From Alphaproteobacteria bacterium (lineage in GTDB: Bacteria; Pseudomonadota; Alphaproteobacteria; UBA9219): DNA of 64,000 nt. The translations under genes and the position numbers were made by a program. Below, piece by piece: positions 1-64,000 of the stretch. The stretch is taken from contig JAYRGC010000050.1 of the NCBI GenBank assembly GCA_041908065.1, positions 21,718 to 85,717 of the forward strand, in the 5' to 3' direction. How positions within the stretch are numbered: the first letter of the stretch is position 1; each line of letters opens with the position of its first letter. The notes beneath the pieces are model-generated. The model had not been told where the DNA came from. It saw nothing but the letters and a program-made list of their open reading frames with translations, and did not search any database.

Positions 1-29
1 GGGTGGGTAATTTGGCCGAGAATAGCAGC

Positions 30-118
30 AGCAAACAACGTCATTGCGAGCCGCCAAGGGGCGGCTCGCAATGACGGCCTTTGGCCGTATCCACCCGTTT
101 TGCGTAAGAGCCAGATTT
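30..118. repeat. Copy (partial, at window edge) of a nested-palindrome interspersed repeat element (cattgcgagccgcc...ggcggctcgcaatgac; ttttgcgtaagagcc tail)
   Basis: Same palindromic modules recur at 940-1300 and 61975-62262; seen directly in sequence. Confidence 0.6.
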
Positions 119-251
119 TTTAAGTGACAATCGGCGCGTTTGGGTATAGGTTCGGCACTGTTCGGTAGCCGCCTTGGTTTCCGACACTTTTTTCCGCAAG
201 CGTTCCCTCGCCAAATTCGCCATCCGCAACCATCCCACCAAAGAGGATAAA

Positions 252-827
252 ATGGCCAAGCCAATGTCCAATCCGTTCCTAGAAATGGATATGTCGAAGA
301 TCATGAGCATGTCGCCGATGATGGACATGTCCAAGATGATGGATTTTGCGAAATCCATGCCGATGATGGACATGTCAAAAATGATGGAAATGGCCAAGTC
401 CATGCCGATGCCGATGCAAATGCCAGAGATGATGCAATCGATGGCGATGCCGAACATGGACATGGAATCCATGATGTCGGTGTGGCGCAAGAACGTCGAA
501 GCCGTGGCCGCCGCCAACCAGATGATGTGCGAAAGCGGACAGGCCATCGTCCAAGGGCAGGTCGACATGGCCAGACAGGGGTTCGAAACCATGTCGGGCA
601 TGATGCAGTCGATGATGGCCACACAAAACCCGTCCGAGCGCATGGCAAAGCAAGCCGAAGCCACCAAAACGGTGATGGATCGCTGCATCACCGGCATGAA
701 GGACATGACCGACACAGTGGCTCGCAACCAATACCAAGCCATGGAAGTCATGGGAACCCGCGTTTGCGAAGGGCTGGACGAGATGCAACGCTGCATGACG
801 CCGACAGGCAAGGCCAACGCGGCCTGA
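252..827 (+). CDS. Phasin-family (PHA granule-associated) protein with extremely Met-rich N-terminal repeat region
   Basis: RBS AAGAGGA before ATG 252; C-terminal half matches phasin_2 pattern (NVEAVAAANQ...QGFE...NPSERMAKQAEATK); N-terminal ~70 aa are MDMSKMM/MPMPMQMPEMM repeats. Confidence 0.65.
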   Translation: MAKPMSNPFLEMDMSKIMSMSPMMDMSKMMDFAKSMPMMDMSKMMEMAKSMPMPMQMPEMMQSMAMPNMDMESMMSVWRKNVEAVAAANQMMCESGQAIVQGQVDMARQGFETMSGMMQSMMATQNPSERMAKQAEATKTVMDRCITGMKDMTDTVARNQYQAMEVMGTRVCEGLDEMQRCMTPTGKANAA

Positions 828-939
828 ACTGACTTCTCTGCCGTTAGTTCGAGAGTCCGGCTATTGAACGAAATAGCTCTTACGTAAAGCGATTGATTAA
901 TTTGGTCGCTAGAATCGGCGGCAGGTGCCGTTGTTGCAA

Positions 940-1300
940 GGCATACGGCCAAAGGCCGTCATGCGAGCCGACACAACTTAGTTTGGACAGCGTTAAACGC
1001 TGTCGTGCGGCGAAGCAATCCAGAGACATCGAATAACGACTCTGGATTGCTTCGGGGCGTTAAGAACGCCCCTCGCAATGACAACGTCGCTGTCATTTGC
1101 GAACCTCCACTCGGGTTTTAGGCGTCATTGCGAGCCGCCTTCTTCAGGCGGCGAAGCAATCCAGCGCAACAGGCGCAGCTGCTCTGGATTGCTTCGCCGC
1201 ACGACAGCGTTTAACGCTGTCCAAACCAAAGGTTGCGGCTCGCAGACAGCCTTTGGCTGTACCCTCGCAATGACGCTCATTTTAGGTAAGAGCCTGTTTT
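940..1300. repeat. Compound interspersed repeat: several nested palindromes (ggccaaaggccgtcat.gcgagccg; ggcgaagcaatccag...ctggattgcttcgcc; gacagcgtttaacgctgtc) between phasin and mutL
   Basis: Multiple perfect inverted repeats; modules shared with 30-118 and 61975-62262. Confidence 0.65.
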
Positions 1301-1309
1301 TGTCGGTTC

Positions 1310-3109
1310 CTATCTCCGGTCGAACAGCTTTTCCAGATCCGACAGCTTCAGCTCGACGTAGGTCGGTCGGCCATGGTTGCATTGGCCGCTGTTGGGGGTG
1401 GATTCCATTTGCCTAAGCAGCGCGTTCATTTCCTCGACGTTCAAGGCGCGGCCTGAACGCACCGATCCGTGGCATGCCATCGAAGCGCAGACCTTTTCCA
1501 TTTTTTCCCGCAACGCTCCCGATTGCCCGTTTTCGGCCAGTTCCTCGGCCAGATCGCGCAGCAATACTTTGACGTCGGCTTGCCCGATTATGGACGGGGT
1601 TTCCCGCACCAGAATCGAGCCGGAGCCGAACGGCTCGACCGCCAGCCCGAACCGCGCCAGCTCGGCGGAGTTTTCCAGAATCCTCGCGCTGTCGGATTCT
1701 GTCATGTCCACGACCGCCGGAACCAGCAAGGCTTGCCGCGCCACCTTTCCTTCTAGCAAATCGCGCTTCATCCTTTCATAGACTATGCGCTCGTGGGCGG
1801 CGTGCTGATCGACTATCACCACCCCGTCTTGCGTCTGCGCCACGATAAAAGTTCCGTGCACCTGCGCTACCGCCGCGCCTAAACGACCTATCGCCGCTCC
1901 GCGCTCTCCGCCGGAGACGCCAGCCGTCGCGTCGTTATCATCAGCGCTTGCGGCTTGGGCGCGAGCCAAAGGCGGAAAATCCGCCGCCGCGCCGAAGCCG
2001 AAGGCAGAATGTTCGGAAAATCCGGCAGACGACGGCGGCGAATAAGACGGAGTGGAAAACGGCGAGGTTCGGGGTTGCAGCATCCCCAACGCTTGCGGGG
2101 CCAAGGCGTTAGCGGTGAACCCCGCCGCCCCTTCCAACGCGCGGCGCACGCCGCTGACGATTATGCCGCGCGCCGCCGCCGCGTCGCGAAACCGCACCTC
2201 GGTCTTAGCGGGATGGACGTTGACATCGACATCGCGAGCCGGAATCTCCAGAAAAAGCACTGCCGCCGGATGCCGACCGGCCGGCAGAACGTCGCCGTAA
2301 GCCCCGCGCACGGCGGACATCAGGACGCGATCCCGCACCGGCCTGCCGTTGACGAAAAGATATTGCTCCCGCGTCGTGGGACGGTTCCACGTCGGCAAAC
2401 CCGCCCTTCCCCGCAGCTTCATGCCCTCGCGCTCCAGACCGACCTCGACCGAATTGGCGGCGAATTCCTCCCCTAAAACGGCGGCGATCCGCGACGAAGC
2501 GTCGGATGCGGGGGAAAAACGCGCCGGACGGCGGTCGTCCTCGCGCAGGATGAACTCGACCTGCGGATGGGACAAGGCCAGCCGTTCCACGGCTTCGCGG
2601 GCGGCATCAGCCTCGGTGCGAGGCGATTTCAGGAACTTCAGGCGGGCGGGCGTGGCAAAAAACAGATCGCGCGCTTCGATGGTCGTGCCGCGCCCGTCTC
2701 GCGCCGTGGGAACCGGATCGCCGACTTTGCCGCCTTCGACCGTCAACTCCCATGCCTCAAGGCCGCCTCCGGCGCGACTGGCTATGGAAAGTCGCGCCAC
2801 CGCGCCGATGGACGGCAGAGCCTCGCCGCGAAAACCGAAGCTGTGAATGTTCCAAAGATCCTCGTCGGGGAGTTTGGACGTGGCGTGCCTTTCGACAGAT
2901 AAAAGCAGCTCGTCCCTGTCCATGCCGCACCCGTCGTCGGCCACCGCCGTAAGCGACAGTCCGCCGCCGCGCAAGGTGATCTCGATGCGCGAGGCTTGGG
3001 CGTCCAGAGCGTTTTCGACCAGCTCCTTAACCACGGCTGAGGGGCGTTCTATCACCTCTCCCGCCGCAATGCGGTTGACCATCTGTTCGGAAAGGCGACG
3101 GAGTTTCAT
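1310..3109 (-). CDS. mutL: DNA mismatch repair protein MutL
   Basis: N-terminal GHKL ATPase motifs (RIAAGEVIERPSAVVKELVENALDA, DDGCGM) and conserved C-terminal dimerization/endonuclease end (CNHGRPTYVELKLSDLEKLF). Confidence 0.9.
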   Translation of the reverse strand: MKLRRLSEQMVNRIAAGEVIERPSAVVKELVENALDAQASRIEITLRGGGLSLTAVADDGCGMDRDELLLSVERHATSKLPDEDLWNIHSFGFRGEALPSIGAVARLSIASRAGGGLEAWELTVEGGKVGDPVPTARDGRGTTIEARDLFFATPARLKFLKSPRTEADAAREAVERLALSHPQVEFILREDDRRPARFSPASDASSRIAAVLGEEFAANSVEVGLEREGMKLRGRAGLPTWNRPTTREQYLFVNGRPVRDRVLMSAVRGAYGDVLPAGRHPAAVLFLEIPARDVDVNVHPAKTEVRFRDAAAARGIIVSGVRRALEGAAGFTANALAPQALGMLQPRTSPFSTPSYSPPSSAGFSEHSAFGFGAAADFPPLARAQAASADDNDATAGVSGGERGAAIGRLGAAVAQVHGTFIVAQTQDGVVIVDQHAAHERIVYERMKRDLLEGKVARQALLVPAVVDMTESDSARILENSAELARFGLAVEPFGSGSILVRETPSIIGQADVKVLLRDLAEELAENGQSGALREKMEKVCASMACHGSVRSGRALNVEEMNALLRQMESTPNSGQCNHGRPTYVELKLSDLEKLFDRR

Positions 3110-3270
3110 GATAAAATTTAGTTACGATGAATTGCGCCGCTTGTCCATATTCGCGGATGCCGCAGCCACAGGCGCATAGTTCTTGTTGCGGCGGATTTTC
3201 CTATGGGGCATAAACATCCCCTGAAAGGCGCGGAGCGAGCTATAACCTTCCGCCTGTCGCCAGAAACAAT

Positions 3271-3350
<80 letters not shown>

Positions 3351-3361
3351 GTTTTTTGCCT

Positions 3362-4507
3362 TTAATTTCCCCTTGGGTCCGAGGGTTCGCCGTCGCAACG
3401 CCATTCGAAGTACATTTCGGGGCGGCGGGCGGACGCGCCTTTGGCGGGCAGGTTGCCCAACGGCTCTCCCACCGCGACCTTTTGTCCGACGTCGGCGTCG
3501 ATGCGGCCAAATCCGGCCAAGAGGCTGTGGCAACCTCCGTCGTGCTGGATAATGACCATCTGTCCGTAACCGCGAAACGGTCCGGTGAACATCACCCGTC
3601 CGTCGCGCGGTGACACCACGGTGGCCGACGGGGCGGCGGCTATCGACAGGCCTTGGCTGGCCACGCCGTCGCCGTCCTTTTCCCCGTATCCCCGCGACAC
3701 GTTTCCGGAAACCGGCATCCGCAGCCCCGCCTTGAGCGAGCCGCCCTCCCGTCCGGCGCGGGCGGATTTTCCGGCTCCGGCGGCGGCGCGGTTCACCCGT
3801 TCCAAAAGTTGCCGCAAGTCTCCGGCCTCCTTGGACAGCTCGGCCAACTGGCGTTCCGCCTCCTCGCGTTGGGCTGCGGTTTTCCTGACGGTTCCCTGCC
3901 GGATGCGGATCATGCGATCGAGGCTGTCGCGCTGTTTTTCCAGATTGGCTCCGGCCAGCTTCACGGCCTCGCGCTGCGCCGCCAAGGAGGCGCGCATCTC
4001 CTCCAACCTTTCCAATTCTCCCGCCAGCCTTGCGGTTTCCTCGCGCAGCCACGGAACCAGACGGCGCAGGACTATGGAACGATGCACGTTGTCGGTTATC
4101 GAATCCGTGTGCGGCAGCAGCGTTTCCGGCGGCTGCCGCGCCATCCGCAGCATGGCGGAGGTCAAAATCGCCAGCCGCTCCTCGGCTCCTATCAGCGCGG
4201 TTTCACCGGCTTTCGTTTCCTTCTCCAGCGTCGCCAGTTTTTCCTCCAGCAGTTCTTGCTCTTCCTGCTTGTCCTGAATTTCCTTCGTCGCCCTTACCAG
4301 ACGCGCCTTCAGGGCTTCGAGGTCAACCGAGGCCGATCTTTCCATTTGCTCCAACGCTTGGGATTCCGATCGCTGCCGCGCCAGTTCCTCCTCCACGGCG
4401 CGCAAGCCGTCGACGGACGGGGACTGGGTCGCGGCCGACGCAGGCCACGCGCCGCACAGCGCGGCCATAAGGACGCCCAACGCTCCGATCGCTTTCGCCG
4501 TTTTCAT
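3362..4507 (-). CDS. M23-family peptidase with long coiled-coil N-terminal region (EnvC-like murein hydrolase activator), signal peptide
   Basis: N-terminal signal peptide ([26 protein letters not shown]), long coiled-coil, C-terminal LytM/M23 domain ([37 protein letters not shown]). Confidence 0.75.
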
Positions 4508-4529
4508 GCGTTCCTCATGGGTCTTCGAG

Positions 4530-6086
4530 TTAGGCGTTCGCCGGTACTATAAGGCTATTCCCGTCCATCTCCTCGGGTTTGTCCAGCCCCATAATCTCCA
4601 GCATTGTCGGGGCTACGTCGGCCAGTTTGCCGTCGCGCAGCGATTTGATTCCGGCAGGAGGATTTATCAACGCCACCGGAACGCGCTCCAGCGTATGCGC
4701 GGTATGGGGCGCGCCGCTCAAGGGATCCTTCATGGTTTCGCAATTCCCGTGATCCGCAGTCAGGACGATGAAACCGCCGCGTTCTTTCACCGCCTCGGCC
4801 AAGCGACCCAAGCATTCGTCTACCGTCTCGACCGCCTTTATCGCGGCCTCCAAAGATCCGGTATGCCCCACCATGTCGGGGTTGGCGTAGTTCATCACTA
4901 TCAGATCGAACATCCCGCTTTCCACGGCCTTGACCGCGTAGTTCGTCACTTCCCGCGCCGACATTTCCGGTTGCAGATCGTAGGTCGCCACCTTGGGCGA
5001 CTGCACCATTATGCGCTCCTCGCCCGCGTAAGGCTCCTCCCGTCCGCCGTTGAAGAAAAAAGTGACGTGCGGATATTTTTCGGTCTCGGCCAAGCGCAGC
5101 TGCCGCATTCCGGCGGCGGAAACCAATTCCCCCAAACCGTTGGCGATGGTTTTAGGAGGAAACATGGTGGCCATCAGCCCGTTCAGGCGGTCGGAGTATT
5201 CGACCATGCCCAAGGCCGCCGCGAAGCCGACGCGCCTCCCGCGCAGAAAGCCCGGGAAATCGTCGTCGAGCAACGCCAGCAAAATCTCCCGCGCGCGATC
5301 GGCGCGGAAGTTGGCGAACAATACGCCGTCGCCGTCTTTCATGCCGCCGTATCCGCCGATGGCTATGGGCGACAGGAATTCGTCGGTCTCGCCCGCAGCG
5401 CGCCGCACATCAACCGCCGACAGCGCGTCGTCGAAAGCCAATCCAACTCCATCCGTCAGCAAGACGTAGGCCTTTTCCACCCGATCCCATCTTTTGTCGC
5501 GATCCATGGCGAAATACCTGCCGCAGACCGTGGCCAGCTTGGCTTGGGGGGAAGATTTCAATTCATCCGACAGAAAGGACAGGTATCGGGACGCGCTTGC
5601 GGGCGGGGTGTCGCGCCCGTCGGTGAAGGCGTGCACGGCCACCGCGACCCCGCTGCGGGATATTATCCGCGCCAGCGCCGCGATATGCCGCTGGTGCGAG
5701 TGGACTCCGCCGTCCGAGAGCAAGCCCATCAAATGGCAGGTTCCCCCGCTTTGCTTGAGCTTGGATATGAAGTCGGTCAAAGCGGGATTTTTCTCCAGCT
5801 CGCCCATGGCCAAAGCGCGGTCGATCATGGGCAGATCCTGAAACACCACCCGCCCCGCGCCGAGGTTCATGTGCCCGACCTCGGAATTGCCCATCTGGCC
5901 TGCGGGAAGCCCCACATGTTCTTCCGAAGCGTCCAGCAGAGCGTGAGGGCTTTCAGCCATTATTCGGCGGAAATTAGGGGCATTGGACGACGCCACCGCG
6001 TTGTCCGCCCCCCCTTCGCGATGCCCCCATCCGTCCATCACGCACAACACGGCAGGACGGGGAAAATTGCGCTTGTCAGTTTTCAT
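4530..6086 (-). CDS. gpmI: 2,3-bisphosphoglycerate-independent phosphoglycerate mutase
   Basis: PAVLCVMDGWGHREGGADNAV...SEVGHMNLGAGRVVFQDL; start trimmed to MKTDKRNF (ATG at 6084-6086) from a longer spurious upstream extension. Confidence 0.9.
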   Translation of the reverse strand: MKTDKRNFPRPAVLCVMDGWGHREGGADNAVASSNAPNFRRIMAESPHALLDASEEHVGLPAGQMGNSEVGHMNLGAGRVVFQDLPMIDRALAMGELEKNPALTDFISKLKQSGGTCHLMGLLSDGGVHSHQRHIAALARIISRSGVAVAVHAFTDGRDTPPASASRYLSFLSDELKSSPQAKLATVCGRYFAMDRDKRWDRVEKAYVLLTDGVGLAFDDALSAVDVRRAAGETDEFLSPIAIGGYGGMKDGDGVLFANFRADRAREILLALLDDDFPGFLRGRRVGFAAALGMVEYSDRLNGLMATMFPPKTIANGLGELVSAAGMRQLRLAETEKYPHVTFFFNGGREEPYAGEERIMVQSPKVATYDLQPEMSAREVTNYAVKAVESGMFDLIVMNYANPDMVGHTGSLEAAIKAVETVDECLGRLAEAVKERGGFIVLTADHGNCETMKDPLSGAPHTAHTLERVPVALINPPAGIKSLRDGKLADVAPTMLEIMGLDKPEEMDGNSLIVPANA

Positions 6087-6246
6087 GCTCAAAACCGTTC
6101 GAATGCGTTGACGACGACGGGATACGTTTAGCGCATTTTGCCGTCGCCGCCAAAGAACCTTGTCGCGACAAGGTGGACGCGACGGCTCGGTTGTGCTTGT
6201 CTCTGGACGTCGTCGCCTCTCCTCGCCCGCAAATAGGAAACGTTCC

Positions 6247-7059
6247 ATGTTTTTCCCGCCCAACCTAGGCCCGCAATTCGTCGCGGTCATAGATCCCATA
6301 ATGAAATCCGACGCGCCGGATCATATCCGCATGATGAACGCTTGGAGCATGTTGAACGGCTTGCAGGGCGTGGTCTTAAGCCAGATGATTCGTAATCGCA
6401 TGGGCGAAAACGTCTTGGCCGGACCGTTTAGCGGGATGCGGCTGACCAAGGAAGCTCTGTCCGGCCATTTCGCGCCCGCCCTTTTGGGCAGCTACGAATG
6501 GGAGCTGCACGACACCATCGAAAAGGTCATAGCCCATCAGTACAAGCAGGTGCTGAACATCGGCTGTTCCTACGGCTATTACAGCGTCGGTTTGGCCAAG
6601 CGGATGCCAGAAGCGAAAGTTATGGCCTTCGACATAGATCCCATTGCCCGCGTCAAATGCGGCTCGATGATAGCCGCCAACGGGGTCGAGGGCCGCGTGA
6701 CGGTGGGCGAACGATTCAACGGCGAGGATTTCGCCCGCCTGTCGGGGCCGGAAACGCTGGTGATAATGGACATCGAAGGCGGGGAGATGGATTTGTTGAA
6801 CGTGGAATCCTATCCCGCGCTTAAGGGCATGGACGTGATAGTGGAGCTGCACGACTGCTATAATCCGGCCATATCCAAGACGATCGCCGACCGTTTCTCG
6901 GCAACTCATAAGGTGGAGATAATCCCCAACCGCCCGTTCCATTTTCCTTTGGAGAAGATTTTGGGACCGGATTACGTCCCCAATCACTTCGACGGGCTGA
7001 TCGCGACGTGGGAAGGCCGATCCGGCCCCACCCCATGGGCGGTGATGCGGCGTAGGTGA
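6247..7059 (+). CDS. Class I SAM-dependent methyltransferase (FkbM-like?)
   Basis: Gly-rich SAM motif NIGCSYGYYSVGLA followed by acidic FDIDP; start chosen at ATG 6247 after AGGAAA. Confidence 0.45.
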   Translation: MFFPPNLGPQFVAVIDPIMKSDAPDHIRMMNAWSMLNGLQGVVLSQMIRNRMGENVLAGPFSGMRLTKEALSGHFAPALLGSYEWELHDTIEKVIAHQYKQVLNIGCSYGYYSVGLAKRMPEAKVMAFDIDPIARVKCGSMIAANGVEGRVTVGERFNGEDFARLSGPETLVIMDIEGGEMDLLNVESYPALKGMDVIVELHDCYNPAISKTIADRFSATHKVEIIPNRPFHFPLEKILGPDYVPNHFDGLIATWEGRSGPTPWAVMRRR

Positions 7060-7110
7060 AAGGTTGACGCAATCCGGCGAAACGGTTAAAGCATCGCATC
7101 TGATGTTGCC

Positions 7111-7185
7111 GCCGTTGTAGCTCAGCGGTAGAGCAGGGCTTTCGTAAAGCCAAGGTCGGGGGTTCAAATCCCTCCAACGGCACCA
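7111..7185 (+). tRNA. tRNA-Thr (anticodon CGT); integration target of the downstream element
   Basis: Acceptor gccgttg/caacggc, anticodon loop ttCGTaa, T-loop ttcaaat, CCA encoded; its 3' 45 nt are repeated at 61151-61195. Confidence 0.8.
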
Positions 7186-7186
7186 T
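7141..7186 (+). repeat. attL: 46-bp core identical to 61151-61196 (3' half of tRNA-Thr)
   Basis: ttcgtaaagccaaggtcgggggttcaaatccctccaacggcaccat present at both positions. Confidence 0.8.
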
Positions 7187-7212
7187 TTTTATGTTGGAAT
7201 ATCAAAGCAATA

Positions 7213-7247
7213 GGCGGCGGCTTCGGCCCCGCCTTTTCGCTTTTTAG
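7213..7247 (+). terminator. Rho-independent terminator candidate downstream of tRNA-Thr
   Basis: GC hairpin ggcggcggcttcggccccgcc followed by ttttcgcttttt. Confidence 0.5.
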
Positions 7248-7376
7248 CCCTGATTTTAACTTTTGGAAGCAGGTTGGAAGCAATAGGGAGCAAGTCGGAG
7301 CGAAAAATAATGCAGTTCCGGCTACGCGGGAGCACGAAGAATCTGACCGAAAAAATGGAAGCCGCGCCTTTGGGCA

Positions 7377-7916
7377 TCAGCAGTTTCTGACCACACCTAC
7401 AACGCATCCCAAGACCGCGAAGTCGTCTGAGAGGGCGATGGAGATTGGCTTATAGGCTGAATTCTCCGGCATCAACGTAATCTTGCCGCTCTTGTCGCGA
7501 CGGAAGGTTTTGACGGTGGGCTGACCGCACACGTTGGCGACGACGATCTTGCCGTTCTTCGCTTCTGCCTTGCGGTCGACAATCAGGATATCGCCGTCGA
7601 ATATTCTGGCCCCCACCATGGAGTCGCCGGTGACCTTGAGCAGGAATGTGTCCGCCGGATGCTGCACCAGCAGGCTATTGAGATTGACGCGTCCGTCGAT
7701 ATGGTCGTCGGCGAAGCCTGGCTGACCTGCTGGGACGTGCGAGGTGTAGAGGGGCAGCCTGAACCCACGCGCCTCGATGAACGAGACAACGTCTTCATAA
7801 ATGCTCATCGGCACGCGCAGAGGCTTCGTAGCCTCTCCCCATGGGCCGGTGCCTTTCGGTCGGCCTGCGCCGGGGCGCACACCGCCGTGTGAGCTTTTTG
7901 CCTTGCCTTTCTTTGC
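7377..7916 (-). CDS. S24-family peptidase (UmuD / phage CI-LexA-like autocleaving repressor C-terminal domain)
   Basis: LPLYTSHVPAG...NLNSLLVQHPADTFLLKVTGDSMVGARIFDGDILIVDR...MPENSAYKPI closely parallels UmuD; start set at GTG 7916 preceded by GGAGG (alternatives ATG 8027 or 7808). Confidence 0.6.
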   Translation of the reverse strand, partial: AKKGKAKSSHGGVRPGAGRPKGTGPWGEATKPLRVPMSIYEDVVSFIEARGFRLPLYTSHVPAGQPGFADDHIDGRVNLNSLLVQHPADTFLLKVTGDSMVGARIFDGDILIVDRKAEAKNGKIVVANVCGQPTVKTFRRDKSGKITLMPENSAYKPISIALSDDFAVLGCVVGVVRNC

Positions 7917-8088
7917 GGGTTTCTTGACCACTGCATCGCCTCCTGAAAATTGCGAAACGAAAAGAGCGCGACAAGAAAAAACAGAAAATGACAACTTATG
8001 ACATTTACAAACGATTGATTTTTTCATTGTGCCAGATTACTGTGCGCTAATCAAGCCTGATTTTCAAGCCACCTTTCTGGAGGTCAAG

Positions 8089-8757
8089 ATGAGCCTTCCC
8101 CGCCGCAATTATTTCTCTGTTTTCGAGGTCATGGCGCGTTGGGGAATCACGAACACCGACATGCGGTATTATCTTGAATCCGGCCTGTTGCAGGCACAGG
8201 TCTTGTTGGCCGAAAAACTGGTGCAGGTTTATCACCGCCTTGAGACGCCCGAGAAAGAGGAGGCCTGGATCAAGAAATTGATCATCAAGATCGATGGCTA
8301 CGTTGTGATCCAGCCCGAGCAGTTGCGGACGGTCTTTCGTTTGAAGTCGGCCCCCATCCACAAATTCAAATCCGTCGACGGCCCCGAGCATTACAAGCTG
8401 TTGCGCGAGAAAGAGATCACGCCCGTCGGTATCGAGGATCTTTGGATTTCAAGTTTGGAATGCGCCCGCGTCGAGCGCGAGCATGGAATTGCGAATGATC
8501 GTGACGCTCTCGCCAATGGATCGAAAACGGGCATTATTGCCCTGTCTGCAGGGCGACCCAGCATCATGCAGCGGATCACAGAAAGGCATCAGGAACGCAT
8601 CGGTTCAGGTGAAGCATTGCCGTCCGTGGCGGCAGAAGCCAAACTTCTGCGCAGTTGGGCGAAGGAATCCATTCCCGGCGTGCAAATCCCGTCGGTGAAA
8701 ACGATCCGGAACCAGCTCTATTCCGCAGGCGCTGAACAATCCCGAAATTGTGCCTGA
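8089..8757 (+). CDS. Hypothetical phage protein (divergent from S24 gene)
   Basis: ORF with GGAGG RBS 6 nt before ATG 8089; no recognisable domain. Confidence 0.4.
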   Translation: MSLPRRNYFSVFEVMARWGITNTDMRYYLESGLLQAQVLLAEKLVQVYHRLETPEKEEAWIKKLIIKIDGYVVIQPEQLRTVFRLKSAPIHKFKSVDGPEHYKLLREKEITPVGIEDLWISSLECARVEREHGIANDRDALANGSKTGIIALSAGRPSIMQRITERHQERIGSGEALPSVAAEAKLLRSWAKESIPGVQIPSVKTIRNQLYSAGAEQSRNCA

Positions 8758-9125
8758 AATTATGCCTGAAATTCCGCGCGCCTTTTTTATCCTGAAAAAT
8801 CAGATGCCTAAAAATAATGATTTCGGGCATAATTTCAGGCATTGACGTTTTTCTTTGGCTCATTTCCCGTTGCGCGCGGCTCACGGCTGCGCCGTTATTA
8901 TCGCGTCTTATCGCAATCGTTCGTGCTGGCGCGAGTTTTCCGAGAAGATTCCGATGATCCGACTCGAGATCACAGCCTTTTGTGGCTGCCGCGCAGTCCC
9001 GAAAAAGTGCCCGAAATTATCCCGAAATGTGCCCGAAATTACGGGCGGTCATTTTTCGCCTGTAAAATCAAGCTCCTGAAAAAATAATTTCGGGCACATT
9101 TCAGGCACTATTTCGGGCATTAAAT
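8740..9125. promoter_or_regulatory. Array of ~12 copies of an 11-12-bp motif TGCC(C/T)GAAAT(T) in two inverted clusters (operator-like multi-site region)
   Basis: cccgaaattgtgcctgaaattatgcctgaaatt / atttcgggcataatttcaggcat / gtgcccgaaattatcccgaaatgtgcccgaaatt / atttcgggcacatttcaggcactatttcgggcat, spaced about one helical turn apart. Confidence 0.55.
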
Positions 9126-9170
9126 CTGCGCTTCTTAAAGGGCCTCACGCAACGACGCGAAGAGGCTCTT

Positions 9171-9452
9171 ATGAACATCACACATCTCTCTCAATCCGAA
9201 CTGGCCACGCGGTGGCGCATCTCGATGCGAACGCTCGAACGTTGGCGCTGGCTGGGCGAAGGTCCGCGCTTCATCAAGCTCGGCGGGCGCGTCGTCTACC
9301 GCTTGTCCGACATCGAGGCGTTTGAGGCCGACAAGCTGCGCAGCAGCACGAGCCAAACCCAGCCCATCCCCGATTTCCGAAACGAATGCGCGGCTCCACC
9401 CCCCGCATCGGAACAATTTTCCCAACCGCTTCGCAGAAGGAGAGCATCATGA
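9171..9452 (+). CDS. AlpA/Xis-like helix-turn-helix DNA-binding protein
   Basis: LSQSELATRWRISMRTLERWRWLGEGPRFIKLGGRVVYRLSDIEAF is a typical AlpA/MerR-type excisionase-like HTH; the same domain occurs at the integrase C-terminus. Confidence 0.65.
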   Translation: MNITHLSQSELATRWRISMRTLERWRWLGEGPRFIKLGGRVVYRLSDIEAFEADKLRSSTSQTQPIPDFRNECAAPPPASEQFSQPLRRRRAS

Positions 9453-9943
9453 ACTTGCCCAACCGCATTACGTTTGACCAGATCAAGGACTGGCCACCAA
9501 GCAAAATCGCCACACTCTCCGTCGAGGAACTGGCATGTCTTGCTGGCGATATTGCCGATGCTAAAGCCCACGTCGCGGCTGTCGAAAACAAGCTGCGCGG
9601 TGGTCTTGATCTCAAATATGGTCACCGCGCTTCGACGCAGCGTTCGAGCCTCGGCAAAGACACAGGCATCGTGCGTTTTGAAGACGGTACCTTCACTGTT
9701 GTGGCAGAATTGCCGAAGCGGGTGAAGTGGGATCAAGCGCTTCTGGCCGTGGCCGTCAAAACCATCGCCGAGCAATGGCGTGACGATCCGGCGCAGTATG
9801 TCGGTACGGAATACAAGGTCTCGGAAGCTGCGTACACGGCATGGCCGGATGTTTTGCGCAAACTGTTCGAGCCCGCCCGCACGGTCGAGCATGGCAAACC
9901 CGTCTATCGGCTTGAAAAGCAGAACGATGGAGGCCAATCATGA
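9449..9943 (+). CDS. Hypothetical phage protein
   Basis: ATGA-overlapped start at 9449 after GAAGGAGAG; no recognisable domain. Confidence 0.4.
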   Translation: MNLPNRITFDQIKDWPPSKIATLSVEELACLAGDIADAKAHVAAVENKLRGGLDLKYGHRASTQRSSLGKDTGIVRFEDGTFTVVAELPKRVKWDQALLAVAVKTIAEQWRDDPAQYVGTEYKVSEAAYTAWPDVLRKLFEPARTVEHGKPVYRLEKQNDGGQS

Positions 9944-10815
9944 GCCTTCCCATCATCACCGCCGACGAGCGCATGGCCGAGAAGCGCGGCATCAAAGGCG
10001 TGATCTTCGGAAAATCCGGCATCGGCAAAACGTCGCTTCTGTGGACTCTCGATCCGGAAGAAACGCTGTTTTTCGATCTCGAGGCGGGCGATCTGGCCGT
10101 CGAGGGCTGGCAAGGCGACACGCTGCGCCCGCGCACATGGCCTGAATGCCGCGACTTCGCCGTGTTCATTGGCGGCCCCAATCCGGCCCTGCGCGACGAT
10201 CAGCCCTATAGCCAAGCGCATTACGCAGCGGTGTGCGAACGCTTCGGCGATCCCGCACAACTAGCGCGCTACACCACAGTCTTTATCGACAGCATCACGG
10301 TCGCGGGACGCCTTTGCCTTCAATGGTGCAAGGGTCAACCGCAGGCCTTCAGCGAAAAAACCGGCAAACCGGATTCTCGCGGCGCTTACGGTTTGCATGG
10401 GCAGGAGATGATCGCCTGGCTCACGCACCTGCAGCACACGCGCGGCAAGGACGTGTGGTTCGTCGGCATCCTCGACGAGAAGCTCGACGATTTCAACCGG
10501 CGCGTCTTTTTGCCGCAGATCGACGGCAGCAAAACAGGGCTCGAACTCCCCGGCATCGTCGATCAGGTCGTGACAATGGCCGAACTGCGCGACAGCGAAA
10601 ACAAACCCTACCGCGCCTTCGTCTGCCAGACGCTCAATCCCTTCGGCTTTCCGGCGAAGGATCGCAGCGGGCGGCTCGACGTGATCGAAAAGCCCCATCT
10701 CGGCGAACTCATGGCGAAAATCTCCGGCCCGATCAGCGCGACCGAAAAACGCCTGACCTATGAGCAGCCGCAACCTGCCGCCAAAGATTCCACCCCTACA
10801 ACCCAAGGAGCTTGA
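9940..10815 (+). CDS. Phage AAA/RecA-like P-loop ATPase (Sak4-like?)
   Basis: Walker A GKSGIGKTS near N-terminus; Walker B-like VFIDSI; position in replication/recombination module. Confidence 0.55.
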   Translation: MSLPIITADERMAEKRGIKGVIFGKSGIGKTSLLWTLDPEETLFFDLEAGDLAVEGWQGDTLRPRTWPECRDFAVFIGGPNPALRDDQPYSQAHYAAVCERFGDPAQLARYTTVFIDSITVAGRLCLQWCKGQPQAFSEKTGKPDSRGAYGLHGQEMIAWLTHLQHTRGKDVWFVGILDEKLDDFNRRVFLPQIDGSKTGLELPGIVDQVVTMAELRDSENKPYRAFVCQTLNPFGFPAKDRSGRLDVIEKPHLGELMAKISGPISATEKRLTYEQPQPAAKDSTPTTQGA

Positions 10816-10818
10816 ACC

Positions 10819-11421
10819 ATGTCTATCTGGAAAGATTACAATTCCGCCGCCGAGCAATCGAACTTCGATCCCATCCCCGCAGGCACGCTTGCCAAGGTGC
10901 GCATGACCATCAAGCCCGGCGGTTATGACGATCACAATCAAGGCTGGACGGGCGGCTACGCCACGCAGGGTCAAACAGGCGCGGTCTATCTCAACTGCGA
11001 GTTCGTTGTGATGGAGGGGCAATATGCCAAACGCAAGGTCTGGAGCCTGATTGGCCTCCACAGCCCCAAAGGCCCCGATTACGGCAACATCGGGCGTTCC
11101 TTCGTTAAAGGCATCCTGAACTCCGCGCGTGGGGTGAACCCGAAAGACGACAGCCCGAATGCGCAGGCGGCGCGACGCATCAATGGCCTCGGTGATCTCG
11201 ATGGCATCGTGTTCGTCGCCCGCATCGGCGTGCGCAAGGATCAAAACGGCTTGAATCGAAACGAGGTCAATCTCGCGATCACGCCCGAGCACAAGGACTA
11301 CGCGGCGTTGATGGGAGCCAATCCCAATATGCCGGTCGGGTCGGCTGCCGCGCCTATGCAAATTGGATCGCAACAGGCTGCCGCCCCGCATTCCAACAAC
11401 CGTCCCTCCTGGGCGCAGTAA
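10819..11421 (+). CDS. Hypothetical phage protein (possibly DUF669-like ssDNA-binding partner of the ATPase)
   Basis: Position between Sak4-like ATPase and helicase; no motif I can verify. Confidence 0.3.
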   Translation: MSIWKDYNSAAEQSNFDPIPAGTLAKVRMTIKPGGYDDHNQGWTGGYATQGQTGAVYLNCEFVVMEGQYAKRKVWSLIGLHSPKGPDYGNIGRSFVKGILNSARGVNPKDDSPNAQAARRINGLGDLDGIVFVARIGVRKDQNGLNRNEVNLAITPEHKDYAALMGANPNMPVGSAAAPMQIGSQQAAAPHSNNRPSWAQ

Positions 11422-11433
11422 GGAGGACGGGGA

Positions 11434-13098
11434 ATGTTGCTCAGGCCACGACAGCAGGAGTTTGTCACGCGTTCTCTCGGCGCGCTTGTCGCTCACGACA
11501 ACACGCTGGGGGTCGCACCGACGGGCGCGGGCAAGACCATCATGCTGTCAGCCGTCGCGGGCTGGATGCTCATGGAGGGCGCGGAGAAAATCTGCGTTCT
11601 CGCCCACCGCGACGAGCTGACGGCGCAGAACAGGGACAAGTTCGGGCGCGTCAATCCCGGCATCTCGACGTCCGTTGTCGATGCCAGCGAGAAGGACTGG
11701 TCAGGCAACGTCACCTTTGCCATGGTGCCGACGCTCTCGCGGCAAGCCAATCTCGATGGCATGCCCGCGCTCGACTTGCTGATCGTGGACGAGGCGCATC
11801 ACTGCGCAGCGGACAGCTACCGGCGCGTGATTGACAAGGCAAAGTCCCTCAATCCTTCCGTCAAACTCTTCGGCGTCACGGCCACGCCCAATCGCGGCGA
11901 CCGCAAGGGGTTGCGTGAGATATTCGACAACGTCGCCGACCAGATCGAGATCGGCGAATTGATTGCCTCCGGTCATCTCGTGCCGCCGCGCACATTCATT
12001 GTCGATGTCGGCGCGCAGGACAAACTGAGCCAAGTCAAAAAATCGGTCAGCGACTACGACATGGAGGCGGTCAACGCCATCATGAACACCGCGCCGATCA
12101 ATCAGGCCGTTGTCCGGCATTGGAAGGAGAAAGCGGGCGATCGCAAGACGGTCGTCTTCTGCTCGACCATTCATCACGCGCGATCCGTGCAGCAAGCGTT
12201 TCTGGAAGACGGCGTTGAAGCGGTTCTGGTCACAGGCGAGTTGAGCGATACCGACCGTGCCGAGGCACTGGCCGCGTTTGAAAAAGGCTCTGCTCGCGTC
12301 ATCGTGAACGTGGCGGTGCTGACAGAAGGCTGGGATTATCAGCCGACCTCCTGCGTCGTGCTTCTGCGACCCAGTTCCTACAAATGCACGATGATTCAGA
12401 TGGTCGGACGAGGCCTGCGCACAGTCGATCCCGCGCTTTATCCCGGCGTCATTAAAACCGACTGCATCGTGCTCGATTTTGGCACATCGTCCCTAATGCA
12501 CGGCACGCTGGAGACCGATGTTCAGCTGGAGTGCAAAAAAACGTCCGGCGCAGCGCCGACGAAAGATTGCCCGAAGTGCGAGGGCGTCGTTCCCCTCGGC
12601 GTTCACGAATGCCCGTTCTGCAATTACGAATGGGGCCATACCGACAAAGGAGCTTTGGCTGATTTCGTGATGACGGAAGTCGATCTTCTGAACGGCTCGC
12701 CGTTTCTCTGGTGCAATCTTTTCGGTGATGACCACTCGTTGATCGCCCAAGGTTTTGAGGCTTGGGCTGGCGTTTTCTTCTTCGGCGGGCGCTGGCACGC
12801 CCTGGGCGGCGGCAAGAACATGCCACCCGCGCTTTTGCGGGTCGGCGAGCGCCTTGTGTGCCTCGCGGCGGCCAACGACTGGCTTAACACCTATGAGACC
12901 GACGACACGGCCCATAAATCGAAGGGCTGGACACGGCAACCGGCCACGGACAAGCAGCTGCAATATCTGCCGCCGCAATACAGGACGGATTACAGCCTGA
13001 CGCGCTACCACGCCTCGGCGCTTATGACCTTCCAGTTTAATCGCGCCGCGATCCGCCGCCTCGTGTTCGACGCTGCCAAAGAGATGGAGGCGGCATGA
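11434..13098 (+). CDS. Superfamily-2 DEAD/DEAH-box helicase
   Basis: Motif I GVAPTGAGKT, motif II LLIVDEAHH, motif III-like VTATP; C-terminal extension. Confidence 0.75.
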   Translation: MLLRPRQQEFVTRSLGALVAHDNTLGVAPTGAGKTIMLSAVAGWMLMEGAEKICVLAHRDELTAQNRDKFGRVNPGISTSVVDASEKDWSGNVTFAMVPTLSRQANLDGMPALDLLIVDEAHHCAADSYRRVIDKAKSLNPSVKLFGVTATPNRGDRKGLREIFDNVADQIEIGELIASGHLVPPRTFIVDVGAQDKLSQVKKSVSDYDMEAVNAIMNTAPINQAVVRHWKEKAGDRKTVVFCSTIHHARSVQQAFLEDGVEAVLVTGELSDTDRAEALAAFEKGSARVIVNVAVLTEGWDYQPTSCVVLLRPSSYKCTMIQMVGRGLRTVDPALYPGVIKTDCIVLDFGTSSLMHGTLETDVQLECKKTSGAAPTKDCPKCEGVVPLGVHECPFCNYEWGHTDKGALADFVMTEVDLLNGSPFLWCNLFGDDHSLIAQGFEAWAGVFFFGGRWHALGGGKNMPPALLRVGERLVCLAAANDWLNTYETDDTAHKSKGWTRQPATDKQLQYLPPQYRTDYSLTRYHASALMTFQFNRAAIRRLVFDAAKEMEAA

Positions 13099-13295
13099 TC
13101 GACAAGCAACCCCATGAAGAAGCCGCTATGGCCGCCGTGCTGCCTTTGCTCGGCGAGATCGTCGCCGAGATCGGCATGGACAAACCCTTGTCCGCCTACA
13201 CCCGCGCGGAAGTCCTGACGCTGATCGAGGTCGTGGTCACGGCCTACCAGAACGCGCTCTTGCGTTTCACCCCGCAGGAAGGATGTCCGTTCTGA
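13095..13295 (+). CDS. Small hypothetical protein
   Basis: ORF translationally coupled between helicase and nuclease genes. Confidence 0.3.
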   Translation: MIDKQPHEEAAMAAVLPLLGEIVAEIGMDKPLSAYTRAEVLTLIEVVVTAYQNALLRFTPQEGCPF

Positions 13296-14071
13296 TGCTG
13301 GATTACAATCACAGGCCTTCGTTCGGCGACAATCTGAACGCGCTCATCGATGCCGGACTTGTCGCGCAAAATCGCACACAGCCGAAACGAACCTATCTCG
13401 GCGCATCGCGTCTTGGCGTCGCTTGCGAACGCGCGCTGCAATATGAATATGCCGACGCGCCGAAGGACGAGGACAAAGTGTTCGACGGCAGAATCCTGCG
13501 CATCTTCGCTATGGGACACATGCTGGAAGACATGGCTGCGGCGTGGCTCCGGCTGGCGGGCTTCGATCTTTACACAACGCGGCGCAACGATCCCCAAGCG
13601 GGTCAGTTTGGTTTTTCGGTCGCCAAGGAACGGCTGCAAGGCCATACGGACGGCATTATCAACGGCGCGCCTGCGGAGCTGGGTCTGTCCTTTCCCATGC
13701 TGTGGGAATGCAAGTCGCTCAACGACAAATCATGGAAGGATACGGTCAAGCGCGGCGTGAGCGTTTCCAAGCCGATCTATGCGGCGCAGATCGCGACCTA
13801 CCAAGCCTATATGGAAGGCCAGATCGCGGGCATCTCGCAAAATCCGGCGTTGTTTACCGCCATCAATAAGGACAACGCCGAACTGTATCACGAGCTGGTG
13901 CCGTTCGACGCGGGGCTTGCGCAGCGCATGAGCGATCGCGCCGTCAGGGTCATTGCCGCCACCGAAGCTGGCGATCTTCTCCCACGCATCACATCCGATC
14001 CTGCGTGGTTCGAGTGCAAAACATGCGCATGGCAGATGCGTTGCTGGAAAGAGGCCGCACGTGGGGCTTGA
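13295..14071 (+). CDS. PD-(D/E)XK-family nuclease (Cas4/RecB-like, C-terminal Cys pair)
   Basis: GHTDGI...LWECKS gives D...E.K catalytic motif; C-terminal WFECKTCAWQMRCW cysteines; ATG 13295 overlaps the upstream stop (ATGA) with an AGGAAGGA RBS. Confidence 0.55.
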   Translation: MLDYNHRPSFGDNLNALIDAGLVAQNRTQPKRTYLGASRLGVACERALQYEYADAPKDEDKVFDGRILRIFAMGHMLEDMAAAWLRLAGFDLYTTRRNDPQAGQFGFSVAKERLQGHTDGIINGAPAELGLSFPMLWECKSLNDKSWKDTVKRGVSVSKPIYAAQIATYQAYMEGQIAGISQNPALFTAINKDNAELYHELVPFDAGLAQRMSDRAVRVIAATEAGDLLPRITSDPAWFECKTCAWQMRCWKEAARGA

Positions 14072-16202
14072 TTACAACAACGCATCCGACCAACCGGAAC
14101 CTCGTTCGCCGCAGGAACTTGCCGCCGAAAGGGATCGTTTGCGCGAAGCGCTGCTGGCGAGGATTGAAGACGTTCTGTTCCATTTGTTCCCTGCAGGGCG
14201 CGTTCAGGGCAACAAGTTTTTTATCGGCAACGTGCGCGGCGATCCAGGCGACAGCATGGATGTCGATCTCGATGGCCCCAAAGCCGGCCTTTGGAGCGAT
14301 TTTGCTGCAAAAGGTGGCGGCGACATCTTTAGCCTCTGGGCAGCGGCCAAAGGGCTGGACGTTAAACGCGACTTTCCCAAAATCATCGCTGACATCTCCG
14401 CATGGCTTGGCGATGCGCCCGCGCAACAAATCGCGCCGCGATCCAAACCGGCAAAGGCAGCGCCCGTCATTGATACGCTCGGCCCCTATACGGCAAAATG
14501 GGACTATCACGATGCCGACGGCAAGCTGATCGCCTGCGTTTATCGCTACGACACGGCAGGAGGGAAAGAGTTTCGCCCGTGGGATGTCAAGACGCGCTCG
14601 CACAAAGCGCCGGAGCCGCGCCCGCTTTACAACATCCCCTGCATCCTCTCATCCGACATCGTCATTCTGGTCGAAGGCGAAAAGTGCGCGGACGCTTTGC
14701 TCGGAATGAACCAATGCGCCACCACGGCTATGAACGGCGCAAAGGCGCCTGTTGAGAAAACGGATTGGTCGCCGCTTAAGGGCAAACAGGTCTTCATCTG
14801 GCCGGACAATGACGAGCCGGGCAGCCAATATGCGGAAAACGCGGCGCAGGCGATCTTCGACGCAGGCGCGCGCTCGGTGCACATCATCCCGCCGCCGCAG
14901 GGCAAACCCAAGGGTTGGGACGCTGCCGATGCGTTCGACGAAGGTTTCGATTGCGAGGGGTTTATCCGCAGCGCCACGAATGCCTGTTTAAACGTTGCCG
15001 ACAATTACAGCGTGCGCGAGCTTTTGGCCGACACCAGCCCTATGCCGCCGGACATTATCGCGCCGCGCATCCTGACGCAGGGCGGTCTTCTGGTCTTCGG
15101 CGGCGCGCCCAAGGTCGGCAAAAGCGACTTCATCCTCTGCTGGCTCATTCACATGGCAGCGGGAGTTGAGTTTCTGGGCATGCGCCCGCCGCGCCGTTTG
15201 CGCATATTCATTCTGCAGGCCGAGATCCAATACCATTATTTGCGCGAGCGCATCCGCGAACTGCGCATCGATGCCACCATCGTCGAAGCCGCGCTCGACA
15301 ATCTCGTTATCACGCCCCAGTTGAAACTGGTGTTGAACGAGGCTGGTCTCGCCACGGTCGTCAACACCATCCGGCAGAGGTTCAGTGAAACGCCGCCCGA
15401 CATCATCGTCATCGACCCCTTGCGCAACGTGTTCGACGGCGGCGAAGGCGAAGCGAGCGAGAACGACAACAACGCCATGCTGTTTTTTCTGCAAAAACGG
15501 ATCGAAGCCCTGCGAGACGCCGTCAATCCCGACGCGGGCATCGTCATCGCGCATCACACCAGCAAGATGCCAAAAAAGCTGATCGAAGAAGATCCCTTCC
15601 GCGCGCTCAGTGGTGCAAACGCCCTGCGCGGTTATTACACGTCGGGGATGCTTCTATTCCGTCCCGATGAAACGCGCGGCGAACGCCATCTCTACTTCGA
15701 GCTGCGCAACGGCGAGGCCATTCCTTACAAGATCATCGACAAGGCGGGCGGGCAATGGATCGAGATCGACCGCCTTTATCAGCGCACGACGCAACAAGAG
15801 GCAGGAGCCAGGCAAGACGCTGAACGTGAGCGCAAGCACGACGTCATTCTCGAGATCATCGACGAACAAGCGCGGCTCGGCGAGGCGTTCACCATCAAGC
15901 AATTTGCCGAGACCTTTGAGGCCAAGGCGGGGCTCGGCAGCGGTCGCACCATCATGGAGCGCATCTCCGTGCTCGCCACCAAGGGCTTCATCAAATTCTT
16001 CCGCAACGTCGACGACTACGGGCTCAAACCGGCGGAGCGTTCCAAGTACGGCTACATGTGCATCAAGGGCATGGAGTTGCAGACCATGAAAGGCCTCGTG
16101 CGTGTTCTGCCCACCCATTACAAGGACGAGCACACCGGCTCGTTTCTTCCCGTCGAAAACCCCGACATCTGGATCAATCACGAAGGAGGAGAAAGGCCAT
16201 GA
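14061..16202 (+). CDS. Bifunctional phage DNA primase/helicase (Toprim domain plus RepA/DnaB-like P-loop ATPase)
   Basis: Toprim signature ILVEGEKCADAL...IWPDNDEPG; Walker A GGAPKVGKSDF; start set at GTG 14061 after AAGAGG. Confidence 0.65.
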   Translation: MGLDYNNASDQPEPRSPQELAAERDRLREALLARIEDVLFHLFPAGRVQGNKFFIGNVRGDPGDSMDVDLDGPKAGLWSDFAAKGGGDIFSLWAAAKGLDVKRDFPKIIADISAWLGDAPAQQIAPRSKPAKAAPVIDTLGPYTAKWDYHDADGKLIACVYRYDTAGGKEFRPWDVKTRSHKAPEPRPLYNIPCILSSDIVILVEGEKCADALLGMNQCATTAMNGAKAPVEKTDWSPLKGKQVFIWPDNDEPGSQYAENAAQAIFDAGARSVHIIPPPQGKPKGWDAADAFDEGFDCEGFIRSATNACLNVADNYSVRELLADTSPMPPDIIAPRILTQGGLLVFGGAPKVGKSDFILCWLIHMAAGVEFLGMRPPRRLRIFILQAEIQYHYLRERIRELRIDATIVEAALDNLVITPQLKLVLNEAGLATVVNTIRQRFSETPPDIIVIDPLRNVFDGGEGEASENDNNAMLFFLQKRIEALRDAVNPDAGIVIAHHTSKMPKKLIEEDPFRALSGANALRGYYTSGMLLFRPDETRGERHLYFELRNGEAIPYKIIDKAGGQWIEIDRLYQRTTQQEAGARQDAERERKHDVILEIIDEQARLGEAFTIKQFAETFEAKAGLGSGRTIMERISVLATKGFIKFFRNVDDYGLKPAERSKYGYMCIKGMELQTMKGLVRVLPTHYKDEHTGSFLPVENPDIWINHEGGERP

Positions 16203-16204
16203 CA

Positions 16205-16500
16205 AACCCCGTTTTCCAGAATGCAAAACGTCGTTCGCAGATTGCAGAATCCCGCATTCTGCAATCTGTCCGCATTCTGGTTCTCAATAAGATCAAGACG
16301 TTAAGCCAGATTACAGAATGCAGAATGCAGCTTTCGCATTCTGGCCGCATTCTGGAAAAAGCACCTGTTTCCCCAATATGTTATGGCCAGATTACAGAAT
16401 GCGAACCGGCCCTCTACTACGTAGAGGGGGAAGACACCCTTCGGTGTCTTCCCCTTTCGCTACGTAGGCCACCGCTGCCGACCGACGCGTGGTTCATCGC
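16205..16500. repeat. Iteron cluster (CCAGAATGC/GCATTCTGG units, direct and inverted) plus hairpins directly downstream of the primase-helicase gene; putative replication origin
   Basis: At least 9 copies of the 8-9-bp unit in 200 bp, followed by palindrome ccctctactacgtagaggg / gaagacacccttcggtgtcttc. Confidence 0.5.
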
Positions 16501-16535
16501 AGGACAGTCCTCTCTGAGAACGGAAGGGGCGTGCC

Positions 16536-17012
16536 ATGGCTGATCAAAGGCAAACGATCCTCGCGCTCGATCTCGGCACGCATACGGGATGGGCCTTGCG
16601 ACAACGCGACGGCGGGATCGCGAGCGGCACGCAGCATTTTGTGCCAAGCCGGTTCGAGGGCGGAGGGATGAGGTTTCTCAGGTTCAAGCATTGGCTCACC
16701 GAGATGAAACAAACGGTTGGCGGGATCGATGCCGTGTATTTCGAGGAAGTCAGGCGGCATGTCGGCGTTGACGCGGCCCATGCTTACGGAGGCTTTCTCG
16801 CGCACCTGACCGCGTGGTGCGAGCATCACTCCATTCCGTATCAAGGCGTTCCTGTCGGCACGATCAAGAAACACGCGACCGGCAAAGGCAACGGCGACAA
16901 GAAGGCCGTCATCGCCGCGATCAAAGCGAGAGGTTTCGATCCCGCCGACGACAACGAAGCAGACGCGCTCGCGTTGCTCGATTGGGCTTTGAAAAATGGA
17001 GGCGCGTCATGA
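16536..17012 (+). CDS. RuvC-like Holliday junction resolvase (phage)
   Basis: N-terminal ILALDLGTHTGWAL matches the RuvC/YqgF catalytic Asp region; acidic residues later (FEEV, DKKAV). Confidence 0.6.
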   Translation: MADQRQTILALDLGTHTGWALRQRDGGIASGTQHFVPSRFEGGGMRFLRFKHWLTEMKQTVGGIDAVYFEEVRRHVGVDAAHAYGGFLAHLTAWCEHHSIPYQGVPVGTIKKHATGKGNGDKKAVIAAIKARGFDPADDNEADALALLDWALKNGGAS

Positions 17013-17239
17013 GCGGCATGCGTTGGACTCCACGCGGTTTCGGCGGCGAGCGCCCAGACCCTGAACGCGTCAAACGCGAAGGCTGGAACAGCAAAGGCAT
17101 TCTCGTCGTCAAGGCCGACGACGACCGCCTTTCCTGGCCAGAGCGAGAGTTGATTCAGCAACTCGGCGAGAAACTTTACGGCAAACCCCGTGTCGTAGCA
17201 CGGGGCAAACGCAAAACGGAAGGAGCGCGGCATGACTGA
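17009..17239 (+). CDS. Small hypothetical protein
   Basis: ATGA-coupled ORF, Arg/Lys-rich. Confidence 0.35.
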   Translation: MSGMRWTPRGFGGERPDPERVKREGWNSKGILVVKADDDRLSWPERELIQQLGEKLYGKPRVVARGKRKTEGARHD

Positions 17240-17666
17240 GAAATGGACCGCATCGCTGGTCGAAGAACGTCTTGTCGAGGCGGCGGACATTTTGAAACGC
17301 ATGCCGCCCGTCAAGGTGCGCGGGTATTTCAATGTCTGGCCGACCATCGTCCACGACTTCGGCGATCTAGTTGGGCAAGAACCGCCACGCCTCAAGCGTC
17401 CGTATCCCTCCGCCGCTGCGATCAGCCGCATGGAAGAAACGCTTGGCTGGACGATTGGGCTTGATCCTGTCGACGCTAAGATCGTGTGGCTTCGGGCTTA
17501 CGGCATGCGCTGGAAAGACGTGTGCTGGCGGGTCGGTTTGAACCGTTCGACCGTCGGTCAGCACTGGTTTTACGGTCTCTGCATCATCGCATGGCGGCTT
17601 AACGGTCGCAGGTTTAAGCAAAAGCCTTCGTACCGCAGCGTGCTTGCGCTAATCAGCAAGTCGTAA
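17232..17666 (+). CDS. Hypothetical protein with C-terminal HTH-like segment (possible late regulator)
   Basis: MRWKDVCWRVGLNRSTVGQHW resembles a sigma region-4/LuxR-like helix-turn-helix. Confidence 0.4.
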   Translation: MTEKWTASLVEERLVEAADILKRMPPVKVRGYFNVWPTIVHDFGDLVGQEPPRLKRPYPSAAAISRMEETLGWTIGLDPVDAKIVWLRAYGMRWKDVCWRVGLNRSTVGQHWFYGLCIIAWRLNGRRFKQKPSYRSVLALISKS

Positions 17667-17759
17667 TCGTGATGGCTGGATAAAAAAGTGTCTGCCGGAC
17701 ACTTTTCTATGATACAAAAACGCAAGAATTCTGGTAGTTCTTAATCATGATCGGGAGAG

Positions 17760-18125
17760 GCACGAGCGGGCAATGCGGCTCTGATGGATCATGTTACACC
17801 GTCCGACATCATCGCACAGTATCCAACATTTTTGCACAGTATCCGAGGTTTTTCGAACAGCACCCGACATCATCTCACATCATCGCACAGTATCCGACAT
17901 CATGCGGAGAGGATCGCCTCTTTCAGCAATTATAGGACGCTTTCGGCAAGGAAAATGCATCGAAAATTGCTACATCATCGCAACATCATCTGACACCATT
18001 CAACACTATCGAACATCATCCGACATCGTTCGACATGACCTCACATGAACGCACATCATCGCACATGATCTCGCATGAACGTGCATCACCTCACATGATC
18101 GAACATCATCTCAGATGATCGCGGT
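17760..18125. repeat. Repeat-dense, AT-richer non-coding spacer (CGCACAGTATCC x3; ACATCATC / CACATGA(T/A)C x~15)
   Basis: Degenerate short tandem and interspersed repeats; several GATC-containing units; no RBS-supported ORF. Confidence 0.5.
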
Positions 18126-18322
18126 AGGCTTGGCCGCCCAACCACAACGAACGCAGGCAGGCCGTCCATCCCTTTGAAATATAAAAGGTACTTCCCGCCG
18201 CACAACGTATGCGGGCGGGCGAGGCGCGGGCCTTCGCTAGCGACTGAAATCTAAAACGGGTTACAGGGGCGGTTACAGTTACAGCCCTCATCCCTGCCAA
18301 AAAAACGACATCGAGGTTCTGA

Positions 18323-19696
18323 TTGAATGGTCTGGCTCTATCTGCCGCCGGAGGCGATCACGCATGCCCAAACGAAGTGCGCGCGCTGTTCGGCCTCTCG
18401 CTCTGCGCGGGCGCAGGCGGGCTCGACCTCGGCCTTCATCTTGCCGTGTCCGGATATCGTACTGTTTGTTACGTCGAGCGGGAAAGCTATGCCGCATCCA
18501 CTCTCGTGGCGCGGATGGAAGACGAGGCCTTGGATTGCGCGCCTGTCTGGGACGACGTTACCAACTTCAACGGCAAAGCGTGGCGCGGTGTGGTGGATAT
18601 CGTCCATGGCGGCTATCCATGCCAGCCGTTTTCCGTGGCGGGGCGCAAGCTCGGCGACAAAGACCCGCGCCACCTCTGGCCGCACATCGCGCGGATCGTC
18701 CGTGAAGTCAAACCGCCTGTCTGTTTCTTCGAAAACGTCGGCGGACATTTACGATTGGGGTTTGAACAGGTCGCAGATGACCTTCGAGCAATGGGTTACC
18801 GCGTTAAGGCAGGCTTGTTTACGGCGGCAGAAGTCGGCGCGCCTCACAAACGCGAACGGCTGTTCATCCTGGCCTACTGCGAGGGTTTCTTCGGCGAACG
18901 AGGCTTCGCGCAAAGAGATCTTGGCTGGGAACCCAAAATATCGCTTGGAGGTGAGCGCGCAGCTTTGGCTCACGCCGCGCGCGCAGGAGACGACGGAAAA
19001 GCAGGAAAGCTTCATAAAGCGCAACGGCGACAGGACAGGACGATGCTTCGGCTCCCTGACGGCGCAATCGACGTTATGGCCGACCGCGACGGCAACGGAC
19101 TCGCTCGTTCAGCGTGCCAGACCGCCAGAGAAAATGATCCGCAAGGACGGAAGAAACGTCCTTCGCACGCCGAGCCTTGCGGAGACGGTGCTGCAGCCGA
19201 AGGGCTTTCCGTACACGAAGCAGGATTTGCAAAAGGCAAAAAGCGGCGGCAGATACCGAACGGCAAAAACGCAATGGCCAACGCCGCGCGCGCAGGAACC
19301 GGGGAGTACCAGTTCGGATCACGGGATCAGTTTGACGGAGGCCAGCAAAACGTGGCCGACGCCTCGTGCATGCTCGGGCAAAAGATCAAGCGGCATGAAC
19401 AGGACGGAGCTTGTGGGAGCGTGGGCGACGCCAACGACACGCGACTGGAAGGACGGCGCGGCGACGGCGGATGTGAAGACCAACTGTCTGCTTGGCCGCC
19501 AAGCCCCACGCAGCATGGCGAATGGGAGCGCGTTCCCGCTGACCTTAAACCCGCGATTTGTCGAATGGCTGATGGGCTGGCCAGTCAACTGGACTGCCGC
19601 GTCGACCGACTCCGCCTTTGCGGCAACGGCGTGGTGCCGTTGGTCGCGGCTTATGCGTTTTGCACTCTGGCAACTGAAGCTATCAAAGAAAACTGA
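18323..19696 (+). pseudogene. DNA (cytosine-5)-methyltransferase with two apparent frameshifts
   Basis: The three conserved blocks lie in different frames (frame of 18323 / frame of 18327 / frame of 18323); switches fall around 18885-18962 and 19595-19617; motif detail given under findings. Confidence 0.55.
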
Positions 19697-19702
19697 AACC
19701 CT

Positions 19703-20926
19703 ATGACAGAAACGAACACGAAAATGGCCGAACGGATTGAGCTTTGGCCGCTGGATCGGCTTGTGCCCTATGACCGAAATCCGCGCACGCATTCGGAGGA
19801 ACAAATCAGTCAGATCGCGGCCAGCATTGTCGAGTTCGGGTTTCTCAATCCCATTCTGGTCGATACGGCAGCGGGGATCATTGCAGGGCATGGCCGCCTT
19901 CAGGCGGCAAAACAACTAGGCCTGACGCAAGTCCCCGTCGTCGTTCTCGATCATCTGAGCGAAGCGCAAAAACGCGCTTACGTCATCGCGGATAACAAGC
20001 TGGCGCTTAATGCCGGTTGGGACGACGATCTTTTGCGTGATGAATTGGCGGCCTTGGGGGAAGACGGGTTCGACGTTTCGCTCACTGGCTTTTCGGATGA
20101 GGAGCTTGCCGATCTGTTGGAGGATGACGGCGCGGCTGGGAATACAGACGAAGACGCTGTTCCGGAAGCCCCCGTCGATCCCGTCACCAAGGTGGGCGAT
20201 GTTTATGTTCTTGGCGATCATCGTTTGCTCTGCGGCGATAGCACTGTGCTCGCAAATGTCGAGAAAGTTCTCGATGGCGCGCTGGCCGATATGGTATTTA
20301 CGGATCCGCCCTACAATGTGAATTATTCAAATAGCCCCAAGGACAAAATGCGCGGCAACAACCGCGCCATCATGAACGACAATCTCGGCGATGGATTTGA
20401 GAAGTTTCTGTACGACGCTTGCGTCAATATGATCGCAGTCTGCAAGGGCGCGATTTACGTCTGCATGTCCTCAAGCGAACTGCACACGCTTCAAAAAGCG
20501 TTTGTAGCTGCGGGCGGTAAATGGTCGACTTTCGTCATTTGGGCCAAGAACACGTTTACGCTGGGGCGCTCGGACTATCAACGCCAGTACGAGCCTATCC
20601 TCTACGGTTGGAAGCAAGGCGCGGATCATTTCTGGTGCGGCGCGCGCGATCAGGGCGACGTTTGGTTTGTGAACAAGCCAACGAAGAACGATCTGCACCC
20701 GACCATGAAGCCTGTCGAGCTTGTCGAACGCGCCGTCCGCAACAGCAGCAAGAGCCGCGATATCGTCTTGGATTGCTTCGGCGGCTCCGGCAGCACGCTC
20801 ATCGCTTGCGAAAAAACAGGCCGTCAGGCGCGCTTAATCGAATTGGATCCCAAATACTGCGACGTGATCGTCCAGCGTTGGGAGGAGTTTACGGGCAAAA
20901 AAGCTGAATTAATCTCGCAACCTTAA
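19703..20926 (+). CDS. ParB-like nuclease N-terminal domain fused to N6-adenine/N4-cytosine DNA methyltransferase
   Basis: ParB-N box ILVDTAAGIIAGHGRLQAAKQLG; methyltransferase motif IV DPPY (FTDPPYNVNY); C-terminal SAM motif LDCFGGSGST. Confidence 0.75.
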   Translation: MTETNTKMAERIELWPLDRLVPYDRNPRTHSEEQISQIAASIVEFGFLNPILVDTAAGIIAGHGRLQAAKQLGLTQVPVVVLDHLSEAQKRAYVIADNKLALNAGWDDDLLRDELAALGEDGFDVSLTGFSDEELADLLEDDGAAGNTDEDAVPEAPVDPVTKVGDVYVLGDHRLLCGDSTVLANVEKVLDGALADMVFTDPPYNVNYSNSPKDKMRGNNRAIMNDNLGDGFEKFLYDACVNMIAVCKGAIYVCMSSSELHTLQKAFVAAGGKWSTFVIWAKNTFTLGRSDYQRQYEPILYGWKQGADHFWCGARDQGDVWFVNKPTKNDLHPTMKPVELVERAVRNSSKSRDIVLDCFGGSGSTLIACEKTGRQARLIELDPKYCDVIVQRWEEFTGKKAELISQP

Positions 20927-21150
20927 TCTCGGTAGAGGTGCAACGACAGCGCGGCCTTAAAAAGGGCTTCGGCATCGGGAAGAATTTTTTCGAGACCCAA
21001 GGCCGTGCCGATGGCCTCGTTTTGTTTGCCGTTGGTCATGGCTGTGCTGGCCTCTTGCGCCAGCCGCGCGGCTTCGTTCAAACGCTCCGTGAGCGCGGCA
21101 AGATTGGCGGCGACGGCGTTGGTGATTACGTTATTGGACTTGCCGGACAT
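20923..21150 (-). CDS. Small hypothetical protein
   Basis: GGAGG RBS before ATG (reverse strand); shares an upstream ~45-bp motif with the next minus-strand gene. Confidence 0.4.
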   Translation of the reverse strand: MSGKSNNVITNAVAANLAALTERLNEAARLAQEASTAMTNGKQNEAIGTALGLEKILPDAEALFKAALSLHLYRD

Positions 21151-21291
21151 GCGAACCTCCGTTGTTTGGCGCTGATCATAGGGGTATGAACGCTCTTCTT
21201 CGCAAGATTATCAACTCAATTCGGGATCATCGTAGTGCGAAGAAAAGCGTCGAACGATCATTTGATAATCGTTCGACGCGGGTTGATCATT

Positions 21292-21696
21292 TCATTGCTC
21301 CGGTTTGGTAATCTTGTAGATGCGTTTGCCGTCTTTCGGCTTGTCGGAAACGATATGGTAACCGCGTTTCTTTTTGAGCGCATGCGAGATCGCGGCGCGT
21401 GCCGTGTGCTTTTGCCAGCCCGTGACGGCGATAATCTCATCGAGCGTCGCGCCCTCGGGTCGCTTCAAAAGCTCGCTGATGCGCACGAGTTTTGTTAAAC
21501 GTCCTTCGGGCTCTGGCGTTTTTGCATCCGGCTTCATCGCCGCGACGGCGGCAAGGCCGGCCTGCATGGGCTTGGAGAGTTTGCTTTCGTCAAGCGGTTT
21601 ACTCGCCTTGGCCGAACCGTTGGCTTTGGCCTTGACGGGAGCTTTGACGATGGTCTTTGGCTGGGATTTGGCGGTTTTGCTTGGTTTTTTGGACAT
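21292..21696 (-). CDS. DUF3489-like phage protein (Lys/Ala/Pro-rich linker, conserved C-terminal wHTH-like domain)
   Basis: AAAGGAGG RBS; C-terminus LTKLVRISELLKRPEGATLDEIIAVTGWQKHTARAAIS typical of DUF3489. Confidence 0.45.
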   Translation of the reverse strand: MSKKPSKTAKSQPKTIVKAPVKAKANGSAKASKPLDESKLSKPMQAGLAAVAAMKPDAKTPEPEGRLTKLVRISELLKRPEGATLDEIIAVTGWQKHTARAAISHALKKKRGYHIVSDKPKDGKRIYKITKPEQ

Positions 21697-21813
21697 GGTT
21701 TGTGTCCTCCTTTCGTAAGCCATGAACGCTTCATTCGCGGCACTTATCCACTCAATTATGAGCAATCCGATGGCTTTCTTCGGCCCGATTGGATCATCAA
21801 ATGACACGAAACC

Positions 21814-22332
21814 ATGGGACTATCAGCTTCCGCTTACGCCAAGCGACGCGGCGTCAGCCATGTCGCCGTGCTCAAGGCCATCAAGACAGGCCGTATCGTC
21901 AAAGAGAAGGACGGCACCATCGATCCCGACAAAGCCGATGCCGCGTGGACGAAGAACACGGATCCCGCGCAGCAGCGCAAGGCACCGAAGAAGAGCGAAC
22001 AAGCGCCTGAACGCCCAATCGATCCGCCGCTTGCGAACAGCGGCCCGAACTACGCGCAAAGCCGCGCGATCAAGGAGGCCTATCTCGCGCGGCTCGCCAA
22101 GCTGGAATACGAGGAAAAGTCTGCCATTCTCGTCCGCGCCGATGCCGTTAAGGTCGCGTGGTTCAACACGCTGCGCGTCTTGCGCGACCGCGCGTTGAAT
22201 CTGCCGGATCGACTTGCACCCGTTCTCGCCACAGAAAATGATCCGCGCAAGATCGGCGAGATTCTGGGCGCCGAGTTACGGCAGATACTGGATGATGCGG
22301 CAGATGCCGTTATAAGCGCGGGCGAACGATGA
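21814..22332 (+). CDS. Terminase small subunit (HTH N-terminus)
   Basis: N-terminal wHTH (ASAYAKRRGVSHVAVLKAIKTGRI); sits immediately upstream of and overlaps terminase large subunit. Confidence 0.55.
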   Translation: MGLSASAYAKRRGVSHVAVLKAIKTGRIVKEKDGTIDPDKADAAWTKNTDPAQQRKAPKKSEQAPERPIDPPLANSGPNYAQSRAIKEAYLARLAKLEYEEKSAILVRADAVKVAWFNTLRVLRDRALNLPDRLAPVLATENDPRKIGEILGAELRQILDDAADAVISAGER

Positions 22333-24218
22333 ACGTTTTACAAGACTGCCTCGCGCATGCCGCGCTTGCGCTGCGGCCAGACCCCTTGCTGACGGTTTCG
22401 GAATGGTCGGACGCGCACAGGTTCCTCTCGCAAACGGCCTCCGGCGAGCCCGGGCCGTGGCGGACGGAGCGGACGCCGTATCTGAAAGAGATCATGGATT
22501 GCCTTTCGCCGTCCTCGCCTGTCGAGCGCGTCGTGTTCATGAAAGGCGCGCAGATCGGCGGGACGGAAGCAGGCAATAACTGGATCGGCTATGTCATCCA
22601 TCATGCGCCGGGGCCGATGCTCGCTGTGCAGCCGACGGTTGAGATGGCCAAACGCTGGTCGAAACAGCGCGTCGCGGCCTTGATCGACAGCACGCCGGTT
22701 TTGCGGACACGCATCAAGGAGGCTCGGTCGCGGGACAGTGGCAACACGGTTCAGAGCAAGGAGTTTCCGGGTGGCATCCTTGTGATGACCGGCGCAAACA
22801 GCGCGGTGGGGCTGCGATCAATGCCCGTGCGGTATCTGTTTCTGGACGAGGTTGACGCTTATGATTTTGACGTGGACGGCGAAGGCGATCCGGTGGGTCT
22901 CGCCACGCAGCGCACGATCACGTTCGCCAACCGGAAAATCTTTCTGGTCTCGACTCCGACGATCCAAGGGTTCAGCCGTATTGAGATAGAATACGAGAAG
23001 TCCGACAAGCGGCGCTTCTGGGTGCCTTGCCCCGAATGCGGCGAGTATCAGGTATTGGAAGAGAAACGCCTGCAATGGGAAAAAGGCAAGCCCGAAACGG
23101 CTTCGTACTTTTGCTCCGCTTGTGGCTGCGGGATACCGAGCCACAAGAAACGCTGGATGAACGGTCAAGGTGAATGGCGGGCCGAGGAACCTGGCGCGGG
23201 GAAAGCGGCAGGATTCCATTTATCCGGCCTTTATAGCCCTTGGCTCAGCTGGCAGCAGATCGCGGAACGCAAGATCGCAGCCCGCGACGACGCGGCGATG
23301 AAGGTTTACGTCAACACCATCGAGGCGCGGACATGGACGGAATCTGGCGAAGCGCCGGAATGGCAAAGGCTTTATGATCGCCGTGATAGCTACCGGCTCT
23401 GCACGGTTCCCGCTGGAGGATTGTTTCTCACGGCTGGTGTGGACGTGCAGGATAACCGGCTCGAACTTGAGATCGTGGCGTGGGGCCGTGAACGTGAAAG
23501 CTGGTCGGTAGATTATCGCGTCCTGCAAGGCAGGCCGTCCGACAAAGATGTGTGGAACGCCTTGGACGCCGTTTTGGAAGAGAGCTTTACGCACGACAGC
23601 GGCGCGCGGATTGGCATCGTCAAGGTCGCCATCGATACAGGTGGCCATTACACGTCGCAGGTTTATGACTGGGTGCGCGGTAAACAAGGCGATCGCGTTC
23701 TGGCCATCAAAGGCGTTCACGGGCTTGGCGCGGCCATTGGGTTGCCGAGCCATGCGGACGTGACGACGCAGGGCAAACGTAAGCGGCGCGGTTTGTTGAT
23801 CTGGCCGGTCGGTTCGTCCTTTTGCAAGTCCGAGCTTTACGGCTGGCTTCGCAAAGACAAGCCGACCGACGAACAAATGGCTGATGGCGAAGACTTCCCC
23901 ATCGGCTTCTGCCACTTTCCGAAGTATCCGGAAGAGTATTTCAAGCAGCTGACGGCGGAGCGGCTGGTCACGAAAAAAGACCCGCGCGGCTTCCCGCGCC
24001 GCGAATGGCACAAGATGTACGAACGCAACGAGGCTCTTGACTGCCGCGTCTATGCACGCGCCGCCGCTGCGGCCTATGGGATCGACAGATTTACGGACAC
24101 GATATGGGATCGGCTTGAGGAAGCGTTAGGGCAGAAAAAGCAAGCACCCGAGCAAGAAGCGATCAAAACGTCCACGCCGCCGCCTGCGCGGCGCATCATC
24201 AGGAGCAGTTATCTATGA
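22329..24218 (+). CDS. Terminase large subunit, lambda GpA family
   Basis: Length and N-terminal GpA-type organisation, Walker A-like GAQIGGTEAGNNW; followed by gpW-like and lambda-family portal genes. Confidence 0.75.
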   Translation: MNVLQDCLAHAALALRPDPLLTVSEWSDAHRFLSQTASGEPGPWRTERTPYLKEIMDCLSPSSPVERVVFMKGAQIGGTEAGNNWIGYVIHHAPGPMLAVQPTVEMAKRWSKQRVAALIDSTPVLRTRIKEARSRDSGNTVQSKEFPGGILVMTGANSAVGLRSMPVRYLFLDEVDAYDFDVDGEGDPVGLATQRTITFANRKIFLVSTPTIQGFSRIEIEYEKSDKRRFWVPCPECGEYQVLEEKRLQWEKGKPETASYFCSACGCGIPSHKKRWMNGQGEWRAEEPGAGKAAGFHLSGLYSPWLSWQQIAERKIAARDDAAMKVYVNTIEARTWTESGEAPEWQRLYDRRDSYRLCTVPAGGLFLTAGVDVQDNRLELEIVAWGRERESWSVDYRVLQGRPSDKDVWNALDAVLEESFTHDSGARIGIVKVAIDTGGHYTSQVYDWVRGKQGDRVLAIKGVHGLGAAIGLPSHADVTTQGKRKRRGLLIWPVGSSFCKSELYGWLRKDKPTDEQMADGEDFPIGFCHFPKYPEEYFKQLTAERLVTKKDPRGFPRREWHKMYERNEALDCRVYARAAAAAYGIDRFTDTIWDRLEEALGQKKQAPEQEAIKTSTPPPARRIIRSSYL

Positions 24219-24421
24219 CCTACACCACAGCCCAACGCGATGCGCTGAAACAGGCCATCGCGAGCGGCGTCCTGCGTCTCTCTTACGACGGCAAGACGGT
24301 CGAGTATCGCAGCATGTCCGAACTAAAGGCGGCGTTGGCTGAAGTCGAACAAGGCTTGGCGCGAGACAACGGCCAGCCGCAAACGCGGCAGATCAAGATT
24401 TACGCCGACAAGGATCTCTGA
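24215..24421 (+). CDS. Head-tail joining protein, gpW-like
   Basis: 68-aa protein between terminase and portal, the same position as lambda W. Confidence 0.5.
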   Translation: MTYTTAQRDALKQAIASGVLRLSYDGKTVEYRSMSELKAALAEVEQGLARDNGQPQTRQIKIYADKDL

Positions 24422-25959
24422 TGAACCTGTTTTCAAAAATTGGCGCGGCGATTTCCAACGCACGCGGACGGCTTGCCATGTCCTCTTCGATGGGTGGCTT
24501 TGAAGGCGCAATGTCAAAACGGCGACTTATTGCGTGGAAAGCGACCGAGGAGAATATCAATTCTCTTGTGGCCTCGGGTGGCGATCTTTTGCGCGCGCGG
24601 GCGCGGCAGATCGTGCGGTCGAACCCTTACGCGGCCAACGCCGCGAACAGCTTTGCCGCTAATGCGGTGGGCGACGGCATTCGGCCATCAAGCCTGATCG
24701 AAGATCAGGGGATTAAGGACAAGATCGCAGGCCTATGGAAAGACTGGGTTCTTGAAGCTGACGCCGATGGGCTGACGGATTTTTACGGCATGCAGGCTTT
24801 GGTGGCGCATGCGCTGTTCGAAGCGGGCGAGTGTTTCGTGCGCTTTCGTCCTCGCAGGCTTGCCGATGGTTTGACCGTTCCGCTCCAGCTTCAACTACTC
24901 GAAAGCGAAATGCTCCCGCTTTCCAAAACGGAAATCGCCGCGACAGGCAATGCCGTGCGATGCGGGATCGAGTTTGACGGGATCGGGCGGCGCGTAGCCT
25001 ATCACTTCTATCGCAAGCATCCTGGCGACAGCACGGATCAGGGCAACAAGGGCGAGATTGTCCGCGTTCCGGCCTCGGAAGTATTGCACATTTATCGCCC
25101 GCAGCGCCCCGGCCAAATCAGGGGCGTGCCGTGGATTTCGCCCGCGCTGGTGAAGCTGTTTTTGCTCGATCAATATGACGATGCGGAACTGGATCGCAAA
25201 AAGGTCGCGGCTTTGTTCGCGGGGTTCATCACCAAGGACTCGCCGGAAGATAAACTGATGGGCGAAGGCGCGCCGAACGATGCCGGAGCCGCCATCGCAG
25301 GCCTTTCTCCAGGCACGATGCAGATTCTGCTTCCCGGCGAGGACATCAAGTTCTCTTCTCCCGCCGATGTGGGTGGGTCGTATGAGATGTTTCAGTACCG
25401 CACGCTGCTCGCGATCTCCGCTGCGCTCGGCGTGCCTTACACGAACGTCACGGGCGATTTGAAAGCCGCCAATTATTCCAGCATTCGCGCCGGCACGGTG
25501 GAGTTTCGTCGCCGCCTGAACCAGTTTCAGGAAATGACGATGATCTTCCAGCTTTGCCGTCCCATCTGGGCGCGGTGGTTGGAAACGGCTGTTTTGTCCG
25601 GCGCCTTGCGCTTGCCGGGCTTTGCCCGCGATCCGCGCCCGTACAACCGCGTCAAATGGATCAAGCCGAAATGGGAATGGGTCGATCCGCTCAAAGACCG
25701 TCAGGCCGAGCAGATCGCGCAGCAGATGGGCTGGAAAGCGCCCAGCGACATCATCGAGGCCGAAGGCAACAACGTGGACGAGACGATGCAGCGGATCGCC
25801 GCCGATCAGGCGCGGATGAAAGAGCTTGGCATTCAAACGCTGGCGTTAAACGCCCCGCCGCCCGCGCAGACGCAAGTAACGCCTGCCGATGAAAATACGA
25901 CAACCGATCCTTCCGGCGACCCATCACGGGATTCCACGCAGAAAGACCAGAACGCATGA
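24421..25959 (+). CDS. Portal protein, lambda family
   Basis: ~510 aa, gene order terL-W-portal-protease; N-terminus conserved in lambda-family portals. Confidence 0.7.
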   Translation: MNLFSKIGAAISNARGRLAMSSSMGGFEGAMSKRRLIAWKATEENINSLVASGGDLLRARARQIVRSNPYAANAANSFAANAVGDGIRPSSLIEDQGIKDKIAGLWKDWVLEADADGLTDFYGMQALVAHALFEAGECFVRFRPRRLADGLTVPLQLQLLESEMLPLSKTEIAATGNAVRCGIEFDGIGRRVAYHFYRKHPGDSTDQGNKGEIVRVPASEVLHIYRPQRPGQIRGVPWISPALVKLFLLDQYDDAELDRKKVAALFAGFITKDSPEDKLMGEGAPNDAGAAIAGLSPGTMQILLPGEDIKFSSPADVGGSYEMFQYRTLLAISAALGVPYTNVTGDLKAANYSSIRAGTVEFRRRLNQFQEMTMIFQLCRPIWARWLETAVLSGALRLPGFARDPRPYNRVKWIKPKWEWVDPLKDRQAEQIAQQMGWKAPSDIIEAEGNNVDETMQRIAADQARMKELGIQTLALNAPPPAQTQVTPADENTTTDPSGDPSRDSTQKDQNA

Positions 25960-27164
25960 ACCTTCTTCCTCATATAGCAGGGCGCGTCTTTTCGACGCCG
26001 CTTATGATCACGCGCTCGAAACTGGATGTGATCCTTGGCGTGCTTGCGCCGCGCTTGCGAGGCGAGGCCTTGAACGTGTGGCAGCAGCCAGAGATCGACG
26101 ATGAACTGGATATCGTGGCAGGAGGCATTGCCGTCATTTCCATTCTCGGCACGCTGGTGCGCCGGACAGGCGGACTTCAAGCAGCCAGCGGGCTTATGAG
26201 CTATGCCGACATCGCCGTCCAGCTTCAGGCCGCTCTCGATAACAGCGCAGTCAAGGCTATCCTGCTTGATATCGACAGCCCCGGCGGCGAAGCGGGCGGC
26301 GTGTTCGATCTGGCCGATCAGATTTACGCCGCGCGAAAGATCAAGCCCGTTTGGGCCGTGGCGAACGAAGAGGCTTTCTCGGCGGCTTATGCGCTGGCGG
26401 CTTCAGCCGAGCGGCTTTACGTCCCGCGCACGGGCGGTGTCGGCTCCGTCGGCGTGATCGCCATGCATCTCGATCAAAGCCAGTCCGACGCCGAGGAAGG
26501 ACTCAAATACACGCCCATCTTTGCGGGCTTACGCAAGAACGACTATTCGCCGCATGCACCGCTTTCGGATCCAGCGCGCGCCGCGCTGCAAGCGGAAGTC
26601 GATCGCGTTTACGAGATGTTCGTTCAAACGGTCGCGCGTGGGCGCGGCCTTACCGCAGACGCCATTCGCAAGACCGAGGCGGGCCTGTTCTTTGGTGAGG
26701 ACGGCGCGGCAACAGGTCTTGCCGATAAAATCGGCACTTTCGATGACGCGCTGGCCGATCTTGCAGTCTCTCTATCCCTCAACCCCAACCGAAAGGAAAC
26801 TCTGATGAGCAATCCAATTCCCCAACCATCAATTGAAGCGGAAAAAATGCCGCCTGATCTTGAAGCCCTGAAGGCCGAGTTTATGGAAAAGGCTCGAGCC
26901 GAAGCCAAGGCCGAAGCGATGGCCTATGTCGCCGAGGTGCATGATCTCTGCGCTTTGGCGGGCGCGCCGAACAAGGCAACGGCTTTCATCGTCAAAGGCG
27001 CATCCGCCGAAGACGTGCGCCGCGAACTGATCGAGGCCAAGGCTGCAGAAGCCGAGACCACCGCCATCGTCGGTCATCCTTCCGACAACGCCATCGCCAC
27101 CGCCGAAGCCAAGATCGACACGGCGGCGATTTATCAAAACCGCAACAATCAGAAAGGAAACTAA
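25956..27164 (+). CDS. S49-family (ClpP-like) head maturation protease with C-terminal scaffold-like region (lambda gpC-like)
   Basis: ILLDIDSPGGEAGGVFDLADQI...EEAFSAAYALAASAERLYV matches S49/SppA serine peptidase core. Confidence 0.75.
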   Translation: MNLLPHIAGRVFSTPLMITRSKLDVILGVLAPRLRGEALNVWQQPEIDDELDIVAGGIAVISILGTLVRRTGGLQAASGLMSYADIAVQLQAALDNSAVKAILLDIDSPGGEAGGVFDLADQIYAARKIKPVWAVANEEAFSAAYALAASAERLYVPRTGGVGSVGVIAMHLDQSQSDAEEGLKYTPIFAGLRKNDYSPHAPLSDPARAALQAEVDRVYEMFVQTVARGRGLTADAIRKTEAGLFFGEDGAATGLADKIGTFDDALADLAVSLSLNPNRKETLMSNPIPQPSIEAEKMPPDLEALKAEFMEKARAEAKAEAMAYVAEVHDLCALAGAPNKATAFIVKGASAEDVRRELIEAKAAEAETTAIVGHPSDNAIATAEAKIDTAAIYQNRNNQKGN

Positions 27165-27167
27165 AGC

Positions 27168-27818
27168 ATGCCTGAACTCACCGAAGGCCAACACAAGGCC
27201 GAATTTATCGTCTCCGAAGCGAACGGAACGCTTTCACGCGATACCGTCACCATCCTTGCCGGACAGAACCTCAAAGCTGGGCACGTTCTCGGCAAGGTCT
27301 CGGTCGGCACCGCGACGGGCGCGGCGTCGACGGGCAATGTCGGCAACGGCGCTTTGACAAACGTGTCGGTCGGCACAGGCGGCAAGGCCGGAACCTACGT
27401 GATCGACTGTATCGAGCCTGCGGCGAACGGCGGCACCTTTGCCGTCGAAGAACCGGGCGGCTCGATCATCGGCACAGCGCAAGTCGGAACGCCTTTTGTC
27501 GGCGCGATTAACTTCACGCTGACGGACGGCACGACCGACTTTGCCGCAGGCGACCGCTTTACGGTGGTCGTCAGCGGCGGCTCGGGCAAGTACAAAGAGT
27601 ACAGTCCGGCCAACACCGATGGATCGCAAACCGCCGTTGCCGTGTTGTTGGACGCCATCGATGCGACCGCAGCCGACAAGGACGGCATCGTTATCGCTCG
27701 TCAGGCCGAAGTGAACGCCGCCGAACTCGTCTGGTTCGCTGGCGCGACCGACGCCCAGAAAAAGACGGGCACAAACCAGCTTAAAAACCAGACCATCTTC
27801 GCGCGCGTGGCCATCTAA
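27168..27818 (+). CDS. Head decoration protein (lambda gpD-like)
   Basis: Position after the protease; Gly/Thr-rich beta protein of gpD size. Confidence 0.55.
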   Translation: MPELTEGQHKAEFIVSEANGTLSRDTVTILAGQNLKAGHVLGKVSVGTATGAASTGNVGNGALTNVSVGTGGKAGTYVIDCIEPAANGGTFAVEEPGGSIIGTAQVGTPFVGAINFTLTDGTTDFAAGDRFTVVVSGGSGKYKEYSPANTDGSQTAVAVLLDAIDATAADKDGIVIARQAEVNAAELVWFAGATDAQKKTGTNQLKNQTIFARVAI

Positions 27819-27904
27819 GCCTCTCGCGTTTTTTTCACCCGACAAAAGCCCTGTCCCCTTGAAAAAGGCGGCGGGGCTTTTGTCATTCAAAAAGGATCAT
27901 CTCA

Positions 27905-28921
27905 ATGCCTATGCTCGACATCTTCTCCAACAACGCGTTTTCGGTCACGTCGTTGACCGACGCGATCAACAAAATGCCCTTTATTCCCGGCAAGGTCGGG
28001 CAGCTTGGCATTTTTCAGGAAAGCGGGGTTTCGACGACCTCGATCATGATCGAGGAACGCGAAGGCTCGCTGACTCTCATCCCCACCAGCCATCGTGGCG
28101 GCCCTGCGGCGCAAAACAAGCACGAGAAACGAAAAGCGCGGTCTTTGATCGTGCCGCACATCGCGCTTGAGGACACGATCATGGCCGACGAGGTGCAGGA
28201 CGTTCGCGCGTTCGGCAGCGAGTCCGACGTGCAGAGCGTTCAGTCCGTGGTCAACAACCGCCTGTCGGAAATGACGGCCAAGCACGACGCGACGCTGGAG
28301 CATCTACGGATCGGAGCCATCAAAGGCCAGATCCTCGATGCCGATGGGACGAGCGTGCTCTACGACCTCTTCACCGAGTTTGGCGTCACCTCTTATGCCG
28401 AGATCGATTTCGACCTCGACAACGCCAGTCCGGCCAAAGGCGCGATCAAGCTCCTCTGCCACGGCATCAAGCGCAAGATCGAGGATGCATTGGGCGCGGC
28501 TCCGTACACGGCGATCCACGCCTTTTGCTCGGCCAACTTCTTCGACGCCCTGACGACGCATCCCGAAGTGACGGACGCCTACAACCGCTTTCAGGAAAGC
28601 ATCTTCCTGCGCACGGGACAGGCGCGCGGCCAGTTCGACTATGCGGGCATCGTGTTCGAAGAATATCGCGGCAGCATCGGCGGGGTAGACTTTATCCCCG
28701 ACGGCAAAGCGCACTTCTTCCCCGTGGGAACGCCGGGTCTGTTCCGGCAATACAACGCGCCTGCCGACTTCGTCGAAACGGTCAACACCATCGGCCTGCC
28801 GCGCTATGCCAAGCAGGCCATTGACGATGAGTTCGGACGCTGGGTCAAGCTGCACACGCAGTCGAACCCGCTGCCGATCTGCACGCGTCCGAAGGTGCTC
28901 CTCAAGGGCAAGGCCGCGTAA
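27905..28921 (+). CDS. Major capsid protein (lambda gpE-like)
   Basis: 338 aa, follows decoration protein; N-terminus MPMLDIFSNNAFSVTSLTDAINKMP typical of the E family. Confidence 0.7.
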   Translation: MPMLDIFSNNAFSVTSLTDAINKMPFIPGKVGQLGIFQESGVSTTSIMIEEREGSLTLIPTSHRGGPAAQNKHEKRKARSLIVPHIALEDTIMADEVQDVRAFGSESDVQSVQSVVNNRLSEMTAKHDATLEHLRIGAIKGQILDADGTSVLYDLFTEFGVTSYAEIDFDLDNASPAKGAIKLLCHGIKRKIEDALGAAPYTAIHAFCSANFFDALTTHPEVTDAYNRFQESIFLRTGQARGQFDYAGIVFEEYRGSIGGVDFIPDGKAHFFPVGTPGLFRQYNAPADFVETVNTIGLPRYAKQAIDDEFGRWVKLHTQSNPLPICTRPKVLLKGKAA

Positions 28922-29232
28922 TGACTTTCGGCGCTATGATTGCGGCCTTGTTTTCGGATCCGATCCTGAGCAAGGCCGCCGTCTATCTGCAGAAGGGCAG
29001 CGCCGAAGCCATCGATGTCCGCGTGATGACCAAGCAACCGGATATCATCACGGACTTCGGCGAAGGGCAAATCCATGCGGCGACCACTTTGTTCGAAGTG
29101 CAACGACAGGATATTGCCCAGCCAAAAACGGGCGACCGGCTCACGGTGGACGGGATTACTTATATCGTTCAGTCCGAGCCGGTAGGTGACCGCGAACGGC
29201 TGATCTGGCGGTTGGATGTGATTCCGGCATGA
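28921..29232 (+). CDS. Head-tail connector/completion protein (hypothetical)
   Basis: Gene-order inference. Confidence 0.35.
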   Translation: MTFGAMIAALFSDPILSKAAVYLQKGSAEAIDVRVMTKQPDIITDFGEGQIHAATTLFEVQRQDIAQPKTGDRLTVDGITYIVQSEPVGDRERLIWRLDVIPA

Positions 29233-29879
29233 GGCTTTTGGCGGCTCTTCAGGGCGATCTCAAAAAGATCATGGCGCAGGAAATCAAGGCGGCTGAACAG
29301 GCTGCGATGAACGGTATGCGTCAGGCGACCGATGGCCTCAAGCAGGAGTTGCGCGGACAGGTTACCGGAGCGGGTCTTGGTCAGAGGCTTGCGAATACGT
29401 GGCGGGGTATGGTTTTTCCACAAGGACAAGCCAGTCTTAATGCCGCAGGGTTCGTTTGGAACAACGCGCCGAAAATCGTCGGCGCTTATGCGCATGGCGT
29501 CGTGATCCACGCGCATAATAGCCGGTTTCTGGCCGTTCCCACCCCTGCAGCTGGCAAGCTCGCAATGCGGCAGAAAATGACGCCAGAGCGCTGGCAGAAG
29601 ATACACGGCAAGAAGCTGCGGTTTATCTATCGCCGAAACGCGCCGTCTTTGCTTGTGGCCGAGAACATGCGCGCGCGCAAAGGAAAACGCGGGGGGTTCG
29701 CCGACGCCAGCGCGACGGCTCAACGCACGGGGCGCGGTCTTACGACCGTTCCCGTCTTTATTCTTATCCCGCAGGTGTCCGTCAAGAAGCGCTTCGACGT
29801 CGACAGCGTCGCGCAAAAATGGATAAGCCTCGCGCCGCAACTCGTTATCCGGAACTGGCAAGAAAATGAACAGAAATGA
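29229..29879 (+). CDS. Hypothetical head-tail/tail completion protein
   Basis: Gene-order inference. Confidence 0.3.
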   Translation: MRLLAALQGDLKKIMAQEIKAAEQAAMNGMRQATDGLKQELRGQVTGAGLGQRLANTWRGMVFPQGQASLNAAGFVWNNAPKIVGAYAHGVVIHAHNSRFLAVPTPAAGKLAMRQKMTPERWQKIHGKKLRFIYRRNAPSLLVAENMRARKGKRGGFADASATAQRTGRGLTTVPVFILIPQVSVKKRFDVDSVAQKWISLAPQLVIRNWQENEQK

Positions 29880-30304
29880 CACACCGCGAAACCATTCTGC
29901 AAGCGCTGTTCGCGCAGCTGCAAACGATTCCCGATGCGCGGGTTTTGCGTAACGAGGTGTTGCCGGAGGTCATTCCGGCAGGCGGTTTGATCATCCTGCG
30001 CGATGGCGAGACGGGCGAACCGGAAACGATGCTCTCGCCCATTTCTTACTACTGGCAACACCGCGCCATGCTCGACATCGCGGTACAGAAAGGCGAAGCG
30101 GCGGAGCGCGATGCGGCGCTGGACACGCTGTTCGAAGATATAGCGACGGCTCTTTCTACCGACCGCACGCTGGGCGGGCTTTGCGATCTCGTCACGCCGC
30201 TTGCGCCAGAAATCGGCTCGCTCGGCATCAATCAAGCACCGAGCGTCAAGACCGCCATCGTGTTGATTGAGCTTATCTACGTCACCGATGGCCAGCTGGG
30301 TTAG
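29876..30304 (+). CDS. Hypothetical tail terminator-like protein
   Basis: Gene-order inference. Confidence 0.3.
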   Translation: MTHRETILQALFAQLQTIPDARVLRNEVLPEVIPAGGLIILRDGETGEPETMLSPISYYWQHRAMLDIAVQKGEAAERDAALDTLFEDIATALSTDRTLGGLCDLVTPLAPEIGSLGINQAPSVKTAIVLIELIYVTDGQLG

Positions 30305-30433
30305 CTGGCCGTTTTTTTTCACCACCACAACCGAAGGAGTAAACTATGTCACGTGCTGGAGCCTGCCCCCGCGAAAGCGGGGGGCGCGAATACAACGATC
30401 AACTTTCCCTAACATCAAACATCGGAGGATAAC

Positions 30434-31372
30434 ATGTCTCGTGCATACGGAGCTAACGCGCAGCTATTGGGTAAATTTGAAACCATCTACGGGTCTTCGC
30501 CCATCGGAAACTATATGAAGTTCCCGTTCGTGTCCTCGAACCTCGGCTCGGAGCAAGGTCTGATCGCCTCCGATCTTTTGGGGCAAGGCCGCGATCCGGC
30601 TCAGCCTATCCGCGATGTGATCAAGGTCGAGGGCGATATCGTCGTTCCGGTTGACGTTCGCAACTTCGGTTATTGGCTGAAAGCGCTGCTCGGCGCACCG
30701 GATACCACCGGCACGGGGCCGTATGTCCATACGTTCGACTCCGGTCTTTCGTCATTGCCCAGCCTGTCGCTCGAAGTCGGCATGCCGGAAGCGTCGGCGT
30801 TTTTCATGAACATGGGTGTGCGTATCGACTCTATGCAGCTGTCGTTTGCGCGCTCCGGCGCGGCCAACGCCACGTTGAACTGCGTCGCGCAGGGTGAAAG
30901 CCGTGCGGCTGCCAGCTCGGGAGGCACGCCGACAACGTCTTTGCTGACTCGCTTTAACCAGTTCCAAGGCTCAATCAAACGGAACGGAACAGCGCTCGGC
31001 AACGTCACGGGAGCGCAGCTGACCTATAGCAACAATCTTGAACGCATTGAGACGATCCGTTCGGACGGCAAAATCGACGGGGCCGACCCGACGATTGCCG
31101 CTCTGACGGGAACCATCGAGGTGCGTTTCGCGGACACGACGCTGATCGACACGGCGACCAACAACACGCCCATCGAGTTGGAGTTCGGTTACGTTATCGA
31201 CGCCGACCATTCGCTTATCTTCACGGCGCATGAAGTCTATCTGCCCAAGCCCAAACTGGCCGTCACAGGCCCTGGCGGCGTTCAGGCCAGCTTCAACTGG
31301 CAGGCCGCGAAGCCGAGCGTCGGCCAGATGCTGACGGTCGCGCTCACCAACGATGTCGAGGACTACGCATGA
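30434..31372 (+). CDS. Major tail (tube) protein, siphovirus type
   Basis: 312 aa, immediately upstream of the frameshifting chaperone pair and tape measure. Confidence 0.55.
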   Translation: MSRAYGANAQLLGKFETIYGSSPIGNYMKFPFVSSNLGSEQGLIASDLLGQGRDPAQPIRDVIKVEGDIVVPVDVRNFGYWLKALLGAPDTTGTGPYVHTFDSGLSSLPSLSLEVGMPEASAFFMNMGVRIDSMQLSFARSGAANATLNCVAQGESRAAASSGGTPTTSLLTRFNQFQGSIKRNGTALGNVTGAQLTYSNNLERIETIRSDGKIDGADPTIAALTGTIEVRFADTTLIDTATNNTPIELEFGYVIDADHSLIFTAHEVYLPKPKLAVTGPGGVQASFNWQAAKPSVGQMLTVALTNDVEDYA

Positions 31373-31716
31373 TCCGGCTTGATCTTAAGCGCGAGCCTTT
31401 TTGGCTCGATCTCGGTTATGGCGTGCGCCTGCATGTTCGCCCTGCGACATCGGCGCTTGTTATGGCCGCGCGGGTCTCGGCTCTGAAAGAAACGCAAGGG
31501 GACGCCGACGCCGGAACGCGTAGCGCGGCGCTCCTCAAGCGTCTTGCGGAGCTGGCCGTGGTCGCATGGGAAGGCGTGGGCGACAGCGAGGACAACCTCG
31601 CCGAAGTCACGCCGGAAGCCGTTTCGGCGTTGATGGACTTGTGGCCCATTGCAGACGCGTTCGAGCGTCTCTATCTCGGCCCCTCGCTCCTGTTGGAGCA
31701 GGAAAAAAACGCCTAG
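31369..31716 (+). CDS. Tail assembly chaperone (G-like, short form)
   Basis: Lies between major tail and tape measure; ends with slippery heptamer A_AAA_AAC at 31704-31710. Confidence 0.6.
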   Translation: MIRLDLKREPFWLDLGYGVRLHVRPATSALVMAARVSALKETQGDADAGTRSAALLKRLAELAVVAWEGVGDSEDNLAEVTPEAVSALMDLWPIADAFERLYLGPSLLLEQEKNA

Positions 31717-32066
31717 AGGCTCGCTGCAAATGGCACTTCGGCGGCGGGCCGGATTATTGCTGCTCGTGCGCCGAAAACGGTTTGCCGTGCTCGAAAGGAG
31801 AAACCAACGAGCACGGCAACCGCTGCCCCTACGCCGAGACCGAGCCGCAAACGATGGAAGGCTGGCAAGCGTGGGACGTTGCCCTGCGCTGTGCGGGTCA
31901 GCTTCGCACGGCGCAGCTTGCCGTCATCGGCATCGACATGAACGCCGCCATCCGTATCGGAGAATCCCTCGGCTACGACCCGACCGGACTGGTCGAACTT
32001 CTCCCCGCCTGCGAGTCAGGGATGGTTTCCGCAATCAACGCAAAAGTTAATGAGGGCTTAAAGTAA
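31369..32066 (+). CDS. Tail assembly chaperone, -1 frameshift fusion product (GT-like)
   Basis: A -1 slip at AAAAAAC joins to ORF 31566..32066 (KKRLEARCKWHFGGG...), which has no own start and ends at the TMP start. Confidence 0.5.
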
Positions 32067-34606
32067 TGCCCGAACGCAATCTTGCAATCCGGCTGTCCGT
32101 CATGGACGGTGGCAAGGTCAAGGCCGAGTTGAAAGAGATCGGGGAGTCCGGCGAGAAGTCGCTCAAGAAGATTGAGCTTGCCGGACAACCCGCCTCCAAA
32201 AGCCTGATCGCCCTGAACGCCGCCGCGAACGATATGAAAGGCGCGGCGATTGGTCTGTCCAGCCAGATGGGGCCGGTCGGCGCGGGGCTGGCCGCGCTGG
32301 GGCCTGCGGGACTTGCGGCTGGGGCAGCCCTTGGCGCTTTGGCTCTGATCTTCAAGCAGAGCTACGAAGAAGCGGCGCTCGCCGAGCAGACCTTCAACCG
32401 TTTGCAAGGCGTGCTCAAAGCCACGGGTTATGCCTCCGGCCTGACGGGCAAAGAAATCGCCGACATGGCCGAGCAGATGGAGCATTCGACGCTGACCAGC
32501 GCCGAAGACGTCAAAAGCGCCGCCGCGATCATGGCGACGTTCCGTTCCGTCTCCGGCGACACGTTCAAACAGACGATCCATTTGGCGCAGGACATGTCGT
32601 CCGTGTTCGGGCAGGATCTGCGCTCGTCCGCCACGCAGCTTGGCAAGGCTCTGGAAGACCCCGTGGAAGGCCTGACGGCCCTAAAGCGCGTGGGCGTATC
32701 GTTTTCGGATTCTCAAAAAGACGTTATCAAGACGCTTGTCGAGACGGGACAAAAGGCCGAAGCGCAAAAGATGATCCTCGCCGCCCTGCAAGAACAGGTC
32801 GGCGGCGCGGGACAAGCGGAAACGCAAGGGCTGACTGGCGCGACGCATCGCCTGTCGGTCGCTTGGGGCGATATGCTCAAGGCCATCGGCCAGACCGAAA
32901 CCGTGGGCGGCACGGCGATGGGCGTGCTGGCCAAGCTGGCCTCTACTTTCGAAGTGACGACCGAGTGGTTCAGCAAGGCCCCGCTTGATGTCCAGTTGCG
33001 AAAGGCTAAAAACGAACTGGCCGAAGTGCAAAAGCAGCTCGAATGGCTTCAAAACCTGCCGCCGATTGTCCAGCCGCTTTATAAAGACAACACAGCGTTC
33101 CGGCAAAAGAAAGCCGCCGAGCTGACGGCGGAAATCGAACGCCTGACCAAGGCCGAACAAGCCGAAGCCGACGAACGCGCCAAAGCTGATGCCGGTCGCG
33201 CCGCCGCCGAAAAGGAAGGCCGCGCCGATCTTTTGCTCACGACGCGCAAGGGCATCGACGAGGCTTTGGCTAAACTCGTGGACAATCCTGTCGAGAAAAT
33301 CGCCAAAATCAACGAGGAACTGGCCAAGACCAAACAGCGCATCGAAACTCTTCGGGAAAAGGACAACAGCAACGGCGGCGATATCGATGTCGCCGTCAAG
33401 CAAGCCGAGGAACTTGCCCGTCGCCAGATCGCAGCCGTGCAAAAGCCTCTCGACGAGGCGGCAAAGAAAGAGGCCGAGACAAACCAGAAGGTCATCGACG
33501 ACCTGAAACGGCAACTTCTCGGAATGGTCAATGAACGGCAGGCCTTTATCGATCAGGCCGTCAGCCGCCTGTCGGAAAAAGCCGGAGACGCCGATAAAGC
33601 CAAGACGCGCGCGCTGGCGGGCGATTTGTTCGATCAGAAAACTTTTGCCGATACGAAAAAGGTTCTCGACGACCTCACGCGCCAGATCGAAAAGACGACC
33701 GATAAGAAGCAATCTTTTGTTGATGAATATCTTTCGCGGCTTCCTAAGGGCGCGACGCAGGCCGAGATCGACCAGACCAAAAAGCTTGCCGCCGTCACCT
33801 ATGACCAAATCCAAGCGCGCGAGAAGCTCGACAAACTAAAGGAAGAAGGCAAGCAGCTTACCGACAGCGACAAAAGCTCAACAGAGGCCTACGCCAACCA
33901 GATCGCGCATCTGACTGAAATGCTGAATGCGGGCGCAATCAGTCAGGAAGTCTTCAACAAGGCAAAAGACAAAGCCTATGATGAGCAACTGGGCGGGCGC
34001 ACGGATGCGCAGGCCGGAGCAATCCGCGCCTTCCGCGCCTATCAGAAAGAAGGCGAAAATGCGGCTGGCGCGGTCGAGAAAGCGTTCACGAGCGCCTTGA
34101 AAGCAACCGAGGACGCCATTGTGGACATGGTCACGAAGGGCGAGATCAGCCTGAACAGCCTCAACGATCTGGCCAACAGCATCGTCGCCGACATCACGCG
34201 CATGGTCGTGCAGCAATCCATCACGGGGCCAATTGCCAAATGGTTAAGCGGCGCGATGGAGTCGGGCGGCAATGGCGGGAGCATCCTCGACGATATCTTC
34301 GGCGCGATCTTCCACGAAGGTGGCGTTGCGGGCGAAACAGCCCCCTCGCGGCAAGTGCCGTCGTTCATCTTCGCTGGTGCGCCGCGCTATCACAGCGGCG
34401 GGATCGCGGGACTTCAGCCCGGCGAAATCCCCGCCATCTTGCAGCGCGGCGAAGTCGTGCTGCCTAAAAACAGCGGTCGGGGAAGCTCCCCCATAAATGT
34501 CGTCATGCACATCTCGACACCCGACGCCAACTCCTTCCGCGCAAGCCAGGCGCAGGTGGCGGCGGAAGCGGCGCGCGGCATCGGGCGCGCGCGCAGGAAT
34601 CTTTAA
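32066..34606 (+). CDS. Tail tape measure protein
   Basis: 846 aa, long coiled-coil (EIERLTKAEQAEADERAKADAGRAAAEKE...), position after chaperones. Confidence 0.75.
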   Translation: MPERNLAIRLSVMDGGKVKAELKEIGESGEKSLKKIELAGQPASKSLIALNAAANDMKGAAIGLSSQMGPVGAGLAALGPAGLAAGAALGALALIFKQSYEEAALAEQTFNRLQGVLKATGYASGLTGKEIADMAEQMEHSTLTSAEDVKSAAAIMATFRSVSGDTFKQTIHLAQDMSSVFGQDLRSSATQLGKALEDPVEGLTALKRVGVSFSDSQKDVIKTLVETGQKAEAQKMILAALQEQVGGAGQAETQGLTGATHRLSVAWGDMLKAIGQTETVGGTAMGVLAKLASTFEVTTEWFSKAPLDVQLRKAKNELAEVQKQLEWLQNLPPIVQPLYKDNTAFRQKKAAELTAEIERLTKAEQAEADERAKADAGRAAAEKEGRADLLLTTRKGIDEALAKLVDNPVEKIAKINEELAKTKQRIETLREKDNSNGGDIDVAVKQAEELARRQIAAVQKPLDEAAKKEAETNQKVIDDLKRQLLGMVNERQAFIDQAVSRLSEKAGDADKAKTRALAGDLFDQKTFADTKKVLDDLTRQIEKTTDKKQSFVDEYLSRLPKGATQAEIDQTKKLAAVTYDQIQAREKLDKLKEEGKQLTDSDKSSTEAYANQIAHLTEMLNAGAISQEVFNKAKDKAYDEQLGGRTDAQAGAIRAFRAYQKEGENAAGAVEKAFTSALKATEDAIVDMVTKGEISLNSLNDLANSIVADITRMVVQQSITGPIAKWLSGAMESGGNGGSILDDIFGAIFHEGGVAGETAPSRQVPSFIFAGAPRYHSGGIAGLQPGEIPAILQRGEVVLPKNSGRGSSPINVVMHISTPDANSFRASQAQVAAEAARGIGRARRNL

Positions 34607-35206
34607 ATGACCTTCCACGAAGTCCAGTTTCCACCCGATATCGCCTATGGGGCGCAAGGCGGGCCGGAGTATCTGACAACCGTGGTCGCGATGGCATCCG
34701 GTTACGAGCAGCGGAACGTGAACTGGGCGGCGGCGCGAGGCAAATGGAACGTCGCCTCAGGACTGAAGCACCAATCGCAACTCGATACGCTGATCGCGTT
34801 CTTCCGTGCGCGCAAGGGCCGTGCCTATGGGTTTCGGTTCAAGGATTGGACGGACTATAAAGCGACAGAACAGGCGCTTGGCGTTGGCGATGGGACAAAC
34901 AAGAGTTTTCAACTCGTAAAAGCCTATGTCTCCGGCGCTGGCAACGACACGCGCACGATCAAGAAGCCCGTGCAAGATACCGTGGTGCCGTATCTGGCAG
35001 GCGTCAAGCAAACATCTGGCTGGTCTGTGAGCACGATGACCGGCGTGCTGACGTTCCTTGTCGCGCCAGCCCAAGGCGTGGCCGTGACAGCCGATTTTGA
35101 ATTCGACGTTCCCGTTCGCTTCGACACCGACAGTATGGCCGTGACGATTGAGCAAATCGACCTGCATCAATGGTCGGACATTCCCATCGTAGAAATCCGC
35201 GTCTGA
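34607..35206 (+). CDS. Distal tail protein, DUF2460 / RcGTA g12-like
   Basis: MTFHEVQFPPDIAYGAQGGPEY...GYEQRN pattern typical of TIGR02217/DUF2460. Confidence 0.55.
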   Translation: MTFHEVQFPPDIAYGAQGGPEYLTTVVAMASGYEQRNVNWAAARGKWNVASGLKHQSQLDTLIAFFRARKGRAYGFRFKDWTDYKATEQALGVGDGTNKSFQLVKAYVSGAGNDTRTIKKPVQDTVVPYLAGVKQTSGWSVSTMTGVLTFLVAPAQGVAVTADFEFDVPVRFDTDSMAVTIEQIDLHQWSDIPIVEIRV

Positions 35207-35207
35207 C

Positions 35208-36050
35208 ATGAAATCCGCCACTTCCCAACTTTCCGCGCACCTTGCGGGCGAGACGACCACGCTTGCGACCTGCTGGAAGGTCACGCGGCGCGACGGCGAG
35301 GTGTTCGGTTTTACGGATCACGATTTCGATCTGACCGTCGAAAGCCAGATTTATGAAGCGCGGACAGGCTATACGCGCTCCGCCGTGCATGCGATTTCTG
35401 ACTTGTCGGTCGACAACCTCGATATCGAAAGCGCACTGGACAGCGAGACGCTAAACGCCGCTGACCTGCGCGCGGGCGTATGGGATGGGGCCGAGGTGGA
35501 AATCTTCCTCGTCAACTGGTTGGCTCTATCGCAAGGCAAGATTATTCTGAAGCGTGGAACCATCGGACAAGTCGATCTGAAGGACACGGTCTTTAAAGCC
35601 GAACTGCGCGGCCTGACGCAGGCCTTGTCGCAGCAGATCGTCGAACTCTACACGCCTGACTGCCGCGCCGATCTGGGCGACAGCCGATGCAAGGTCGAAC
35701 TGGCGGCGCTGACTGTCGCGGGTAGCGTTACGGCTTCCGATGACAGATACGGCTTTACGGACACATCCCGCACCGAAGCCGATGGATACTGGAACGGCGG
35801 GCTTGTGACGTGGACAGGCGGCGCGAATGCCGGACGCAAGATGGAAGTCGGCACGTTTGCCGCTGGCGCGTTCACGTTGTTTCTGCCCATGCCATCCGAG
35901 ATCGCCGTGGGCGATACCTATGCGCTTCGCCCCGGATGCGACAAATCGTTTGCAACCTGCAAATCCCGTTTCAACAACGTTTTGAACTTTCGCGGCGAGC
36001 CGCATGTGCCCGGCAGCGACAAGGTTCTGACCTATCCGGATCAAAAATGA
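35208..36050 (+). CDS. Tail hub protein, DUF2163 / RcGTA g13-like
   Basis: TLATCWKVTRRDGEVFGFTDHDFDL typical of the DUF2163 N-terminus. Confidence 0.55.
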   Translation: MKSATSQLSAHLAGETTTLATCWKVTRRDGEVFGFTDHDFDLTVESQIYEARTGYTRSAVHAISDLSVDNLDIESALDSETLNAADLRAGVWDGAEVEIFLVNWLALSQGKIILKRGTIGQVDLKDTVFKAELRGLTQALSQQIVELYTPDCRADLGDSRCKVELAALTVAGSVTASDDRYGFTDTSRTEADGYWNGGLVTWTGGANAGRKMEVGTFAAGAFTLFLPMPSEIAVGDTYALRPGCDKSFATCKSRFNNVLNFRGEPHVPGSDKVLTYPDQK

Positions 36051-36493
36051 CGATCACACGCGAAGATGTTGTATCCGAAGCCCGCACATGGCTCGGCACG
36101 CCGTTCAAGCATCAAGGTTGCCTGAAAGGCGTGGCCTGCGATTGCATCGGCCTCGCCAAAGGCGTCGGGCTTGCGCTGGGACTAATCGATTACGATCCAA
36201 CCTCGCCGGAGGCTCTGGCCTATGCCAATTACTCTATGCTTCCGGACAGCAAACGCATGCGGGAGGGCCTGGGCAAGTGGCTCGTTCCGATCCCTGTGCC
36301 GGAAGCGACCTTGGCCGACATTCTCTTTATGGCGTGGGGCCGCGAGCCGCAGCATGTGGCGTTGATTACCGATAAAGGCATCATTCACAGCTATTCCGGC
36401 GTCGGCAAAGTCGTGGAGCACAGCCTTGATGAGCGCTGGCAGCGTCGCGTGACGGCTGCTTATCGTTATCCGTACTTTTCCGAGAAGTCGTAA
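36047..36493 (+). CDS. NlpC/P60-family cell-wall peptidase (RcGTA g14-like)
   Basis: Catalytic Cys context GVACDCIGLAKGV. Confidence 0.6.
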   Translation: MTITREDVVSEARTWLGTPFKHQGCLKGVACDCIGLAKGVGLALGLIDYDPTSPEALAYANYSMLPDSKRMREGLGKWLVPIPVPEATLADILFMAWGREPQHVALITDKGIIHSYSGVGKVVEHSLDERWQRRVTAAYRYPYFSEKS

Positions 36494-39400
36494 TGGCCAT
36501 TCTCGCTCTCGGTCTCGCTGGTGCCGGACTGACTTCCGCTATCGGCATCGGCGCGTCCATCGGATGGATGGGCGGCGTGATGCTCGGCAATCTTCTGTTC
36601 GGAAGCGGGAACAAAGGACAGACGGTTGAAGGGCCGAAACTCAATGACCTTTCCGTTCAGACTTCTACCTACGGCTCGCCCATACCGTTGCTGTACGGCA
36701 CGATGCGAACGGCAGGCAATGTCATCTGGTCGACCGATCTCAAAGAAACGCGTCACGAACAACACCAGCGCGGCGGCAAAGGCGGCGGTGGTGGAGGCTC
36801 GACACAGATCAGCTATACCTATTCGGTGTCGTTCGCGGTGGGGCTGTGCGCGGGGTCTGTCTCCACGGTTCGCCGCATCTGGGCGGACACGAAGCTCATC
36901 TACGATGCCACGGCTTCGAACACGCAAGCGATGGAGAAATATCCGGGCGTCGTGCGCATTCATACGGGCGGCGAGGATCAGCAGCCGGACAGCACCATCG
37001 AGATGCACGAGGGCGTCGGCAACGTGCCCGCCTATCGGGGGCTGTGCTATCTGACCTTTACCGACCTGCAACTGGCCGACTTCGCCAATCGCATCCCGAA
37101 CGTCAGCGCCGAAGTCGTCGGCACGGGGGCGATGGACTGCAACGCGGTCATCCTGCCCAAGGTATCGCAGATGTACCGCGACGGCGGCGTGATCGACGCG
37201 GCGCGCGGCACGTTGATCGGCCTCGGGATCAACAAGATTTTCAAATACGACCTCGTTGGCAACCGGCTGTTGCTGCAGGCTCCGTTGTCCTCGGGCGATA
37301 TCTACGGCGATCTGGCGGGCATCGACAGCGAGGGTTATTATTACCACGCCACGGATGCCTACGGCGTGGGCATGCATCTGGCTAAGCGGCATCCGGACTC
37401 GCTGGCGATGGTCGCCAAGACGACCAAGCGCGTCGATTTCAGCGTCAGCGGCACGGTCATGGGCGGGCTGATCTTCGTGCATCGCTCGCGCAAGGTCTAC
37501 GATCTGGACTTTTCTCTTATCGCCGATCTTTCTGACATCTTTCCGTTTCCGGGAACCTATTACGGCGAAACGCCCATCTGCCGCGATGGCGGCGGAACCT
37601 ATTGGCAGGCGTCCTATGGCGTGCTGCGCAATTCTGACGGAGCAACAAGCGATATATCGTCCTTGACCGGCAACGTCGTGCCCGACGCCATCTTCTGGGA
37701 CGACTTTACGGGGCACCTGTTTATCCGGCTCGATCTGGCGGGACGGCTGATCAAGTGGGATCCGTCGAGCGGCTATGCCGGTCATCTCGACGGCGTGGCG
37801 CTGGGCGCGGGCTGGACGCTGCAATCGCATTACAACTTTCCGCTGAACGGCAGACTATGGGCAGCGGCGGGCACAGAAGCCCAGTTGATCGATCTCGTCA
37901 GCATGCGGATCGAGAAGACCATCGACCTGTCGCCCTATCTGCCGAGCACGTCCACGCACTTCAGCGGCTGTTACGAGAAGTTCACGCACAGCGTCGTGAT
38001 TATGACCGACGCGGGCGAGATCAAATATCCGTTGGAGCGGTATGGATCGGATAGCACATCACTGGCCGATACCATCGAGGACATTTGTCTTAAAGCGGGT
38101 CTGCAAACGACCGACCTTTTGGTCAATGAAGTCAGCCAACCCTTGCGGGGCTACATCGTCAACAACCGCATGGCCGCGCGGGACGCGCTGGAGCCGTTGC
38201 TCGGCGCTTTCTTCGTGGACGCGGTCGAGACGGACGGCGTTTTGAAGTTCAAGCCGCGCGGTGGAACGTCGGCTGCGTCTGTTCCTTATAATGATCTCGG
38301 CGCGGTGGAAGGATCGAACAACGATGCACCCTTGCGCGTCACCGAAACCCGCAAGCAGGACGTCGAACTTCCCCAGCGCATCGACCTGACGCATATCGAT
38401 CCCGACAGGGACTTTCAGACCAACACCCAGCACGCCGCGCGGATCGCGGGCATCGCGCCGACGTTGAACAAAGAAACGGTTCAACTGACCATGAACCTGA
38501 CGGCAGATGATGCCGCGCAGATCGCGGACATGACGCTGCGCAATGCGTGGATCGAGCGCAACAGCTATACCTTCGACCTGCCGCCCAAATGGTTGCGGCT
38601 TGATCCGGCGGATGTGATCGAAGTCGAGTTGCAGGACGCCGTTTTGACCCTGCGCCTCAACCAGGTGGATTTCGGCGGCAACAACATCGTGGCCTGCAAG
38701 GCCGTGGCCGAGGACGAGATATCTTATGTCTCGAACGCGAAAGGCGCCAACGTCGCCTTGCCCTCGATCCCCATCGGCATTGCCGCACCGGTCTCATTGT
38801 TCCTTATGGACGCGCCCATGCTGCGGGTCGAGGACGACGGAATCGGACTTTATTATGCTTTCGGCCTACGCAACAGCAGCAGCGCTTCGCTGTACCGCTC
38901 ACCGGACGAGCTGGCTTGGAGTATTGTCGGCACAGGCATCAACGCTCCCGCCTTCGGATGGGCGGCGAGCATTCTGGCCGACACGCCGCGCCCATGGACG
39001 TGGGATGAGGACAACAAGGTTCAGATTGCCCTCGCGCACGGCTCGCTGGACAGCAAGACGGCGCTGGAGGTTTTGAACTGGGGCAACGCCGCGCTGCTGG
39101 GCGGCGAGATCATCCAATGGCGCAATGCGACCTTGCTGTCCGAAGGACTTTACGAGCTATCGGGTCTTTTGCGCGGACGCAGGGGCACCGAAGAAGCCAC
39201 CGCCTCGCACAAGGCGGGGGAGAAGTTCGTCGTGCTGGCGAGCGAAGGCCTTTACCGCATACCGTTGCCGTCCACCGAGATCGGCAAGACTTCCTATTAC
39301 AAGGCCATGGTGTCGGGTGGGAACTGGGACGACGCGCCGGAGATCAGCCAGACCTTCAACGCCGCCAGCCTACGCTGCTTCTCGCCAGTGTATATCACAG

Positions 39401-39696
39401 GGAGCCGCAACGGCGCGGGCGATCTTACGATCACCTGGATGCGCCGGACGCGATGGTATGGCGAGTGGCTGGACAACGTGGACGTTCCGTTGTTTGAGGA
39501 CGAGGAATTGTATCAGATCGACATCCTCAACGGAGAGAATGTTGTGCGAACGTTATCGGTTGATACCACGACCGCGACTTATACCGCCGCCGAGCAGACC
39601 GCCGACTTCGGCGCGGCGCAGTCCGTTCTTGCCGTCGCCATTTATCAACTCAACGCCATCATCGGACGCGGCACTGCCGGAAAGGTAATCGTATGA
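36493..39696 (+). CDS. Large host-specificity / tail tip protein (RcGTA g15-like)
   Basis: 1067 aa; N-terminal Gly-rich hydrophobic segment MAILALGLAGAGLTSAIGIG; sits after the NlpC/P60 gene as in GTA-type tails. Confidence 0.6.
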   Translation: MAILALGLAGAGLTSAIGIGASIGWMGGVMLGNLLFGSGNKGQTVEGPKLNDLSVQTSTYGSPIPLLYGTMRTAGNVIWSTDLKETRHEQHQRGGKGGGGGGSTQISYTYSVSFAVGLCAGSVSTVRRIWADTKLIYDATASNTQAMEKYPGVVRIHTGGEDQQPDSTIEMHEGVGNVPAYRGLCYLTFTDLQLADFANRIPNVSAEVVGTGAMDCNAVILPKVSQMYRDGGVIDAARGTLIGLGINKIFKYDLVGNRLLLQAPLSSGDIYGDLAGIDSEGYYYHATDAYGVGMHLAKRHPDSLAMVAKTTKRVDFSVSGTVMGGLIFVHRSRKVYDLDFSLIADLSDIFPFPGTYYGETPICRDGGGTYWQASYGVLRNSDGATSDISSLTGNVVPDAIFWDDFTGHLFIRLDLAGRLIKWDPSSGYAGHLDGVALGAGWTLQSHYNFPLNGRLWAAAGTEAQLIDLVSMRIEKTIDLSPYLPSTSTHFSGCYEKFTHSVVIMTDAGEIKYPLERYGSDSTSLADTIEDICLKAGLQTTDLLVNEVSQPLRGYIVNNRMAARDALEPLLGAFFVDAVETDGVLKFKPRGGTSAASVPYNDLGAVEGSNNDAPLRVTETRKQDVELPQRIDLTHIDPDRDFQTNTQHAARIAGIAPTLNKETVQLTMNLTADDAAQIADMTLRNAWIERNSYTFDLPPKWLRLDPADVIEVELQDAVLTLRLNQVDFGGNNIVACKAVAEDEISYVSNAKGANVALPSIPIGIAAPVSLFLMDAPMLRVEDDGIGLYYAFGLRNSSSASLYRSPDELAWSIVGTGINAPAFGWAASILADTPRPWTWDEDNKVQIALAHGSLDSKTALEVLNWGNAALLGGEIIQWRNATLLSEGLYELSGLLRGRRGTEEATASHKAGEKFVVLASEGLYRIPLPSTEIGKTSYYKAMVSGGNWDDAPEISQTFNAASLRCFSPVYITGSRNGAGDLTITWMRRTRWYGEWLDNVDVPLFEDEELYQIDILNGENVVRTLSVDTTTATYTAAEQTADFGAAQSVLAVAIYQLNAIIGRGTAGKVIV

Positions 39697-40418
39697 CACA
39701 ATCGCCCAATCTTCTGATCGACCATATCGCCGCAAGCCAGGCGCAGAAAGAAGTGACGGCCAACGCCGCCTTCGACGCGCTGGACAAGGCGCTCTGCCAA
39801 TTTACAAGCATCGCGTTGGCGGACGCCGATCTCACGCTGACCGACGCGCAGATGCTCGGCAACATGGCGTTGAAGTTTACGGGCACATTGACGGCTTCCA
39901 GAACAATCACCGTTCCAGCGCACGCGAAAATGCTGTTTGTCGATAACGCCACAACAGGCGGATTCTCGCTGTCCGTCAAAGTCCCCTCCGGCACGACATT
40001 CTCAATCGGCGGCGGTGAGCGCAAACTTCTCTACTGCGACGGCACGGATTTCAAGATCGTGGCCGAAGCCGGTGTTTCTGCGCCCTATGACGTTGGTGGA
40101 TCGTTCGTCGGCAAGCCGACCGCCGGAGCCATCATTCTGCGCTTTCCTATGCCGCGCACTGTGCGTTTTCTATCCGGCATGACTTTGAGTAAGTGTGTAG
40201 CCGCAACGGCGGCAACAGCGGCGGTATCGTTTTCGATCCGCAAGAACGGCGGACAATTTGCCACCATGAACTTTGCCGCAGGAGCGACAAGCGCGACCTT
40301 CACCTGCGCGACCACGACAGACTTTGCTGCGGGCGACGTATTGACGCTCGTCGCCCCATTAACGCCCGACGATACGCTGGCCGACATCGGCTTCGCGCTG
40401 GCGGGACTTCGCATTTAA
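39693..40418 (+). CDS. DUF2793-family phage protein (tail fibre/head spike associated)
   Basis: N-terminus MTQSPNLLIDHIAASQAQKEVTANAAFDALD matches the DUF2793 consensus start. Confidence 0.5.
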   Translation: MTQSPNLLIDHIAASQAQKEVTANAAFDALDKALCQFTSIALADADLTLTDAQMLGNMALKFTGTLTASRTITVPAHAKMLFVDNATTGGFSLSVKVPSGTTFSIGGGERKLLYCDGTDFKIVAEAGVSAPYDVGGSFVGKPTAGAIILRFPMPRTVRFLSGMTLSKCVAATAATAAVSFSIRKNGGQFATMNFAAGATSATFTCATTTDFAAGDVLTLVAPLTPDDTLADIGFALAGLRI

Positions 40419-40430
40419 GGAGAAAAGCTC

Positions 40431-41444
40431 ATGGCTTTACGCTTTATCGACGGGTTCGAGCACTATGCCATCCCCGCTCAACTCAATCTGAAATATACCT
40501 CGGTCAGCAACACGTCGATCGGCTCCATGACGGGGCGACGCGCAGGATCGACCGCGCTCAAGCTCTACAACGGCGGCGACAAGGTCGCGATCACGCTCGA
40601 CGATCAGCCTGCATGGATCATGGGCTTTGCTTTCTACACGGATGTCAATTCGTCGAACAGTTCGAAAACTATCCAGCTTCTCGACTCCGCGTCCGCCGTT
40701 CAGTTGACGGTAAGCATCACCAACGGGATCGTGCAGCTGTATCGCGGCGACAGCAGCACGCTGCTTGCCACGGCGGCGCAAGCGCTGCAGGCGGGCGTTT
40801 GGAACTACATGGAGGTCAAGGCAACGATTGCGGATTCCGGCGGCACGTTCGAAGTGCGCGTCAACGAGCAGGTCTGGGTGACCTATGCGGGCGACACGAA
40901 ATACTCATCCACGCTCAGCACCGCTCGCACCATACGTCTCGGCTGCGCCTCGTGGGTCAACACGGGATTTCACGATCTCTATGTCTGCGACGGCACGGGC
41001 AGCGCGAACAACACTTATCTCGGCGATGTGCGCGTCGATACCGTCCGGCCCGTCGGTGCGGGCGCTTTGACGCAGTTTTCGCCGCAGGGAGGTTCTGTCA
41101 ACTGGGAGAACGTGGACGATCCCACGAGCGATGGCGATACGACCTACAACACGAGCGATACGGTGGGGCAGATCGACACTTTCGACTGCGCGAACCTCGC
41201 CGCCACGAATAGCGTGATTTCCGGCGCGCAGGCGAACGTCATGGCAAGGAAAGACGACGCGGGATCGCGAACCTTGCGCGCGCTCACGCGCATCGCTTCG
41301 GCCAACTATGAAGGCGCGGACATTGCGATGGCCAGCGATTACTGCGTATGTCGCCAGCTATGGGAGGAAAATCCGGCTACGGCGGCTGTGTGGACTGAAT
41401 CCGACATCAACGCCGCCGAGTTCGGCTACAAGGTGCAAGCCTGA
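40431..41444 (+). CDS. Hypothetical tail fibre-like protein
   Basis: Beta-rich, position after DUF2793. Confidence 0.35.
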   Translation: MALRFIDGFEHYAIPAQLNLKYTSVSNTSIGSMTGRRAGSTALKLYNGGDKVAITLDDQPAWIMGFAFYTDVNSSNSSKTIQLLDSASAVQLTVSITNGIVQLYRGDSSTLLATAAQALQAGVWNYMEVKATIADSGGTFEVRVNEQVWVTYAGDTKYSSTLSTARTIRLGCASWVNTGFHDLYVCDGTGSANNTYLGDVRVDTVRPVGAGALTQFSPQGGSVNWENVDDPTSDGDTTYNTSDTVGQIDTFDCANLAATNSVISGAQANVMARKDDAGSRTLRALTRIASANYEGADIAMASDYCVCRQLWEENPATAAVWTESDINAAEFGYKVQA

Positions 41445-41650
41445 TGCTGCGCGTCACGCAACTTGCGAACGAAATCGTTCGCCGCCCGAACAACCGCTCG
41501 CTGCGGGCGACGCAGGTGGCCACAGAGATTGTACGCCGCCCGTTATTGCCGCATCTGCGCGTCGGCCAACTCGTCGTGGAAGTCGTGCGCAAGAACAGCG
41601 CGCCATCCTCAAGCGCGCAGCAGCCGCTTGTCATTGTCATCGCGGGATAA
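41444..41650 (+). CDS. Small hypothetical protein with internal direct repeat (NEIVRRP / TEIVRRP)
   Basis: ATGA-coupled; repeated QLANEIVRRP...QVATEIVRRP. Confidence 0.3.
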   Translation: MLRVTQLANEIVRRPNNRSLRATQVATEIVRRPLLPHLRVGQLVVEVVRKNSAPSSSAQQPLVIVIAG

Positions 41651-41660
41651 GTAAGCGTCC

Positions 41661-41963
41661 ATGCCTCAACCACAAACACAACCCGCTCCTCAAGAGCAGG
41701 AACAGGAGAACACGTCCATGAGTCCAAATGAACAAGTCGAATTTTTCCGCAGCATCGGACGCCTTGAGGCGCAAGTCGCCGCGCTGGCCTCCGCCATGAC
41801 CGAAATGAAAACGAAACTCGATGGCATCGACGCGCGGCTCGACCAGCTCGACCGTTTGGCGAACAGGTGGAAAGGCGGCTTTGCCGTCATCCTGACCCTC
41901 GGCGCCATCGGCGGTTTCGTGCTCGATAACGTCCTGCGCTGGTGGACAAGCAAGGGGTCTTGA
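41661..41963 (+). CDS. Hypothetical coiled-coil protein with C-terminal transmembrane helix (holin candidate?)
   Basis: C-terminal GGFAVILTLGAIGGFVL hydrophobic stretch. Confidence 0.35.
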   Translation: MPQPQTQPAPQEQEQENTSMSPNEQVEFFRSIGRLEAQVAALASAMTEMKTKLDGIDARLDQLDRLANRWKGGFAVILTLGAIGGFVLDNVLRWWTSKGS

Positions 41964-42087
41964 AAGTGTTTCCAAATCGTGTAAACAGCGCCTCTTTATT
42001 CGCACAAAATGCCGATTATCTAGTTGATAATAAAGGCAGAAAGAGCGTTAATAGGAGTGTAAAAAGAACCCCGTTTAGGAGGACGCC

Positions 42088-42399
42088 ATGAGCAAGAAAC
42101 TGGTCTACAAAGCCCTCGCCGACGATGCCAGCCGCACGGAAAAATGCTCCGATGAACATCTCGCGATTTTTATAGCGATCTTTGAACACGCCGTGAAATC
42201 GACCGACGGCATCATGGCGGACAGAGCCTGTTTCGACTTGTCGAACTTCGCCATCGCCAAGGAAGGCGGTCTTGAGCGCTTCCGGCTCACGCTGGAGAAA
42301 GACTGCATGAACCGCAGGGACGAGTGGTGCGGCACTTTCGCGCACGGCATGAAAACCCTGAAAGTGTTCGCTGCCTTGGAAGAGGAGAAAGAATTGTGA
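42088..42399 (+). CDS. Paralog 1 of a tandem triplicated ~100-aa protein family (unknown function)
   Basis: AGGAGG RBS; aligns with the next two ORFs (Cys near aa 19-20, F.LT.E, EW.G.F motifs). Confidence 0.6.
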   Translation: MSKKLVYKALADDASRTEKCSDEHLAIFIAIFEHAVKSTDGIMADRACFDLSNFAIAKEGGLERFRLTLEKDCMNRRDEWCGTFAHGMKTLKVFAALEEEKEL

Positions 42400-42431
42400 G
42401 GCGATAAAACCGTCTGAAAAAGGAGAGCAAA

Positions 42432-42740
42432 ATGAACAGGAAAGAGTTTTGGATCCCCACGGTCGACGATGTGCAGAACGAGGGGTGCAGCGAGTTGGAG
42501 AGAGAGGTTCTTCTCGACATCTTCGAAAGCAAGATGAAAGAGATGGCATGCACGGCGCTTGACAAAGGGGTCTACCAATCCATCGACACTTTCTTCCTCG
42601 CCCAAAAGAACGAGGTCAAGGGCTTCGCTCTCACGATGGAACGTTACCCGCATGCGGGATTCGAACAATGGATCGGCGTGTTCGAGGCCGATGCGAAACG
42701 GATGAGAGCCTTCGGAACTTTGGTGGAGCCGACCGATTGA
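42432..42740 (+). CDS. Paralog 2 of the tandem triplicated family
   Basis: GGAGAG RBS; FALTMERYPHAGFEQWIGVFEADAKRMRAFGTLVEP. Confidence 0.6.
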   Translation: MNRKEFWIPTVDDVQNEGCSELEREVLLDIFESKMKEMACTALDKGVYQSIDTFFLAQKNEVKGFALTMERYPHAGFEQWIGVFEADAKRMRAFGTLVEPTD

Positions 42741-42775
42741 GAAAGTTTGAACCGACGCATATGAGGGAGGCAACT

Positions 42776-43078
42776 ATGGAAAAGCAAATTTACAACATCG
42801 CAGACCATTACGACCTGAAAAATAGGGGGTGTACTGACAAAGAAATCGACGGCCTTTGCGAAATCTTCGAACGCCTGATGTTGGAACAAGCCAACGGATC
42901 GCTCCGCAAGGGCGTTTATGATCTGAAGGACTTTGAAAGCGCCGCACCTCTTAAGATCGCGGACTTTACCCTGACGATGGAGCGCCGCGACCATCCAGAC
43001 GGCCCAGAATGGAAGGGCGTGTTTGAAGCCGAAGGCCGCTCAATGGAGGTTTGGGGAACGGTCGAGCCAGCCGCTTAA
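42776..43078 (+). CDS. Paralog 3 of the tandem triplicated family
   Basis: GAGGGAGG RBS; FTLTMERRDHPDGPEWKGVFEAEGRSMEVWGTVEP. Confidence 0.6.
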   Translation: MEKQIYNIADHYDLKNRGCTDKEIDGLCEIFERLMLEQANGSLRKGVYDLKDFESAAPLKIADFTLTMERRDHPDGPEWKGVFEAEGRSMEVWGTVEPAA

Positions 43079-43156
43079 TCGCAACCGACAATTTAACCGA
43101 AGCCGCCGCCCGCGAGGGTTGGCGGCTTTTTCTTTGCTCAAACGAAAGGACGTGTC

Positions 43157-43819
43157 ATGACGAACAAAACGCCCCCGCGCGGCATCCGCAACAACAACCC
43201 CGGCAACCTGCGCCGTACCAAAGACCCGTGGCAGGGATTGGCAAAAGAGCAGACGGATCCCGAGTTCTTCACATTCGAGAATCCGGTTTATGGCATCCGC
43301 GCGCTGGCGCGCGTGCTGATCGCTTATCAGGATGACCGTGGCCTTCGCACCATCCGCCAGATCATCGGTCGTTGGGCTCCCGCCACCGAAAACGACACGG
43401 CTGGCTATATCGAGTCTGTCGCCAAATCCACCGGCTTCGCGCCCGATCAAACGCTCGACTTGCACGCCTACGCCGACCTGAAACCCCTTGTCGAAGCCAT
43501 CATCCAGCACGAAAACGGCCAACAGCCCTACACGGGCGCACAGATCGACAAAGCTTTGGTTCTGGCAGGTGTGGAGCCTCCGGCCAAGAACCTGCAACAC
43601 ACGCGCACTGTAAAGGGCGGAAAGGCCGCCACGGCGGCAACCGTGGGCCTTGGGGCGCTACAGGCCGTGCAGGACGGCCTCGCGCCCGCCCGCGACACGC
43701 TCCAAACGCTCGTGCCGTATCTGGACGTTGCCAAATGGCTGCTTCTGGCCATCACGCTGATCGGTATCGGCGTGATGATCTGGGCGCGAATCGACGACCA
43801 CCGGAAAGGGCTGCGCTGA
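43157..43819 (+). CDS. Putative endolysin / cell-wall hydrolase with C-terminal membrane anchor
   Basis: Sits immediately upstream of the Rz/Rz1 pair; GIRNNNPGNLR motif; C-terminal TM helix WLLLAITLIGIGVMIW. Confidence 0.4.
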   Translation: MTNKTPPRGIRNNNPGNLRRTKDPWQGLAKEQTDPEFFTFENPVYGIRALARVLIAYQDDRGLRTIRQIIGRWAPATENDTAGYIESVAKSTGFAPDQTLDLHAYADLKPLVEAIIQHENGQQPYTGAQIDKALVLAGVEPPAKNLQHTRTVKGGKAATAATVGLGALQAVQDGLAPARDTLQTLVPYLDVAKWLLLAITLIGIGVMIWARIDDHRKGLR

Positions 43820-44058
43820 TGTTTGCCATCCTCACAAGCTGGCTGTCCAGCAACATGCTCAAAATCATCGGTTGGGGAGCGATTGCCGCGTCAGTAGCCG
43901 CCGTCCTCTTCGGTGCGCGCCAGTCAGGTCGTACCGCCGAACGCTACGACCAACTTAAGAAAATCGTGGAGGTGAAAAATGCTCAGTTACGCGCAGCAAT
44001 GGACGCTCCTCGCACTCGCGCTGACCTTGTTAAGCGCCTGCGGGACGGCAAGTTCTAA
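43819..44058 (+). CDS. i-spanin (Rz-like)
   Basis: N-terminal TM (MFAILTSWLSSNMLKIIGWGAIAASVAAVLF) then coiled coil; ATGA-coupled to the endolysin; o-spanin gene embedded in its 3' end. Confidence 0.6.
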   Translation: MFAILTSWLSSNMLKIIGWGAIAASVAAVLFGARQSGRTAERYDQLKKIVEVKNAQLRAAMDAPRTRADLVKRLRDGKF

Positions 44059-44212
44059 CCCCGCCTGCGTCTGCCCGCCGATCAAGGCGTACAGCAAGGA
44101 ACAACAGATCAAGCTGGCCGTCGAGATCGAAGCCGCGCCGCCCGATGCGACGTTTCCGAATGTTGTGCAAGACTACGCCGTGCTGCGCGCGCAACTGCGC
44201 GAGTGCAAATGA
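43979..44212 (+). CDS. o-spanin (Rz1-like outer-membrane lipoprotein), embedded/overlapping
   Basis: Lipobox LLSAC at residues 17-21, Cys- and Pro-rich mature part; overlaps the Rz 3' end in another frame. Confidence 0.6.
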   Translation: MLSYAQQWTLLALALTLLSACGTASSNPACVCPPIKAYSKEQQIKLAVEIEAAPPDATFPNVVQDYAVLRAQLRECK

Positions 44213-44421
44213 TCGAGACGAAGGGGAAGGCGTTGAGATTGCTTGGGACACTTGAGCCGGAGGGGTGAGCAGTCGCCCCCACATCATTTTTCCTGTCAGG
44301 CCGCCCGCGATGAAACGCCGGAGGCTTTTTCTTTGACCAAAACCACAGGATATGGCATTGCGATCACAGAAAACCTTTAAAGTAGTGCAAGCTTTTATCC
44401 AGTGAAGGGGCACGGTAGCAA

Positions 44422-44727
44422 ATGAGCAACGTCATTGAAGGCTGTTTCGGCCCCAAGAAAACTCTGCGAATGAAGGCAGTGGCCTATCAACGCGACCTTA
44501 AGACAACGGCAAATCTCGGCTATGAAGAAAAGTTTGCTTCGCTTCTCGATCTGTGCGACGAGGCAGCATCCGGCGCATTTGATGTGGTGATTATCGCTTA
44601 TCCCGAAATCCTTGGTGACTCCGAGGAGGAGATCATCCGCAACCTGTCGCTGTTGTCGGATGCGGGACTGCTTCTGGTCGTCGCGCAGAAAAGCCCGCGC
44701 CTCATTGAGGCAGCGAATGTGCCGTAA
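44422..44727 (+). pseudogene. Degenerate serine recombinase (resolvase) N-terminal domain remnant
   Basis: MKAVAYQRDLKTT... resembles the resolvase start MKAVAYLRVSTxxQ but lacks the catalytic Ser and the HTH domain. Confidence 0.4.
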
Positions 44728-44735
44728 ATGACGAC

Positions 44736-45033
44736 TTCAGGCTAACGATCGAAAAACACCTCAACGCCGGAGCCGAACAATGGATCGGCATTTTCGTGGC
44801 CGAAGGTAAGAATCTGCGCTCCTCGCACTCGCACTCGCGCTGATCTCGTTAAGCGCCTGCGTAACGGCAAATTCTAATCCCGCCTATGTCTGCCCGCCAA
44901 TCAAGGAATATAGCAGGGAGTTTTAGGAGAGGCTTGCGGCAGAGGTTGAATCCGCACCTGAAGGTTCAGCGTATCCTGAAGCGCTTATGGATTACGGCGT
45001 CCTTCGAAATCAGGTGTCATTATGTCAGTAAGT
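44736..45033 (+). pseudogene. Decayed remnants: C-terminal fragment of a fourth paralog (44736-44841) fused to a degenerate copy of the Rz-3'/Rz1 region (44815-45033)
   Basis: FRLTIEKHLNAGAEQWIGIFVAEGKNL matches the paralog C-terminus; the next ~210 bp are ~75% identical (by eye) to 43995-44212 with an in-frame TAG. Confidence 0.55.
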
Positions 45034-45046
45034 GCAGCTATCTACG

Positions 45047-45658
45047 CTATGGTTCGCAAAGAGTACCGTTTTTGAAAGTCCGCACATTTTTTCTTTCAAA
45101 GAGACTCTCTACTCGTTGGATGGCTGCTAGGATGCTCGTCGTTTTGCTCTGAATCGTTTGCGTGACTAGGTGGTTGTCACCGTATCGTGAAATGATCTCG
45201 TCAAGACGCTCCTGAGCGCTGAGGTTTTGGCCCTCTGGCCCTGTGGTCATATCAGAAAACAGAAGTGCATCAGATGCATTAGAGCCTTCATTCGGAAAGG
45301 CGCTGAGACACTGTTCGAATCCGCGCAATTCGGCCTCGGAAGCTGCACAGGAATGATGTGCGACAAGTGCCGTAACACGATCCTCAAACCCTTCCTCCAA
45401 AAGCCATCGCGCCCCATCCAAGGGATGAAATTGGGTTTTGGCTATGTCTGGAGCGTATCCTATGTCATGAAGCCACGCGGCTACAGTCAAAACTCGAGCC
45501 TCGTCGGCATCGAATAAAATGGCCCCGATCTTTTCGGCTTTTGCCGCTACCGCTTGGACATGAAGCCAGCGTTTTGGCAACGGGGTCTCCAAATGATCTC
45601 GTGCAATCCGCCGAGCCTCCTCTACAGAACACACCTTTCGACTGCCTTTTTGCATCAT
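45047..45658 (-). CDS. HD-domain metal-dependent phosphohydrolase/oxygenase-family protein
   Basis: H...HD...H...H...D pattern (WLHVQAV, WLHDIGY, ALVAHHS); start uncertain (45658/45655/45721). Confidence 0.55.
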   Translation of the reverse strand: MMQKGSRKVCSVEEARRIARDHLETPLPKRWLHVQAVAAKAEKIGAILFDADEARVLTVAAWLHDIGYAPDIAKTQFHPLDGARWLLEEGFEDRVTALVAHHSCAASEAELRGFEQCLSAFPNEGSNASDALLFSDMTTGPEGQNLSAQERLDEIISRYGDNHLVTQTIQSKTTSILAAIQRVESLFERKNVRTFKNGTLCEP

Positions 45659-45683
45659 TTTCTCATTTACTCGCGCCCATGAA

Positions 45684-46340
45684 CTAATGGGATGCATCAG
45701 ACGCATACTTGTAATCGACAATCCAGTAGTAGGAAAGACGTTTAATGTTTATATCCGTTGCGATTCCTTTGAGTATATCCTTGAACTCCTGATCGCTCGG
45801 GAAATTTTTAAGAACCTCATGCTCGCTTCCGTCTGGCAGCTTGCGGGTTTGGTATGTATTGCCGCCGTCATCTGTTCTGGTGATGGGGTGGTTGCTGCCC
45901 TCAACATAGTGGTTGTCTATGAAAACGACTGTGGCTCCATGTTCCAGCTTCGAATGAAAAACATCTAAGAAACTTTTTATCTTTGCCCTTGGAATATGTG
46001 ACCACCAAAACCCAGCAAATCCCGCCGTGAATTTTCCGGAAACCTTTGAAAGCGAGTACGCGTCTTCTTGCATGAATCGTGCATTGGGCAGGTTCTTCTC
46101 TTGGGCGATTTCTAGAACTTCTGCGCTTTGATCTGTGCCCAAGATGGATGCAGCCGTTTTTGCACGCTCTGTCCAGTAACCGGTTCCGCAAGCGATTTCT
46201 AATACGTCATGCCCATTCAAGATTTTTTGTAACTCAAGGGAAAGATTTGCAAGATCCTCTTGTCTTTCCGGCTTTTCGTAGATTTTTTCATAAACTCGTG
46301 CGCGGCGGTTGTAATATTCCTTCAGGGCTTCATCGTTCAT
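45684..46340 (-). CDS. Class I SAM-dependent methyltransferase
   Basis: Motif I VLEIACGTGYWT, motif post-I ILGTDQS, motif II ARFMQEDA. Confidence 0.7.
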   Translation of the reverse strand: MNDEALKEYYNRRARVYEKIYEKPERQEDLANLSLELQKILNGHDVLEIACGTGYWTERAKTAASILGTDQSAEVLEIAQEKNLPNARFMQEDAYSLSKVSGKFTAGFAGFWWSHIPRAKIKSFLDVFHSKLEHGATVVFIDNHYVEGSNHPITRTDDGGNTYQTRKLPDGSEHEVLKNFPSDQEFKDILKGIATDINIKRLSYYWIVDYKYASDASH

Positions 46341-46379
46341 TTTTCATCTCCTTTTGCGGGGCAGGGTTTGAGCACTTTA

Positions 46380-47813
46380 TCACCCAAACCATAAAACAGA
46401 TACCGTTTTAACATTCGTATAAAAGCGCATAGCTTCTACCAATCCTTCTTTGTGACCCAATCCTGATCCCTTAACCCCGCCGAATGGCGACATTTCCGTA
46501 CGAAAACTAGGCACTTCTCCAATGTTGACGGATCCAACACGCAGTCTTTTGATGAATTGTAAGGCAGATGGCCAATGGCTCGTGCACACACCGGCGCTCA
46601 ACCCGAACTCCGTTCCATTGACGATACGTATCGCATCTTCGTTGGTCTTGAAACGAATTATGGGAGCAACCGGACCAAACGTTTCTTCTGCGACGAGGGT
46701 GCTTGCAGGAGAGACATGGTCAAGCACCGTCGGGTGATATAAGGCTCCTTGTCTTTTGTGTCCCAAAAGAAGTTTGGCACCATCCTTAATGGCTCCATCG
46801 ACCCTTTTTTCAATTTGGCGAGCGGAATTCTCGTCTATTACCGTTCCGACATCTGTTTCTTTATTGGAGGGATCTCCGCAAACTAGCTTTGCCGCACGTC
46901 CTACAACCTTGTTAACGAAATCATCTGCTTTTTCTTCTGCCACTAAAATCCGTTTTATGGCTGTACAACGTTGTCCAGAGTTTCCAAACGCGCCGCGCAC
47001 AGCAAGGTCGGCAGATTCATCTAAATTGGCGTCGGGAAGAACAATAAGCGCATCATTGCCTCCCAATTCAAAAAGGAGCTTTTTATACGAGGCTTTCTGG
47101 GCCAGAATCTTGCCTACAGCGGTGCTTCCTGTAAAAGCCAAGACTTCTACGTCTTTGCTCTGCACAAGTTCATCGGCCATTTCAACGGCTGGACCTGTCA
47201 CTACTGACAACATTTCCGGAGGTAGGCCGGATTCATGAAGTATCTTTGCAAAGCGATATGCGGAAAGCGGGGTTTTTTCCGACGGTTTCAAAATTACACA
47301 ATTATTCGTCGCAACGCCGGGAGCAACTTTATGTGCAACCTGACAAAGGGGATGATTGAAAGGAGTTATTACCCCAATAGATGTGACGGGTTCACGGAAG
47401 GTTAGAATTTTTCTTGTCTTCCCGTCACGATTGACATCTCCTGCATAAATATCTGCATCTTCCTGCAGACATAAAGCACTCGCAAAAGTCAAAACGTCCT
47501 GTGCGCGACAAACTTCGTTCTTTGCATCCTTCCAGCAAAGTCCCGTTTCAGCGATAACCAATTGGGCCAGATCTTCTGCGCAATCTTCCATTAATTGAGC
47601 CGCTTTTGAAAGAATTCGGCTGCGTTCGTGACGTGTTAATCCGGCCTCATAGTTTGCGGCAACATCGATAGCCTTCTGTATTTGCTCACGAGAAGCGGAA
47701 GAAACTTCCCCAGTTAACCCCTTTGTAAAGGGGTTATAGACGGATATGCGGTCAGTCGTTTCAATCTGATTGCCGCCAATAAGCAACGGTTCATAGTATG
47801 ATTGGTTCACCAT
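46380..47813 (-). CDS. NAD(P)-dependent aldehyde dehydrogenase (candidate phosphonoacetaldehyde dehydrogenase, PhnY-like)
   Basis: Catalytic Cys context GQRCTAIKRILV and Glu FELGGNDA; ATG MVNQ preceded by AAGGAG (the ORF-track M upstream is TTG). Confidence 0.7.
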   Translation of the reverse strand: MVNQSYYEPLLIGGNQIETTDRISVYNPFTKGLTGEVSSASREQIQKAIDVAANYEAGLTRHERSRILSKAAQLMEDCAEDLAQLVIAETGLCWKDAKNEVCRAQDVLTFASALCLQEDADIYAGDVNRDGKTRKILTFREPVTSIGVITPFNHPLCQVAHKVAPGVATNNCVILKPSEKTPLSAYRFAKILHESGLPPEMLSVVTGPAVEMADELVQSKDVEVLAFTGSTAVGKILAQKASYKKLLFELGGNDALIVLPDANLDESADLAVRGAFGNSGQRCTAIKRILVAEEKADDFVNKVVGRAAKLVCGDPSNKETDVGTVIDENSARQIEKRVDGAIKDGAKLLLGHKRQGALYHPTVLDHVSPASTLVAEETFGPVAPIIRFKTNEDAIRIVNGTEFGLSAGVCTSHWPSALQFIKRLRVGSVNIGEVPSFRTEMSPFGGVKGSGLGHKEGLVEAMRFYTNVKTVSVLWFG

Positions 47814-47838
47814 TTCGATCTCCTTAAAAATCAATTAC

Positions 47839-48999
47839 TCATTCGCCACCAGTACCTGAAGGACATTCGAGTTTGTTTGTTCTTATTGCTGCCTTCAAAG
47901 GTCGTTTTGCCGCATAGGCTGTAAGTGCTTCATCTACAAAACCATGAAGTTGAGCAAGCCCATGATTAGAGTGGACATCAATGCCATGTAATCCGACTTT
48001 TTTATGCAGTCTCTCGATGCCTGACTCGAGATTGCAAACCGGTCCACAAACTATTGGCGTGGTGTATCCCCACTCTTTAAGAAAATGCATTGCACCAAAC
48101 GCCCCCAAAGCATCATTTGCCGAAAGAACAACGAGGGCAACATTTTGCCGAAACTCAGGTTTTATTAAAGCTTCTGGTATGCCCGCCCAAATGATATCTC
48201 CTCCGGCCTCTGCCACAACGACATCTGTGTCTAGAGATGCGGCCCGTATTACGTCGACGGCTACATTTCCGGCTCTATTTGAATCGCCATAAGTTGAAGG
48301 CAGGCCCATATCAACAAAATCAACTGCGCGGATGGCTCCGCCATCTTTTAAGTGTGCAATGTCACGCAGCCGACCGGTTCCGCTGATTTTTGCAGCGCCA
48401 ACCCGATGGAATTTCGATAGGTGTTCTATTATTCGGCGAGTAACCGTGGTCTTGCCGCATTCTGAAGACGTTCCAACAACCATGACAACGGGGGAGATCA
48501 AGTCAGCCTTGGCCTTTGAATTCAACTGGAGCAAATTCATATTCTTGCCGTTCTCATTTAGGATGCCCAACAGTCTTACACGAGCAGCCGGAATGGGCTG
48601 AACCTTGGCTGCAGCATTGCGGCTGTAAGAAGGATATGAGGTGCAGATCCCGACTCCTCCAGCATTTGCCAAAATATCGGCTTCACCCGGAATAGCGAGG
48701 CCTCCCTCTGGGACATGCCCGACGAGAGACACACCAGAATCTCTGTGGCAAACCGTTCCGATGAATCTTTCGCCCTTTTTCAAATCGTGCAGACTGACAT
48801 CCGAGCGTTCAATGGCTGTAATAGCCCCCTTTTCAGACAGCATTTCTGCAACTACTAAATCGCCTTCGTTGGCCTTACCCTCAACTAAAGAAGCTGCCTT
48901 AACGCGGGCAACTGCTTCTTGGCTCCGAAGGTTTGAAGGAAAAACATCAATTTTAATATCCGCCACGCGAACGTCTTTTTTAGAAATGTCATTTTGCAT
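47839..48999 (-). CDS. Uncharacterized P-loop NTPase (DUF1611/CobQ-BioD-like fold)
   Basis: Walker A VVGTSSECGKTTV at mid-protein; start ATG MQND after AGGAAA. Confidence 0.4.
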   Translation of the reverse strand: MQNDISKKDVRVADIKIDVFPSNLRSQEAVARVKAASLVEGKANEGDLVVAEMLSEKGAITAIERSDVSLHDLKKGERFIGTVCHRDSGVSLVGHVPEGGLAIPGEADILANAGGVGICTSYPSYSRNAAAKVQPIPAARVRLLGILNENGKNMNLLQLNSKAKADLISPVVMVVGTSSECGKTTVTRRIIEHLSKFHRVGAAKISGTGRLRDIAHLKDGGAIRAVDFVDMGLPSTYGDSNRAGNVAVDVIRAASLDTDVVVAEAGGDIIWAGIPEALIKPEFRQNVALVVLSANDALGAFGAMHFLKEWGYTTPIVCGPVCNLESGIERLHKKVGLHGIDVHSNHGLAQLHGFVDEALTAYAAKRPLKAAIRTNKLECPSGTGGE

Positions 49000-49025
49000 A
49001 AGTTCTTTTCCTTTCAACAGTTGTA

Positions 49026-50057
49026 CTATCCCACATCAAATGTGCCGATTTTCTTGGGTCTAAACCATCTTACGGGTCTGAAGCTTTTCTCCAGTTCATG
49101 GTCCACACCAAGAATCAAGGAGAACAGAGCCATCCTGATAAGCAAGCCATTGTCGGTTTGCTTGAAAATTACCAGTCTGGGATCCCCATTAAGGTCCGTG
49201 CTTAAATCATATGCATCGGACCTGCTGTCGCGTGGCAAAGGATGCATGATGACCACGTCATCTTTTGCGTACGCCTGCACGATGTTTTGCTTAATTTGGT
49301 GATTTGGCCTCAGGCTTGTGATTAGATTTTGCTCTTCAAGCCGTTCTTTTTGAAGCCTAGTTGCGTAAATAACATCTGCAACCTTAAGCCCCTCCTCAAG
49401 AGTCCCCGCCTCGGTAAAGGAGTGTCCAAATTTAGATGCATATTTGATGACTTCTTGTGGAAGGCCAAAATGTTCGGGATGAACAAGAACGTATTTTATG
49501 TCCTTGTATAGGCACATAAGATAAACAAGCGAGTGAACAGTGCGGCCATACTTCAGATCGCCGGTAAGAGCGATTGTCGAGCCATCAACAGGTTTTCCTC
49601 TTTTTTCGAGTTCCTCTTGAAGCGTGTAAACATCCAGCAGTGCCTGCGTCGGATGCTCTTCAGGCCCACTCCCTCCATTGATAACGGGAATGTTTGTGGC
49701 ACTGCAAAATTCCTTTATTGCAGCCGGATCTGGGTGACGGATCAGGATGATATCGTAAAATCCACTCGTTACCCGACTCGTGTCAAAATAAGATTCTCCC
49801 TTAACAATTGAGGTAATGCCTTCTCCTTGAGTGTGGGACACGGCTCCACCGAGACGCATGAAGGCCGCATCGAAACTCAACCGCGTTCTTGTGCTGGGTT
49901 CAAAGAACATGCTGCCCAGCACGGCTCCGCGCAAAATGTCTGTGCAGACATCTCCCGTCGCTATAGGCTTAACGAGTTTGGCAAGTCTGAACAATTCGTC
50001 CAAATCTTCTCTGTCGACGCTTTTTACCGAAAGAAAATGTTTGCCTAAGAATCCCAT
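49026..50057 (-). CDS. Aspartate/ornithine carbamoyltransferase-family protein (ATCase/OTCase fold) with C-terminal extension
   Basis: Carbamoyl-phosphate-binding STRTR (FFEPSTRTRLSF), HPTQ (HPTQALLD), HPLP (IMHPLPR) motifs. Confidence 0.65.
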   Translation of the reverse strand: MGFLGKHFLSVKSVDREDLDELFRLAKLVKPIATGDVCTDILRGAVLGSMFFEPSTRTRLSFDAAFMRLGGAVSHTQGEGITSIVKGESYFDTSRVTSGFYDIILIRHPDPAAIKEFCSATNIPVINGGSGPEEHPTQALLDVYTLQEELEKRGKPVDGSTIALTGDLKYGRTVHSLVYLMCLYKDIKYVLVHPEHFGLPQEVIKYASKFGHSFTEAGTLEEGLKVADVIYATRLQKERLEEQNLITSLRPNHQIKQNIVQAYAKDDVVIMHPLPRDSRSDAYDLSTDLNGDPRLVIFKQTDNGLLIRMALFSLILGVDHELEKSFRPVRWFRPKKIGTFDVG

Positions 50058-50070
50058 GGTCAGCTCCGTT

Positions 50071-51225
50071 TCAAGGCGTGAATTTCGAGCTAAAGGATAC
50101 CATGTGTTCCCTAAACATTAAAGCGCGCTCAGGGAGATCAAGTTTTGGCCTTTCCACAACCTTTATGGTTAACGGTGCGATCCTAATATGTAAAAAATTA
50201 GGGCCGTCAAAAGGATCAATTGAATGCAGCGCTTCTTTTACAGCTTCTTTGCCAGAGCAAGACCAAACAGAACGATAGCCGCAAGAGAGGGCAACGCCGG
50301 AGAAATCCACCGCATTCGCATTGCTGGGTTGTCCACCAGTTGACTCGAAGATGCCGTTATCGAGCACGACATGGGTAAGATTGCGGGGGGACATTTTCCC
50401 GATGGTTGCGCAGTTTCCCATTTTCATGAGCAATGCGCCGTCACCGTCTAACACGGTGACGGGGTGTGCGCAGTTCATCGCGACGCCCAATCCAATTGCC
50501 GAAGCGTGCCCCATTGAACCAGCCATATAAAAATTGTTGGCCTTATCATGGCATTTGTATGCTTCACGATACGCATAACCGGTCGTCGCAATGACTGCGT
50601 GATTGCTAAACTCCTCCATGATTTGGGCTATGGTAGAGGCTCTATCTCCAATAGGCCCAGCAGTTACGCGTTTCACCGTTGGTCTTTCTCCCGAGGAAAT
50701 TAGAGAGGGCATTGTGCTCTGCGTTTTCGCATTCTCGATAGTCTTGGGATTTATCAAAAACGCTCGGCTATTCCTGTCGGCGAGTTCCTGTTTTGCGCAT
50801 CTCATCTCAGCAAGAGCATCTAGCCATTCACATGGCAGAACGGTTGTTTTAACTCCAAGTAGCTCCAAGAGCGGGCCGGAAGTTCTTCCCATAATCTCGT
50901 GCTGGGCCTCATCCTTAAATCCAACTGCGCCGCGCATAGAGATAAATAATGACACGGGTATCTGGTAGGGTTGGCAAAGAGACGCTATAGGATTCACCAT
51001 GTTTCCAAGACCTGAATTTTGACAAATCACTCCTGCTTGTTTTCCGGCCAGCCAGTATCCGGCAGCAATTGCACAAGCTTCTCCTTCCGTGGTTGCCGGT
51101 ATGTACCGAAGTAAATCTGTCGTTTCCAGATCTTTAAAAACAGACGACAAATTGGAACATGGCACTCCAATCAGAGCAGCATGATTCTGAGCTACCACTT
51201 CGATGAAATCCTCCGATTTGATCAT
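50071..51225 (-). CDS. ppd: Phosphonopyruvate decarboxylase (TPP-dependent)
   Basis: ~384 aa, TPP-enzyme pyrimidine- and PP-binding halves, ATGA-overlapped with the PEP mutase gene as in ppm-ppd cassettes. Confidence 0.6.
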   Translation of the reverse strand: MIKSEDFIEVVAQNHAALIGVPCSNLSSVFKDLETTDLLRYIPATTEGEACAIAAGYWLAGKQAGVICQNSGLGNMVNPIASLCQPYQIPVSLFISMRGAVGFKDEAQHEIMGRTSGPLLELLGVKTTVLPCEWLDALAEMRCAKQELADRNSRAFLINPKTIENAKTQSTMPSLISSGERPTVKRVTAGPIGDRASTIAQIMEEFSNHAVIATTGYAYREAYKCHDKANNFYMAGSMGHASAIGLGVAMNCAHPVTVLDGDGALLMKMGNCATIGKMSPRNLTHVVLDNGIFESTGGQPSNANAVDFSGVALSCGYRSVWSCSGKEAVKEALHSIDPFDGPNFLHIRIAPLTIKVVERPKLDLPERALMFREHMVSFSSKFTP

Positions 51226-52106
51226 GGCATTAGTTCCTTTGGTTTTTGTTGTCTGTTGTATTTTCTTTCCTCTGATGGCAGTAAATCCATGCCAGTGAGG
51301 GACAGCACTTCCTTGACGGTTACCATGTTTGAAACACCGCGTGGATCTTGTTGTTCAAGTAACTCTCTTGACGCATTTTTTAAGGCCAAGATTTGCGCAC
51401 GCAGAAGCTGATTGGCCCATATGATACCTTTGACGCTTTTCAATCGCGGAATAACAGGAGCGATAGAGCTATAGTAAGTCGTGGGGACAATCACGATAGG
51501 ATTTGGTTTATCCCAGTCTTCTATAAAACGAACGATATCAGACGCTTCTTTAGATTTCGAGTGAATCAGAATTGCGTCGGCACCTGCTTCTGCATAAAGA
51601 TTGGCGCGTTCTTTAGCTACATCAAGGCCTTGTCCTACGATTAAAGCCTCAACCCTGGCGACAAGAAACATGTCGTTTCCGAGCGCATCTTTTATGGCCC
51701 GTATCTTTCCGCAGAAAGTTTCCTTGTCTTCGAGCTCTTGACCTGCGGACATGAGAGAGTTTCTCTTCGGAAAAACCTGATCCTCAATGGATATGCCTGA
51801 GGCCCCAGCTTTGAAAAGTTTCTTGGCAAAGAACCGAGCAATATTGAAATCGCCATGCCCATTATCTCCATCGACAAGGATAGCGGCTTGTGTTGCGGAG
51901 GCGATGTTCTCTGTCGCAGCGACGACCTCGGCCCAAGACAATTCTCCAAAATCACGACGTCCTTGAACGGTGCTTAATCCCAGGCTTGAGACCCAAATGG
52001 AATCAAAGCCAGCCTGTTCTGCGACTATAGCCGACAGCGCATCATGGCATCCAATAATGTATGTCGGGGCCGTATTCGACAACTGCGTTCTCAATAAATT
52101 TGTCAT
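51222..52106 (-). CDS. ppm: Phosphoenolpyruvate phosphomutase (ICL/PEPM superfamily)
   Basis: WVSSLGLS, ILVDGDNGHG (DxD), and IEDQVFPKRNS spacing E-x5-K-x-N-S as in PEPM active site rather than ICL KRCGH; AAGGAGG RBS. Confidence 0.7.
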   Translation of the reverse strand: MTNLLRTQLSNTAPTYIIGCHDALSAIVAEQAGFDSIWVSSLGLSTVQGRRDFGELSWAEVVAATENIASATQAAILVDGDNGHGDFNIARFFAKKLFKAGASGISIEDQVFPKRNSLMSAGQELEDKETFCGKIRAIKDALGNDMFLVARVEALIVGQGLDVAKERANLYAEAGADAILIHSKSKEASDIVRFIEDWDKPNPIVIVPTTYYSSIAPVIPRLKSVKGIIWANQLLRAQILALKNASRELLEQQDPRGVSNMVTVKEVLSLTGMDLLPSEERKYNRQQKPKELMP

Positions 52107-52146
52107 TTTATCCTCCTTAAAATTAACGATTCAGATTTTGTTACAC

Positions 52147-52920
52147 TTAACCGAACATGGGGTTTGAAAACGTGAGGCATCGTCCTGCGGACAACCTCCC
52201 ACAAAGCTCCCCCAATGATCCCCCTTTATTGGCAGCAGACAAAAACGATGGAAGGCCTGCTACGACAACATCCACAAATGGATATCCGGTTCTCTCTCTT
52301 TTGTTGTCTACGATAAGCGCTGTCCACATCCCACATTTTTTGGAATAAAAAAGGTTTTCAGGCGTATCATCGACCATGATTGTTCTGGCAGCAGAGGCCT
52401 TCATCTGAGACAGCACATATGTAAAGGGGGCGATGGAATCTGATTTCCTTTGGAACCCAATTTCTTCCAATGTGAAAATAGATTCGTCTGGAAAATAGTT
52501 TTTGATACCAAGCGTGTTGAGAACCCGTGTTGCCCAAGACCTGTTTCCGTGAGTAAGCATCGCGCACGGAATGTTGAGGGTAGAGAATAGAGCAGGAAGA
52601 TCGCCCCTGCTTAAAACATTCTCTTCCTGCAAGCGATTGTGATAAGAGCGATGTAGCTCAGTCAGCGAAATGCCGCATGCTGTGAATGCCTCGTAATACG
52701 TTTTATGCTTTTTACGCGAGGCAAGAGCCATTTGTCTTGCTTGTTTTTCAGTCAGCAACGGGACAAGATCCATAGCTACTTGTGTCGCCACGCTAAAACA
52801 ATGATTTTGAAAGACAGGCGTGTCTTCAAACATGACTCCATCGTTGTCGAAAACGATTAGGTCTATCTTCTTGCTTGTACAAGAAGAACTGTTCTTAGAA
52901 ATTTCGTTCGACTGCATCAT
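52147..52920 (-). CDS. HAD-superfamily hydrolase/phosphatase
   Basis: Motif I LIVFDNDGVM (DxDG), first gene of the operon after an AT-rich promoter region. Confidence 0.6.
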   Translation of the reverse strand: MMQSNEISKNSSSCTSKKIDLIVFDNDGVMFEDTPVFQNHCFSVATQVAMDLVPLLTEKQARQMALASRKKHKTYYEAFTACGISLTELHRSYHNRLQEENVLSRGDLPALFSTLNIPCAMLTHGNRSWATRVLNTLGIKNYFPDESIFTLEEIGFQRKSDSIAPFTYVLSQMKASAARTIMVDDTPENLFYSKKCGMWTALIVDNKRERTGYPFVDVVVAGLPSFLSAANKGGSLGELCGRLSAGRCLTFSNPMFG

Positions 52921-53154
52921 TTACCCTCCAGTAGCACCAAGGTTATCTCAAACAGACAGCTTATCCAACAAACAATCATAGTTAACAGTTTGATTTATAA
53001 TCAATTATCGCCCTTTTGGGTTTTGGATTTTTGCCGAAAACCACCATATTGAGTATCTAAACTCGTTTTTTTCCATCAAGTTGTTCCTTTTCGCCATTCT
53101 CCGTCTATTTTTTCGTACCTTCCCAATTTAGGAAGGTGACTCCGTTTTCTTCCA

Positions 53155-53667
53155 CTACAGCAATGACCGGCTGTTATATTTTTCCCGCCCCACCTTCGCC
53201 GTTTCATCGTGTTCGTTTCTGATCTCTTCTGAAACCAGAACGCGATGGGCTGCCTCAACCAGCGAACGGACAAGGTTGCTCTGTCCGCCGGACGTTCTGA
53301 AAAATGTTTCCTTGCTCATGAAGCGGCGGTTTTGACATTGCTCCGGCCATGTGGCTGCTTCGCCTGCCATGCGTCCAACAAAAACGATTGTTTGCGCGAT
53401 TTCGTTCTGCCGACCCTTGGTCTTGATGGCCGTGACGGGCTTCACGAGGCCGAGGGCGATGTTTGCGCTCTCGAAAACCTCGCGCCGCGCTGCGGCCTCG
53501 GCATCGTCGTCGTCCCATTCCACACATCCGCCAGGAAGGACAAAGCGGTTTTTGTTCTTGATCGCCAGCACGCAATTTTGATCGTCGAAAACAACGATTT
53601 TGACGTATTCGATTTCCTCTGCGTTCAGCGATTGCTCGGGAACAAAACAAGGATTTGTGTTAAGCAT
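53155..53667 (-). CDS. NUDIX hydrolase
   Basis: Nudix box GGCVEWDDDDAEAAARREVFESANI; GGGAGG RBS before ATG MLNTN. Confidence 0.7.
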   Translation of the reverse strand: MLNTNPCFVPEQSLNAEEIEYVKIVVFDDQNCVLAIKNKNRFVLPGGCVEWDDDDAEAAARREVFESANIALGLVKPVTAIKTKGRQNEIAQTIVFVGRMAGEAATWPEQCQNRRFMSKETFFRTSGGQSNLVRSLVEAAHRVLVSEEIRNEHDETAKVGREKYNSRSLL

Positions 53668-53932
53668 AACGCGCCTCCCGTTCATAATAGGAGCCGATGC
53701 CGTTCTCTCTGCACCGAAGCTCAATGACGGCCAGCGCATTGGCGAAGTGCCAAAGGGCAGCTACATCCTGATGGGCAAAGCCCAAGGCAAGAAGGTCTTG
53801 CTGCTCGCAGTTGCCGATCTCCAGTGTCATCTCAACGATTGTGTCAGCCATGCGAGCCACCGGTTCAAATCTCTTATCCGTTTCAGAGGTGATCTGATCG
53901 ACGATGCGGCGGTATTTGATTGCTTTAGCCAC
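53660..53932 (-). CDS. Hypothetical protein
   Basis: Overlap-coupled ORF within a minus-strand operon. Confidence 0.35.
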   Translation of the reverse strand: MAKAIKYRRIVDQITSETDKRFEPVARMADTIVEMTLEIGNCEQQDLLALGFAHQDVAALWHFANALAVIELRCRENGIGSYYEREARYA

Positions 53933-54332
53933 GGGGCGCCTCCCTGATTTCAGGGATGGAAGCCATTACGCGAACAACGCCTGTGTACGAAAGAGCCAAC
54001 GTATGACCGGTCGGGTCGCAACCGGCAGGGATCGTAATGGCCGTCTCATAACGGACAAACTGGATGCCTCGACGGGCAAAGGTCGTAACAAGCGTCTCCA
54101 TTGTCGATTTTTGCGGGATGTATACTCCGTGCTCGATGTTTTTGATCGTTTCCGCAGATATCTTTGCTTCTTTGGCAAGATCGCTACGTGACCAATCGAG
54201 CATGCTGCGCGCGGCACGCAGTTGCGAGGCCGTGAAAACGCAGGACATGATCGCGTACATGGGGCCGGACGGCGTACCGACGTCAGAATTGTTTTTGGCG
54301 TTCGTCGGATCAAAAGGCGGCTTGGAAATCAT
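53925..54332 (-). CDS. XRE-family HTH transcriptional regulator
   Basis: TASQLRAARSMLDWSRSDLAKEAKISAETIKNIEHG; GGGAGGA RBS, ATGA coupling to the upstream gene. Confidence 0.6.
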   Translation of the reverse strand: MISKPPFDPTNAKNNSDVGTPSGPMYAIMSCVFTASQLRAARSMLDWSRSDLAKEAKISAETIKNIEHGVYIPQKSTMETLVTTFARRGIQFVRYETAITIPAGCDPTGHTLALSYTGVVRVMASIPEIREAPRG

Positions 54333-54763
54333 TGGTATCCTCCCGCTTTTCTGTCCTCAATTTCCTCATCGAGATAACGCAGCACCAGATCGGCCAGTTT
54401 CTCTACTGAAGCTTCCGCATAGAACAGCCATTGTTTCCGACGCACCTTGCGCTGCTGGAGGCGGTCATAAAACTGGATGAGTGTTTCCCGATCTTCGGGC
54501 AAATGCGTCTGTTCACGCTTTTGCAAATCTTCGATGTGCATGTTGATCGCGGCGTCGATCTTCGTTGCCCACTTGTCTTCAGCAAGATCGATGGTCTGCT
54601 CAGGAAATGTTCGCTGAAGGTGAAAATCGCAAAACTCGTCCATGAGTCTGGCGAGGGCGATTATTTTATTAACGGACTCCTTCGATCTTCCGTTCTCGCC
54701 GTGCGTAATCATGCTCTGAAACGCCAGCATGAGGGCCATGCGCATTTGTTCGTCTTTAGTCAT
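54329..54763 (-). CDS. Hypothetical protein
   Basis: GGAGG RBS before ATG MTKDEQ. Confidence 0.4.
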   Translation of the reverse strand: MTKDEQMRMALMLAFQSMITHGENGRSKESVNKIIALARLMDEFCDFHLQRTFPEQTIDLAEDKWATKIDAAINMHIEDLQKREQTHLPEDRETLIQFYDRLQQRKVRRKQWLFYAEASVEKLADLVLRYLDEEIEDRKAGGYQ

Positions 54764-55052
54764 GACAGCCTCCGATAACCAAGGCCTGTGGCCAGAAGCG
54801 CGACAACAAACGCGCAAATCGCTCAATCGTATTCAATTCGCGTGTGGAAGGCTGAGGGAGCGGGGAATTGGCGAGATAAAGGAAAGTGATCCCATGCATC
54901 TTGACGGCCTGCGTAAACGCATCGCGCTCGGTATCAGATGCGAAATTGTCTTGAATGATCTCAAGGACAGTGGCCTCTGAACATTCTGGACGGGCCATCA
55001 GTGCCTGCGCCTTGGCGAGAGGCAATGCGATTGCTGTGTTGTCGTTCGTCAT
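54756..55052 (-). CDS. Hypothetical protein (start uncertain)
   Basis: ORF continuing the operon; weak RBS. Confidence 0.25.
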   Translation of the reverse strand: MTNDNTAIALPLAKAQALMARPECSEATVLEIIQDNFASDTERDAFTQAVKMHGITFLYLANSPLPQPSTRELNTIERFARLLSRFWPQALVIGGCHD

Positions 55053-55099
55053 AAAATGCTCACTGATGTCGTTGATCAATGAGGCGAGTATCAATATCT

Positions 55100-55215
55100 C
55101 CAACGCGTGATTCCACAGGAGAATTTGGACTTTTTGCCCATATTCAGGGGGGCAATTTGGACGAATTTCTAATTTGGACTTTTTGATCAAAATTTTGGAC
55201 TTTTTTCCTGATAAA
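55100..55215. promoter_or_regulatory. Four direct repeats of (A)ATTTGGAC(T)TTTT in an AT-rich intergenic region
   Basis: aatttggactttttg / caatttggacgaattt / taatttggactttttg / aaattttggactttttt. Confidence 0.5.
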
Positions 55216-55465
55216 AAATAGGCTGGCGGCGTGACCGCATGAAAGAATAGGCGATGATCGTTTGAAACGGCAATTTCAGAGAGAACACTCAACACGACAA
55301 AAAGCAATCGCCGTTTTTATCAGGCGATCCCTTTTTTCTTGGCACTTTTAATCAGATGAAAAGATGTGTGGGAGGATAGCGCGATATCCGATTGGTTCTT
55401 GGCAGCTCCATGCCTTGACAGGTACAGGCAAAACCGAGGTGCTTTAACTGCACAGAAAAGGCGGT

Positions 55466-56236
55466 TCAGTAGCAAGCCTGCCGTTCTGGTTCGTTGCAGC
55501 CATCCAGCTGTGGCATCCGATGGCTGAAATTCGGCGAAGCCCTTTTTGCGGTAGATGTCGTATATGGTTTGGCTTCAAGCCACCGTTTCTCGAAGTGTTC
55601 GAACGTCTTTTTCACCAGTTTAGGCGACTCGAATACCACGTAGACCGGTTGGCGAAAATTGAAGCGCATGTCTTGCTCTATGGCGAAAGTGACTTCATCG
55701 CCATAGGCAAAGTCGCAGGAGACACAGTTGACGGGCGGTTCGTGATACACCCTGACTTCGAAAGAAGGGCCTCTCGGAAGATATATGTTCTGATCCGCCA
55801 GCAGGCACTTTACAGAGACGACTTTGCTAAGGTTTTGCAGGCGGTCGAAATTCGTCAATCCATTCCGCCCCGTGACCTTCGTTAACATGCCTTGGCTTCC
55901 GATCCTGCACACAACACCTGAAGCTTTGTCCTTGAGCATCTTTTCGATGTTGTCGAAAAAGCGGTCGCAGCTGCCAAGCCCACGGAAATCCTTAACGCCA
56001 TCTGAGCGCGGTCTGACGCTGCCGTCCGGCAGGCATTCGACGCCATGAGCGTCAAAGACGCTTTGTATGTCCAGGATGATGGACTCGCGAACGGGCGCAT
56101 CGTCTTCGAATGTGCAAATGGTACCGCGCGCGACATTCGCTTCGTGTGCCAGCTTTTCACGAGACCACTTCAACAATGATCTCGCCATTCTGCTTTGTGC
56201 GCCTGTTATGAGATAAACTTCGGTCATGGTTGTCAT
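55466..56236 (-). CDS. XRE-like HTH domain protein with ~180-aa C-terminal domain (paralog of 57355-58035)
   Basis: N-terminal ITGAQSRMARSLLKWSREKLAHEANVARGTI; C-terminal region alignable to the 57355 protein. Confidence 0.55.
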   Translation of the reverse strand: MTTMTEVYLITGAQSRMARSLLKWSREKLAHEANVARGTICTFEDDAPVRESIILDIQSVFDAHGVECLPDGSVRPRSDGVKDFRGLGSCDRFFDNIEKMLKDKASGVVCRIGSQGMLTKVTGRNGLTNFDRLQNLSKVVSVKCLLADQNIYLPRGPSFEVRVYHEPPVNCVSCDFAYGDEVTFAIEQDMRFNFRQPVYVVFESPKLVKKTFEHFEKRWLEAKPYTTSTAKRASPNFSHRMPQLDGCNEPERQACY

Positions 56237-56241
56237 TCGCC

Positions 56242-56535
56242 TTAGTTAATTTGTTCTTGCGGGTTTAGGTCGACCAAATAGCGTATGGCGGCATCGTAAT
56301 GTCGACGTTGGATGTTGCAGACATCATTCACGCCGAAATGACTGGCAAGCATAGACAGAACCACTTCGTCGCTAACTTTGTGCGTGTGCGCGACATAGGC
56401 GACCACGGCGGCAATCGATATTAATTCCCGCTTCGCAAGCGAGGCTTCGATCTTAGCCTGTTCCGCGAAGTATTCTTCCGCTGGCTTGGCTTCTTCGATG
56501 GCCTTGCGAATAAGTTGCATGCGATCTGTCGACAT
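56242..56535 (-). CDS. Small conserved protein, member A of a second triplicated family
   Basis: ELISIAAVVAYVAHTHKVSDEVVLSMLASHFGVNDV...AIRYLVDL aligns with 56557-56889 and 59055-59345. Confidence 0.55.
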   Translation of the reverse strand: MSTDRMQLIRKAIEEAKPAEEYFAEQAKIEASLAKRELISIAAVVAYVAHTHKVSDEVVLSMLASHFGVNDVCNIQRRHYDAAIRYLVDLNPQEQIN

Positions 56536-56556
56536 GGAGAAATGGCTCCTTAAAAA

Positions 56557-56889
56557 TCAGTTCATAATGTTGCTTATCTTCAAATCGACCAGATACTCGA
56601 TGGCGTTCTGGTAAAGCCGCGCAGGCAGAGCCTTCACTTTGTCAATGCCGTAATGGGCGGTCAGAATCTCGCAGACGGTCGTTTCATCCACTTGCTGGTT
56701 ATAGGCTACATAGGCGATCATCCCCGCTAGAGCCTTAAGCTCGATATCGTTGACGAGGGCTTCGTGAGCCTTGCGCAGTGCGACAAGACCGGATGTCAAA
56801 AGGCGCAGGTCGCCGGAAGAAAGGTCTTTGCCTTCCGTGGCCTCGTTGAAGGCCTCTTCGGCGGGGTTCATGGGCTGGGGCTTGTTCAT
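56557..56889 (-). CDS. Small conserved protein, member B of the second triplicated family
   Basis: ELKALAGMIAYVAYNQQVDETTVCEILTAHYGIDKV...AIEYLVDL. Confidence 0.55.
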   Translation of the reverse strand: MNKPQPMNPAEEAFNEATEGKDLSSGDLRLLTSGLVALRKAHEALVNDIELKALAGMIAYVAYNQQVDETTVCEILTAHYGIDKVKALPARLYQNAIEYLVDLKISNIMN

Positions 56890-56901
56890 GTCGCTTGCTC
56901 C

Positions 56902-57144
56902 TTAAACCGTGGCCGTCGGGGCGGGCGAAGGGCAAACAACGGCTTGATAGTCGTTGGTGGCCTTAATAAAGTGCTCCCAGCGTTCTTCGAGCATCATGGG
57001 GCGGGGGTGCTTGACACTGTTATAGCGTTCCCAAGTGTCCACAATCTGCTGGATCAGGCTTTCGCTGTGTTTTTTGGTAATCGTGTCAAAATCGAGCATT
57101 AATCCCTCCCTTTGAAAAACCTTACAAAAAGCCTGTTTGGCCAC
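56902..57144 (-). CDS. Hypothetical protein
   Basis: 80-aa ORF upstream in the same operon. Confidence 0.35.
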   Translation of the reverse strand: MAKQAFCKVFQREGLMLDFDTITKKHSESLIQQIVDTWERYNSVKHPRPMMLEERWEHFIKATNDYQAVVCPSPAPTATV

Positions 57145-57354
57145 CTGATTTTGAAACCGTAACGGATTTTGGGCTTGAAAGCAATTAAAATCTACTGGGT
57201 AGGCAAAGAATATCTACATGAAAGCATTATTTTGGTTGAAATTGTTATGAAACATACTTAGAGTTGGTTTGAAACGCACTTTTAGCGAAAAAACTTTAAG
57301 CTTTTTATTAACCAAAAGTCGTGTATAGTATCAGAAAACATCTACGGAGTAGCA

Positions 57355-58035
57355 TTGCAAATGATTACAGCGAGACAAATTCGAGCGGCTAGAGGCCTTT
57401 TGGGATGGGACGCCGTGGTTCTTGCCCGAAAAACAGGGCTGACCAAGGAAACAATCTCGCGGATTGAGATAGAACAAGTGCGCCCGCAAGAGCGTACATT
57501 ACTCAAGATTCTGCGTGTTTTCAACGAGGCGGGTGTAGAGTTCACCCCCAATACAGGCGTGCAACTTAAGCCGCAAAATGTCGAGGTTCTCGAGGGAACA
57601 ACGGGGTTCCTTCGTTTTTATGATTTCGTTTATAACCACTTAAACCAGTACGGGGGCCTCGTTTGCGTGAGCGGCGTCAACGAAAAGTTGTTCGTCAAAT
57701 ATCAAGGTGACTTTGCAGACGTTCATATGAACAGAATGGCAGATCTAGTTAAACGCCGCGAAGATCTTATGATGCGAATTTTGGTAGAAGAAGGCGATTA
57801 TAATTTCGTAGCGTCCTCATACGCTCAATACAGGTGGCAAGCTAAAGCGTATTTTTCTCCTGCCCCCTTCTATGTTTTTGGAGATAACCTTGCTCTCATC
57901 TCTTTCGCGCATGAGCCGTCGCCATTAGTTATTTTTATCAAGTCAGCAAGTTTAGCAGACGCTTACCGGCACGCTTTCGAACTTGCTTGGGCGCAATCTA
58001 TTGAGCCGCCGTCGAGAGAGGAGAGCGCGAAATGA
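57355..58035 (+). CDS. XRE-like HTH regulator with C-terminal domain, translationally coupled to the EgtD-like methyltransferase
   Basis: ITARQIRAARGLLGWDAVVLARKTGLTKETISRIE; 4-nt overlap with the next gene. Confidence 0.6.
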   Translation: MQMITARQIRAARGLLGWDAVVLARKTGLTKETISRIEIEQVRPQERTLLKILRVFNEAGVEFTPNTGVQLKPQNVEVLEGTTGFLRFYDFVYNHLNQYGGLVCVSGVNEKLFVKYQGDFADVHMNRMADLVKRREDLMMRILVEEGDYNFVASSYAQYRWQAKAYFSPAPFYVFGDNLALISFAHEPSPLVIFIKSASLADAYRHAFELAWAQSIEPPSREESAK

Positions 58036-59051
58036 GCTTTCTTGGCGGAAGTATAGACTTTTTTACAGGAACGCGATCTTCTCACATGGGTTCGTACCAG
58101 TATGTAGAACATGCTGGCACTCGAAACGGCAAAAGCATGTCCGGTGCGAAGTTGTGGGCTGAGATTGAAGCTGAAGAGCTAAAGGCAACTGAAACAAATT
58201 TGTTCAGTGCCGAAGAACGAATTTTGCGAAGTGTGGCAAAGGATGTTGGTGCTTACTTTCCAGATTGTTCCCCGATCCTTGAAATGGGAACAGGCACGCC
58301 AAATGCGTTTAAAAAGAAAACACTTCTTATTATGATGGCACTTCGAAGTACGGAATATATCTGCGTGGATGAATCTAGCGAATTTTTGAAGGGCCTAATC
58401 TCAAATAAGGCTCTTTCCAGATTTAAGGTTAGGCCGATTCTGGACGATTTCTTCGAAGGGGATAAACTCTATTTTGATGATCCTGAACGAGATGCTCTTA
58501 TTTGTATGTTTGGCAGCACCATCGGTAATATCGTCGCTCCTTTGGGCGATGCACCGCCAAGAGACGCCCTGATTGCACATTTGTCCATGATAGCGCAGAC
58601 AATCAACAAAGGTGGTCTTTTGGTATCATTCGACGCAGATATGAATGGGGAAAAGGTTGCAGCCTTTTATGCAAGACAGGCCCTTTTTCAGTTAAATACA
58701 TTCTTTCGTATGGCGGTGGAGTTACCGATAAAGGGAGACTTTGATCCCTATGCATTTGAGTACAAGCCGATGTGGTTTGCTCAATCTGGGACGCTAGCAC
58801 ATATGGCTATCGTCGCGCGCGATATGTCCTTCGAACTTGGCGGAAAGAGTATCTCTTTGGTTGCTGGACAAAAGTTGCACATGAAAAACTCATTCAGGTT
58901 CTCTCCTGCCTTCTTCTCCGATTGTTGTGAGAGTGCTGGGTTTGAGATTCTTAAAACGTGGAGAGATCCGTCTTTGACCAATGTTTATCTTTTGAAAAAG
59001 AAAACCGTTGCCGTTTCGCAAACTTCTGCAATCGTGAAGGCTGCATGTTAA
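58032..59051 (+). CDS. EgtD-family (Methyltransf_33, histidine N-alpha-methyltransferase-like) SAM-dependent methyltransferase
   Basis: ILEMGTGTPNAFKKKTLL (cf. EgtD LVELGSGTSEKTRMLL), YICVDESSEFL, and LICMFGSTIGNIVAP (cf. VVFLGSTIGNLTP); C-terminal KNSFRFSP...AGFEILKTWRDP. Confidence 0.65.
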   Translation: MSFLGGSIDFFTGTRSSHMGSYQYVEHAGTRNGKSMSGAKLWAEIEAEELKATETNLFSAEERILRSVAKDVGAYFPDCSPILEMGTGTPNAFKKKTLLIMMALRSTEYICVDESSEFLKGLISNKALSRFKVRPILDDFFEGDKLYFDDPERDALICMFGSTIGNIVAPLGDAPPRDALIAHLSMIAQTINKGGLLVSFDADMNGEKVAAFYARQALFQLNTFFRMAVELPIKGDFDPYAFEYKPMWFAQSGTLAHMAIVARDMSFELGGKSISLVAGQKLHMKNSFRFSPAFFSDCCESAGFEILKTWRDPSLTNVYLLKKKTVAVSQTSAIVKAAC

Positions 59052-59054
59052 AAC

Positions 59055-59345
59055 TTAGTGCTTCGCCGCCGCGCTTGATCCAGCAAGGCCGATGAGAAAA
59101 TTCATGACGGTCTCGAAGTCTTTGGCCGGCAGATAACGTAAATCGCTAACGCCGAAGACCCTTTGTGTGATCTCGAGGATTTCCGCTACGTCTGTCTTCA
59201 TTTCATGGGCGGCGTAGAATACGAGAGCGGTGAGTTTCTGTGCCTCTCTGAAGTTCAGCGCTCTGGAAAGGTCGTCGTCTCCACAGGGAGCAGCCTTCAG
59301 TTTGAAGGGGAGAACGTTTGAGGCAGTATCTTCGCTCATGGTCAA
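59055..59345 (-). CDS. Small conserved protein, member C of the second triplicated family
   Basis: EAQKLTALVFYAAHEMKTDVAEILEITQRVFGVSDL...VMNFLIGL. Confidence 0.5.
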   Translation of the reverse strand: MTMSEDTASNVLPFKLKAAPCGDDDLSRALNFREAQKLTALVFYAAHEMKTDVAEILEITQRVFGVSDLRYLPAKDFETVMNFLIGLAGSSAAAKH

Positions 59346-59457
59346 AATCCTTTTCTTAAAAGCCCCTAAAGCAATGCCCTATTATATCGTTAACGCAGCC
59401 CAAATTCAAAAGAATGCAGCGGTAAAAATCAGGCAAAACTTGATAAATGGTACGATT

Positions 59458-60957
59458 TTACGCTTGACTCACGACAAATGAAGCGGGCGACCCCGCGTTA
59501 ACCATGCCGTATGGCTGATCCTGAATGGGGGCGTCTTTCCCCACAAACTGATCCAAATCCTCCTTTGTGTATCGCACGCTGTTGCCGATTTTGACGAAGC
59601 TGGGGCCGCATTTGCGCCAGCGCCAGTTTTCGAGGAGGCGAGGATTGACGTTCAGGTATGTGGCGGCCTGTGCAGCGGTCATGAAACGTGGCAAGGCCCC
59701 ATTTGCCGTGAGCTGAAGTTTTTCCGCCAACGGTGATGCAACAGGCGGATCAACACACACTGCCGTTCCGTCGATGGTGATGCTTTCGCCTGGCTTGGGC
59801 AGGGCCAAAAGCCCGCCCAGTTCGTCCGTGATTTTGCTGGCCGCTTCGAGTACTGGATTGATGGCCAGATGGGCATAGCGGGCCGTCGTTTGCGTCTGCG
59901 TGTGGCCAAGCAACCGCCCGATCATCGGCAGGCTCATGCCCATCGCCACGGCGTTTGACGCAAAGGTATGCCGAAGGTCGTGAATGCGGACGTCCTCAAT
60001 CCCCGCCCATTTGCGGATATGCCGCCATGTCGTTTGCAGGTCGTTGATCGGTTTGTCGACGTGGTGATCCGAGCAAATCAGATAAGGATTTTCCGGTTTG
60101 CGTGGTAGGTGGCGCAAGAGGTCGATGGCCGTCCGTCCCAGATGAATGAACTTCGGCCCCGTTTTGGAATCCGGCAGACGGATTATGCCTCGGTCAAGAT
60201 GGACGTATTCCCATTTGCAATCCCTAATTTCCCCGAGACGCGCGCCGGTAAGGATTAAGAGCCGAAAGGCAGCAATGGCATAAGGCGAACTCAAACCCGC
60301 TTCCTCGGCCATGCGAAGCGTATCGCCGAGGCGGCGCATTTCGTCGGCGGAGAGGAAGCGCTCGCGCTTGTTCTCCTTGTACTTCTTGACATGACGGCAC
60401 GGGTTCGAGTTTTCCGGGCGCAGGCCCCAATCCTCCGCCGTGTTGAACATTTTGGAGAGCAGCGTCAGCGCGTGGTTCGCGCTGGAGGGAATCTTGTTCA
60501 TGCCGTGATGCAACTGCAGGATATGGGCGCGTGTGACTTCGGTAATCTTTAAGCGACCGAGGGAAGGCACAATCTGGCTTTTGATGATCCCTTCGTAACG
60601 GAGACGCGTACTGGGCTTCAGATGCACGTCCATGTGGAGTTTCTGGAAGCGTTCGCAAAACTCTTTCATATCGGGACAGGCCGCGAAGGCGTGCCGATCT
60701 TCCATCGGATCCTGTCCATCGCGGATAGAGGCGAGGGTCTTGAGCGCCTTGTCTCGCGCTTGTTCCGCCGTGATCGCTGGAAAGTAGCCCAGCGTCATGC
60801 GGCGGGTGCGGGTGCCAACGCGGTATTGCAGGATGAGGTTCTTCCTGCCCGAGGTCAGGACGCGAAGGCCGAAGCCGGACAGTTCGTCGTCGAAGACAAA
60901 ATAGTCTTTGCTCCGAACCTCCGCCGCCTCGATCACTCTTTTCGTCAACCGCGTCAT
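59458..60957 (-). CDS. int: Tyrosine-type site-specific integrase with fused C-terminal AlpA/Xis-like HTH domain
   Basis: Catalytic-domain motifs HDLRHTFAS...LLGHTQTQTTARYAHL; extra C-terminal ~110 aa containing MTAAQAATYLNVNPRLLENWRWRKCGPSFVKIGNSVRYTKEDLDQFV; start ATG 60957. Confidence 0.8.
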   Translation of the reverse strand: MTRLTKRVIEAAEVRSKDYFVFDDELSGFGLRVLTSGRKNLILQYRVGTRTRRMTLGYFPAITAEQARDKALKTLASIRDGQDPMEDRHAFAACPDMKEFCERFQKLHMDVHLKPSTRLRYEGIIKSQIVPSLGRLKITEVTRAHILQLHHGMNKIPSSANHALTLLSKMFNTAEDWGLRPENSNPCRHVKKYKENKRERFLSADEMRRLGDTLRMAEEAGLSSPYAIAAFRLLILTGARLGEIRDCKWEYVHLDRGIIRLPDSKTGPKFIHLGRTAIDLLRHLPRKPENPYLICSDHHVDKPINDLQTTWRHIRKWAGIEDVRIHDLRHTFASNAVAMGMSLPMIGRLLGHTQTQTTARYAHLAINPVLEAASKITDELGGLLALPKPGESITIDGTAVCVDPPVASPLAEKLQLTANGALPRFMTAAQAATYLNVNPRLLENWRWRKCGPSFVKIGNSVRYTKEDLDQFVGKDAPIQDQPYGMVNAGSPASFVVSQA

Positions 60958-61150
60958 GCTTTCCTGTCTCAGCTTGTGTCCTCGATCTCGCGCCGTTTTT
61001 TGGAAGCACTGTGGAAGCAAGAGGCTTCAAAACGGGGCGAAAACCTGATAGGCTCATGAAGCTGAAAAGGCCGCCGGAAGTCAACTAACGTATTGAAATA
61101 TCGTAGTAAATAGAAACGCTTCGCAATCCTTCAAAAACGGTTATATTGGG

Positions 61151-61196
61151 TTCGTAAAGCCAAGGTCGGGGGTTCAAATCCCTCCAACGGCACCAT
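61151..61196 (+). repeat. attR: 46-bp duplicate of the tRNA-Thr 3' half
   Basis: Identical to 7141-7186. Confidence 0.8.
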
Positions 61197-61252
61197 CTGG
61201 CCTTATATTGCGGCGCAAAAGCCGTTTCGCGCGTCCGCTCAGGAGTGGCGTT

Positions 61253-61942
61253 ATGGACATATTCTCCCTTTCCGAAGTGTCGGCATTTTTCCAGATCGTG
61301 CTTATCGATCTGACCATGGCCGGAGACAACGCGATCGTAGTCGGCATGGCGGCGGCGGGCTTGCCCGCCAAGGAAAGGCATAGGGCCATAGCGATAGGCA
61401 TCGCGGCGGCCACCGTATTACGCATAGTGTTCGCCATATTCACCGTGCAGCTTTTGGGCATAATCGGGCTGTTGCTGGCTGGCGGATTGCTGCTTTTGTG
61501 GGTGGCATGGAAAATGTATCAGCATTTGCGCCACGAAGCCCGCCAGCTGGCCGCCGCCGCTGCGTCTCCTGATGCGGCAACAGCGACGGCAACTGTCGAC
61601 GCCGCCGCGCAGCCGCACCATAAAAAGAGCCTGCGCGACGCCGTGACGCAAATAGTGGTGGCGGACGTTTCCATGTCGCTCGACAACGTGTTGGGCGTGG
61701 CCGGAGCGGCAAGGGATCATCTGTGGGTTCTGGTGACGGGACTTGCCTTGTCGGTTCTTTTGATGGGCGTCGCCTCGGCTTTCGTCGTGCGCCTTATGCA
61801 CCGTTTCCGCTGGATCGGCTATGTCGGTTTGCTGGTGGTGTTGTACGTAGCCCTGAAGATGATCTGGGACGGATGGCACGATATTAACGACAAGGTGGAT
61901 TTGGCCGGAATCGCCGATAACGTGATGAAGAGCGCTATGTGA
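61253..61942 (+). CDS. TerC-family integral membrane protein
   Basis: DNAIVVGMAAAGLP and repeated hydrophobic helices; AGGAG RBS. Confidence 0.65.
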   Translation: MDIFSLSEVSAFFQIVLIDLTMAGDNAIVVGMAAAGLPAKERHRAIAIGIAAATVLRIVFAIFTVQLLGIIGLLLAGGLLLLWVAWKMYQHLRHEARQLAAAAASPDAATATATVDAAAQPHHKKSLRDAVTQIVVADVSMSLDNVLGVAGAARDHLWVLVTGLALSVLLMGVASAFVVRLMHRFRWIGYVGLLVVLYVALKMIWDGWHDINDKVDLAGIADNVMKSAM

Positions 61943-61974
61943 CGCTAGTGCGCGTTCATAATCCCGTTGCGCTG

Positions 61975-62262
61975 TTTTTGGCTCTTACGCAAAACTGGTG
62001 GGTATTACCTTTCCAAAATAGCCGTCATTGCGAAGTTACGGCCAAAGGCCGTCATTGCAAAGTTACGGCCAAAGGCCGTCATTGCGAGCCGCCACCCTTT
62101 GGTTTGGACAGCGTTAACCCTGTCAGGCGGCGAAGCAATCCAGACCTTATGGAGCAACGACACTGGATTGCTTCGCCGCCAAGGGGCGGCTCGCAATGAC
62201 GGTGCTTGATGCTGCGTTTGGATGCAAAATTACCCACCTGTTTTGCGTAAGAGCCAATAATT
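61975..62262. repeat. Compound nested-palindrome interspersed repeat (tandem acggccaaaggccgtcattgc x3, ggcgaagcaatccag...ctggattgcttcgcc, ggcggctcgcaatgac, ttttgcgtaagagcc)
   Basis: Shares modules with 30-118 and 940-1300. Confidence 0.65.
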
Positions 62263-62264
62263 TC

Positions 62265-63662
62265 TTATTTGCGCTTTTTCTCGTAGGGATTGTCGCCCTT
62301 CCGCAGTTGCCAGCGGATCGGGACTCCGTCGAATCCGAAGGTTTCCCTCAGCCCGCCGATAAGAAAGCGCAGGTAGCTTTCCGGCAAATCGACCGGCTTG
62401 TTCACCCATAAGGCGAAGGTGGGCGGGCGGCTTTTCACCTGCGTCATATAGCGCAGCTTGACGCGGCGGCCTGACACTATCGGCGGCGGATGGTTGTCCT
62501 CCATCTTTTCCAGCCAGCGATTCAGGCGCGAGGTCGATACCCGCAAATTCCAAACGTCGTAGATGCGGATGACCTCCTTCATCAGCTTGTCCAGCCCCTC
62601 GCCGTTCAAGGCAGATATGGGAACGACCGGAACGCCGGACACTTGCGCCAACGATGCTTCGACCTTGGCCTTTATCATCTTCATAAGCTCGGGCTTGGCG
62701 TCGACCGTGTCCCATTTGTTGACGGCGATTATCAAAGCCCTTCCCTCCTCGGCGACGTGGCGGGCAATGGCGTAATCCTGCTTGTCGAAGGGCTGGGCGG
62801 CGTCGATCACCAATATGGCGACGTGGGCCAGCCTTATGGCGCGCTTGGATTCGTGCGCGCCCATTTTCTCCAATTCTTCTTCGATGCGGGAACGGCGGCG
62901 CAATCCGGCAGTGTCGACCAAACGTATCGGCCTGCCGCGATATTCCCATTTGATGGGTATGGCATCGCGGGTAAGCCCCGGTTCCGGCCCCGTCAGCAAA
63001 CGGTCTTCGCCGGTCAGGCGGTTCACCATCGTCGATTTTCCAGCGTTCGGGCGGCCGACTACGGCTATATGAAGATTGCTCGGAGCGGAATCCTCCTCGC
63101 CGTCATCCTCGCCTTCTCCTTCGTCAGAGGTGTCCGGCGCATCGTCATCGTCGCTGTCGGCTGCGTCGATGGCATATACGCTCAGCGCGGCAGCCAGATC
63201 GTCCAAGCCGTCGCCGTGCAAGGCGGAGATGGCGATGGTTTCAGGAAAGCCCAGTTCAGCCGTTTCGTTGTATCCGGCGGGCAAACGGGTGCTTTCGCAT
63301 TTGTTGACCAGAAGTATTACCGGTTTTCCGAGCTTGCGAACCTCGGCGGCGACGGTGCGATCCCCCTCGGTTAGCCCCGCCTTGCCGTCCACCATCATTA
63401 GTATGACATTGGCCGAGGACAAAGCCCTGAAGGTATGGTCGGCGGCGCGGGCGGCCAAGCTGCCTTTTTTGCGGGCGTTCTCAAGCCCCGCCGTATCCAT
63501 CAAGCGGAAACGCAAGCCGAAAAGCTCGCCGTCGCCGTCGCGCCAATCCCGCGTCACTCCCGGGGTATCGGCCACCAACGCCATCGATTTACCGATAAGG
63601 CGGTTGAACATCGTGGATTTTCCCACGTTGGGACGACCTACTATGGCGATAGTGAAAGCCAT
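62265..63662 (-). CDS. der: Ribosome-associated GTPase Der (EngA), two GTPase domains
   Basis: Two G-domains with GRPNVGKST and GRPNAGKST P-loops plus KH-like C-terminus. Confidence 0.9.
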   Translation of the reverse strand: MAFTIAIVGRPNVGKSTMFNRLIGKSMALVADTPGVTRDWRDGDGELFGLRFRLMDTAGLENARKKGSLAARAADHTFRALSSANVILMMVDGKAGLTEGDRTVAAEVRKLGKPVILLVNKCESTRLPAGYNETAELGFPETIAISALHGDGLDDLAAALSVYAIDAADSDDDDAPDTSDEGEGEDDGEEDSAPSNLHIAVVGRPNAGKSTMVNRLTGEDRLLTGPEPGLTRDAIPIKWEYRGRPIRLVDTAGLRRRSRIEEELEKMGAHESKRAIRLAHVAILVIDAAQPFDKQDYAIARHVAEEGRALIIAVNKWDTVDAKPELMKMIKAKVEASLAQVSGVPVVPISALNGEGLDKLMKEVIRIYDVWNLRVSTSRLNRWLEKMEDNHPPPIVSGRRVKLRYMTQVKSRPPTFALWVNKPVDLPESYLRFLIGGLRETFGFDGVPIRWQLRKGDNPYEKKRK

Positions 63663-63756
63663 GGCAACTCCTTGAAATTAGGGGAAAATCGAGCAAAAAA
63701 AACAGCTCGCGGCAGGTTATAACCAAGCCTCGCTATCAAACGTTTTTCCGAAAATA

Positions 63757-63833
63757 TGGTCGGAGCAGCGGGATTTGAACCCACGACCCCCAGTCCCCCA
63801 GACTGATGCGCTACCAGGCTGCGCTATGCTCCG
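63757..63833 (-). tRNA. tRNA-Pro (anticodon GGG)
   Basis: Reverse complement folds as cggagca...ctGGGgg...ttcaaat...tgctccg a cca. Confidence 0.75.
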
Positions 63834-64000
63834 ATACCATTTTGCGACGGTTTCCGAAGGACGCCGTTGCCGCGACGACAGCCCAAAGGCCGTCGGGGCG
63901 GCACTATATCCGTCCCCGCGCTTTGAAGCAACAACCCATGAAACAAGGTTAATTCCCCTGTTTGTAACCCGCAGGTTATGGCATTATACTCCCTCGCGGC

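Follow-up and report, generated by a model that had tools for sequence, protein, structure and literature searches.

The FAM genes and their surroundings

The region studied belongs to an alphaproteobacterial prophage and lies within a stretch of 64,000 nucleotides, the whole of which is referred to as the window. It contains three consecutive plus-strand genes whose products, A, B and C, define the protein family that is here named FAM. These genes and their neighbours are located as follows.

41661-41963, plus strand: upstream backbone gene, 100 aa, coiled-coil at the N-terminus and one C-terminal TM segment
42011-42055, plus strand: promoter- or operator-like motif of the cassette, conserved before FAM genes on unrelated phage backbones
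42088-42399, plus strand: FAM paralogue A, 103 aa, pI 5.6, with the RBS AGGAGG at 42077-42082
42432-42740, plus strand: FAM paralogue B, 102 aa, pI 4.7
42776-43078, plus strand: FAM paralogue C, 100 aa, pI 4.7
43099-43136, plus strand: terminator-like element made of a G+C-rich hairpin and then a U-run, with a fold of -21 to -24 kcal/mol, 20 nt before the endolysin start
43157-43819, plus strand: endolysin, 220 aa, with a hydrophobic C-terminal segment (phrog_873 "endolysin", E 3e-67)
43819-44058, plus strand: i-spanin-like gene, weak Rz-like match
43979-44212, plus strand: o-spanin-like lipoprotein gene, weak LysC/Rz1-like match

As stated in the original prediction, made from the letters of the sequence, the three plus-strand ORFs each stand behind a Shine-Dalgarno-like sequence of their own (AGGAGG for A, AAGGAG for B and GGGAGG for C), located 5-8 nt before the start; the true ATG of gene C is at 42776, the program-made list of ORFs having placed its beginning at 42668. 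The genes, between which lie 32 nt (A-B) and 35 nt (B-C), constitute a single operon whose three paralogues diverged long ago. Their position had been described as lying between the tail and lysis modules, which is too simple since the site is more precisely the junction directly ahead of the endolysin gene with its leader hairpin. The gene preceding the array (41661-41963) matched no curated family and may encode a holin, another lysis-associated protein or the last product of the late operon; homologues of its product directly precede the endolysin in relatives that lack FAM. On the other side, the i-spanin-like and o-spanin-like genes display an embedded, overlapping arrangement (43819-44212). 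A megablast search of the region against cultured phages gave no match, no Rfam match indicated a structured RNA in the leader, and no direct repeat that might correspond to att, with a length of 11 nt or more, was found between the tRNA-Thr region and 44150-46000.

FAM is a selected and undescribed protein family

The homology of A, B and C, first proposed from shared motifs, was supported by BLASTP with 25% identity between A and B (E 3e-10), 41% between B and C (E 2e-20) and 23% between A and C (E 1e-7). When applied to the 64-kb window, a family HMM recovered the three proteins at E ca. 1e-30 together with one fragment (see below) and no other full-length copy. The motifs that had been pointed out (Cys19/20, KG.Y, F.LT.E and EW.G.F) are seen in the alignment of the three proteins. 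In ca. 25% of 95 family members, the conserved Cys is replaced by V, I or L, which rules out a catalytic cysteine and indicates a buried residue. The best-conserved positions are mostly hydrophobic (L67, W80, G82 and F84), and no catalytic-looking invariant residues were found in FAM members, which are soluble alpha/beta proteins of ca. 100 aa with a mildly acidic pI (median 5.4). The AlphaFold2 model of B, which was obtained with a pLDDT of 88 and a pTM of 0.81, shows the order beta-alpha-beta-alpha-beta-beta-beta. Structure prediction followed by Foldseek had been recommended with the original prediction and this confident model had no match at E < 0.07 in either PDB or BFVD.

The question of how widespread the family is, raised at the same time, was answered by searching 1.84 billion representatives exhaustively with an HMM. 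This retrieved 221 clusters at E <= 1e-3, of which 111 also reach E <= 1e-10, and their size is almost always 95-110 aa. One relative, P0023, is a natural fusion of two FAM domains. Other searches had a smaller yield, with only 20 relatives for a word-indexed search, a single genome matched when the B-type alignment was compared to species representatives, and nothing in a scan of viral contigs with P0028. Across orthologue pairs, dN/dS ranged from 0.06 to 0.19, indicating purifying selection; values were of 0.06-0.13 for B and its orthologues, and of 0.11-0.12 for C and its orthologues in L009 and L012, with which it shares 71-83% identity.

That no known domain is recognisable and that the family looks undescribed were both sustained by library searches, A, B and C having no significant match in Pfam, PHROGs, PADLOC or NCBIfam. 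The PADLOC-DB v2 defence profiles matched none of A, B, C, P0025 and P0023; among 95 diverse FAM relatives, none reached the Pfam gathering score and a single one matched PHROGs (E 9e-4); and a profile search of PDB sequences returned nothing, the best E being 0.12. No description of FAM was found in the literature, in which a family without a name is not directly searchable. These data indicate that FAM is a selected, undescribed protein family.

The three paralogues did not arise by recent local triplication

The array had been interpreted as a tandem triplication, a view that was not upheld because A, B and C are each nearer to orthologues in other prophages than to one another. The nearest relative of A, for instance, is P0019 of L004, where it occurs as a single copy. 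The number and order of FAM copies in the slot also vary between loci, as shown below.

L001, L002, L004 and L010: one copy
L005-L008: two copies, C-like then B
L009: two copies, B-like then C
L012: two copies, a 97-aa type then C
Window studied here: three copies

Closer orthologues elsewhere, together with these varied copies and orders, argue against a recent local triplication, and types A, B and C are old paralogues.

The cassette is an insertion in front of the endolysin gene

About 30 loci were first gathered using FAM itself, and in these FAM always directly precedes an endolysin, which is of either one of two unrelated types: the 220-aa type found here or a GH24 Phage_lysozyme. Translational coupling is suggested in eight GH24-type loci, where the FAM stop and the endolysin start share 4 nt (ATGA). 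This constant adjacency and the 4-nt overlaps had favoured FAM as a core gene of the lysis cassette, but this was abandoned in view of the many relatives lacking FAM. Among 19 alpha-type relatives retrieved by later searches, which were seeded with the endolysin and the 3-TM holin, 16 have neither FAM nor the motif and their flanking genes are adjacent. In 22 GH24-type relatives, the upstream gene is followed directly by the endolysin, again with no FAM and no motif, and FAM is also missing from the two relatives having the most similar endolysin (80% identity). The base composition of the cassette also deviates, GC being lowered in every backbone, with a content of 0.51-0.53 over the A-C block here versus ca. 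0.60 in the flanks; in 12 other loci, that of FAM is 3-10 points below the flanks. The operon and its promoter-like motif are thus an accessory insertion, or moron, in this prophage. The earlier term "moron-like" was appropriate for a cassette that is missing from the closest relatives, in which the flanks are adjacent, that has a promoter-like motif of its own and whose GC is 5-10 points below that of its flanks.

Of the features that define a moron, insertion between genes that are adjacent in relatives and deviating base composition were found, and a terminator belonging to the cassette was not. The hairpin at 43099-43136 was considered for this role and rejected because the same hairpin occurs in FAM-containing loci and in the FAM-less L034, L035, L040, L041, L042 and L052. 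Its conservation in FAM-less relatives designates it as a backbone element, so that the cassette consists of a putative promoter and genes placed before a pre-existing hairpin.

The promoter-like motif is found 35-45 nt before every first FAM gene. It has the form of a -35-like TTGAYW, often inside a TTAT-N7-ATAA inverted repeat, followed 16-17 nt further on by GCGTT(A/C)AT, this second element being replaced in two loci by a canonical TATAAT. In the window, it comprises an inverted repeat made of ATTATC (42015-42020) and GATAAT (42026-42031), a -35-like TTGATA at 42024-42029 and the conserved GCGTTAAT at 42045-42052; a generic sigma-70 scan made no call there. The motif accompanies FAM on alpha-type, GH24-type, GTA-like and betaproteobacterial-type backbones and is missing where FAM is missing. 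A relaxed version of the pattern has 6 matches in the window versus 1.2 expected, and the strict version occurs at only 3 sites, one before A and two on the minus strand that precede the following genes.

20923-21150, minus strand: small accessory gene, 75 aa, with the same motif at 21189-21214
21292-21696, minus strand: DUF3489 gene, small accessory, 134 aa, with the same motif at 21725-21750

The restriction of the strict motif to these three sites, before accessory genes, indicates that it is not the promoter of the main late operon.

Defence genes share the junction with FAM

Directly after FAM and on the opposite strand, other loci carry an HrgA-like gene, PDC-S11 (which contains DUF4268; E ca. 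1e-126) or Gabija, represented by GajA and GajB (E 1e-229 for GajB). In loci that were found without reference to FAM, such cargo occurs only where FAM is present. In other phages, the endolysin junction is a hotspot for reverse-strand defence genes, with FAM as its constant plus-strand occupant.

More distant FAM members occupy other locations. Some follow GTA-like tail genes and alternate with PhdYeFM/ParE/DUF6290 genes in clusters that have no endolysin, one is on an element with a MobA/MobL relaxase and with a Gp49/HigB-like pair nearby, and others are on plasmids of Candidatus Megaera. In Ralstonia phage YO084_2, FAM is downstream of the endolysin, and in betaproteobacterial-type loci it comes after the lysis cassette. 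The members on the MobA/MobL element and among TA genes without endolysin indicate that FAM is not tied to lysis. The functional class that had been proposed (exclusion, anti-defence or immunity) agrees with neighbours such as Gabija, PDC-S11, the HrgA-like nuclease and TA modules. The occurrence of FAM beside a nuclease gene, at a spot where defence genes collect, suggests that it probably takes part in phage-versus-phage conflict.

FAM is a convergent partner of HrgA-like genes

The HrgA-like gene, named "HrgA protein" by NCBI, encodes a product of 304-328 aa that combines a conserved N-terminal domain with a PD-(D/E)xK-like motif, PDxVG...SFE(V/A)K. It had no Pfam or PADLOC match, and PF04373 did not match any of three HrgA-like representatives at E <= 0.1. 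When viral contigs were scanned using only the HrgA-like protein as seed, 60 loci were obtained, many of them in related phages. FAM was adjacent and convergent in 59, the distance between the two stops being -4 to +9 nt, and in the last one it is located ca. 450 nt from the HrgA-like gene. By manual count, the convergent pair was also present in ca. 36 of the 40 betaproteobacterial-type loci for which downstream sequence is available, and among the related loci of alphaproteobacterial type the three with an HrgA-like gene (L001, L002 and L008) have a B-type FAM next to it. The two genes co-diverge (r = 0.83 for 91 pairs), FAM changing about 2 times faster. In phages, HrgA-like genes thus have FAM as a strong convergent partner.

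The viral loci had first favoured an obligatory toxin-antitoxin pair, which was downgraded to a partnership after the same query was applied to metagenome contigs: of 71 informative HrgA-like loci, 46 have FAM next to the gene and the other 25 lack it. The FAM-less loci that were inspected are mostly chromosomal islands or decayed prophages. The nuclease is thus viable alone, and FAM is not its obligatory antitoxin. In addition, a type II antitoxin is co-transcribed with its toxin and required by it, whereas the genes here are convergent and the nuclease also occurs by itself. Conversely, FAM is found in many loci without an HrgA-like gene. The 64-kb window contains no HrgA-like gene, so that A, B and C are orphans.

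Possible role of FAM and alternative explanations

As a tentative reading, to which we give clearly less than even weight and which is drawn from gene context and sequence, FAM may be a small non-enzymatic binder or inhibitor partnered with the HrgA-like nuclease, the orphan trio acting in counter-defence or immunity. FAM proteins would bind HrgA-like nucleases and neutralise or gate them. In a nuclease-bearing phage, the nuclease would be a weapon protecting the lysogen, and FAM, encoded on the late strand, would spare the phage's own lytic growth, thus providing self-immunity. In a phage that has FAM without the nuclease, such as the one studied here, FAM would serve as counter-defence or orphan immunity against nucleases of resident prophages or islands, and having three paralogues would cover a wider range of nuclease variants. 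The operon would be transcribed from its own promoter up to the backbone hairpin, leaving the endolysin unexpressed. It is possible, with still more reserve, that FAM and the HrgA-like nuclease constitute an unrecognised phage-borne defence module, with a protein as self-immunity or gating partner. Many temperate phages of alpha- and betaproteobacteria would have this module fixed at their endolysin junction, and orphan arrays such as the present trio would make up a new family of counter-defence proteins acting against it.

The binder model draws on the linkage in viral contigs, on the co-divergence of the two genes and on the occurrence of orphans in 1-3 copies, while a binder-like character is suggested by the lack of catalytic-looking invariant residues and by the acidic pI (median 5.4; 4.7 for B and C). 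A DNA mimic of the Ocr/ArdA type is unlikely for proteins that are only mildly acidic and that gave no fold match. Several observations go against the model. HrgA-like genes stand without FAM in 25 of the 71 informative metagenome loci. The linkage in viral contigs could come from one old cassette that was spread by recombination without any interaction between the products. Nearly identical FAM proteins adjoin an HrgA-like gene, PDC-S11, Gabija or nothing, indicating that FAM is not tailored to its neighbour. Finally, with its 4-nt overlap with the endolysin, FAM looks like an integrated gene of the lysis operon in GH24-type phages.

A somewhat unlikely alternative is that FAM is a defence or superinfection-exclusion factor expressed in the lysogen, or a sensor or regulatory subunit needed by a two-gene defence system formed with the HrgA-like protein, orphans acting alone or with other effectors. 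Such a role would fit the association with Gabija, PDC-S11, HrgA-like and TA genes, the long co-divergence of the FAM/HrgA-like pair, and a putative promoter that is distinct from that of the late operon, is followed downstream by a hairpin and also precedes two reverse-strand accessory genes of the prophage. However, a protein of 100 aa that has neither a TM segment nor any motif for enzymatic activity or DNA binding would be an unusual stand-alone effector, a third of metagenome HrgA-like loci do without FAM, which is therefore not a required subunit, and FAM is on the late-gene strand whereas the defence cargo is on the reverse strand.

FAM as an accessory regulator of lysis, either a cytoplasmic antiholin or a modulator of the endolysin, is improbable. 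Cytoplasmic antiholins such as T4 RIII and P1 LydB exist, and antiholins are typically dispensable and patchy in distribution, which would suit FAM, as would its location within or directly beside the lysis cassette in ca. 90% of examined loci, next to two unrelated endolysin types, and the ATGA overlaps of the eight GH24-type loci. Against this, the closest relatives have otherwise identical cassettes without FAM, the array has its own putative promoter and a deviating GC content, holin-like partners differ or are missing, and three divergent copies are hard to reconcile with a regulator of timing. The FAM genes on the relaxase-bearing element and among TA genes without endolysin, as well as those located after the endolysin in Ralstonia phage YO084_2 and in betaproteobacterial-type loci, also depart from this scheme. 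An antiholin is expected to be a conserved component of the cassette and to depend on a cognate holin, neither of which was observed for FAM.

Slightly less probable still is an orphan immunity protein or antitoxin that is directed against another class of toxins (bacteriocins, polymorphic toxins or TA toxins) and that would confer an anti-addiction or protection trait on mobile elements, with no relation to HrgA-like nucleases. Tandem arrays of divergent small soluble paralogues, which A, B and C resemble, are typical of immunity gene clusters; FAM is interleaved with PhdYeFM/ParE/DUF6290 genes or has a Gp49/HigB-like pair nearby, and the two-domain fusion P0023 is in line with such a role. 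Yet there is no consistent toxin neighbour apart from the HrgA-like gene, and no known immunity family is similar by sequence or fold. That A, B and C are non-functional leftovers or chance ORFs, for which nothing speaks beyond the missing annotation, is refuted by strong purifying selection and the 221 metagenome clusters, and is further opposed by a confident predicted fold and by conserved RBS and promoter-like motif. What probability lies beyond these readings is left to functions not yet conceived.

Comparison with known systems

As a kind of element, a moron in a phage defence hotspot is already known. For the FAM family itself, its location beside the endolysin, its mobile promoter-like motif and its association with HrgA-like genes, no description was found in the libraries or in the papers that the literature searches returned.

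Small anti-defence proteins (anti-CRISPR, Ard/Ocr-type anti-restriction and Gad/Tad proteins) are small, soluble, often acidic and fast-evolving, and have a strong promoter of their own. FAM resembles them by its small size, its solubility, its often acidic character, the absence of enzymatic motifs, its occurrence on phages and plasmids, its fast evolution and its own, in this case putative, promoter. It differs by having no sequence or fold similarity to solved examples, no gene for an Aca-like regulator and a late rather than early location. The P2 and P4 defence hotspots of temperate phages and satellites, reportedly the subject of work by Rousset et al. in 2022, compare with the FAM site in that interchangeable systems (here Gabija, PDC-S11 or the HrgA-like gene) occupy a fixed position of the backbone. 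The FAM site, however, is where holin and endolysin genes meet in phages of alpha- and betaproteobacteria, and a constant small gene stands beside the variable cargo.

Phage morons have been described by Juhala et al. 2000 and Cumby et al. 2012, as cited in bioRxiv 10.1101/2024.10.15.618418. As in these elements, the FAM unit is inserted between genes that are adjacent in relatives, has a promoter-like element and a deviating composition and is followed by a terminator-like hairpin. It differs in that the hairpin is a backbone element rather than a part of the incoming cassette and that, in GH24-type phages, FAM is fused into the lysis operon via the 4-nt overlap. A prophage defence with cognate self-immunity is reportedly provided by BstA and its aba element (bioRxiv 10.1101/2020.07.13.199331). 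The logic would be similar in that a prophage weapon must spare its own lytic cycle and that FAM is tightly linked to the weapon, but the immunity of BstA resides in a DNA sequence inside the gene while FAM is encoded by a separate, convergent gene whose product would interact with the weapon.

Finally, HrgA/DUF511 (PF04373) is predicted in PMC3045609 to combine a winged helix with a PD-(D/E)XK domain, and its cellular function was described there as "not obvious" in 2010. The neighbour of FAM agrees with it in size (304-328 aa) and in the motifs PDxVG...SFE(V/A)K, and would have a similar architecture with an N-terminal winged helix, but it has no PF04373 match at E <= 0.1 and its gene is missing from the window. 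The passages of PMC3045609 that were consulted contain no mention of a FAM-like partner of HrgA.

If the proposed partnership is true, a new protein family and a two-gene module would enter the catalogue of phage defence and counter-defence, the holin/endolysin junction would be a defence hotspot in poorly studied temperate phages with GTA-like tails of Alpha- and Betaproteobacteria, and HrgA-like PD-(D/E)XK proteins would be given a first suggested functional context. One nuclease gene and the three small ones would be enough to put the idea to a direct test. Should the mechanism prove wrong, the insertion polymorphism of FAM is still documented and the mobile promoter-like motif is still a useful marker for cargo in these phages.

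A FAM fragment downstream of the lysis genes

The fragment detected by the family HMM lies downstream of the lysis genes and is joined directly to other remnants.

44736-44816, plus strand: C-terminal fragment of a B-type FAM (tblastn/blastn), translating to FRLTIEKHLNAGAEQWIGIFVAEGKNL
44800-45028, plus strand: i- and o-spanin remnants with in-frame stops

The fragment is 52% identical to residues 65-91 of B (HMM E 5e-8). This region had been regarded as a decayed fourth copy of the array: a decayed FAM sequence does exist, but it is not a member of the array since it is fused to spanin remnants. The fusion instead marks it as what remains of another, related prophage's right end after an internal deletion.

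Hairpins flanking the lysis genes

The endolysin gene (phrog_873, 43157-43819) lies 3' of the operon encoding FAM, the undescribed family of ~100-aa proteins, and two hairpins occur around the lysis genes. The features concerned are:

41444-41650, gene for a 68-aa protein with three repeats (L/A)R(V/A)TQ.A.E(I/V)VRRP and the C-terminal end PLVIVIAG
43099-43136, terminator-like hairpin, ~20 nt 5' of the endolysin start codon
44296-44366, second hairpin with a U-run, 3' of the spanin genes

A terminator-like hairpin also precedes the endolysin gene in related phages that have no FAM gene (L034, L035, L040, L041, L042 and L052). Read-through or antitermination seems to be needed for expression of the endolysin and spanin genes. 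The second hairpin shares 72% identity over 67 nt with that at 43105-43166 and is followed by AAAACCACAGGA. The promoter regions of the HrgA-like, nuclease-type genes of two related loci, L001 and L002, contain this sequence as well.

The lysis cassette shows no obvious holin gene of the classical multi-TM type, and the endolysin itself carries a hydrophobic C-terminal segment (residues ~190-212). Further upstream, the repeats of the 68-aa protein have counterparts in loci L004 and L010, where the same repeats make up the C-terminal end of proteins of 276-277 aa.

Prophage ends and a probable neighbouring island

Beyond the right end of the prophage, remnants of a second, related prophage were detected; the left end is probably marked by a tRNA gene and a repressor gene (7111-8027):

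7111-7185, tRNA-Thr, adjoining the repressor gene
7377-8027, minus strand, CI-like Peptidase_S24 repressor gene
44422-44727, 101-aa ORF separating the relic from the prophage end
44736-45028, right-end relic of the second prophage, with a FAM C-terminal fragment and i- and o-spanin remnants
63757-63833, tRNA-Pro, right-hand boundary of a low-GC block

In the relic, the spanin remnants contain in-frame stops and are fused to the FAM C-terminal fragment, a structure which implies past tandem or successive prophage integration followed by a deletion of ~1.1 kb. The only matches of the 101-aa ORF were weak and below threshold, namely to a resolvase N-terminal domain (E 0.09) and to DUF3052. A search for direct repeats of 11 nt or longer shared by the tRNA-Thr/repressor end and the right end of the prophage found none. 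The block at 45000-60000, which adjoins the prophage, has a GC content of 0.46-0.50 (prophage, 0.60; left flank, 0.57-0.64) and probably corresponds to another genomic island.

A motif common to accessory genes

Two small accessory genes are wedged between the ParB-like/DNA methylase gene and the small terminase gene:

20923-21750, minus strand, genes for a 75-aa protein and a 134-aa DUF3489 protein

Both are preceded by the motif TTGATAA-N11-GARGCGTTCAT, as is the FAM operon, and on the basis of this common motif the prophage appears to contain an accessory regulon with three putative promoters. In locus L004 (9773-10000), a small ORF of ~52 codons encoding a very basic, Lys/Arg-rich peptide separates the FAM gene from its promoter-like motif.

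Variants in related loci

An HrgA-like variant in L033 (5308-6231; equivalent to L043 2954-3877) has the same ~100-aa N-terminal domain but an unrelated C-terminal half, and its convergent orientation relative to FAM is retained. This may point to an exchange of effectors on a shared N-terminal module. In the metagenome protein P0023 (209 aa), two FAM domains are naturally fused within one polypeptide, an arrangement suggesting that these domains may work in pairs.

Another variable slot of the same prophage group is located between the tape-measure gene and DUF2460, and is occupied in two loci by:

L002 1668-2522, minus strand, gene with a weak HEPN match
L005 1746-2147, HTH_31 (XRE-type HTH) gene

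Follow-up and report, generated by a model that had tools for sequence, protein, structure and literature searches.

In the window, as we call the whole 64,000-nt stretch of DNA analyzed here, a scar at 44213-45031 separates the lysis genes of an integrated prophage from a phosphonate operon of foreign composition. We consider it probable (roughly 0.68) that this segment is a gutted second lysis module, the residue of a temperate phage (B) from the family to which the resident prophage (A, about 7.2-44.2 kb) also belongs. As a whole, the scar is an ordinary phage fusion mark between two related viruses, and its remnants are today non-coding debris. The evidence consists of homologies to phage and island relatives, three sharp junctions, remnants of different alleles, a live gene (orf101), one att pair only, a cargo of foreign composition and a parallel in a relative. 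The original prediction had read the boundary of prophage and foreign cargo as a recombination scar, with the remains of a second, degraded phage; the data support both, and the second phage belongs to the resident family.

The resident lysis genes and the remnants behind them

The region reads as follows, with all features on the + strand:

42088-42399, 42432-42740 and 42776-43078, +: three intact paralogs of a rare ~100-aa family (HMM E 1e-37 to 1e-49)
43157-43819, +: resident endolysin, intact (phrog_873, E 2.7e-67)
43819-44058, +: resident Rz-like inner-membrane spanin, 79 aa, with an N-terminal membrane helix
43979-44212, +: resident Rz1-like lipoprotein, lipobox LSAC, overlapping Rz in another frame, TGA at 44210-44212
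44213-44268, +: probable paralog tail remnant directly after the Rz1 stop, frame 44212-44265 (I)ETKGKALRLLGTLEPEG, TGA at 44266-68
44269-44421, +: spacer, comprising a decayed paralog-3 hairpin/T-run spacer, an RBS and endolysin-start-like stretch to about 44375, and the orf101 leader
44422-44727, +: orf101, an intact 101-aa gene of a conserved 96-101-aa family
44730-44819, +: paralog body remnant, DDFRLTIEKHLNAGAEQWIGIFVAEGKNLR (family HMM E 4e-9, positions 62-91 of about 100)
44817-44877, +: second Rz remnant, the last ~19 codons, APRTRTRADLVKRLRNGKF, stop at 44875-44877
44817-45031, +: second Rz1 remnant, codon 9 to stop, lipobox kept

In modules of this phage family, one or more paralogs precede a spacer, the endolysin, Rz and an overlapping Rz1, and the cargo follows in reverse orientation. 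The resident paralogs lie between a small membrane protein (41661-41963) and the endolysin; their family is represented by only 8 clusters among 5.8 billion proteins, and 1-2 copies occupy this slot in L014, L021, L073, L074, L077 and L093. A long-loop hairpin follows paralog 3 (-23.6 kcal/mol, z = -2.4), which a simple terminator scan missed. The resident endolysin is 57-80% identical to endolysins on 19 IMG/VR contigs, and a blastn search of phage GenBank returned just two short endolysin matches. The Rz-like protein matched phrog_27122 (E 1.2e-5) and phrog_1026, a Rz-like spanin (E 0.026), and its position is conserved in all relatives, an architecture that suggests a spanin role. The Rz1-like protein matched phrog_26778 (E 2.1e-16) and, below the cut-off, the Pfam LysC/Rz1-like family (E 0.0093).

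Two-component Rz/Rz1 spanins reportedly have an overlapped gene architecture. The resident pair resembles them in combining a small N-anchored membrane protein with an out-of-frame overlapping LSAC lipoprotein right after the endolysin, and differs in its weak spanin HMM matches (E 0.009-0.05) and in the shortness of the Rz-like protein. The remnant pair keeps the lipobox and the C-terminal part; unlike a spanin gene, which it no longer is, it lacks a start codon and an uninterrupted frame.

The second Rz/Rz1 copy was recovered by blastn within the window, where 44828-44919 aligned with 44009-44100 at 85.9% identity over 92 nt (E 9.4e-26), in an alignment that extends to 44817-45031 versus 44004-44212. 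The similarity proposed by the original prediction is thus significant, and its end, given there as 45033, moves to the final TAA at 45029-45031. The Rz1 frame opens after a stop and without ATG, GTG or TTG, carries a 6-nt CTCGCA insertion and is interrupted by an in-frame TAG (44924-44926). It retains the LSAC lipobox with its Cys and matched 18 relatives (tblastn E down to 7e-22). With one nonsense codon, a lost start and no frameshift, its pseudogenisation is recent.

This stretch had been described as a decayed copy of 43995-44212 with an in-frame stop. While the homology and the in-frame TAG stand, descent from the resident gene does not, as judged by sequence comparison: the remnant is a different allele. 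Its protein is 52% identical to the resident one and 62% to that of L013; over the mature part the values are 54% for the resident versus 66% for L013 and 61% for L014 and L021, and over the 3′ half, at the nucleotide level, 50% versus 61-64% for L013 and L014. Against the resident gene, dN is 0.37 and dS is saturated, with a ratio of 0.17, while dN against L013 is 0.23. Because dS is saturated while dN/dS is 0.17, the two must have diverged over a long period as working genes. Among intact database alleles, the closest to the repaired remnant reach 68-71% identity in a protein search.

These distances bear on the reading behind the word "copy," namely that the resident segment from paralog through Rz1 was tandemly duplicated in situ and that the second copy decayed. 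The fragments do lie directly downstream of their originals, and over its first 92-103 nt the remnant shares 82-86% identity with the resident sequence. However, this 5′ stretch is the doubly coding Rz/Rz1 overlap, which is equally similar (79-83%) to L013, L073 and L015, and the rest is closer to other phages, as is the paralog body described below, which is nearer the L073 and L093 paralogs than any resident one. Given these allele distances and the saturated dS with low dN/dS, we reject the duplication, which is highly improbable and close to refuted.

A six-frame search of the whole window with the paralog HMM detected the paralog body at 44730-44819, and the match was unchanged with a profile built without the window's own paralogs. 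This piece shares 64-68% identity with the paralogs of L073 and L093 versus 52% with resident paralog 2, and it is fused to the Rz/Rz1 piece within CTG-CGC-TCC (44814-44822). The scar had been predicted to hold the C-terminal 35 codons of a fourth paralog: a piece of a fourth paralog fused to Rz/Rz1 is indeed present, but it corresponds to ~30 internal to C-proximal codons, because the last ~9 paralog codons are missing.

From its sequence, the segment 44213-44268 is probably a further paralog tail. Its HMM E value is only 0.3-1.5; it is the top non-family match in the window, in C-terminal register and before a stop. It matched the end of the L093 paralog, FEAKGKKLRLFGMLDPNG followed by the stop, at 11/17 (tblastn E 0.004 in a small database) and, at 20/24 nt, the remnant of a paralog that precedes orf101 in L004. 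In the adjoining spacer, 44300-44366 is 71.6% identical to 43105-43166, the spacer after paralog 3 (E 0.009), and the endolysin-start trace comprises a few codons only. The spacer (44269-44421) gave no Rfam match.

Three sharp junctions delimit these pieces: J1 at 44212/44213, J2 at 44729/44730 and J3 within 44814-44822. The first two fall at gene ends, as homology to L004 opens at 44213, immediately past the Rz1 stop, and homology to L001 and L004 stops 1-2 nt past the orf101 stop. Since three junctions are needed, the history was not a single event. As expected of a fusion scar, the remnants resemble the alleles carried by other members of the family more closely than the resident ones.

We also considered whether the remnants function as a 3′ UTR, a small RNA or a regulatory element for orf101 or the convergent cargo operon, which we judge very improbable. 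Their disabling mutations are few, and an identical arrangement is present in a second public assembly, L011; a small number of mutations equally fits a recent origin. An Rfam search of 43.9-45.3 kb for structured RNA gave no match at E <= 1, the fold of 45030-45100 was no better than that of shuffled sequences on either strand (z = -0.4 and -1.1), and neither fragment has a start codon. Moreover, homology of the orf101 cassette ends so close to its stop in other elements that the part downstream is not conserved with the gene. For annotation, the two short "ORFs" in the scar are debris.

orf101, an intact gene within the scar

The stretch 44422-44727 had been interpreted as a degenerate N-terminal fragment of a serine recombinase. 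This interpretation fails: the gene is intact and conserved, and it carries no resolvase signal. Twelve of its 13 homologues are 96-101 aa long, and orf101 aligns over its full length with all but the remaining one (P0009, 85 aa, shorter at the N terminus). The family is under purifying selection (dN/dS 0.04-0.20) which, with the lack of truncation relative to the homologues, rules against a decayed fragment or pseudogene.

Likeness to serine recombinases (PF00239) is limited to a loose motif resemblance, with M-K-A-V-x-Y-x-R near the N terminus and L-G-D near residue 65. The Pfam PF00239 match scored 13.4 bits against a gathering cut-off of 23.3 (E 0.086) and covered profile positions 49-101 of 145 only. 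No match was found in NCBIfam, a search of PDB sequences with the family profile found no resolvase, and no resolvase fold match was found for the family. In a 14-member alignment, Y22 and R24 are invariant, Leu or Phe occupies the position of the would-be catalytic Ser, and the "LGD" stretch lacks the Arg conserved in resolvases. The family thus differs from serine recombinases in lacking the catalytic Ser in 14/14 members and a DNA-binding domain, and in that its members, at just 96-101 aa as whole proteins, are maintained by selection. In annotation, orf101 should not be dismissed as a resolvase pseudogene.

The gene travels as a cassette. Its core is 360 bp (44369-44728), including a conserved 53-nt leader (44369-44421), and is 89.8% identical to L001-L003, while 44268-44729 is 87.6% identical to L004-L007, in which the unit of paralog remnant, spacer and orf101 is kept in a non-phage setting. 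The family was found in seven unrelated mobile contexts, adjoining integrases, excisionase-like genes or repressors, with an integrase, AlpA, resolvase or repressor gene 0.1-2.5 kb away. A JGI metagenome scan with the orf101 alignment returned 12 loci, 0 of them in a phage, lysis or integrase-520 context. orf101 is a working accessory gene, conserved and independently mobile. As a guess made with low confidence, its product may act with the integration/lysogeny module that it usually adjoins.

Cargo, attachment sites and the proposed course of the fusion

Downstream of the scar, and at the two ends of the element, we found the following:

45032-45046, no strand: gap of 15 nt from the dead Rz1 stop to the stop of the convergent first cargo gene, with the composition break
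45047-52920, -: phosphonate synthesis cargo operon (Pfam, NCBIfam), low GC
59458-61020, -: tyrosine integrase with arm-binding, SAM-like and catalytic domains and a C-terminal HTH_17 (Pfam), adjoining attR
7141-7186, +: attL, the 3′ 45 nt of tRNA-Thr(CGT) plus one base
61151-61196, +: attR, second copy of the 46-nt repeat

The cargo genes encode, in order, an HD protein, a methyltransferase, a phosphonoacetaldehyde dehydrogenase-like protein, a 392-aa unknown protein, a carbamoyltransferase, a phosphonopyruvate decarboxylase, a PEP mutase and a HAD hydrolase. The drop in GC that had been noted by eye past this point was confirmed: GC in 1-kb steps is 0.60 at 43-44 kb, then 0.55, 0.48, 0.47 and 0.45, and GC3 is 0.61-0.77 in phage genes versus 0.40-0.48 in the cargo. 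The break lies at about 45040. A GTDB genome scan with the first cargo gene found only Actinomycetota (43-49%), and no cargo gene is shared with the relatives fetched.

In seven relatives (L013/L091, L014, L015, L073, L077, L092 and L093), the slot right behind Rz1 holds entirely different cargo: an ATPase with a type III restriction-modification system in L013/L091, RelA/SpoT-like and VirD4-like genes in L014, biosynthetic genes in L073, DUF87, SIR2 and MmeI in L077, and restriction-modification with a helicase in L093. In L013/L091 and L092 the cargo starts with a gene that overlaps the end of Rz1, and in L093 with one that begins 8 nt past it, so that the cargo of the window abuts a dead Rz1 as that of the relatives abuts an intact one. 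The GC3 values and the unrelated cargo in the same slot support the earlier suggestion that the cargo is a secondary acquisition. It had further been proposed that the scar marks where the AT-rich cargo, or a second degraded phage, was joined. Since the dead cassette borders directly on the low-GC DNA (45032-45046), the scar marks the joining of the phages and not the first insertion site of the cargo.

The repeats at 7141-7186 and 61151-61196 are exact 46-nt direct copies (E 5e-21). Prophage, scar, cargo and a single integrase all lie inside this one pair, so that the cargo today belongs to one integrated element with the prophage. No third att copy and no tRNA-Pro-linked island end was found near 44-45 kb, the window holding two tRNA-Thr copies only. 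A GTTCGAATCC-like match at 45313 was discarded as an att candidate, being a chance match within the HD gene. The prophage encodes helicase, primase, terminase, portal, protease, capsid, tape measure and tail proteins. The integrase is 67% identical to that of a non-phage island, L001/L002, and 63% to that of a phage contig, L015/L061, and its GC3 (0.69) is host-like.

We propose that illegitimate recombination fused A to B precisely at the Rz1 stop of A (44212/44213). The likeliest route would be tandem lysogeny at tRNA-Thr, or infection of a cell that carried a defective B prophage. Everything between the Rz1 of A and the paralog tail of B, that is, the downstream end of A, any middle att and the left arm of B, would then have been lost. 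What may survive from B is the paralog tail (44213-44268), the spacer with its endolysin-start trace (to about 44375), the Rz C terminus and Rz1 from codon 9. In this model, the endolysin and most of the Rz of B would have been replaced by the orf101 cassette followed by a 90-bp piece of another paralog (44730-44819), and the low-GC cargo of B would still be attached 15 nt downstream of its dead Rz1. The product would be a composite that is flanked by one 46-nt att pair and combines the cargo of B with one integrase and one working lysis module. We infer this order of events, together with the tandem-lysogen route and the entry of orf101 into the module of B before the fusion. No relative with the intact ancestral arrangement of B, or with A alone, was found, the best intact Rz1 allele reaching 71%.

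A relative provides a parallel. L092, a short metagenomic contig, carries first a complete endolysin-Rz-Rz1 cassette (93.6% identical to L091), then a 112-aa gene on the minus strand, and then a second cassette (99.95% identical to L091, cargo included) whose endolysin is cut at codon 144 and whose Rz and Rz1 are complete; its two cassettes are 87% identical to each other. The original prediction had pointed to related prophages for a second lysis cassette, and L092 carries one. On present sequence comparisons, we take L092 to be a younger, independent case of phage-phage fusion in this family.

The identity of the integrase to that of L001/L002 raises another scenario, which we regard as unlikely. 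About 44.2-61.2 kb would be an L001-type island (orf101, cargo, integrase and attR) that first occupied tRNA-Thr; a phage of the same site specificity would have integrated beside it, the middle att and the phage integrase would have been lost, and the lysis fragments would be earlier phage debris of the island. L001/L002 indeed combine orf101 (89%) with the 67% integrase in the same relative orientation and have no phage genes within 6 kb; the company that orf101 keeps elsewhere (integrase, AlpA, resolvase or repressor genes) also fits, as do a host-like integrase beside a foreign cargo and the integrase/att cassette of the phage relative L061, which is inverted relative to the window. Yet the fragments keep phage lysis order and orientation, with the dead Rz1 placed against the cargo as a live Rz1 is in relatives, integrases of this family also serve the phage family (L061, which shares its contig with L015), the search for a third att found none, and L092 displays phage-phage fusion. 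The island scenario departs from a fusion of two phages mainly in the degree to which B was degraded. Given orf101 and the 67% integrase in L001/L002, and the opposite orientation of the integrase relative to the backbone in L061, the one phage relative with this integrase, B may have been island-like rather than a full phage by the time A arrived.

Relation to known systems and consequences

In the Hendrix/Juhala mosaicism model, junctions in temperate lambdoid phages reportedly arise from illegitimate recombination at gene boundaries. Hybrid and defective prophages arise by recombination between co-resident related prophages, for example among the lambdoid prophages of E. coli O157. The scar resembles lambdoid mosaic junctions in its sharp breakpoints, which fall on stop codons or no more than 2 nt away (44212/44213 and 44729/44730), in the fragments of related-phage genes beside intact genes, in the different alleles across the junction and in the parallel from L092. 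It differs in being a partial second lysis module tied to a cargo slot, with an unrelated live gene in the gap; moreover, the host belongs to the Alphaproteobacteria, judged from relatives that include Rhodospirillaceae MAGs, and the phage family is not classical lambdoid. The understanding of phage mosaicism is unchanged by the scar.

Temperate phages also carry cargo, morons or defence systems at hot spots in fixed positions, such as the lambda b region and the P2/P4 hot spots. The present slot is likewise fixed, behind Rz1, holds unrelated accessory genes in every relative examined and has cargo of foreign composition; in contrast to those hot spots, the cargo of the window is an 8-gene phosphonate pathway and not a defence system, and part of the lysis module of the donor stayed behind when it was acquired. 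The donor cargo would have come with the tail end of that module, a pattern that recurs in L092, and the scar is a dated, readable record of accessory cargo swapping in one temperate phage family.

The phosphonate operon may be horizontally mobile, since it lies inside the att sites of a prophage with complete replication, packaging, head, tail and lysis genes. We tentatively suggest, as linked readings that we hold to be rather doubtful, that the 54-kb att-bounded composite is still inducible and took up the complete phosphonate operon in its slot behind Rz1 via the fusion, and that orf101 represents a new accessory family of integrase/excisionase modules. If the composite is inducible, it would provide phage-borne transfer of a pathway for a C-P natural product or for surface modification; if the reading of orf101 is true, the mobility of its cassette was sufficient to displace the endolysin from a phage lysis module.

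Remnants behind the lysis module

The resident prophage (A, about 7.2-44.2 kb) carries a complete lysis module, behind which a scar of gene remnants (44213-45031) runs up to low-GC cargo.

Features of the lysis region and scar
42088-43078, three intact paralogs of about 100 aa, upstream of the lysis module
43157-43819, endolysin (phrog_873, E 2.7e-67)
43819-44058, weakly Rz-like membrane protein of 79 aa
43979-44212, Rz1-like lipoprotein overlapping Rz out of frame (lipobox LSAC; phrog_26778, E 2.1e-16); stop codon 44210-44212
44213-44268, probable paralog tail; reading frame from 44212, (I)ETKGKALRLLGTLEPEG, then TGA at 44266-68
44422-44727, orf101, an ORF of 101 aa
44730-44819, paralog body, DDFRLTIEKHLNAGAEQWIGIFVAEGKNLR, joining Rz/Rz1-derived DNA within CTG-CGC-TCC
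44817-45031, Rz1 remnant; Rz frame APRTRTRADLVKRLRNGKF, stop at 44875-77; Rz1 frame ALLALALALISLSACVTANSNPAYVCPPIKEYSREF, TAG at 44924-26, ERLAAEVESAPEGSAYPEALMDYGVLRNQVSLCQ, TAA at 45029-31
45047-49, end of the first cargo gene, minus strand

The 79-aa protein and the lipoprotein, whose Pfam match (Rz1-like LysC, E 0.009) is under threshold, probably form a spanin pair, judging mainly from their architecture. The resident endolysin ends in a C-terminal hydrophobic helix (VAKWLLLAITLIGIGVMIWARI), and a 100-aa protein upstream of the paralogs (41661-41963) combines a coiled-coil region with a membrane helix at its C terminus; a separate canonical holin was not recognised, and lysis triggering in this phage family may be unusual. 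With 8 clusters in a set of 5.8 billion proteins, the paralog family ranks as very rare, and it has no match in Pfam, PHROG or NCBIfam. Intact phages carry zero to three copies, whose sole location is the slot that separates the small membrane protein from the endolysin (window 42088-43078; related loci L014, L021, L073, L074, L077 and L093), and fragments outside intact phages occur in the scar and upstream of orf101 in loci L004-L007.

The original prediction had described repeats at 43.9-45.1 kb and a GC drop after them. In a self-blastn of the window, 44828-44919 matches 44009-44100 (85.9% over 92 nt, E 9.4e-26) and 44766-44803 matches paralog 2 (42654-42691; 84%, E 3e-6), and both repeats were lengthened by a repeat search and MAFFT. 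A paralog-family HMM, run over every stop-to-stop peptide that the window encodes, matched 44730-44819 (E 4e-9, profile positions 62-91 of about 100), with an equal result when it was built without the window's own paralogs. GC falls over 44-48 kb from 0.60 to 0.45-0.48, and the GC3 break lies between 45031 and 45047 (phage genes, 0.61-0.77; orf101, 0.62; the eight genes of 45047-52920, 0.40-0.48). The prediction is thus real apart from its resolvase part, given the blastn repeats, the paralog HMM and the break in GC and GC3.

Two of the three junctions (44212/44213, 44729/44730 and within 44814-22) lie at stop codons, and the joint between paralog body and Rz/Rz1-derived DNA shares a few bases at most. 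The Rz1 remnant lacks its start codon and codons 1-8 and has a 6-nt CTCGCA insertion; it contains no frameshift. The segment 44213-44268 resembles a paralog C terminus, being the top non-family HMM match in the window, in the right register, at an E of only 0.3-1.5, and it matches the paralog end of the phage relative L093 (FEAKGKKLRLFGMLDPNG, then stop) at 11/17 positions. In L004-L007, a frameshifted paralog remnant and the same spacer as in the window precede orf101; window 44213-44239 matches this remnant at 20/24 nt, beyond which come a 31-nt indel and the block of 87.6% identity. The hairpin/T-run spacer 3′ of paralog 3, its RBS and the first endolysin codons align with the spacer at 44300-44375 (E 0.009). 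From left to right, the scar keeps the order of the family's lysis module (paralog tail, spacer, endolysin start, gap, Rz and Rz1 ends, opposite-strand cargo); the orf101 core, together with 90 bp derived from another paralog, occupies the gap. That this debris is a functional RNA or regulatory element seems very improbable, as it has no Rfam match and the tested segment 45030-45100 shows no significant fold.

Origin of the phage-derived pieces and of orf101

Tail fibre, small membrane protein, endolysin, Rz and Rz1 have counterparts at 50-85% identity on 19 IMG/VR contigs and several MAG/assembly contigs. The Rz1 remnant had been taken for a decayed copy of the resident Rz/Rz1 genes, a claim contradicted by its protein identity of 52% to the resident versus 62% to the phage relative L013 (mature part, 54% versus 66%, with 61% to L014 and L021), by dN values of 0.37 and 0.23, respectively, and by saturated dS. 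At the nucleotide level, the 5′ 103 nt (the doubly coding Rz/Rz1 overlap) are about 82% identical to the resident, L013 and L073 alike, while the 3′ 113 nt are 50% identical to the resident and 61-64% to L013 and L014. The saturated dS together with a dN/dS of 0.17 against the resident gene indicates that the two diverged as working genes and that the remnant died recently; in its repaired form it reaches 68-71% identity to the closest intact alleles of the protein database. Likewise, the paralog body shares 64-68% identity with the paralogs of L073 and L093 and 52% with resident paralog 2. These allele distances and the saturated dS lead us to reject duplication and decay in situ, which would be highly unlikely with remnants nearer to the alleles of other phages, and sequence comparison assigns the phage-derived pieces to a different phage within the family.

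The reading of orf101 as a resolvase fragment does not hold. Its Pfam Resolvase match (E 0.086, 13.4 bits against a cut-off of 23.3) is sub-threshold, as is the only other one, DUF3052 (E 0.027); NCBIfam, PADLOC and PHROGs gave no match, and the family profile found no resolvase among PDB sequences. Among 5.8 billion proteins the family has 13 further clusters at 60-90% identity, 12 of them 96-101 aa long and one (P0009) of 85 aa, N-terminally shorter; their alignment has 25 invariant columns, with Leu or Phe at the would-be catalytic Ser, and dN/dS against orthologues is 0.04-0.20. A resolvase remnant is ruled out by the Pfam score, the family conservation, the dN/dS and the PDB profile. The contexts of orf101 are mobile and varied.

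Contexts of orf101 in related loci
L001/L002 (non-phage island), orf101, AbiEi, AbiEii, integrase
L004-L007, adjoining HTH_17 and HipA
L008, downstream of a resolvase-DUF6429 gene, near ParB/RepB
L069, AlpA, orf101, integrase
L070/L071, divergent from integrase, near TrwC relaxase
L072, adjoining an S24 repressor

DNA identity is 89.8% between window 44369-44728 and L001-L003 and 87.6% between 44268-44729 and L004-L007, and both homologies end 1-2 nt past the stop codon. Because the family is conserved, with low dN/dS, varied mobile contexts and homology ending at the stop, orf101 is a live, independently travelling cassette. A conserved family linked to integration modules and without known fold or family holds more potential than the scar itself.

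Probable fusion of two temperate elements at a cargo slot

In all relatives with sequence past Rz1, that position is taken by unrelated genes, most of them on the opposite strand and beginning at the Rz1 stop or within a few bases of it; the window cargo has no genes in common with the five listed.

Cargo behind Rz1 in phage relatives
L013/L091, AAA_13 ATPase and type III restriction-modification
L014, RelA/SpoT-like and VirD4-like
L073, tRNA-synthetase-like, racemase, radical SAM, aminotransferase and AMP-binding
L077, DUF87, SIR2, T5orf172, helicase and MmeI
L093, restriction-modification and helicase

An independent, younger example of the scar's architecture is the double cassette of the relative L092 (3437-5592; GCA_054403735.1, contig JBQVBU010135787.1). 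Its first cassette is a complete endolysin-Rz-Rz1 set (93.6% to L091), its second runs from endolysin codon 144 through full Rz and Rz1 into the L091 cargo (99.95% to L091), a minus-strand gene for a 112-aa secreted protein lies between them, and the copies are 87% identical to one another.

In the window, a 46-nt exact direct repeat, with no third copy, bounds a 54-kb element that includes prophage, scar, low-GC cargo and integrase.

The att-bounded element, in order
7141-7186, att copy (last 45 nt of tRNA-Thr(CGT) plus one base)
7377-8027, S24 repressor
then helicase, primase, methyltransferases, terminase, portal, protease, capsid, tape measure and tail genes
then lysis module and scar
45047-52920, minus strand, eight-gene phosphonate operon
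53-57 kb, intermediate-GC block
then low-GC HTH and Methyltransf_33 pair
59458-61020, tyrosine integrase
61151-61196, att copy

We propose, with a probability of roughly two in three, that the scar is a fusion of A with a second related temperate element, B. By then the orf101 cassette would have replaced B's endolysin, and the low-GC cargo would have lain behind B's Rz1; A would have contributed all DNA up to its own Rz1 stop, and the stretch from A's Rz1 to B's paralog tail would have been lost. The likeliest route would be either that a lysogen with both elements in tandem at tRNA-Thr suffered a deletion, or that a phage entering a cell with a defective prophage recombined with it illegitimately. 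The homologies, junctions, allele distances, att pair, composition and parallel case are observed, and the order and route are inferred. The window integrase is 63% identical to that of the phage relative L061 (L015 on the same contig), where the gene lies opposite in orientation to the backbone, and 67% to that of the L001/L002 island; B may have been such an island rather than a phage, an option differing mainly in how degraded B was and one we consider rather unlikely. The scar is an ordinary, though unusually legible, example of mosaicism in phages, placed at a cargo hot spot.

The L061 integrase reads towards the repressor, the reverse of the window orientation, and a minus-strand tRNA gene (about 68-145) lies at the contig start, about 170 nt upstream of it. 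The L001 island ends (about 9815-9865) in a 3′ tRNA fragment with a CAT anticodon, not tRNA-Thr, so related integrases of the family use different tRNA targets. A GAAATATC(A/G)-type motif (e.g., GGAATATCAAAG) recurs immediately inward of the att sites in three elements that share this integrase family (window 7196-7209 and 61093-61106, L001 about 9880-9895 and L061 about 44-58) and may represent arm-type sites bound by the integrase.

Phosphonate cargo and neighbouring genes

The operon encodes PEP mutase, phosphonopyruvate decarboxylase, phosphonoacetaldehyde dehydrogenase-like and aspartate carbamoyltransferase-like enzymes, together with a 392-aa P-loop protein, a methyltransferase, an HD hydrolase and a HAD hydrolase. 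Phosphonopyruvate decarboxylase (TIGR03297) is over its NCBIfam cut-off, PEP mutase and phosphonoacetaldehyde dehydrogenase are just under theirs, and the HD protein has its closest GTDB relatives in Actinomycetota (43-49%). Horizontal transfer and genomic-island location of phosphonate clusters are known (PMC8931226); a full-text literature search found no paper joining prophage, phosphoenolpyruvate mutase and phosphonate biosynthesis. A phosphonate pathway enclosed by the att sites of a prophage whose phage gene set is complete likewise has more potential than the scar.

Beside the integrase, the low-GC module at 57355-59051 encodes an HTH_3 and a Methyltransf_33 protein, for which PADLOC gives only weak RmrA and mad2 matches; a distant version (35% and 27% identity) occupies L004 141-1498, about 2 kb from orf101 in L004/L007. 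Within the prophage, two adjoining DNA methyltransferase genes lie at 18327-20926, the second carrying a fused ParB-like nuclease domain (phrog_498, E 3e-169).

Follow-up and report, generated by a model that had tools for sequence, protein, structure and literature searches.

The prophage and its accessory region

The window, a 64,000-nucleotide stretch of DNA from an uncultured alphaproteobacterium, contains one 54-kb prophage with identical copies of a 46-nt direct repeat at its two ends. On the plus strand, attL (7141-7186) is the 3' part of a tRNA-Thr(CGT) gene (7111-7185), and attR (61151-61196) is the second copy of the repeat; a third copy was looked for and none was found. A CI/LexA-like (S24) prophage repressor (7377-8027, minus strand; phrog_811, phrog_4) lies just inside attL. 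Phage replication, packaging, head and tail modules follow on the plus strand (9940-41444), comprising a Sak4-like annealase (9940-10815), helicase (11434-13098), primase (13953-16202), DNA methyltransferase (18327-19706), large terminase TerL (22329-24218), portal (24421-25959), protease (25956-27164), major head protein (27905-28921), tape measure (32066-34606) and tail protein (36493-39696). The single tyrosine integrase of the element (59458-61020, minus strand) is 36% identical to the integrase of a Bdellovibrionales element. The temperate phage is apparently complete.

Between the tail genes and the integrase, in an accessory slot, lies an operon of eight genes on the minus strand (45047-52920), antisense to the late phage genes. 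A NUDIX hydrolase gene (53155-53667) and a gene for an HTH_19/XRE-type regulator (53925-54332), both upstream and on the same strand, may be part of the operon unit; the kfp cluster of Kitasatospora fiedleri likewise has a NUDIX gene at its end. The rest of a conserved accessory arm (54329-59051, no strand assigned) encodes a hypothetical protein (54329-54826; 46% identical in a Bdellovibrionales metagenome-assembled genome, MAG), an HTH-like protein (55466-56236), an HTH_3 protein (57355-58035) and an EgtD-like methyltransferase (58032-59051).

This arm might be regarded as a separate integrative island in tandem with the prophage, and not as phage cargo: its GC content is distinct, and the integrase, regulators and cluster are kept as a block in the Bdellovibrionales MAG, the contig of which ends after the methyltransferase gene, so that the phage nature of that locus lies beyond view. 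However, the 54-kb element has just two att copies and one integrase, no degenerate internal att was found within it at up to 3 mismatches, and repressor and integrase sit at opposite ends, as in lambdoid prophages. We therefore consider an island quite improbable and keep the placement of the operon inside the prophage made by the initial annotation.

Architecture and composition of the operon

All eight ORFs were present at the coordinates given here. Three become shorter when likely ATG starts are used (P-loop protein, 47839-48999; aldehyde dehydrogenase, 46380-47813; HD protein, 45047-45655), and these match the genes called independently on a 10.9-kb contig of identical sequence. The genes are tightly spaced, with intergenic gaps of 40, -4, 13, 26, 25, 39 and 28 bp, the -4 gap being an ATGA overlap of ppm stop and ppd start, and Shine-Dalgarno motifs of the AAGGAG/GGAGG type precede nearly all starts, which bears out the co-directional operon with strong ribosome-binding sites described initially. 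Its AT-richness was also borne out: GC is 0.471 in the cluster compared with 0.586 in the remaining prophage and 0.58-0.60 in the host flanks, and GC3 is 0.41-0.48 compared with 0.69-0.81 outside. A promoter-like TTGATT-18-TATGAT (52975-53004, minus strand) in the 234-bp NUDIX-HAD gap is weak evidence of a promoter, since site counts in the scan were no higher than in shuffles.

Core phosphonate enzymes

Domain and homology searches agreed with all eight initial domain assignments. The PEP phosphomutase (Ppm; 51222-52106, minus strand) scored 257 bits with the PEP-mutase profile, 153 with phosphonopyruvate hydrolase and 121 with methylisocitrate lyase, and its best solved relative is the Mytilus PEP mutase; the scores thus favour a PEP mutase over a methylisocitrate lyase, the alternative raised initially. 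Its motif, IEDQVFPKRNS, is an EDQ variant of the canonical EDK-x5-NS, and its score falls slightly under the curated equivalog cut-off. The TPP-dependent phosphonopyruvate decarboxylase (Ppd; 50071-51225, minus strand) exceeds the TIGR03297 cut-off (337.5 over 312.5), whereas acetolactate synthases, the other family considered for it, reach only about 20 bits. The PhnY-type phosphonoacetaldehyde dehydrogenase (ALDH; 46380-47813, minus strand) scored 621 bits with TIGR03250, slightly under the cut-off of 636, with the next family at 427; against the solved PhnY, 4I3T, it scored 477 bits, with the next at 291. Strong homology thus supports the predicted route from PEP to phosphonoacetate that had been proposed from the outset: Ppm would convert PEP to phosphonopyruvate, Ppd would drive the reaction onward to phosphonoacetaldehyde, and the dehydrogenase would oxidize this to phosphonoacetate.

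Related clusters in other genomes

The combination of ALDH, ATCase-like enzyme and methyltransferase, singled out initially for comparison, recurs in order in the Bdellovibrionales MAG, where the same integrase arm accompanies a six-gene core with the gene order kept (identities: Ppm 62%, Ppd 55%, ATCase 57%, P-loop protein 30%, ALDH 67%, methyltransferase 49%). More widely, the Ppm-Ppd-PhnY-P-loop set, with or without ATCase, occurs in Pseudomonas, Nocardia, Streptomyces/Kitasatospora, Clostridia (including a MAG) and CPR bacteria, among them Saccharibacteria. In a survey of 25 loci with a P-loop gene, which extended to further lineages, the families travelling with it were ALDH in 19, Ppm in 18, Ppd in 13 (with split forms in addition), TauD in 13 and ATCase in 12; no partner of phosphonoacetate synthesis is more constant than the P-loop enzyme. 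In the kfp cluster, kfp06 is the P-loop protein and kfp15 is annotated 'PyrB'; phosphonate production was proven there by pepM deletion and 31P NMR, with the product structure unsolved (PMC12723261). No product of any family member was known in the literature searched.

The cluster in the window has no exporter, whereas in kfp an MFS transporter adjoins 'PyrB' and the Pseudomonas version carries an additional TauE/SafE-family exporter; in both genera the same core is chromosomal, while here it is on a prophage. We place the operon, a compact cluster carried by a phage, in a widespread, uncharacterised family of phosphonoacetate small-molecule clusters; the family was already known, and the phage location is new. 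The initial reading of an undescribed phosphonate small molecule as end product holds, and a phosphonoacetate-derived small-molecule cluster on a prophage is very probably what the operon represents.

The initial annotation also considered a phosphonylated cell surface. Surface modification is a common type of lysogenic conversion, and a phosphonate placed on a glycan or lipid could alter the surface of the lysogen and its phage receptors. Many Ppm clusters do decorate cell-surface glycans or lipids with phosphonate (PMC8942020), and the 24 IMG/VR contigs with Ppm, Ppd present or absent, may be of this type. However, no AEP transaminase or other aminotransferase, cytidylyltransferase or other nucleotidyltransferase, glycosyltransferase or CDP-alcohol phosphatidyltransferase is found in or near the operon, the PhnY branch ends in phosphonoacetate, and related clusters carry small-molecule exporters. 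We regard a phosphonoglycan or phosphonolipid as the most improbable of the explanations weighed here.

P-loop protein, methyltransferase and hydrolases

The rare two-domain P-loop protein (47839-48999, minus strand) combines an N-terminal beta-rich domain with an ATPase domain resembling dethiobiotin synthetase (DTBS) and DUF1611, and falls in a phosphonate-specific clade with the signature K204..GTGR210xR212D. We lean slightly towards an ATP-dependent ligase acting on phosphonoacetate, that is, a candidate phosphonoacetate-activating amide ligase; the fold yields the reaction class, and substrate and amine partner are beyond its reach. The methyltransferase (45684-46340, minus strand) was at first thought to have no counterpart in characterised phosphonate pathways, a view that we revise: its best solved relative is 3OU2 (E 2e-15), which is DhpI of dehydrophos biosynthesis, both proteins having 218 aa, and it is probably a DhpI-like phosphonate O-methyltransferase. 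The same was said of the ATCase and the P-loop protein; these do recur with Ppm, Ppd and PhnY, including in kfp, and the claim stands in so far as no role has been assigned to them. The HAD-IA phosphatase (52147-52920, minus strand), first gene of the tight operon, is weakly pyrimidine-5'-nucleotidase-like, and the HD/HDIG-domain metal-dependent hydrolase (45047-45655, minus strand; 202 aa from ATG), its last, yielded no solved relative in a sequence search.

Several of these genes are nucleotide-related, and phosphonoacetate or its methyl ester might act inside the lysogen as a pyrophosphate analogue that poisons the DNA polymerases of superinfecting phages, with ATCase, HAD, NUDIX and HD as nucleotide-pool genes and with ATCase and the P-loop enzyme compensating where phosphonoacetate competes with carbamoyl phosphate. 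Inhibition of viral DNA polymerases by phosphonoacetate is known, going by the references listed in PMC12288639; the prophage encodes helicase and primase, and its scanned ORFs yielded no identifiable DNA polymerase; the lack of an exporter in the cluster would also suit an intracellular agent. Against this, PADLOC defence models gave only a generic methyltransferase-domain match (mad2) for the methyltransferase and a marginal Cas3 HD-domain match, the chromosomal Pseudomonas and Kitasatospora cores with exporters fit a secreted metabolite, and the constancy of the P-loop enzyme is left unexplained. Such an exclusion function appears improbable.

Aspartate carbamoyltransferase

The enzyme encoded mid-operon is the one classically inhibited by phosphonoacetate derivatives, a link absent from the initial annotation and, chemically, the most revealing one. 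Since ATCase usually occurs as a single-copy gene, its linkage to these clusters is far above chance; N-phosphonoacetyl-L-aspartate (PALA) and phosphonoacetamide are its classical ligands, and cells become resistant to PALA through amplification of the CAD gene, which contains ATCase. The catalytic chain in the window (49026-50057, minus strand) scored 278 with TIGR00670 (cut-off 237) and keeps every residue contacting carbamoyl phosphate, aspartate and PALA; the 15 positions involved in catalysis or PALA contact are all kept in every cluster-linked ATCase-type copy. From these residues we propose that it is an ordinary, active enzyme. It is most closely related to solitary chromosomal ATCases, one of them 60% identical and thus closer than the other cluster copies, and ATCase is absent from 13 of the 25 phosphonate-clade loci surveyed (some cut by contig ends), where the P-loop and ALDH genes are kept. 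Occurrence in no more than about half of the clusters, together with this kinship, fits an accessory immunity gene. A target copy has a precedent in a phosphonate cluster, namely lumazine synthase in the flavophos cluster (bioRxiv 10.64898/2026.01.15.699783). That the cluster product targets ATCase and that the gene serves immunity is nevertheless put forward tentatively, at somewhat less than even confidence.

The ATCase may instead be biosynthetic, paired with a P-loop protein that makes an acyl phosphate, either carbamoyl phosphate (as a new type of carbamate kinase) or phosphonoacetyl phosphate, the acyl group then being moved to aspartate; the product would contain ATCase-made N-carbamoyl-aspartate or N-phosphonoacetyl-aspartate. 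The DTBS fold phosphorylates carbamate in its own mechanism. P-loop relatives also adjoin transcarbamoylases outside phosphonate contexts: in a Roizmanbacteria arginine operon (ArgG-Ploop-OTCase-ArgH-M20), where no carbamoyl-phosphate source was visible, and in Daviesbacteria, where M20-Ploop adjoins ATCase, both without Ppm. Saccharibacteria, which generally lack de novo pyrimidine synthesis, keep ATCase beside the P-loop gene, in the orders HAD-Ploop-ATCase and ATCase-Ploop-Ppm-Ppd-ALDH, with HAD genes adjoining the pair in two loci. This adjacency without Ppm and the Saccharibacteria case are easier to reconcile with a biosynthetic partnership than with immunity. However, the active site is wholly canonical, down to the parts that grip the carbamoyl NH2 (Q137 and the HPLP loop), and no room for a phosphonomethyl group was seen in it, a point against phosphonoacetyl transfer; the P-loop proteins linked to OTCase fall in a clade of their own, without the two phosphonate-clade arginines; and the patchy occurrence and solitary-ATCase kinship described above also count against the pairing. 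We judge it unlikely, while giving it more weight than any other alternative.

Proposed product and role

The best overall explanation, to which we give an even chance, is a secreted phosphonoacetate amide antimetabolite with ATCase as target-copy immunity. The DTBS-like enzyme would phosphorylate the phosphonoacetate carboxylate at the expense of ATP and join it to an amine: ammonia would give phosphonoacetamide, a C-P isostere of carbamoyl phosphate, and L-aspartate would give PALA or a similar compound. Neither was found as a natural product in the literature searched. The DhpI-like enzyme might methylate the phosphonate, a form of masking also seen in dehydrophos and fosfazinomycin, and the HAD, HD and NUDIX hydrolases might act on phosphorylated or nucleotide-linked intermediates. 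The secreted product would mimic carbamoyl phosphate or the ATCase transition state, and the embedded ATCase, as an extra target copy, would render the producer immune to it. Given its place in the accessory region between tail genes and integrase, its antisense orientation relative to the late genes and its own regulators, the operon can be viewed as a candidate lysogenic-conversion module, by which lysogens would make an antimetabolite against the pyrimidine, and possibly arginine, synthesis of competitors; if so, the phage may make its host both a producer of the antimetabolite and immune to it.

An eight-gene operon of distinct base composition

All eight minus-strand open reading frames described in the initial annotation, which had proposed a prophage-borne phosphonate biosynthesis operon, are present in the window, and overall its observation was confirmed and its interpretation supported with corrections. 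The genes encode, from first to last, a HAD protein (52147-52920), PEP phosphomutase (Ppm; 51222-52106), phosphonopyruvate decarboxylase (Ppd; 50071-51225), an aspartate carbamoyltransferase (ATCase; 49026-50057), a P-loop protein (47839-48999), a PhnY-type phosphonoacetaldehyde dehydrogenase (ALDH; 46380-47813), a methyltransferase (45684-46340), and an HD protein (45047-45655). Each is read from the ATG that agrees with separate gene predictions for a metagenomic contig of 10.9 kb with identical sequence. Gaps between genes measure 13-40 bp, apart from the ppm/ppd junction, where stop and start share 4 bp (ATGA), an overlap that couples ppm genetically to the equilibrium-pulling enzyme. Shine-Dalgarno-like sequences (AAGGAG/GGAGG) precede almost all starts. 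The GC content of the cluster is 0.471, versus 0.586 in the remaining prophage and 0.58-0.60 in the host flanks, and its GC3 values (0.41-0.48) are likewise below those of phage and host genes (0.69-0.81).

Upstream on the same minus strand lie a NUDIX gene (53155-53667) and a gene for an XRE-type regulator (53925-54332), parted from the HAD gene by a 234-bp gap that contains one promoter-like site. In a promoter and terminator scan of the region, promoter-like sites were no commoner than in shuffled sequence, that is, not above chance. Between the tail genes and the cluster, small minus-strand open reading frames contain paralogous repeats (42623-42691, 42964-43032, and 44735-44803; 44009-44139 and 44828-44958). 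Small open reading frames at 42016-42549, 43040-43600, and 44030-44413 matched no PHROG or NCBIfam family, and two of them, also scanned against Pfam, matched nothing there.

A single temperate prophage as carrier

An exact 46-nt direct repeat (7141-7186 and 61151-61196), the first copy of which is the 3' end of tRNA-Thr(CGT), bounds the element as att sites, with a CI/LexA-like repressor gene (7377-8027, by PHROG profiles) inside attL and a tyrosine integrase gene (59458-61020) inside attR. PHROG profiles further identified a Sak4-like annealing protein, helicase, primase, and DNA methyltransferase, as well as large terminase, portal, head protease, major head protein, tape measure, and tail protein. 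The element thus has the features of a temperate prophage: att repeats including a tRNA 3' end, integrase, repressor, and complete replication, packaging, head, and tail modules. No third att copy was found in the window, even with three mismatches allowed, nor was a second integrase, which indicates a single 54-kb lambdoid-style prophage; a separate tandem island was rejected for lack of an internal att site. On sequence grounds, the operon is phage cargo: it fills the slot between the tail genes and int where accessory genes classically lie, and its transcription runs antisense to that of the late genes. When the cluster and the structural module were compared by megablast with 50,697 deposited phages, neither gave a match, and the phage is without a close relative among them. 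The host is an alphaproteobacterium not yet in culture; its MutL shows at most 64% identity to any of 5.8 billion proteins, and its nearest entries are mostly from alphaproteobacterial MAGs.

Some other features of the element and its flanks were recorded. Between the primase and DNA methyltransferase genes (17786-18123), two blocks of a 10-bp-periodic ACATCATC(G/T)CAC-type repeat, with at least 12 copies, are probably the iterons of the phage replication origin. Adjoining the integrase gene, a plus-strand gene (58032-59051) encodes an EgtD/EasF-like SAM methyltransferase (Pfam Methyltransf_33; TIGR03438 at 88 bits, well below its cut-off), which is kept at the same place in a Bdellovibrionales element (L007 3635-4561; 25% identity). 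The host flanks (39-1200 and 62021-62260) have several short REP-like repeats in common, such as CGTCATTGCGAGCCGCC, TACGGCCAAAGGCCGTCAT, and GGATTGCTTCGCCGC, which look like a dispersed host repeat family.

Enzymes predicted to lead to phosphonoacetate

Ppm scored 256.6 bits on the PEP mutase model TIGR02320, compared with 152.7 for phosphonopyruvate hydrolase (PPH), 121.3 for methylisocitrate lyase, and 67.5 for CPEP mutase, a score that is below the equivalog cut-off of 319.55 and yet sides with the proposed PEP mutase against a methylisocitrate lyase. Its best solved relative is the Mytilus PEP mutase (206.6 bits, versus 140.6 for PPH). The active-site motif IEDQVFPKRNS is EDQ-x5-NS in place of EDK-x5-NS, the third position being changed from K to Q; the EDQ variant is common to the window and Bdellovibrionales enzymes, and EDK is found in orthologs from Pseudomonas, Saccharibacteria, and Streptomyces. 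Alignment with 1M1B showed conservation of the equivalents of D58, D85, D87, E114, K120, N122, S123, R159, and H190, which we take to be catalytic residues. Ppd combines the TPP N- and C-terminal domains in a single chain and exceeded the cut-off of TIGR03297 (337.5 against 312.5 bits), versus about 20 bits on acetolactate synthase models, so that the assignment of 50071-51225 as Ppd also stands. ALDH scored 621.3 bits on the phosphonoacetaldehyde dehydrogenase model TIGR03250 (cut-off 635.65), with the next family at 426.8, and its best solved relative is 4I3T, at 477 bits, with the next structure at 291. We take 4I3T to be the PhnY of S. meliloti; the segments RAxDV, FNHPL, GQRCTA, and FR.EMSPFGG are conserved between the two and were taken as the phosphonate-pocket Arg/His and catalytic Cys, as reportedly assigned in PhnY by Agarwal et al. 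in 2014.

By these profile and residue matches, the predicted chemistry is well supported as far as phosphonoacetate. Phosphonate catabolism was considered and rejected, because phnW, phnX, phnA, and C-P lyase genes are all lacking and Ppm and Ppd are translationally coupled.

A widespread family of phosphonoacetate clusters

Scanning genomes with a profile built from an alignment of 7 P-loop sequences yielded 80 loci. Co-travelling families, counted in 25 representative P-loop loci by a tblastn survey and ORF clustering, were PhnY-like ALDH (19), Ppm (18), Ppd (13, plus split forms), TauD (13), and an ATCase-type gene (12). Loci that bring together Ppm, Ppd, PhnY-like ALDH, and the P-loop gene, frequently with a copy of ATCase as well, form a family that takes in both the window cluster and kfp, a cluster known from Kitasatospora fiedleri DSM 114396, Streptomyces sp. 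MMG1121 (L035), and 31A4. Deletion of pepM-ppd and 31P NMR demonstrated that kfp directs the synthesis of phosphonates, the structure of which is unsolved (PMC12723261). Like the window, kfp has PepM, Ppd, a PhnY-like ALDH, and a NUDIX gene and is phosphonoacetate-derived. In the published gene table, kfp06 is a 'hypothetical protein' of 349 aa, kfp15 is 'aspartate carbamoyltransferase PyrB', next to the MFS transporter gene kfp14, and kfp25 is NUDIX (PMC12723261); none of kfp06, kfp15, and kfp25 is discussed in the main text of that paper. By synteny with the MMG1121 locus, kfp06 stands at the position of the P-loop homologue, and kfp15-type ATCases in the syntenic Streptomyces/Kitasatospora loci (L035, L017) are 50% identical to the window enzyme. 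Unlike the window, kfp is chromosomal, actinobacterial, and 25 genes long, with a split Ppd and with an ATP-grasp ligase, two TauD dioxygenases, a CysDNCQ/PAPS subcluster, an MFS exporter, an S9 peptidase, an aminotransferase, and a LuxR regulator; the phage-located window cluster has 8-9 genes, with a DhpI-like methyltransferase and the HAD and HD hydrolases in addition.

Pseudomonas fluorescens EK007-RG4 and Pseudomonas sp. RIT288 (L023, L022) carry Ppm-Ppd-Ploop-TauE-family exporter-ALDH-ATCase-TauD. As in the window, Ppm, Ppd, P-loop, ALDH (48%), and ATCase (50-51%) are gathered in one low-GC block; the gene order is different, however, a TauE/SafE-family exporter and a TauD dioxygenase lie within the block, the methyltransferase gene is on the opposite strand, and a phage context is not visible. 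No description of this Pseudomonas cluster was found in the literature searched. A proteobacterial MAG has Ppd-Ploop-ALDH-ATCase and a Clostridia MAG has Ppm-Ppd-ATCase-Ploop-ALDH, and further examples were found in Nocardia, Streptomyces/Kitasatospora, Saccharibacteria, and a DPANN archaeon. The Bdellovibrionales MAG contig L007 has a second mobile copy of the cluster and resembles the window in an entire arm: integrase (36% identity), the EgtD-like methyltransferase, HTH regulators, and a conserved hypothetical protein (46%) are followed, in the order of the window, by Ppm (62%), Ppd (55%), ATCase (57%), P-loop (30%), ALDH (67%), and methyltransferase (49%), after which the contig stops, with the phage nature of the element beyond view.

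GC content is 0.43 in the Pseudomonas cluster (L023 7790-15342), versus 0.52-0.57 in its surroundings, and 0.44 in the Bdellovibrionales cluster (L007 7953-14406), versus 0.50. A cluster AT-richer than its surroundings in these two and in the window fits repeated horizontal transfer, apparently out of a source of low GC content. The window locus is a new minimal phage-borne variant of this widespread, uncharacterised, multi-phylum family, and at 8-9 genes and ~8.5 kb the most compact version found; beside the 25-gene kfp, the only member studied, the window locus offers an attractive minimal system for heterologous expression.

A distinct family of P-loop proteins

The P-loop protein is rare: a word-indexed search gave 27 relatives, the best at 38% identity, and a profile search gave 864 cluster representatives at E<=1e-30 among 1.84 billion. 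A confident AlphaFold model based on 25 homologues (pLDDT 86.6, pTM 0.86) has a beta-rich N-terminal domain followed by a P-loop domain. The motif GT-S-S-E-C-GKTT, which we take to be close to that of dethiobiotin synthetase (DTBS), and an invariant downstream lysine (K204) accompany a nucleotide-binding-domain fold, features that place the protein among the dethiobiotin synthetase-like (SIMIBI) proteins. In dethiobiotin synthetase, CTP synthase, and formate-THF ligase, ATP phosphorylates a carboxylate, carbamate, or amide oxygen, and a nitrogen nucleophile then attacks. The protein scores too low for Pfam DUF1611 (PF07755, 16.3 bits against a cut-off of 25), and the modelled N-terminal domain is beta-rich, unlike the Rossmann-like N domain of DUF1611; the protein was therefore treated as belonging to a distinct family, that of the 864 representatives.

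A neighbour-joining tree of 83 homologues resolved three clades: an alphaproteobacterial clade, often beside a homologue of the window methyltransferase and without Ppm; a CPR clade beside OTCase-type genes; and a phosphonate clade including the window protein, in which Ppm, Ppd, and ALDH accompany almost every member with enough flanking DNA. Two conserved arginines beside K204, R210 and R212, occur only in the phosphonate clade and are what a phosphonate-binding site would need.

Homologues were also seen in several other settings. In a Roizmanbacteria locus (L078 7467-15097) one lies within an arginine operon (ArgG, P-loop, OTCase, ArgH, M20/ArgE-like, ArgS) in which neither carbamoyl-phosphate synthase nor carbamate kinase was seen, and three further loci (L056, L069, L086) have a similar context; this homologue is possibly a new enzyme related to carbamoyl phosphate. 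A homologue of the window methyltransferase (35-43% identity) forms a pair with the P-loop gene in Acetobacteraceae, Bradyrhizobium, and numerous alphaproteobacterial MAGs (loci L032, L038, L039, L043, L048-L050, L055, L067, L072-L074, L082, L085, and L091). No Ppm was found within 10 kb of these pairs, and the neighbourhood of L067 gave no functional clue. Fused family members (P0339, P0413, P0341, and P0366) have an extra domain at either end, either an alpha/beta-hydrolase related to LpqC and poly(aspartic acid) hydrolase-1 or an M20-like domain; P0413, the one hydrolase-fused protein that could be classified, is without the phosphonate-clade motif, and the fusions were given little weight.

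The in-cluster ATCase as a candidate immunity gene

The window ATCase scored 278 on TIGR00670 (cut-off 236.95), and its closest subfamily models are PRK11891 (437 bits) and PRK08192 (411 bits), both under their own cut-offs. In E. coli PyrB numbering, the carbamoyl-phosphate site (S52, T53, R54, T55, R105, H134, and Q137), the aspartate site (R167, R229, and Q231), the HPLP loop, and K84 of the neighbouring chain are conserved both in the window enzyme and in all the cluster-linked copies of ATCase type; a T aligns with position 80, and the 80s loop reads as shorter by one residue than that of the E. coli enzyme. Its nearest relatives are solitary chromosomal ATCases, one of which, at 60%, is closer than any cluster-linked copy, and the contexts of four close solitary enzymes (P0029, P0030, P0035, and P0060) contain no phosphonate genes.

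Among the possible roles, we rank first, tentatively and by analogy, that of a target-copy immunity gene, which seems plausible without being probable. The active site is fully canonical; only some half of the loci in the phosphonate clade have the ATCase; the kfp ATCase gene adjoins an exporter gene; and there is a precedent in the flavophos cluster of Burkholderia, in which an in-cluster lumazine synthase, a copy of the phosphonate-inhibited housekeeping enzyme, confers resistance. Flavophos differs from the window in its 2-phosphonomethylmalate branch, its target, and its not being phage-borne, and the relation to the target is experimental there, whereas it is deduced by comparison here. 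If the ATCase is indeed an immunity gene, the target of the whole cluster family is predicted in advance.

Ranked second, and rather doubtful, is that the ATCase acts as a biosynthetic partner of the P-loop enzyme. In favor of a partnership, the P-loop gene lies in ArgG-Ploop-OTCase-ArgH-M20 in Roizmanbacteria, where a source of carbamoyl phosphate was not seen; in Daviesbacteria it neighbours an ATCase gene, with Ppm absent within 18 kb; and HAD, P-loop, and ATCase genes stay together in Saccharibacteria, which are generally without pyrimidine synthesis. Were it true, the P-loop/transcarbamoylase pair, found also in CPR arginine operons, would represent new carbamoyl-phosphate enzymology. Direct phosphonoacetyl transfer by the ATCase is unlikely, the carbamoyl-NH2 pocket being unchanged and canonical.

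The predicted product and its possible meaning

The closest solved relative of the window methyltransferase is 3OU2/3OU6/3OU7 (E 2.3e-15, 60 bits, residues 7-194; next match E 6e-8), that is, DhpI, the phosphonate O-methyltransferase of dehydrophos biosynthesis. Both proteins have 218 aa and share the class I SAM fold, which makes methylation of a phosphonate likely. The HAD, HD, and NUDIX products are predicted to be generic hydrolases. [quoted passage not shown] NRRL F-525) and the fosfazinomycin branch, which uses methylated phosphonoacetate (PMC8942020). The O-PnAS route is proposed to proceed via nucleotide-activated NMP-phosphonoacetate (PMC12288639). Neither an ATCase nor a DTBS-like P-loop enzyme is reported for either pathway in the literature searched. 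The methylating enzyme of fosfazinomycin is FzmB.

What the product is, and what the P-loop enzyme and the ATCase do, we infer from these comparisons. One possibility, which we regard as speculative, is that the prophage encodes a natural mimic of carbamoyl phosphate or of the ATCase transition state, made by a new DTBS-like class of phosphonoacetate ligase, together with ATCase immunity. Such a mimic would be either phosphonoacetamide or an N-phosphonoacetyl amino acid of the PALA type, perhaps in the form of a methyl phosphonate pro-drug, and infection might convert a bacterium into an immune producer of an inhibitor of pyrimidine synthesis. PALA, a bisubstrate/transition-state analogue of ATCase, and phosphonoacetamide, the C-P isostere of carbamoyl phosphate, are classical ATCase ligands; both are phosphonoacetate amides known so far only from synthesis, and the residues they bind are all conserved in the cluster ATCase. 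No natural source of either compound was found in the literature searched, nor was anything relevant on ATCase in phosphonate clusters or on prophage-borne PepM.

The initial annotation had offered a phosphonylated cell surface as an alternative, and such decoration is unlikely, because no transaminase, nucleotidyl-, glycosyl-, or phosphatidyl-transferase gene is present. Chemical defence, in which free or methylated phosphonoacetate poisons the polymerases of incoming phages, is improbable, and it leaves the P-loop and ATCase genes unexplained. A known anti-phage defence system was rejected, PADLOC having given only a generic methyltransferase-domain match (mad2) and a marginal HD-domain match.

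As a class of antibiotics and herbicides, phosphonates are small in number and highly productive, and new scaffolds have tended to reveal new targets. The kfp06-type P-loop enzyme and the in-cluster ATCase, singled out here and undiscussed in the literature searched, are linked by one testable chemical hypothesis. If the mimic proves real, nature made the textbook synthetic inhibitor PALA, or close kin, first, and the operon would be the earliest known case of a phosphonate antibiotic pathway carried by a phage. Phage cargo that directs the synthesis of a non-ribosomal small-molecule antimetabolite would widen the scope of lysogenic conversion, adding to toxins, bacteriocins, and surface changes.

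Ppm genes on other viral contigs

Searching IMG/VR with the P-loop profile and with a single Ppm protein returned nothing. With a broader Ppm alignment, Ppm was found on 24 viral contigs (L095-L118, including a giant-virus MAG), five of which have an adjacent Ppd; ALDH, ATCase, P-loop, and methyltransferase genes were on none of the 24. Their PEP mutases, at 30-43% identity, probably belong to a different, AEP-type pathway, and virus-borne phosphonate synthesis of another kind seems to be under-described.
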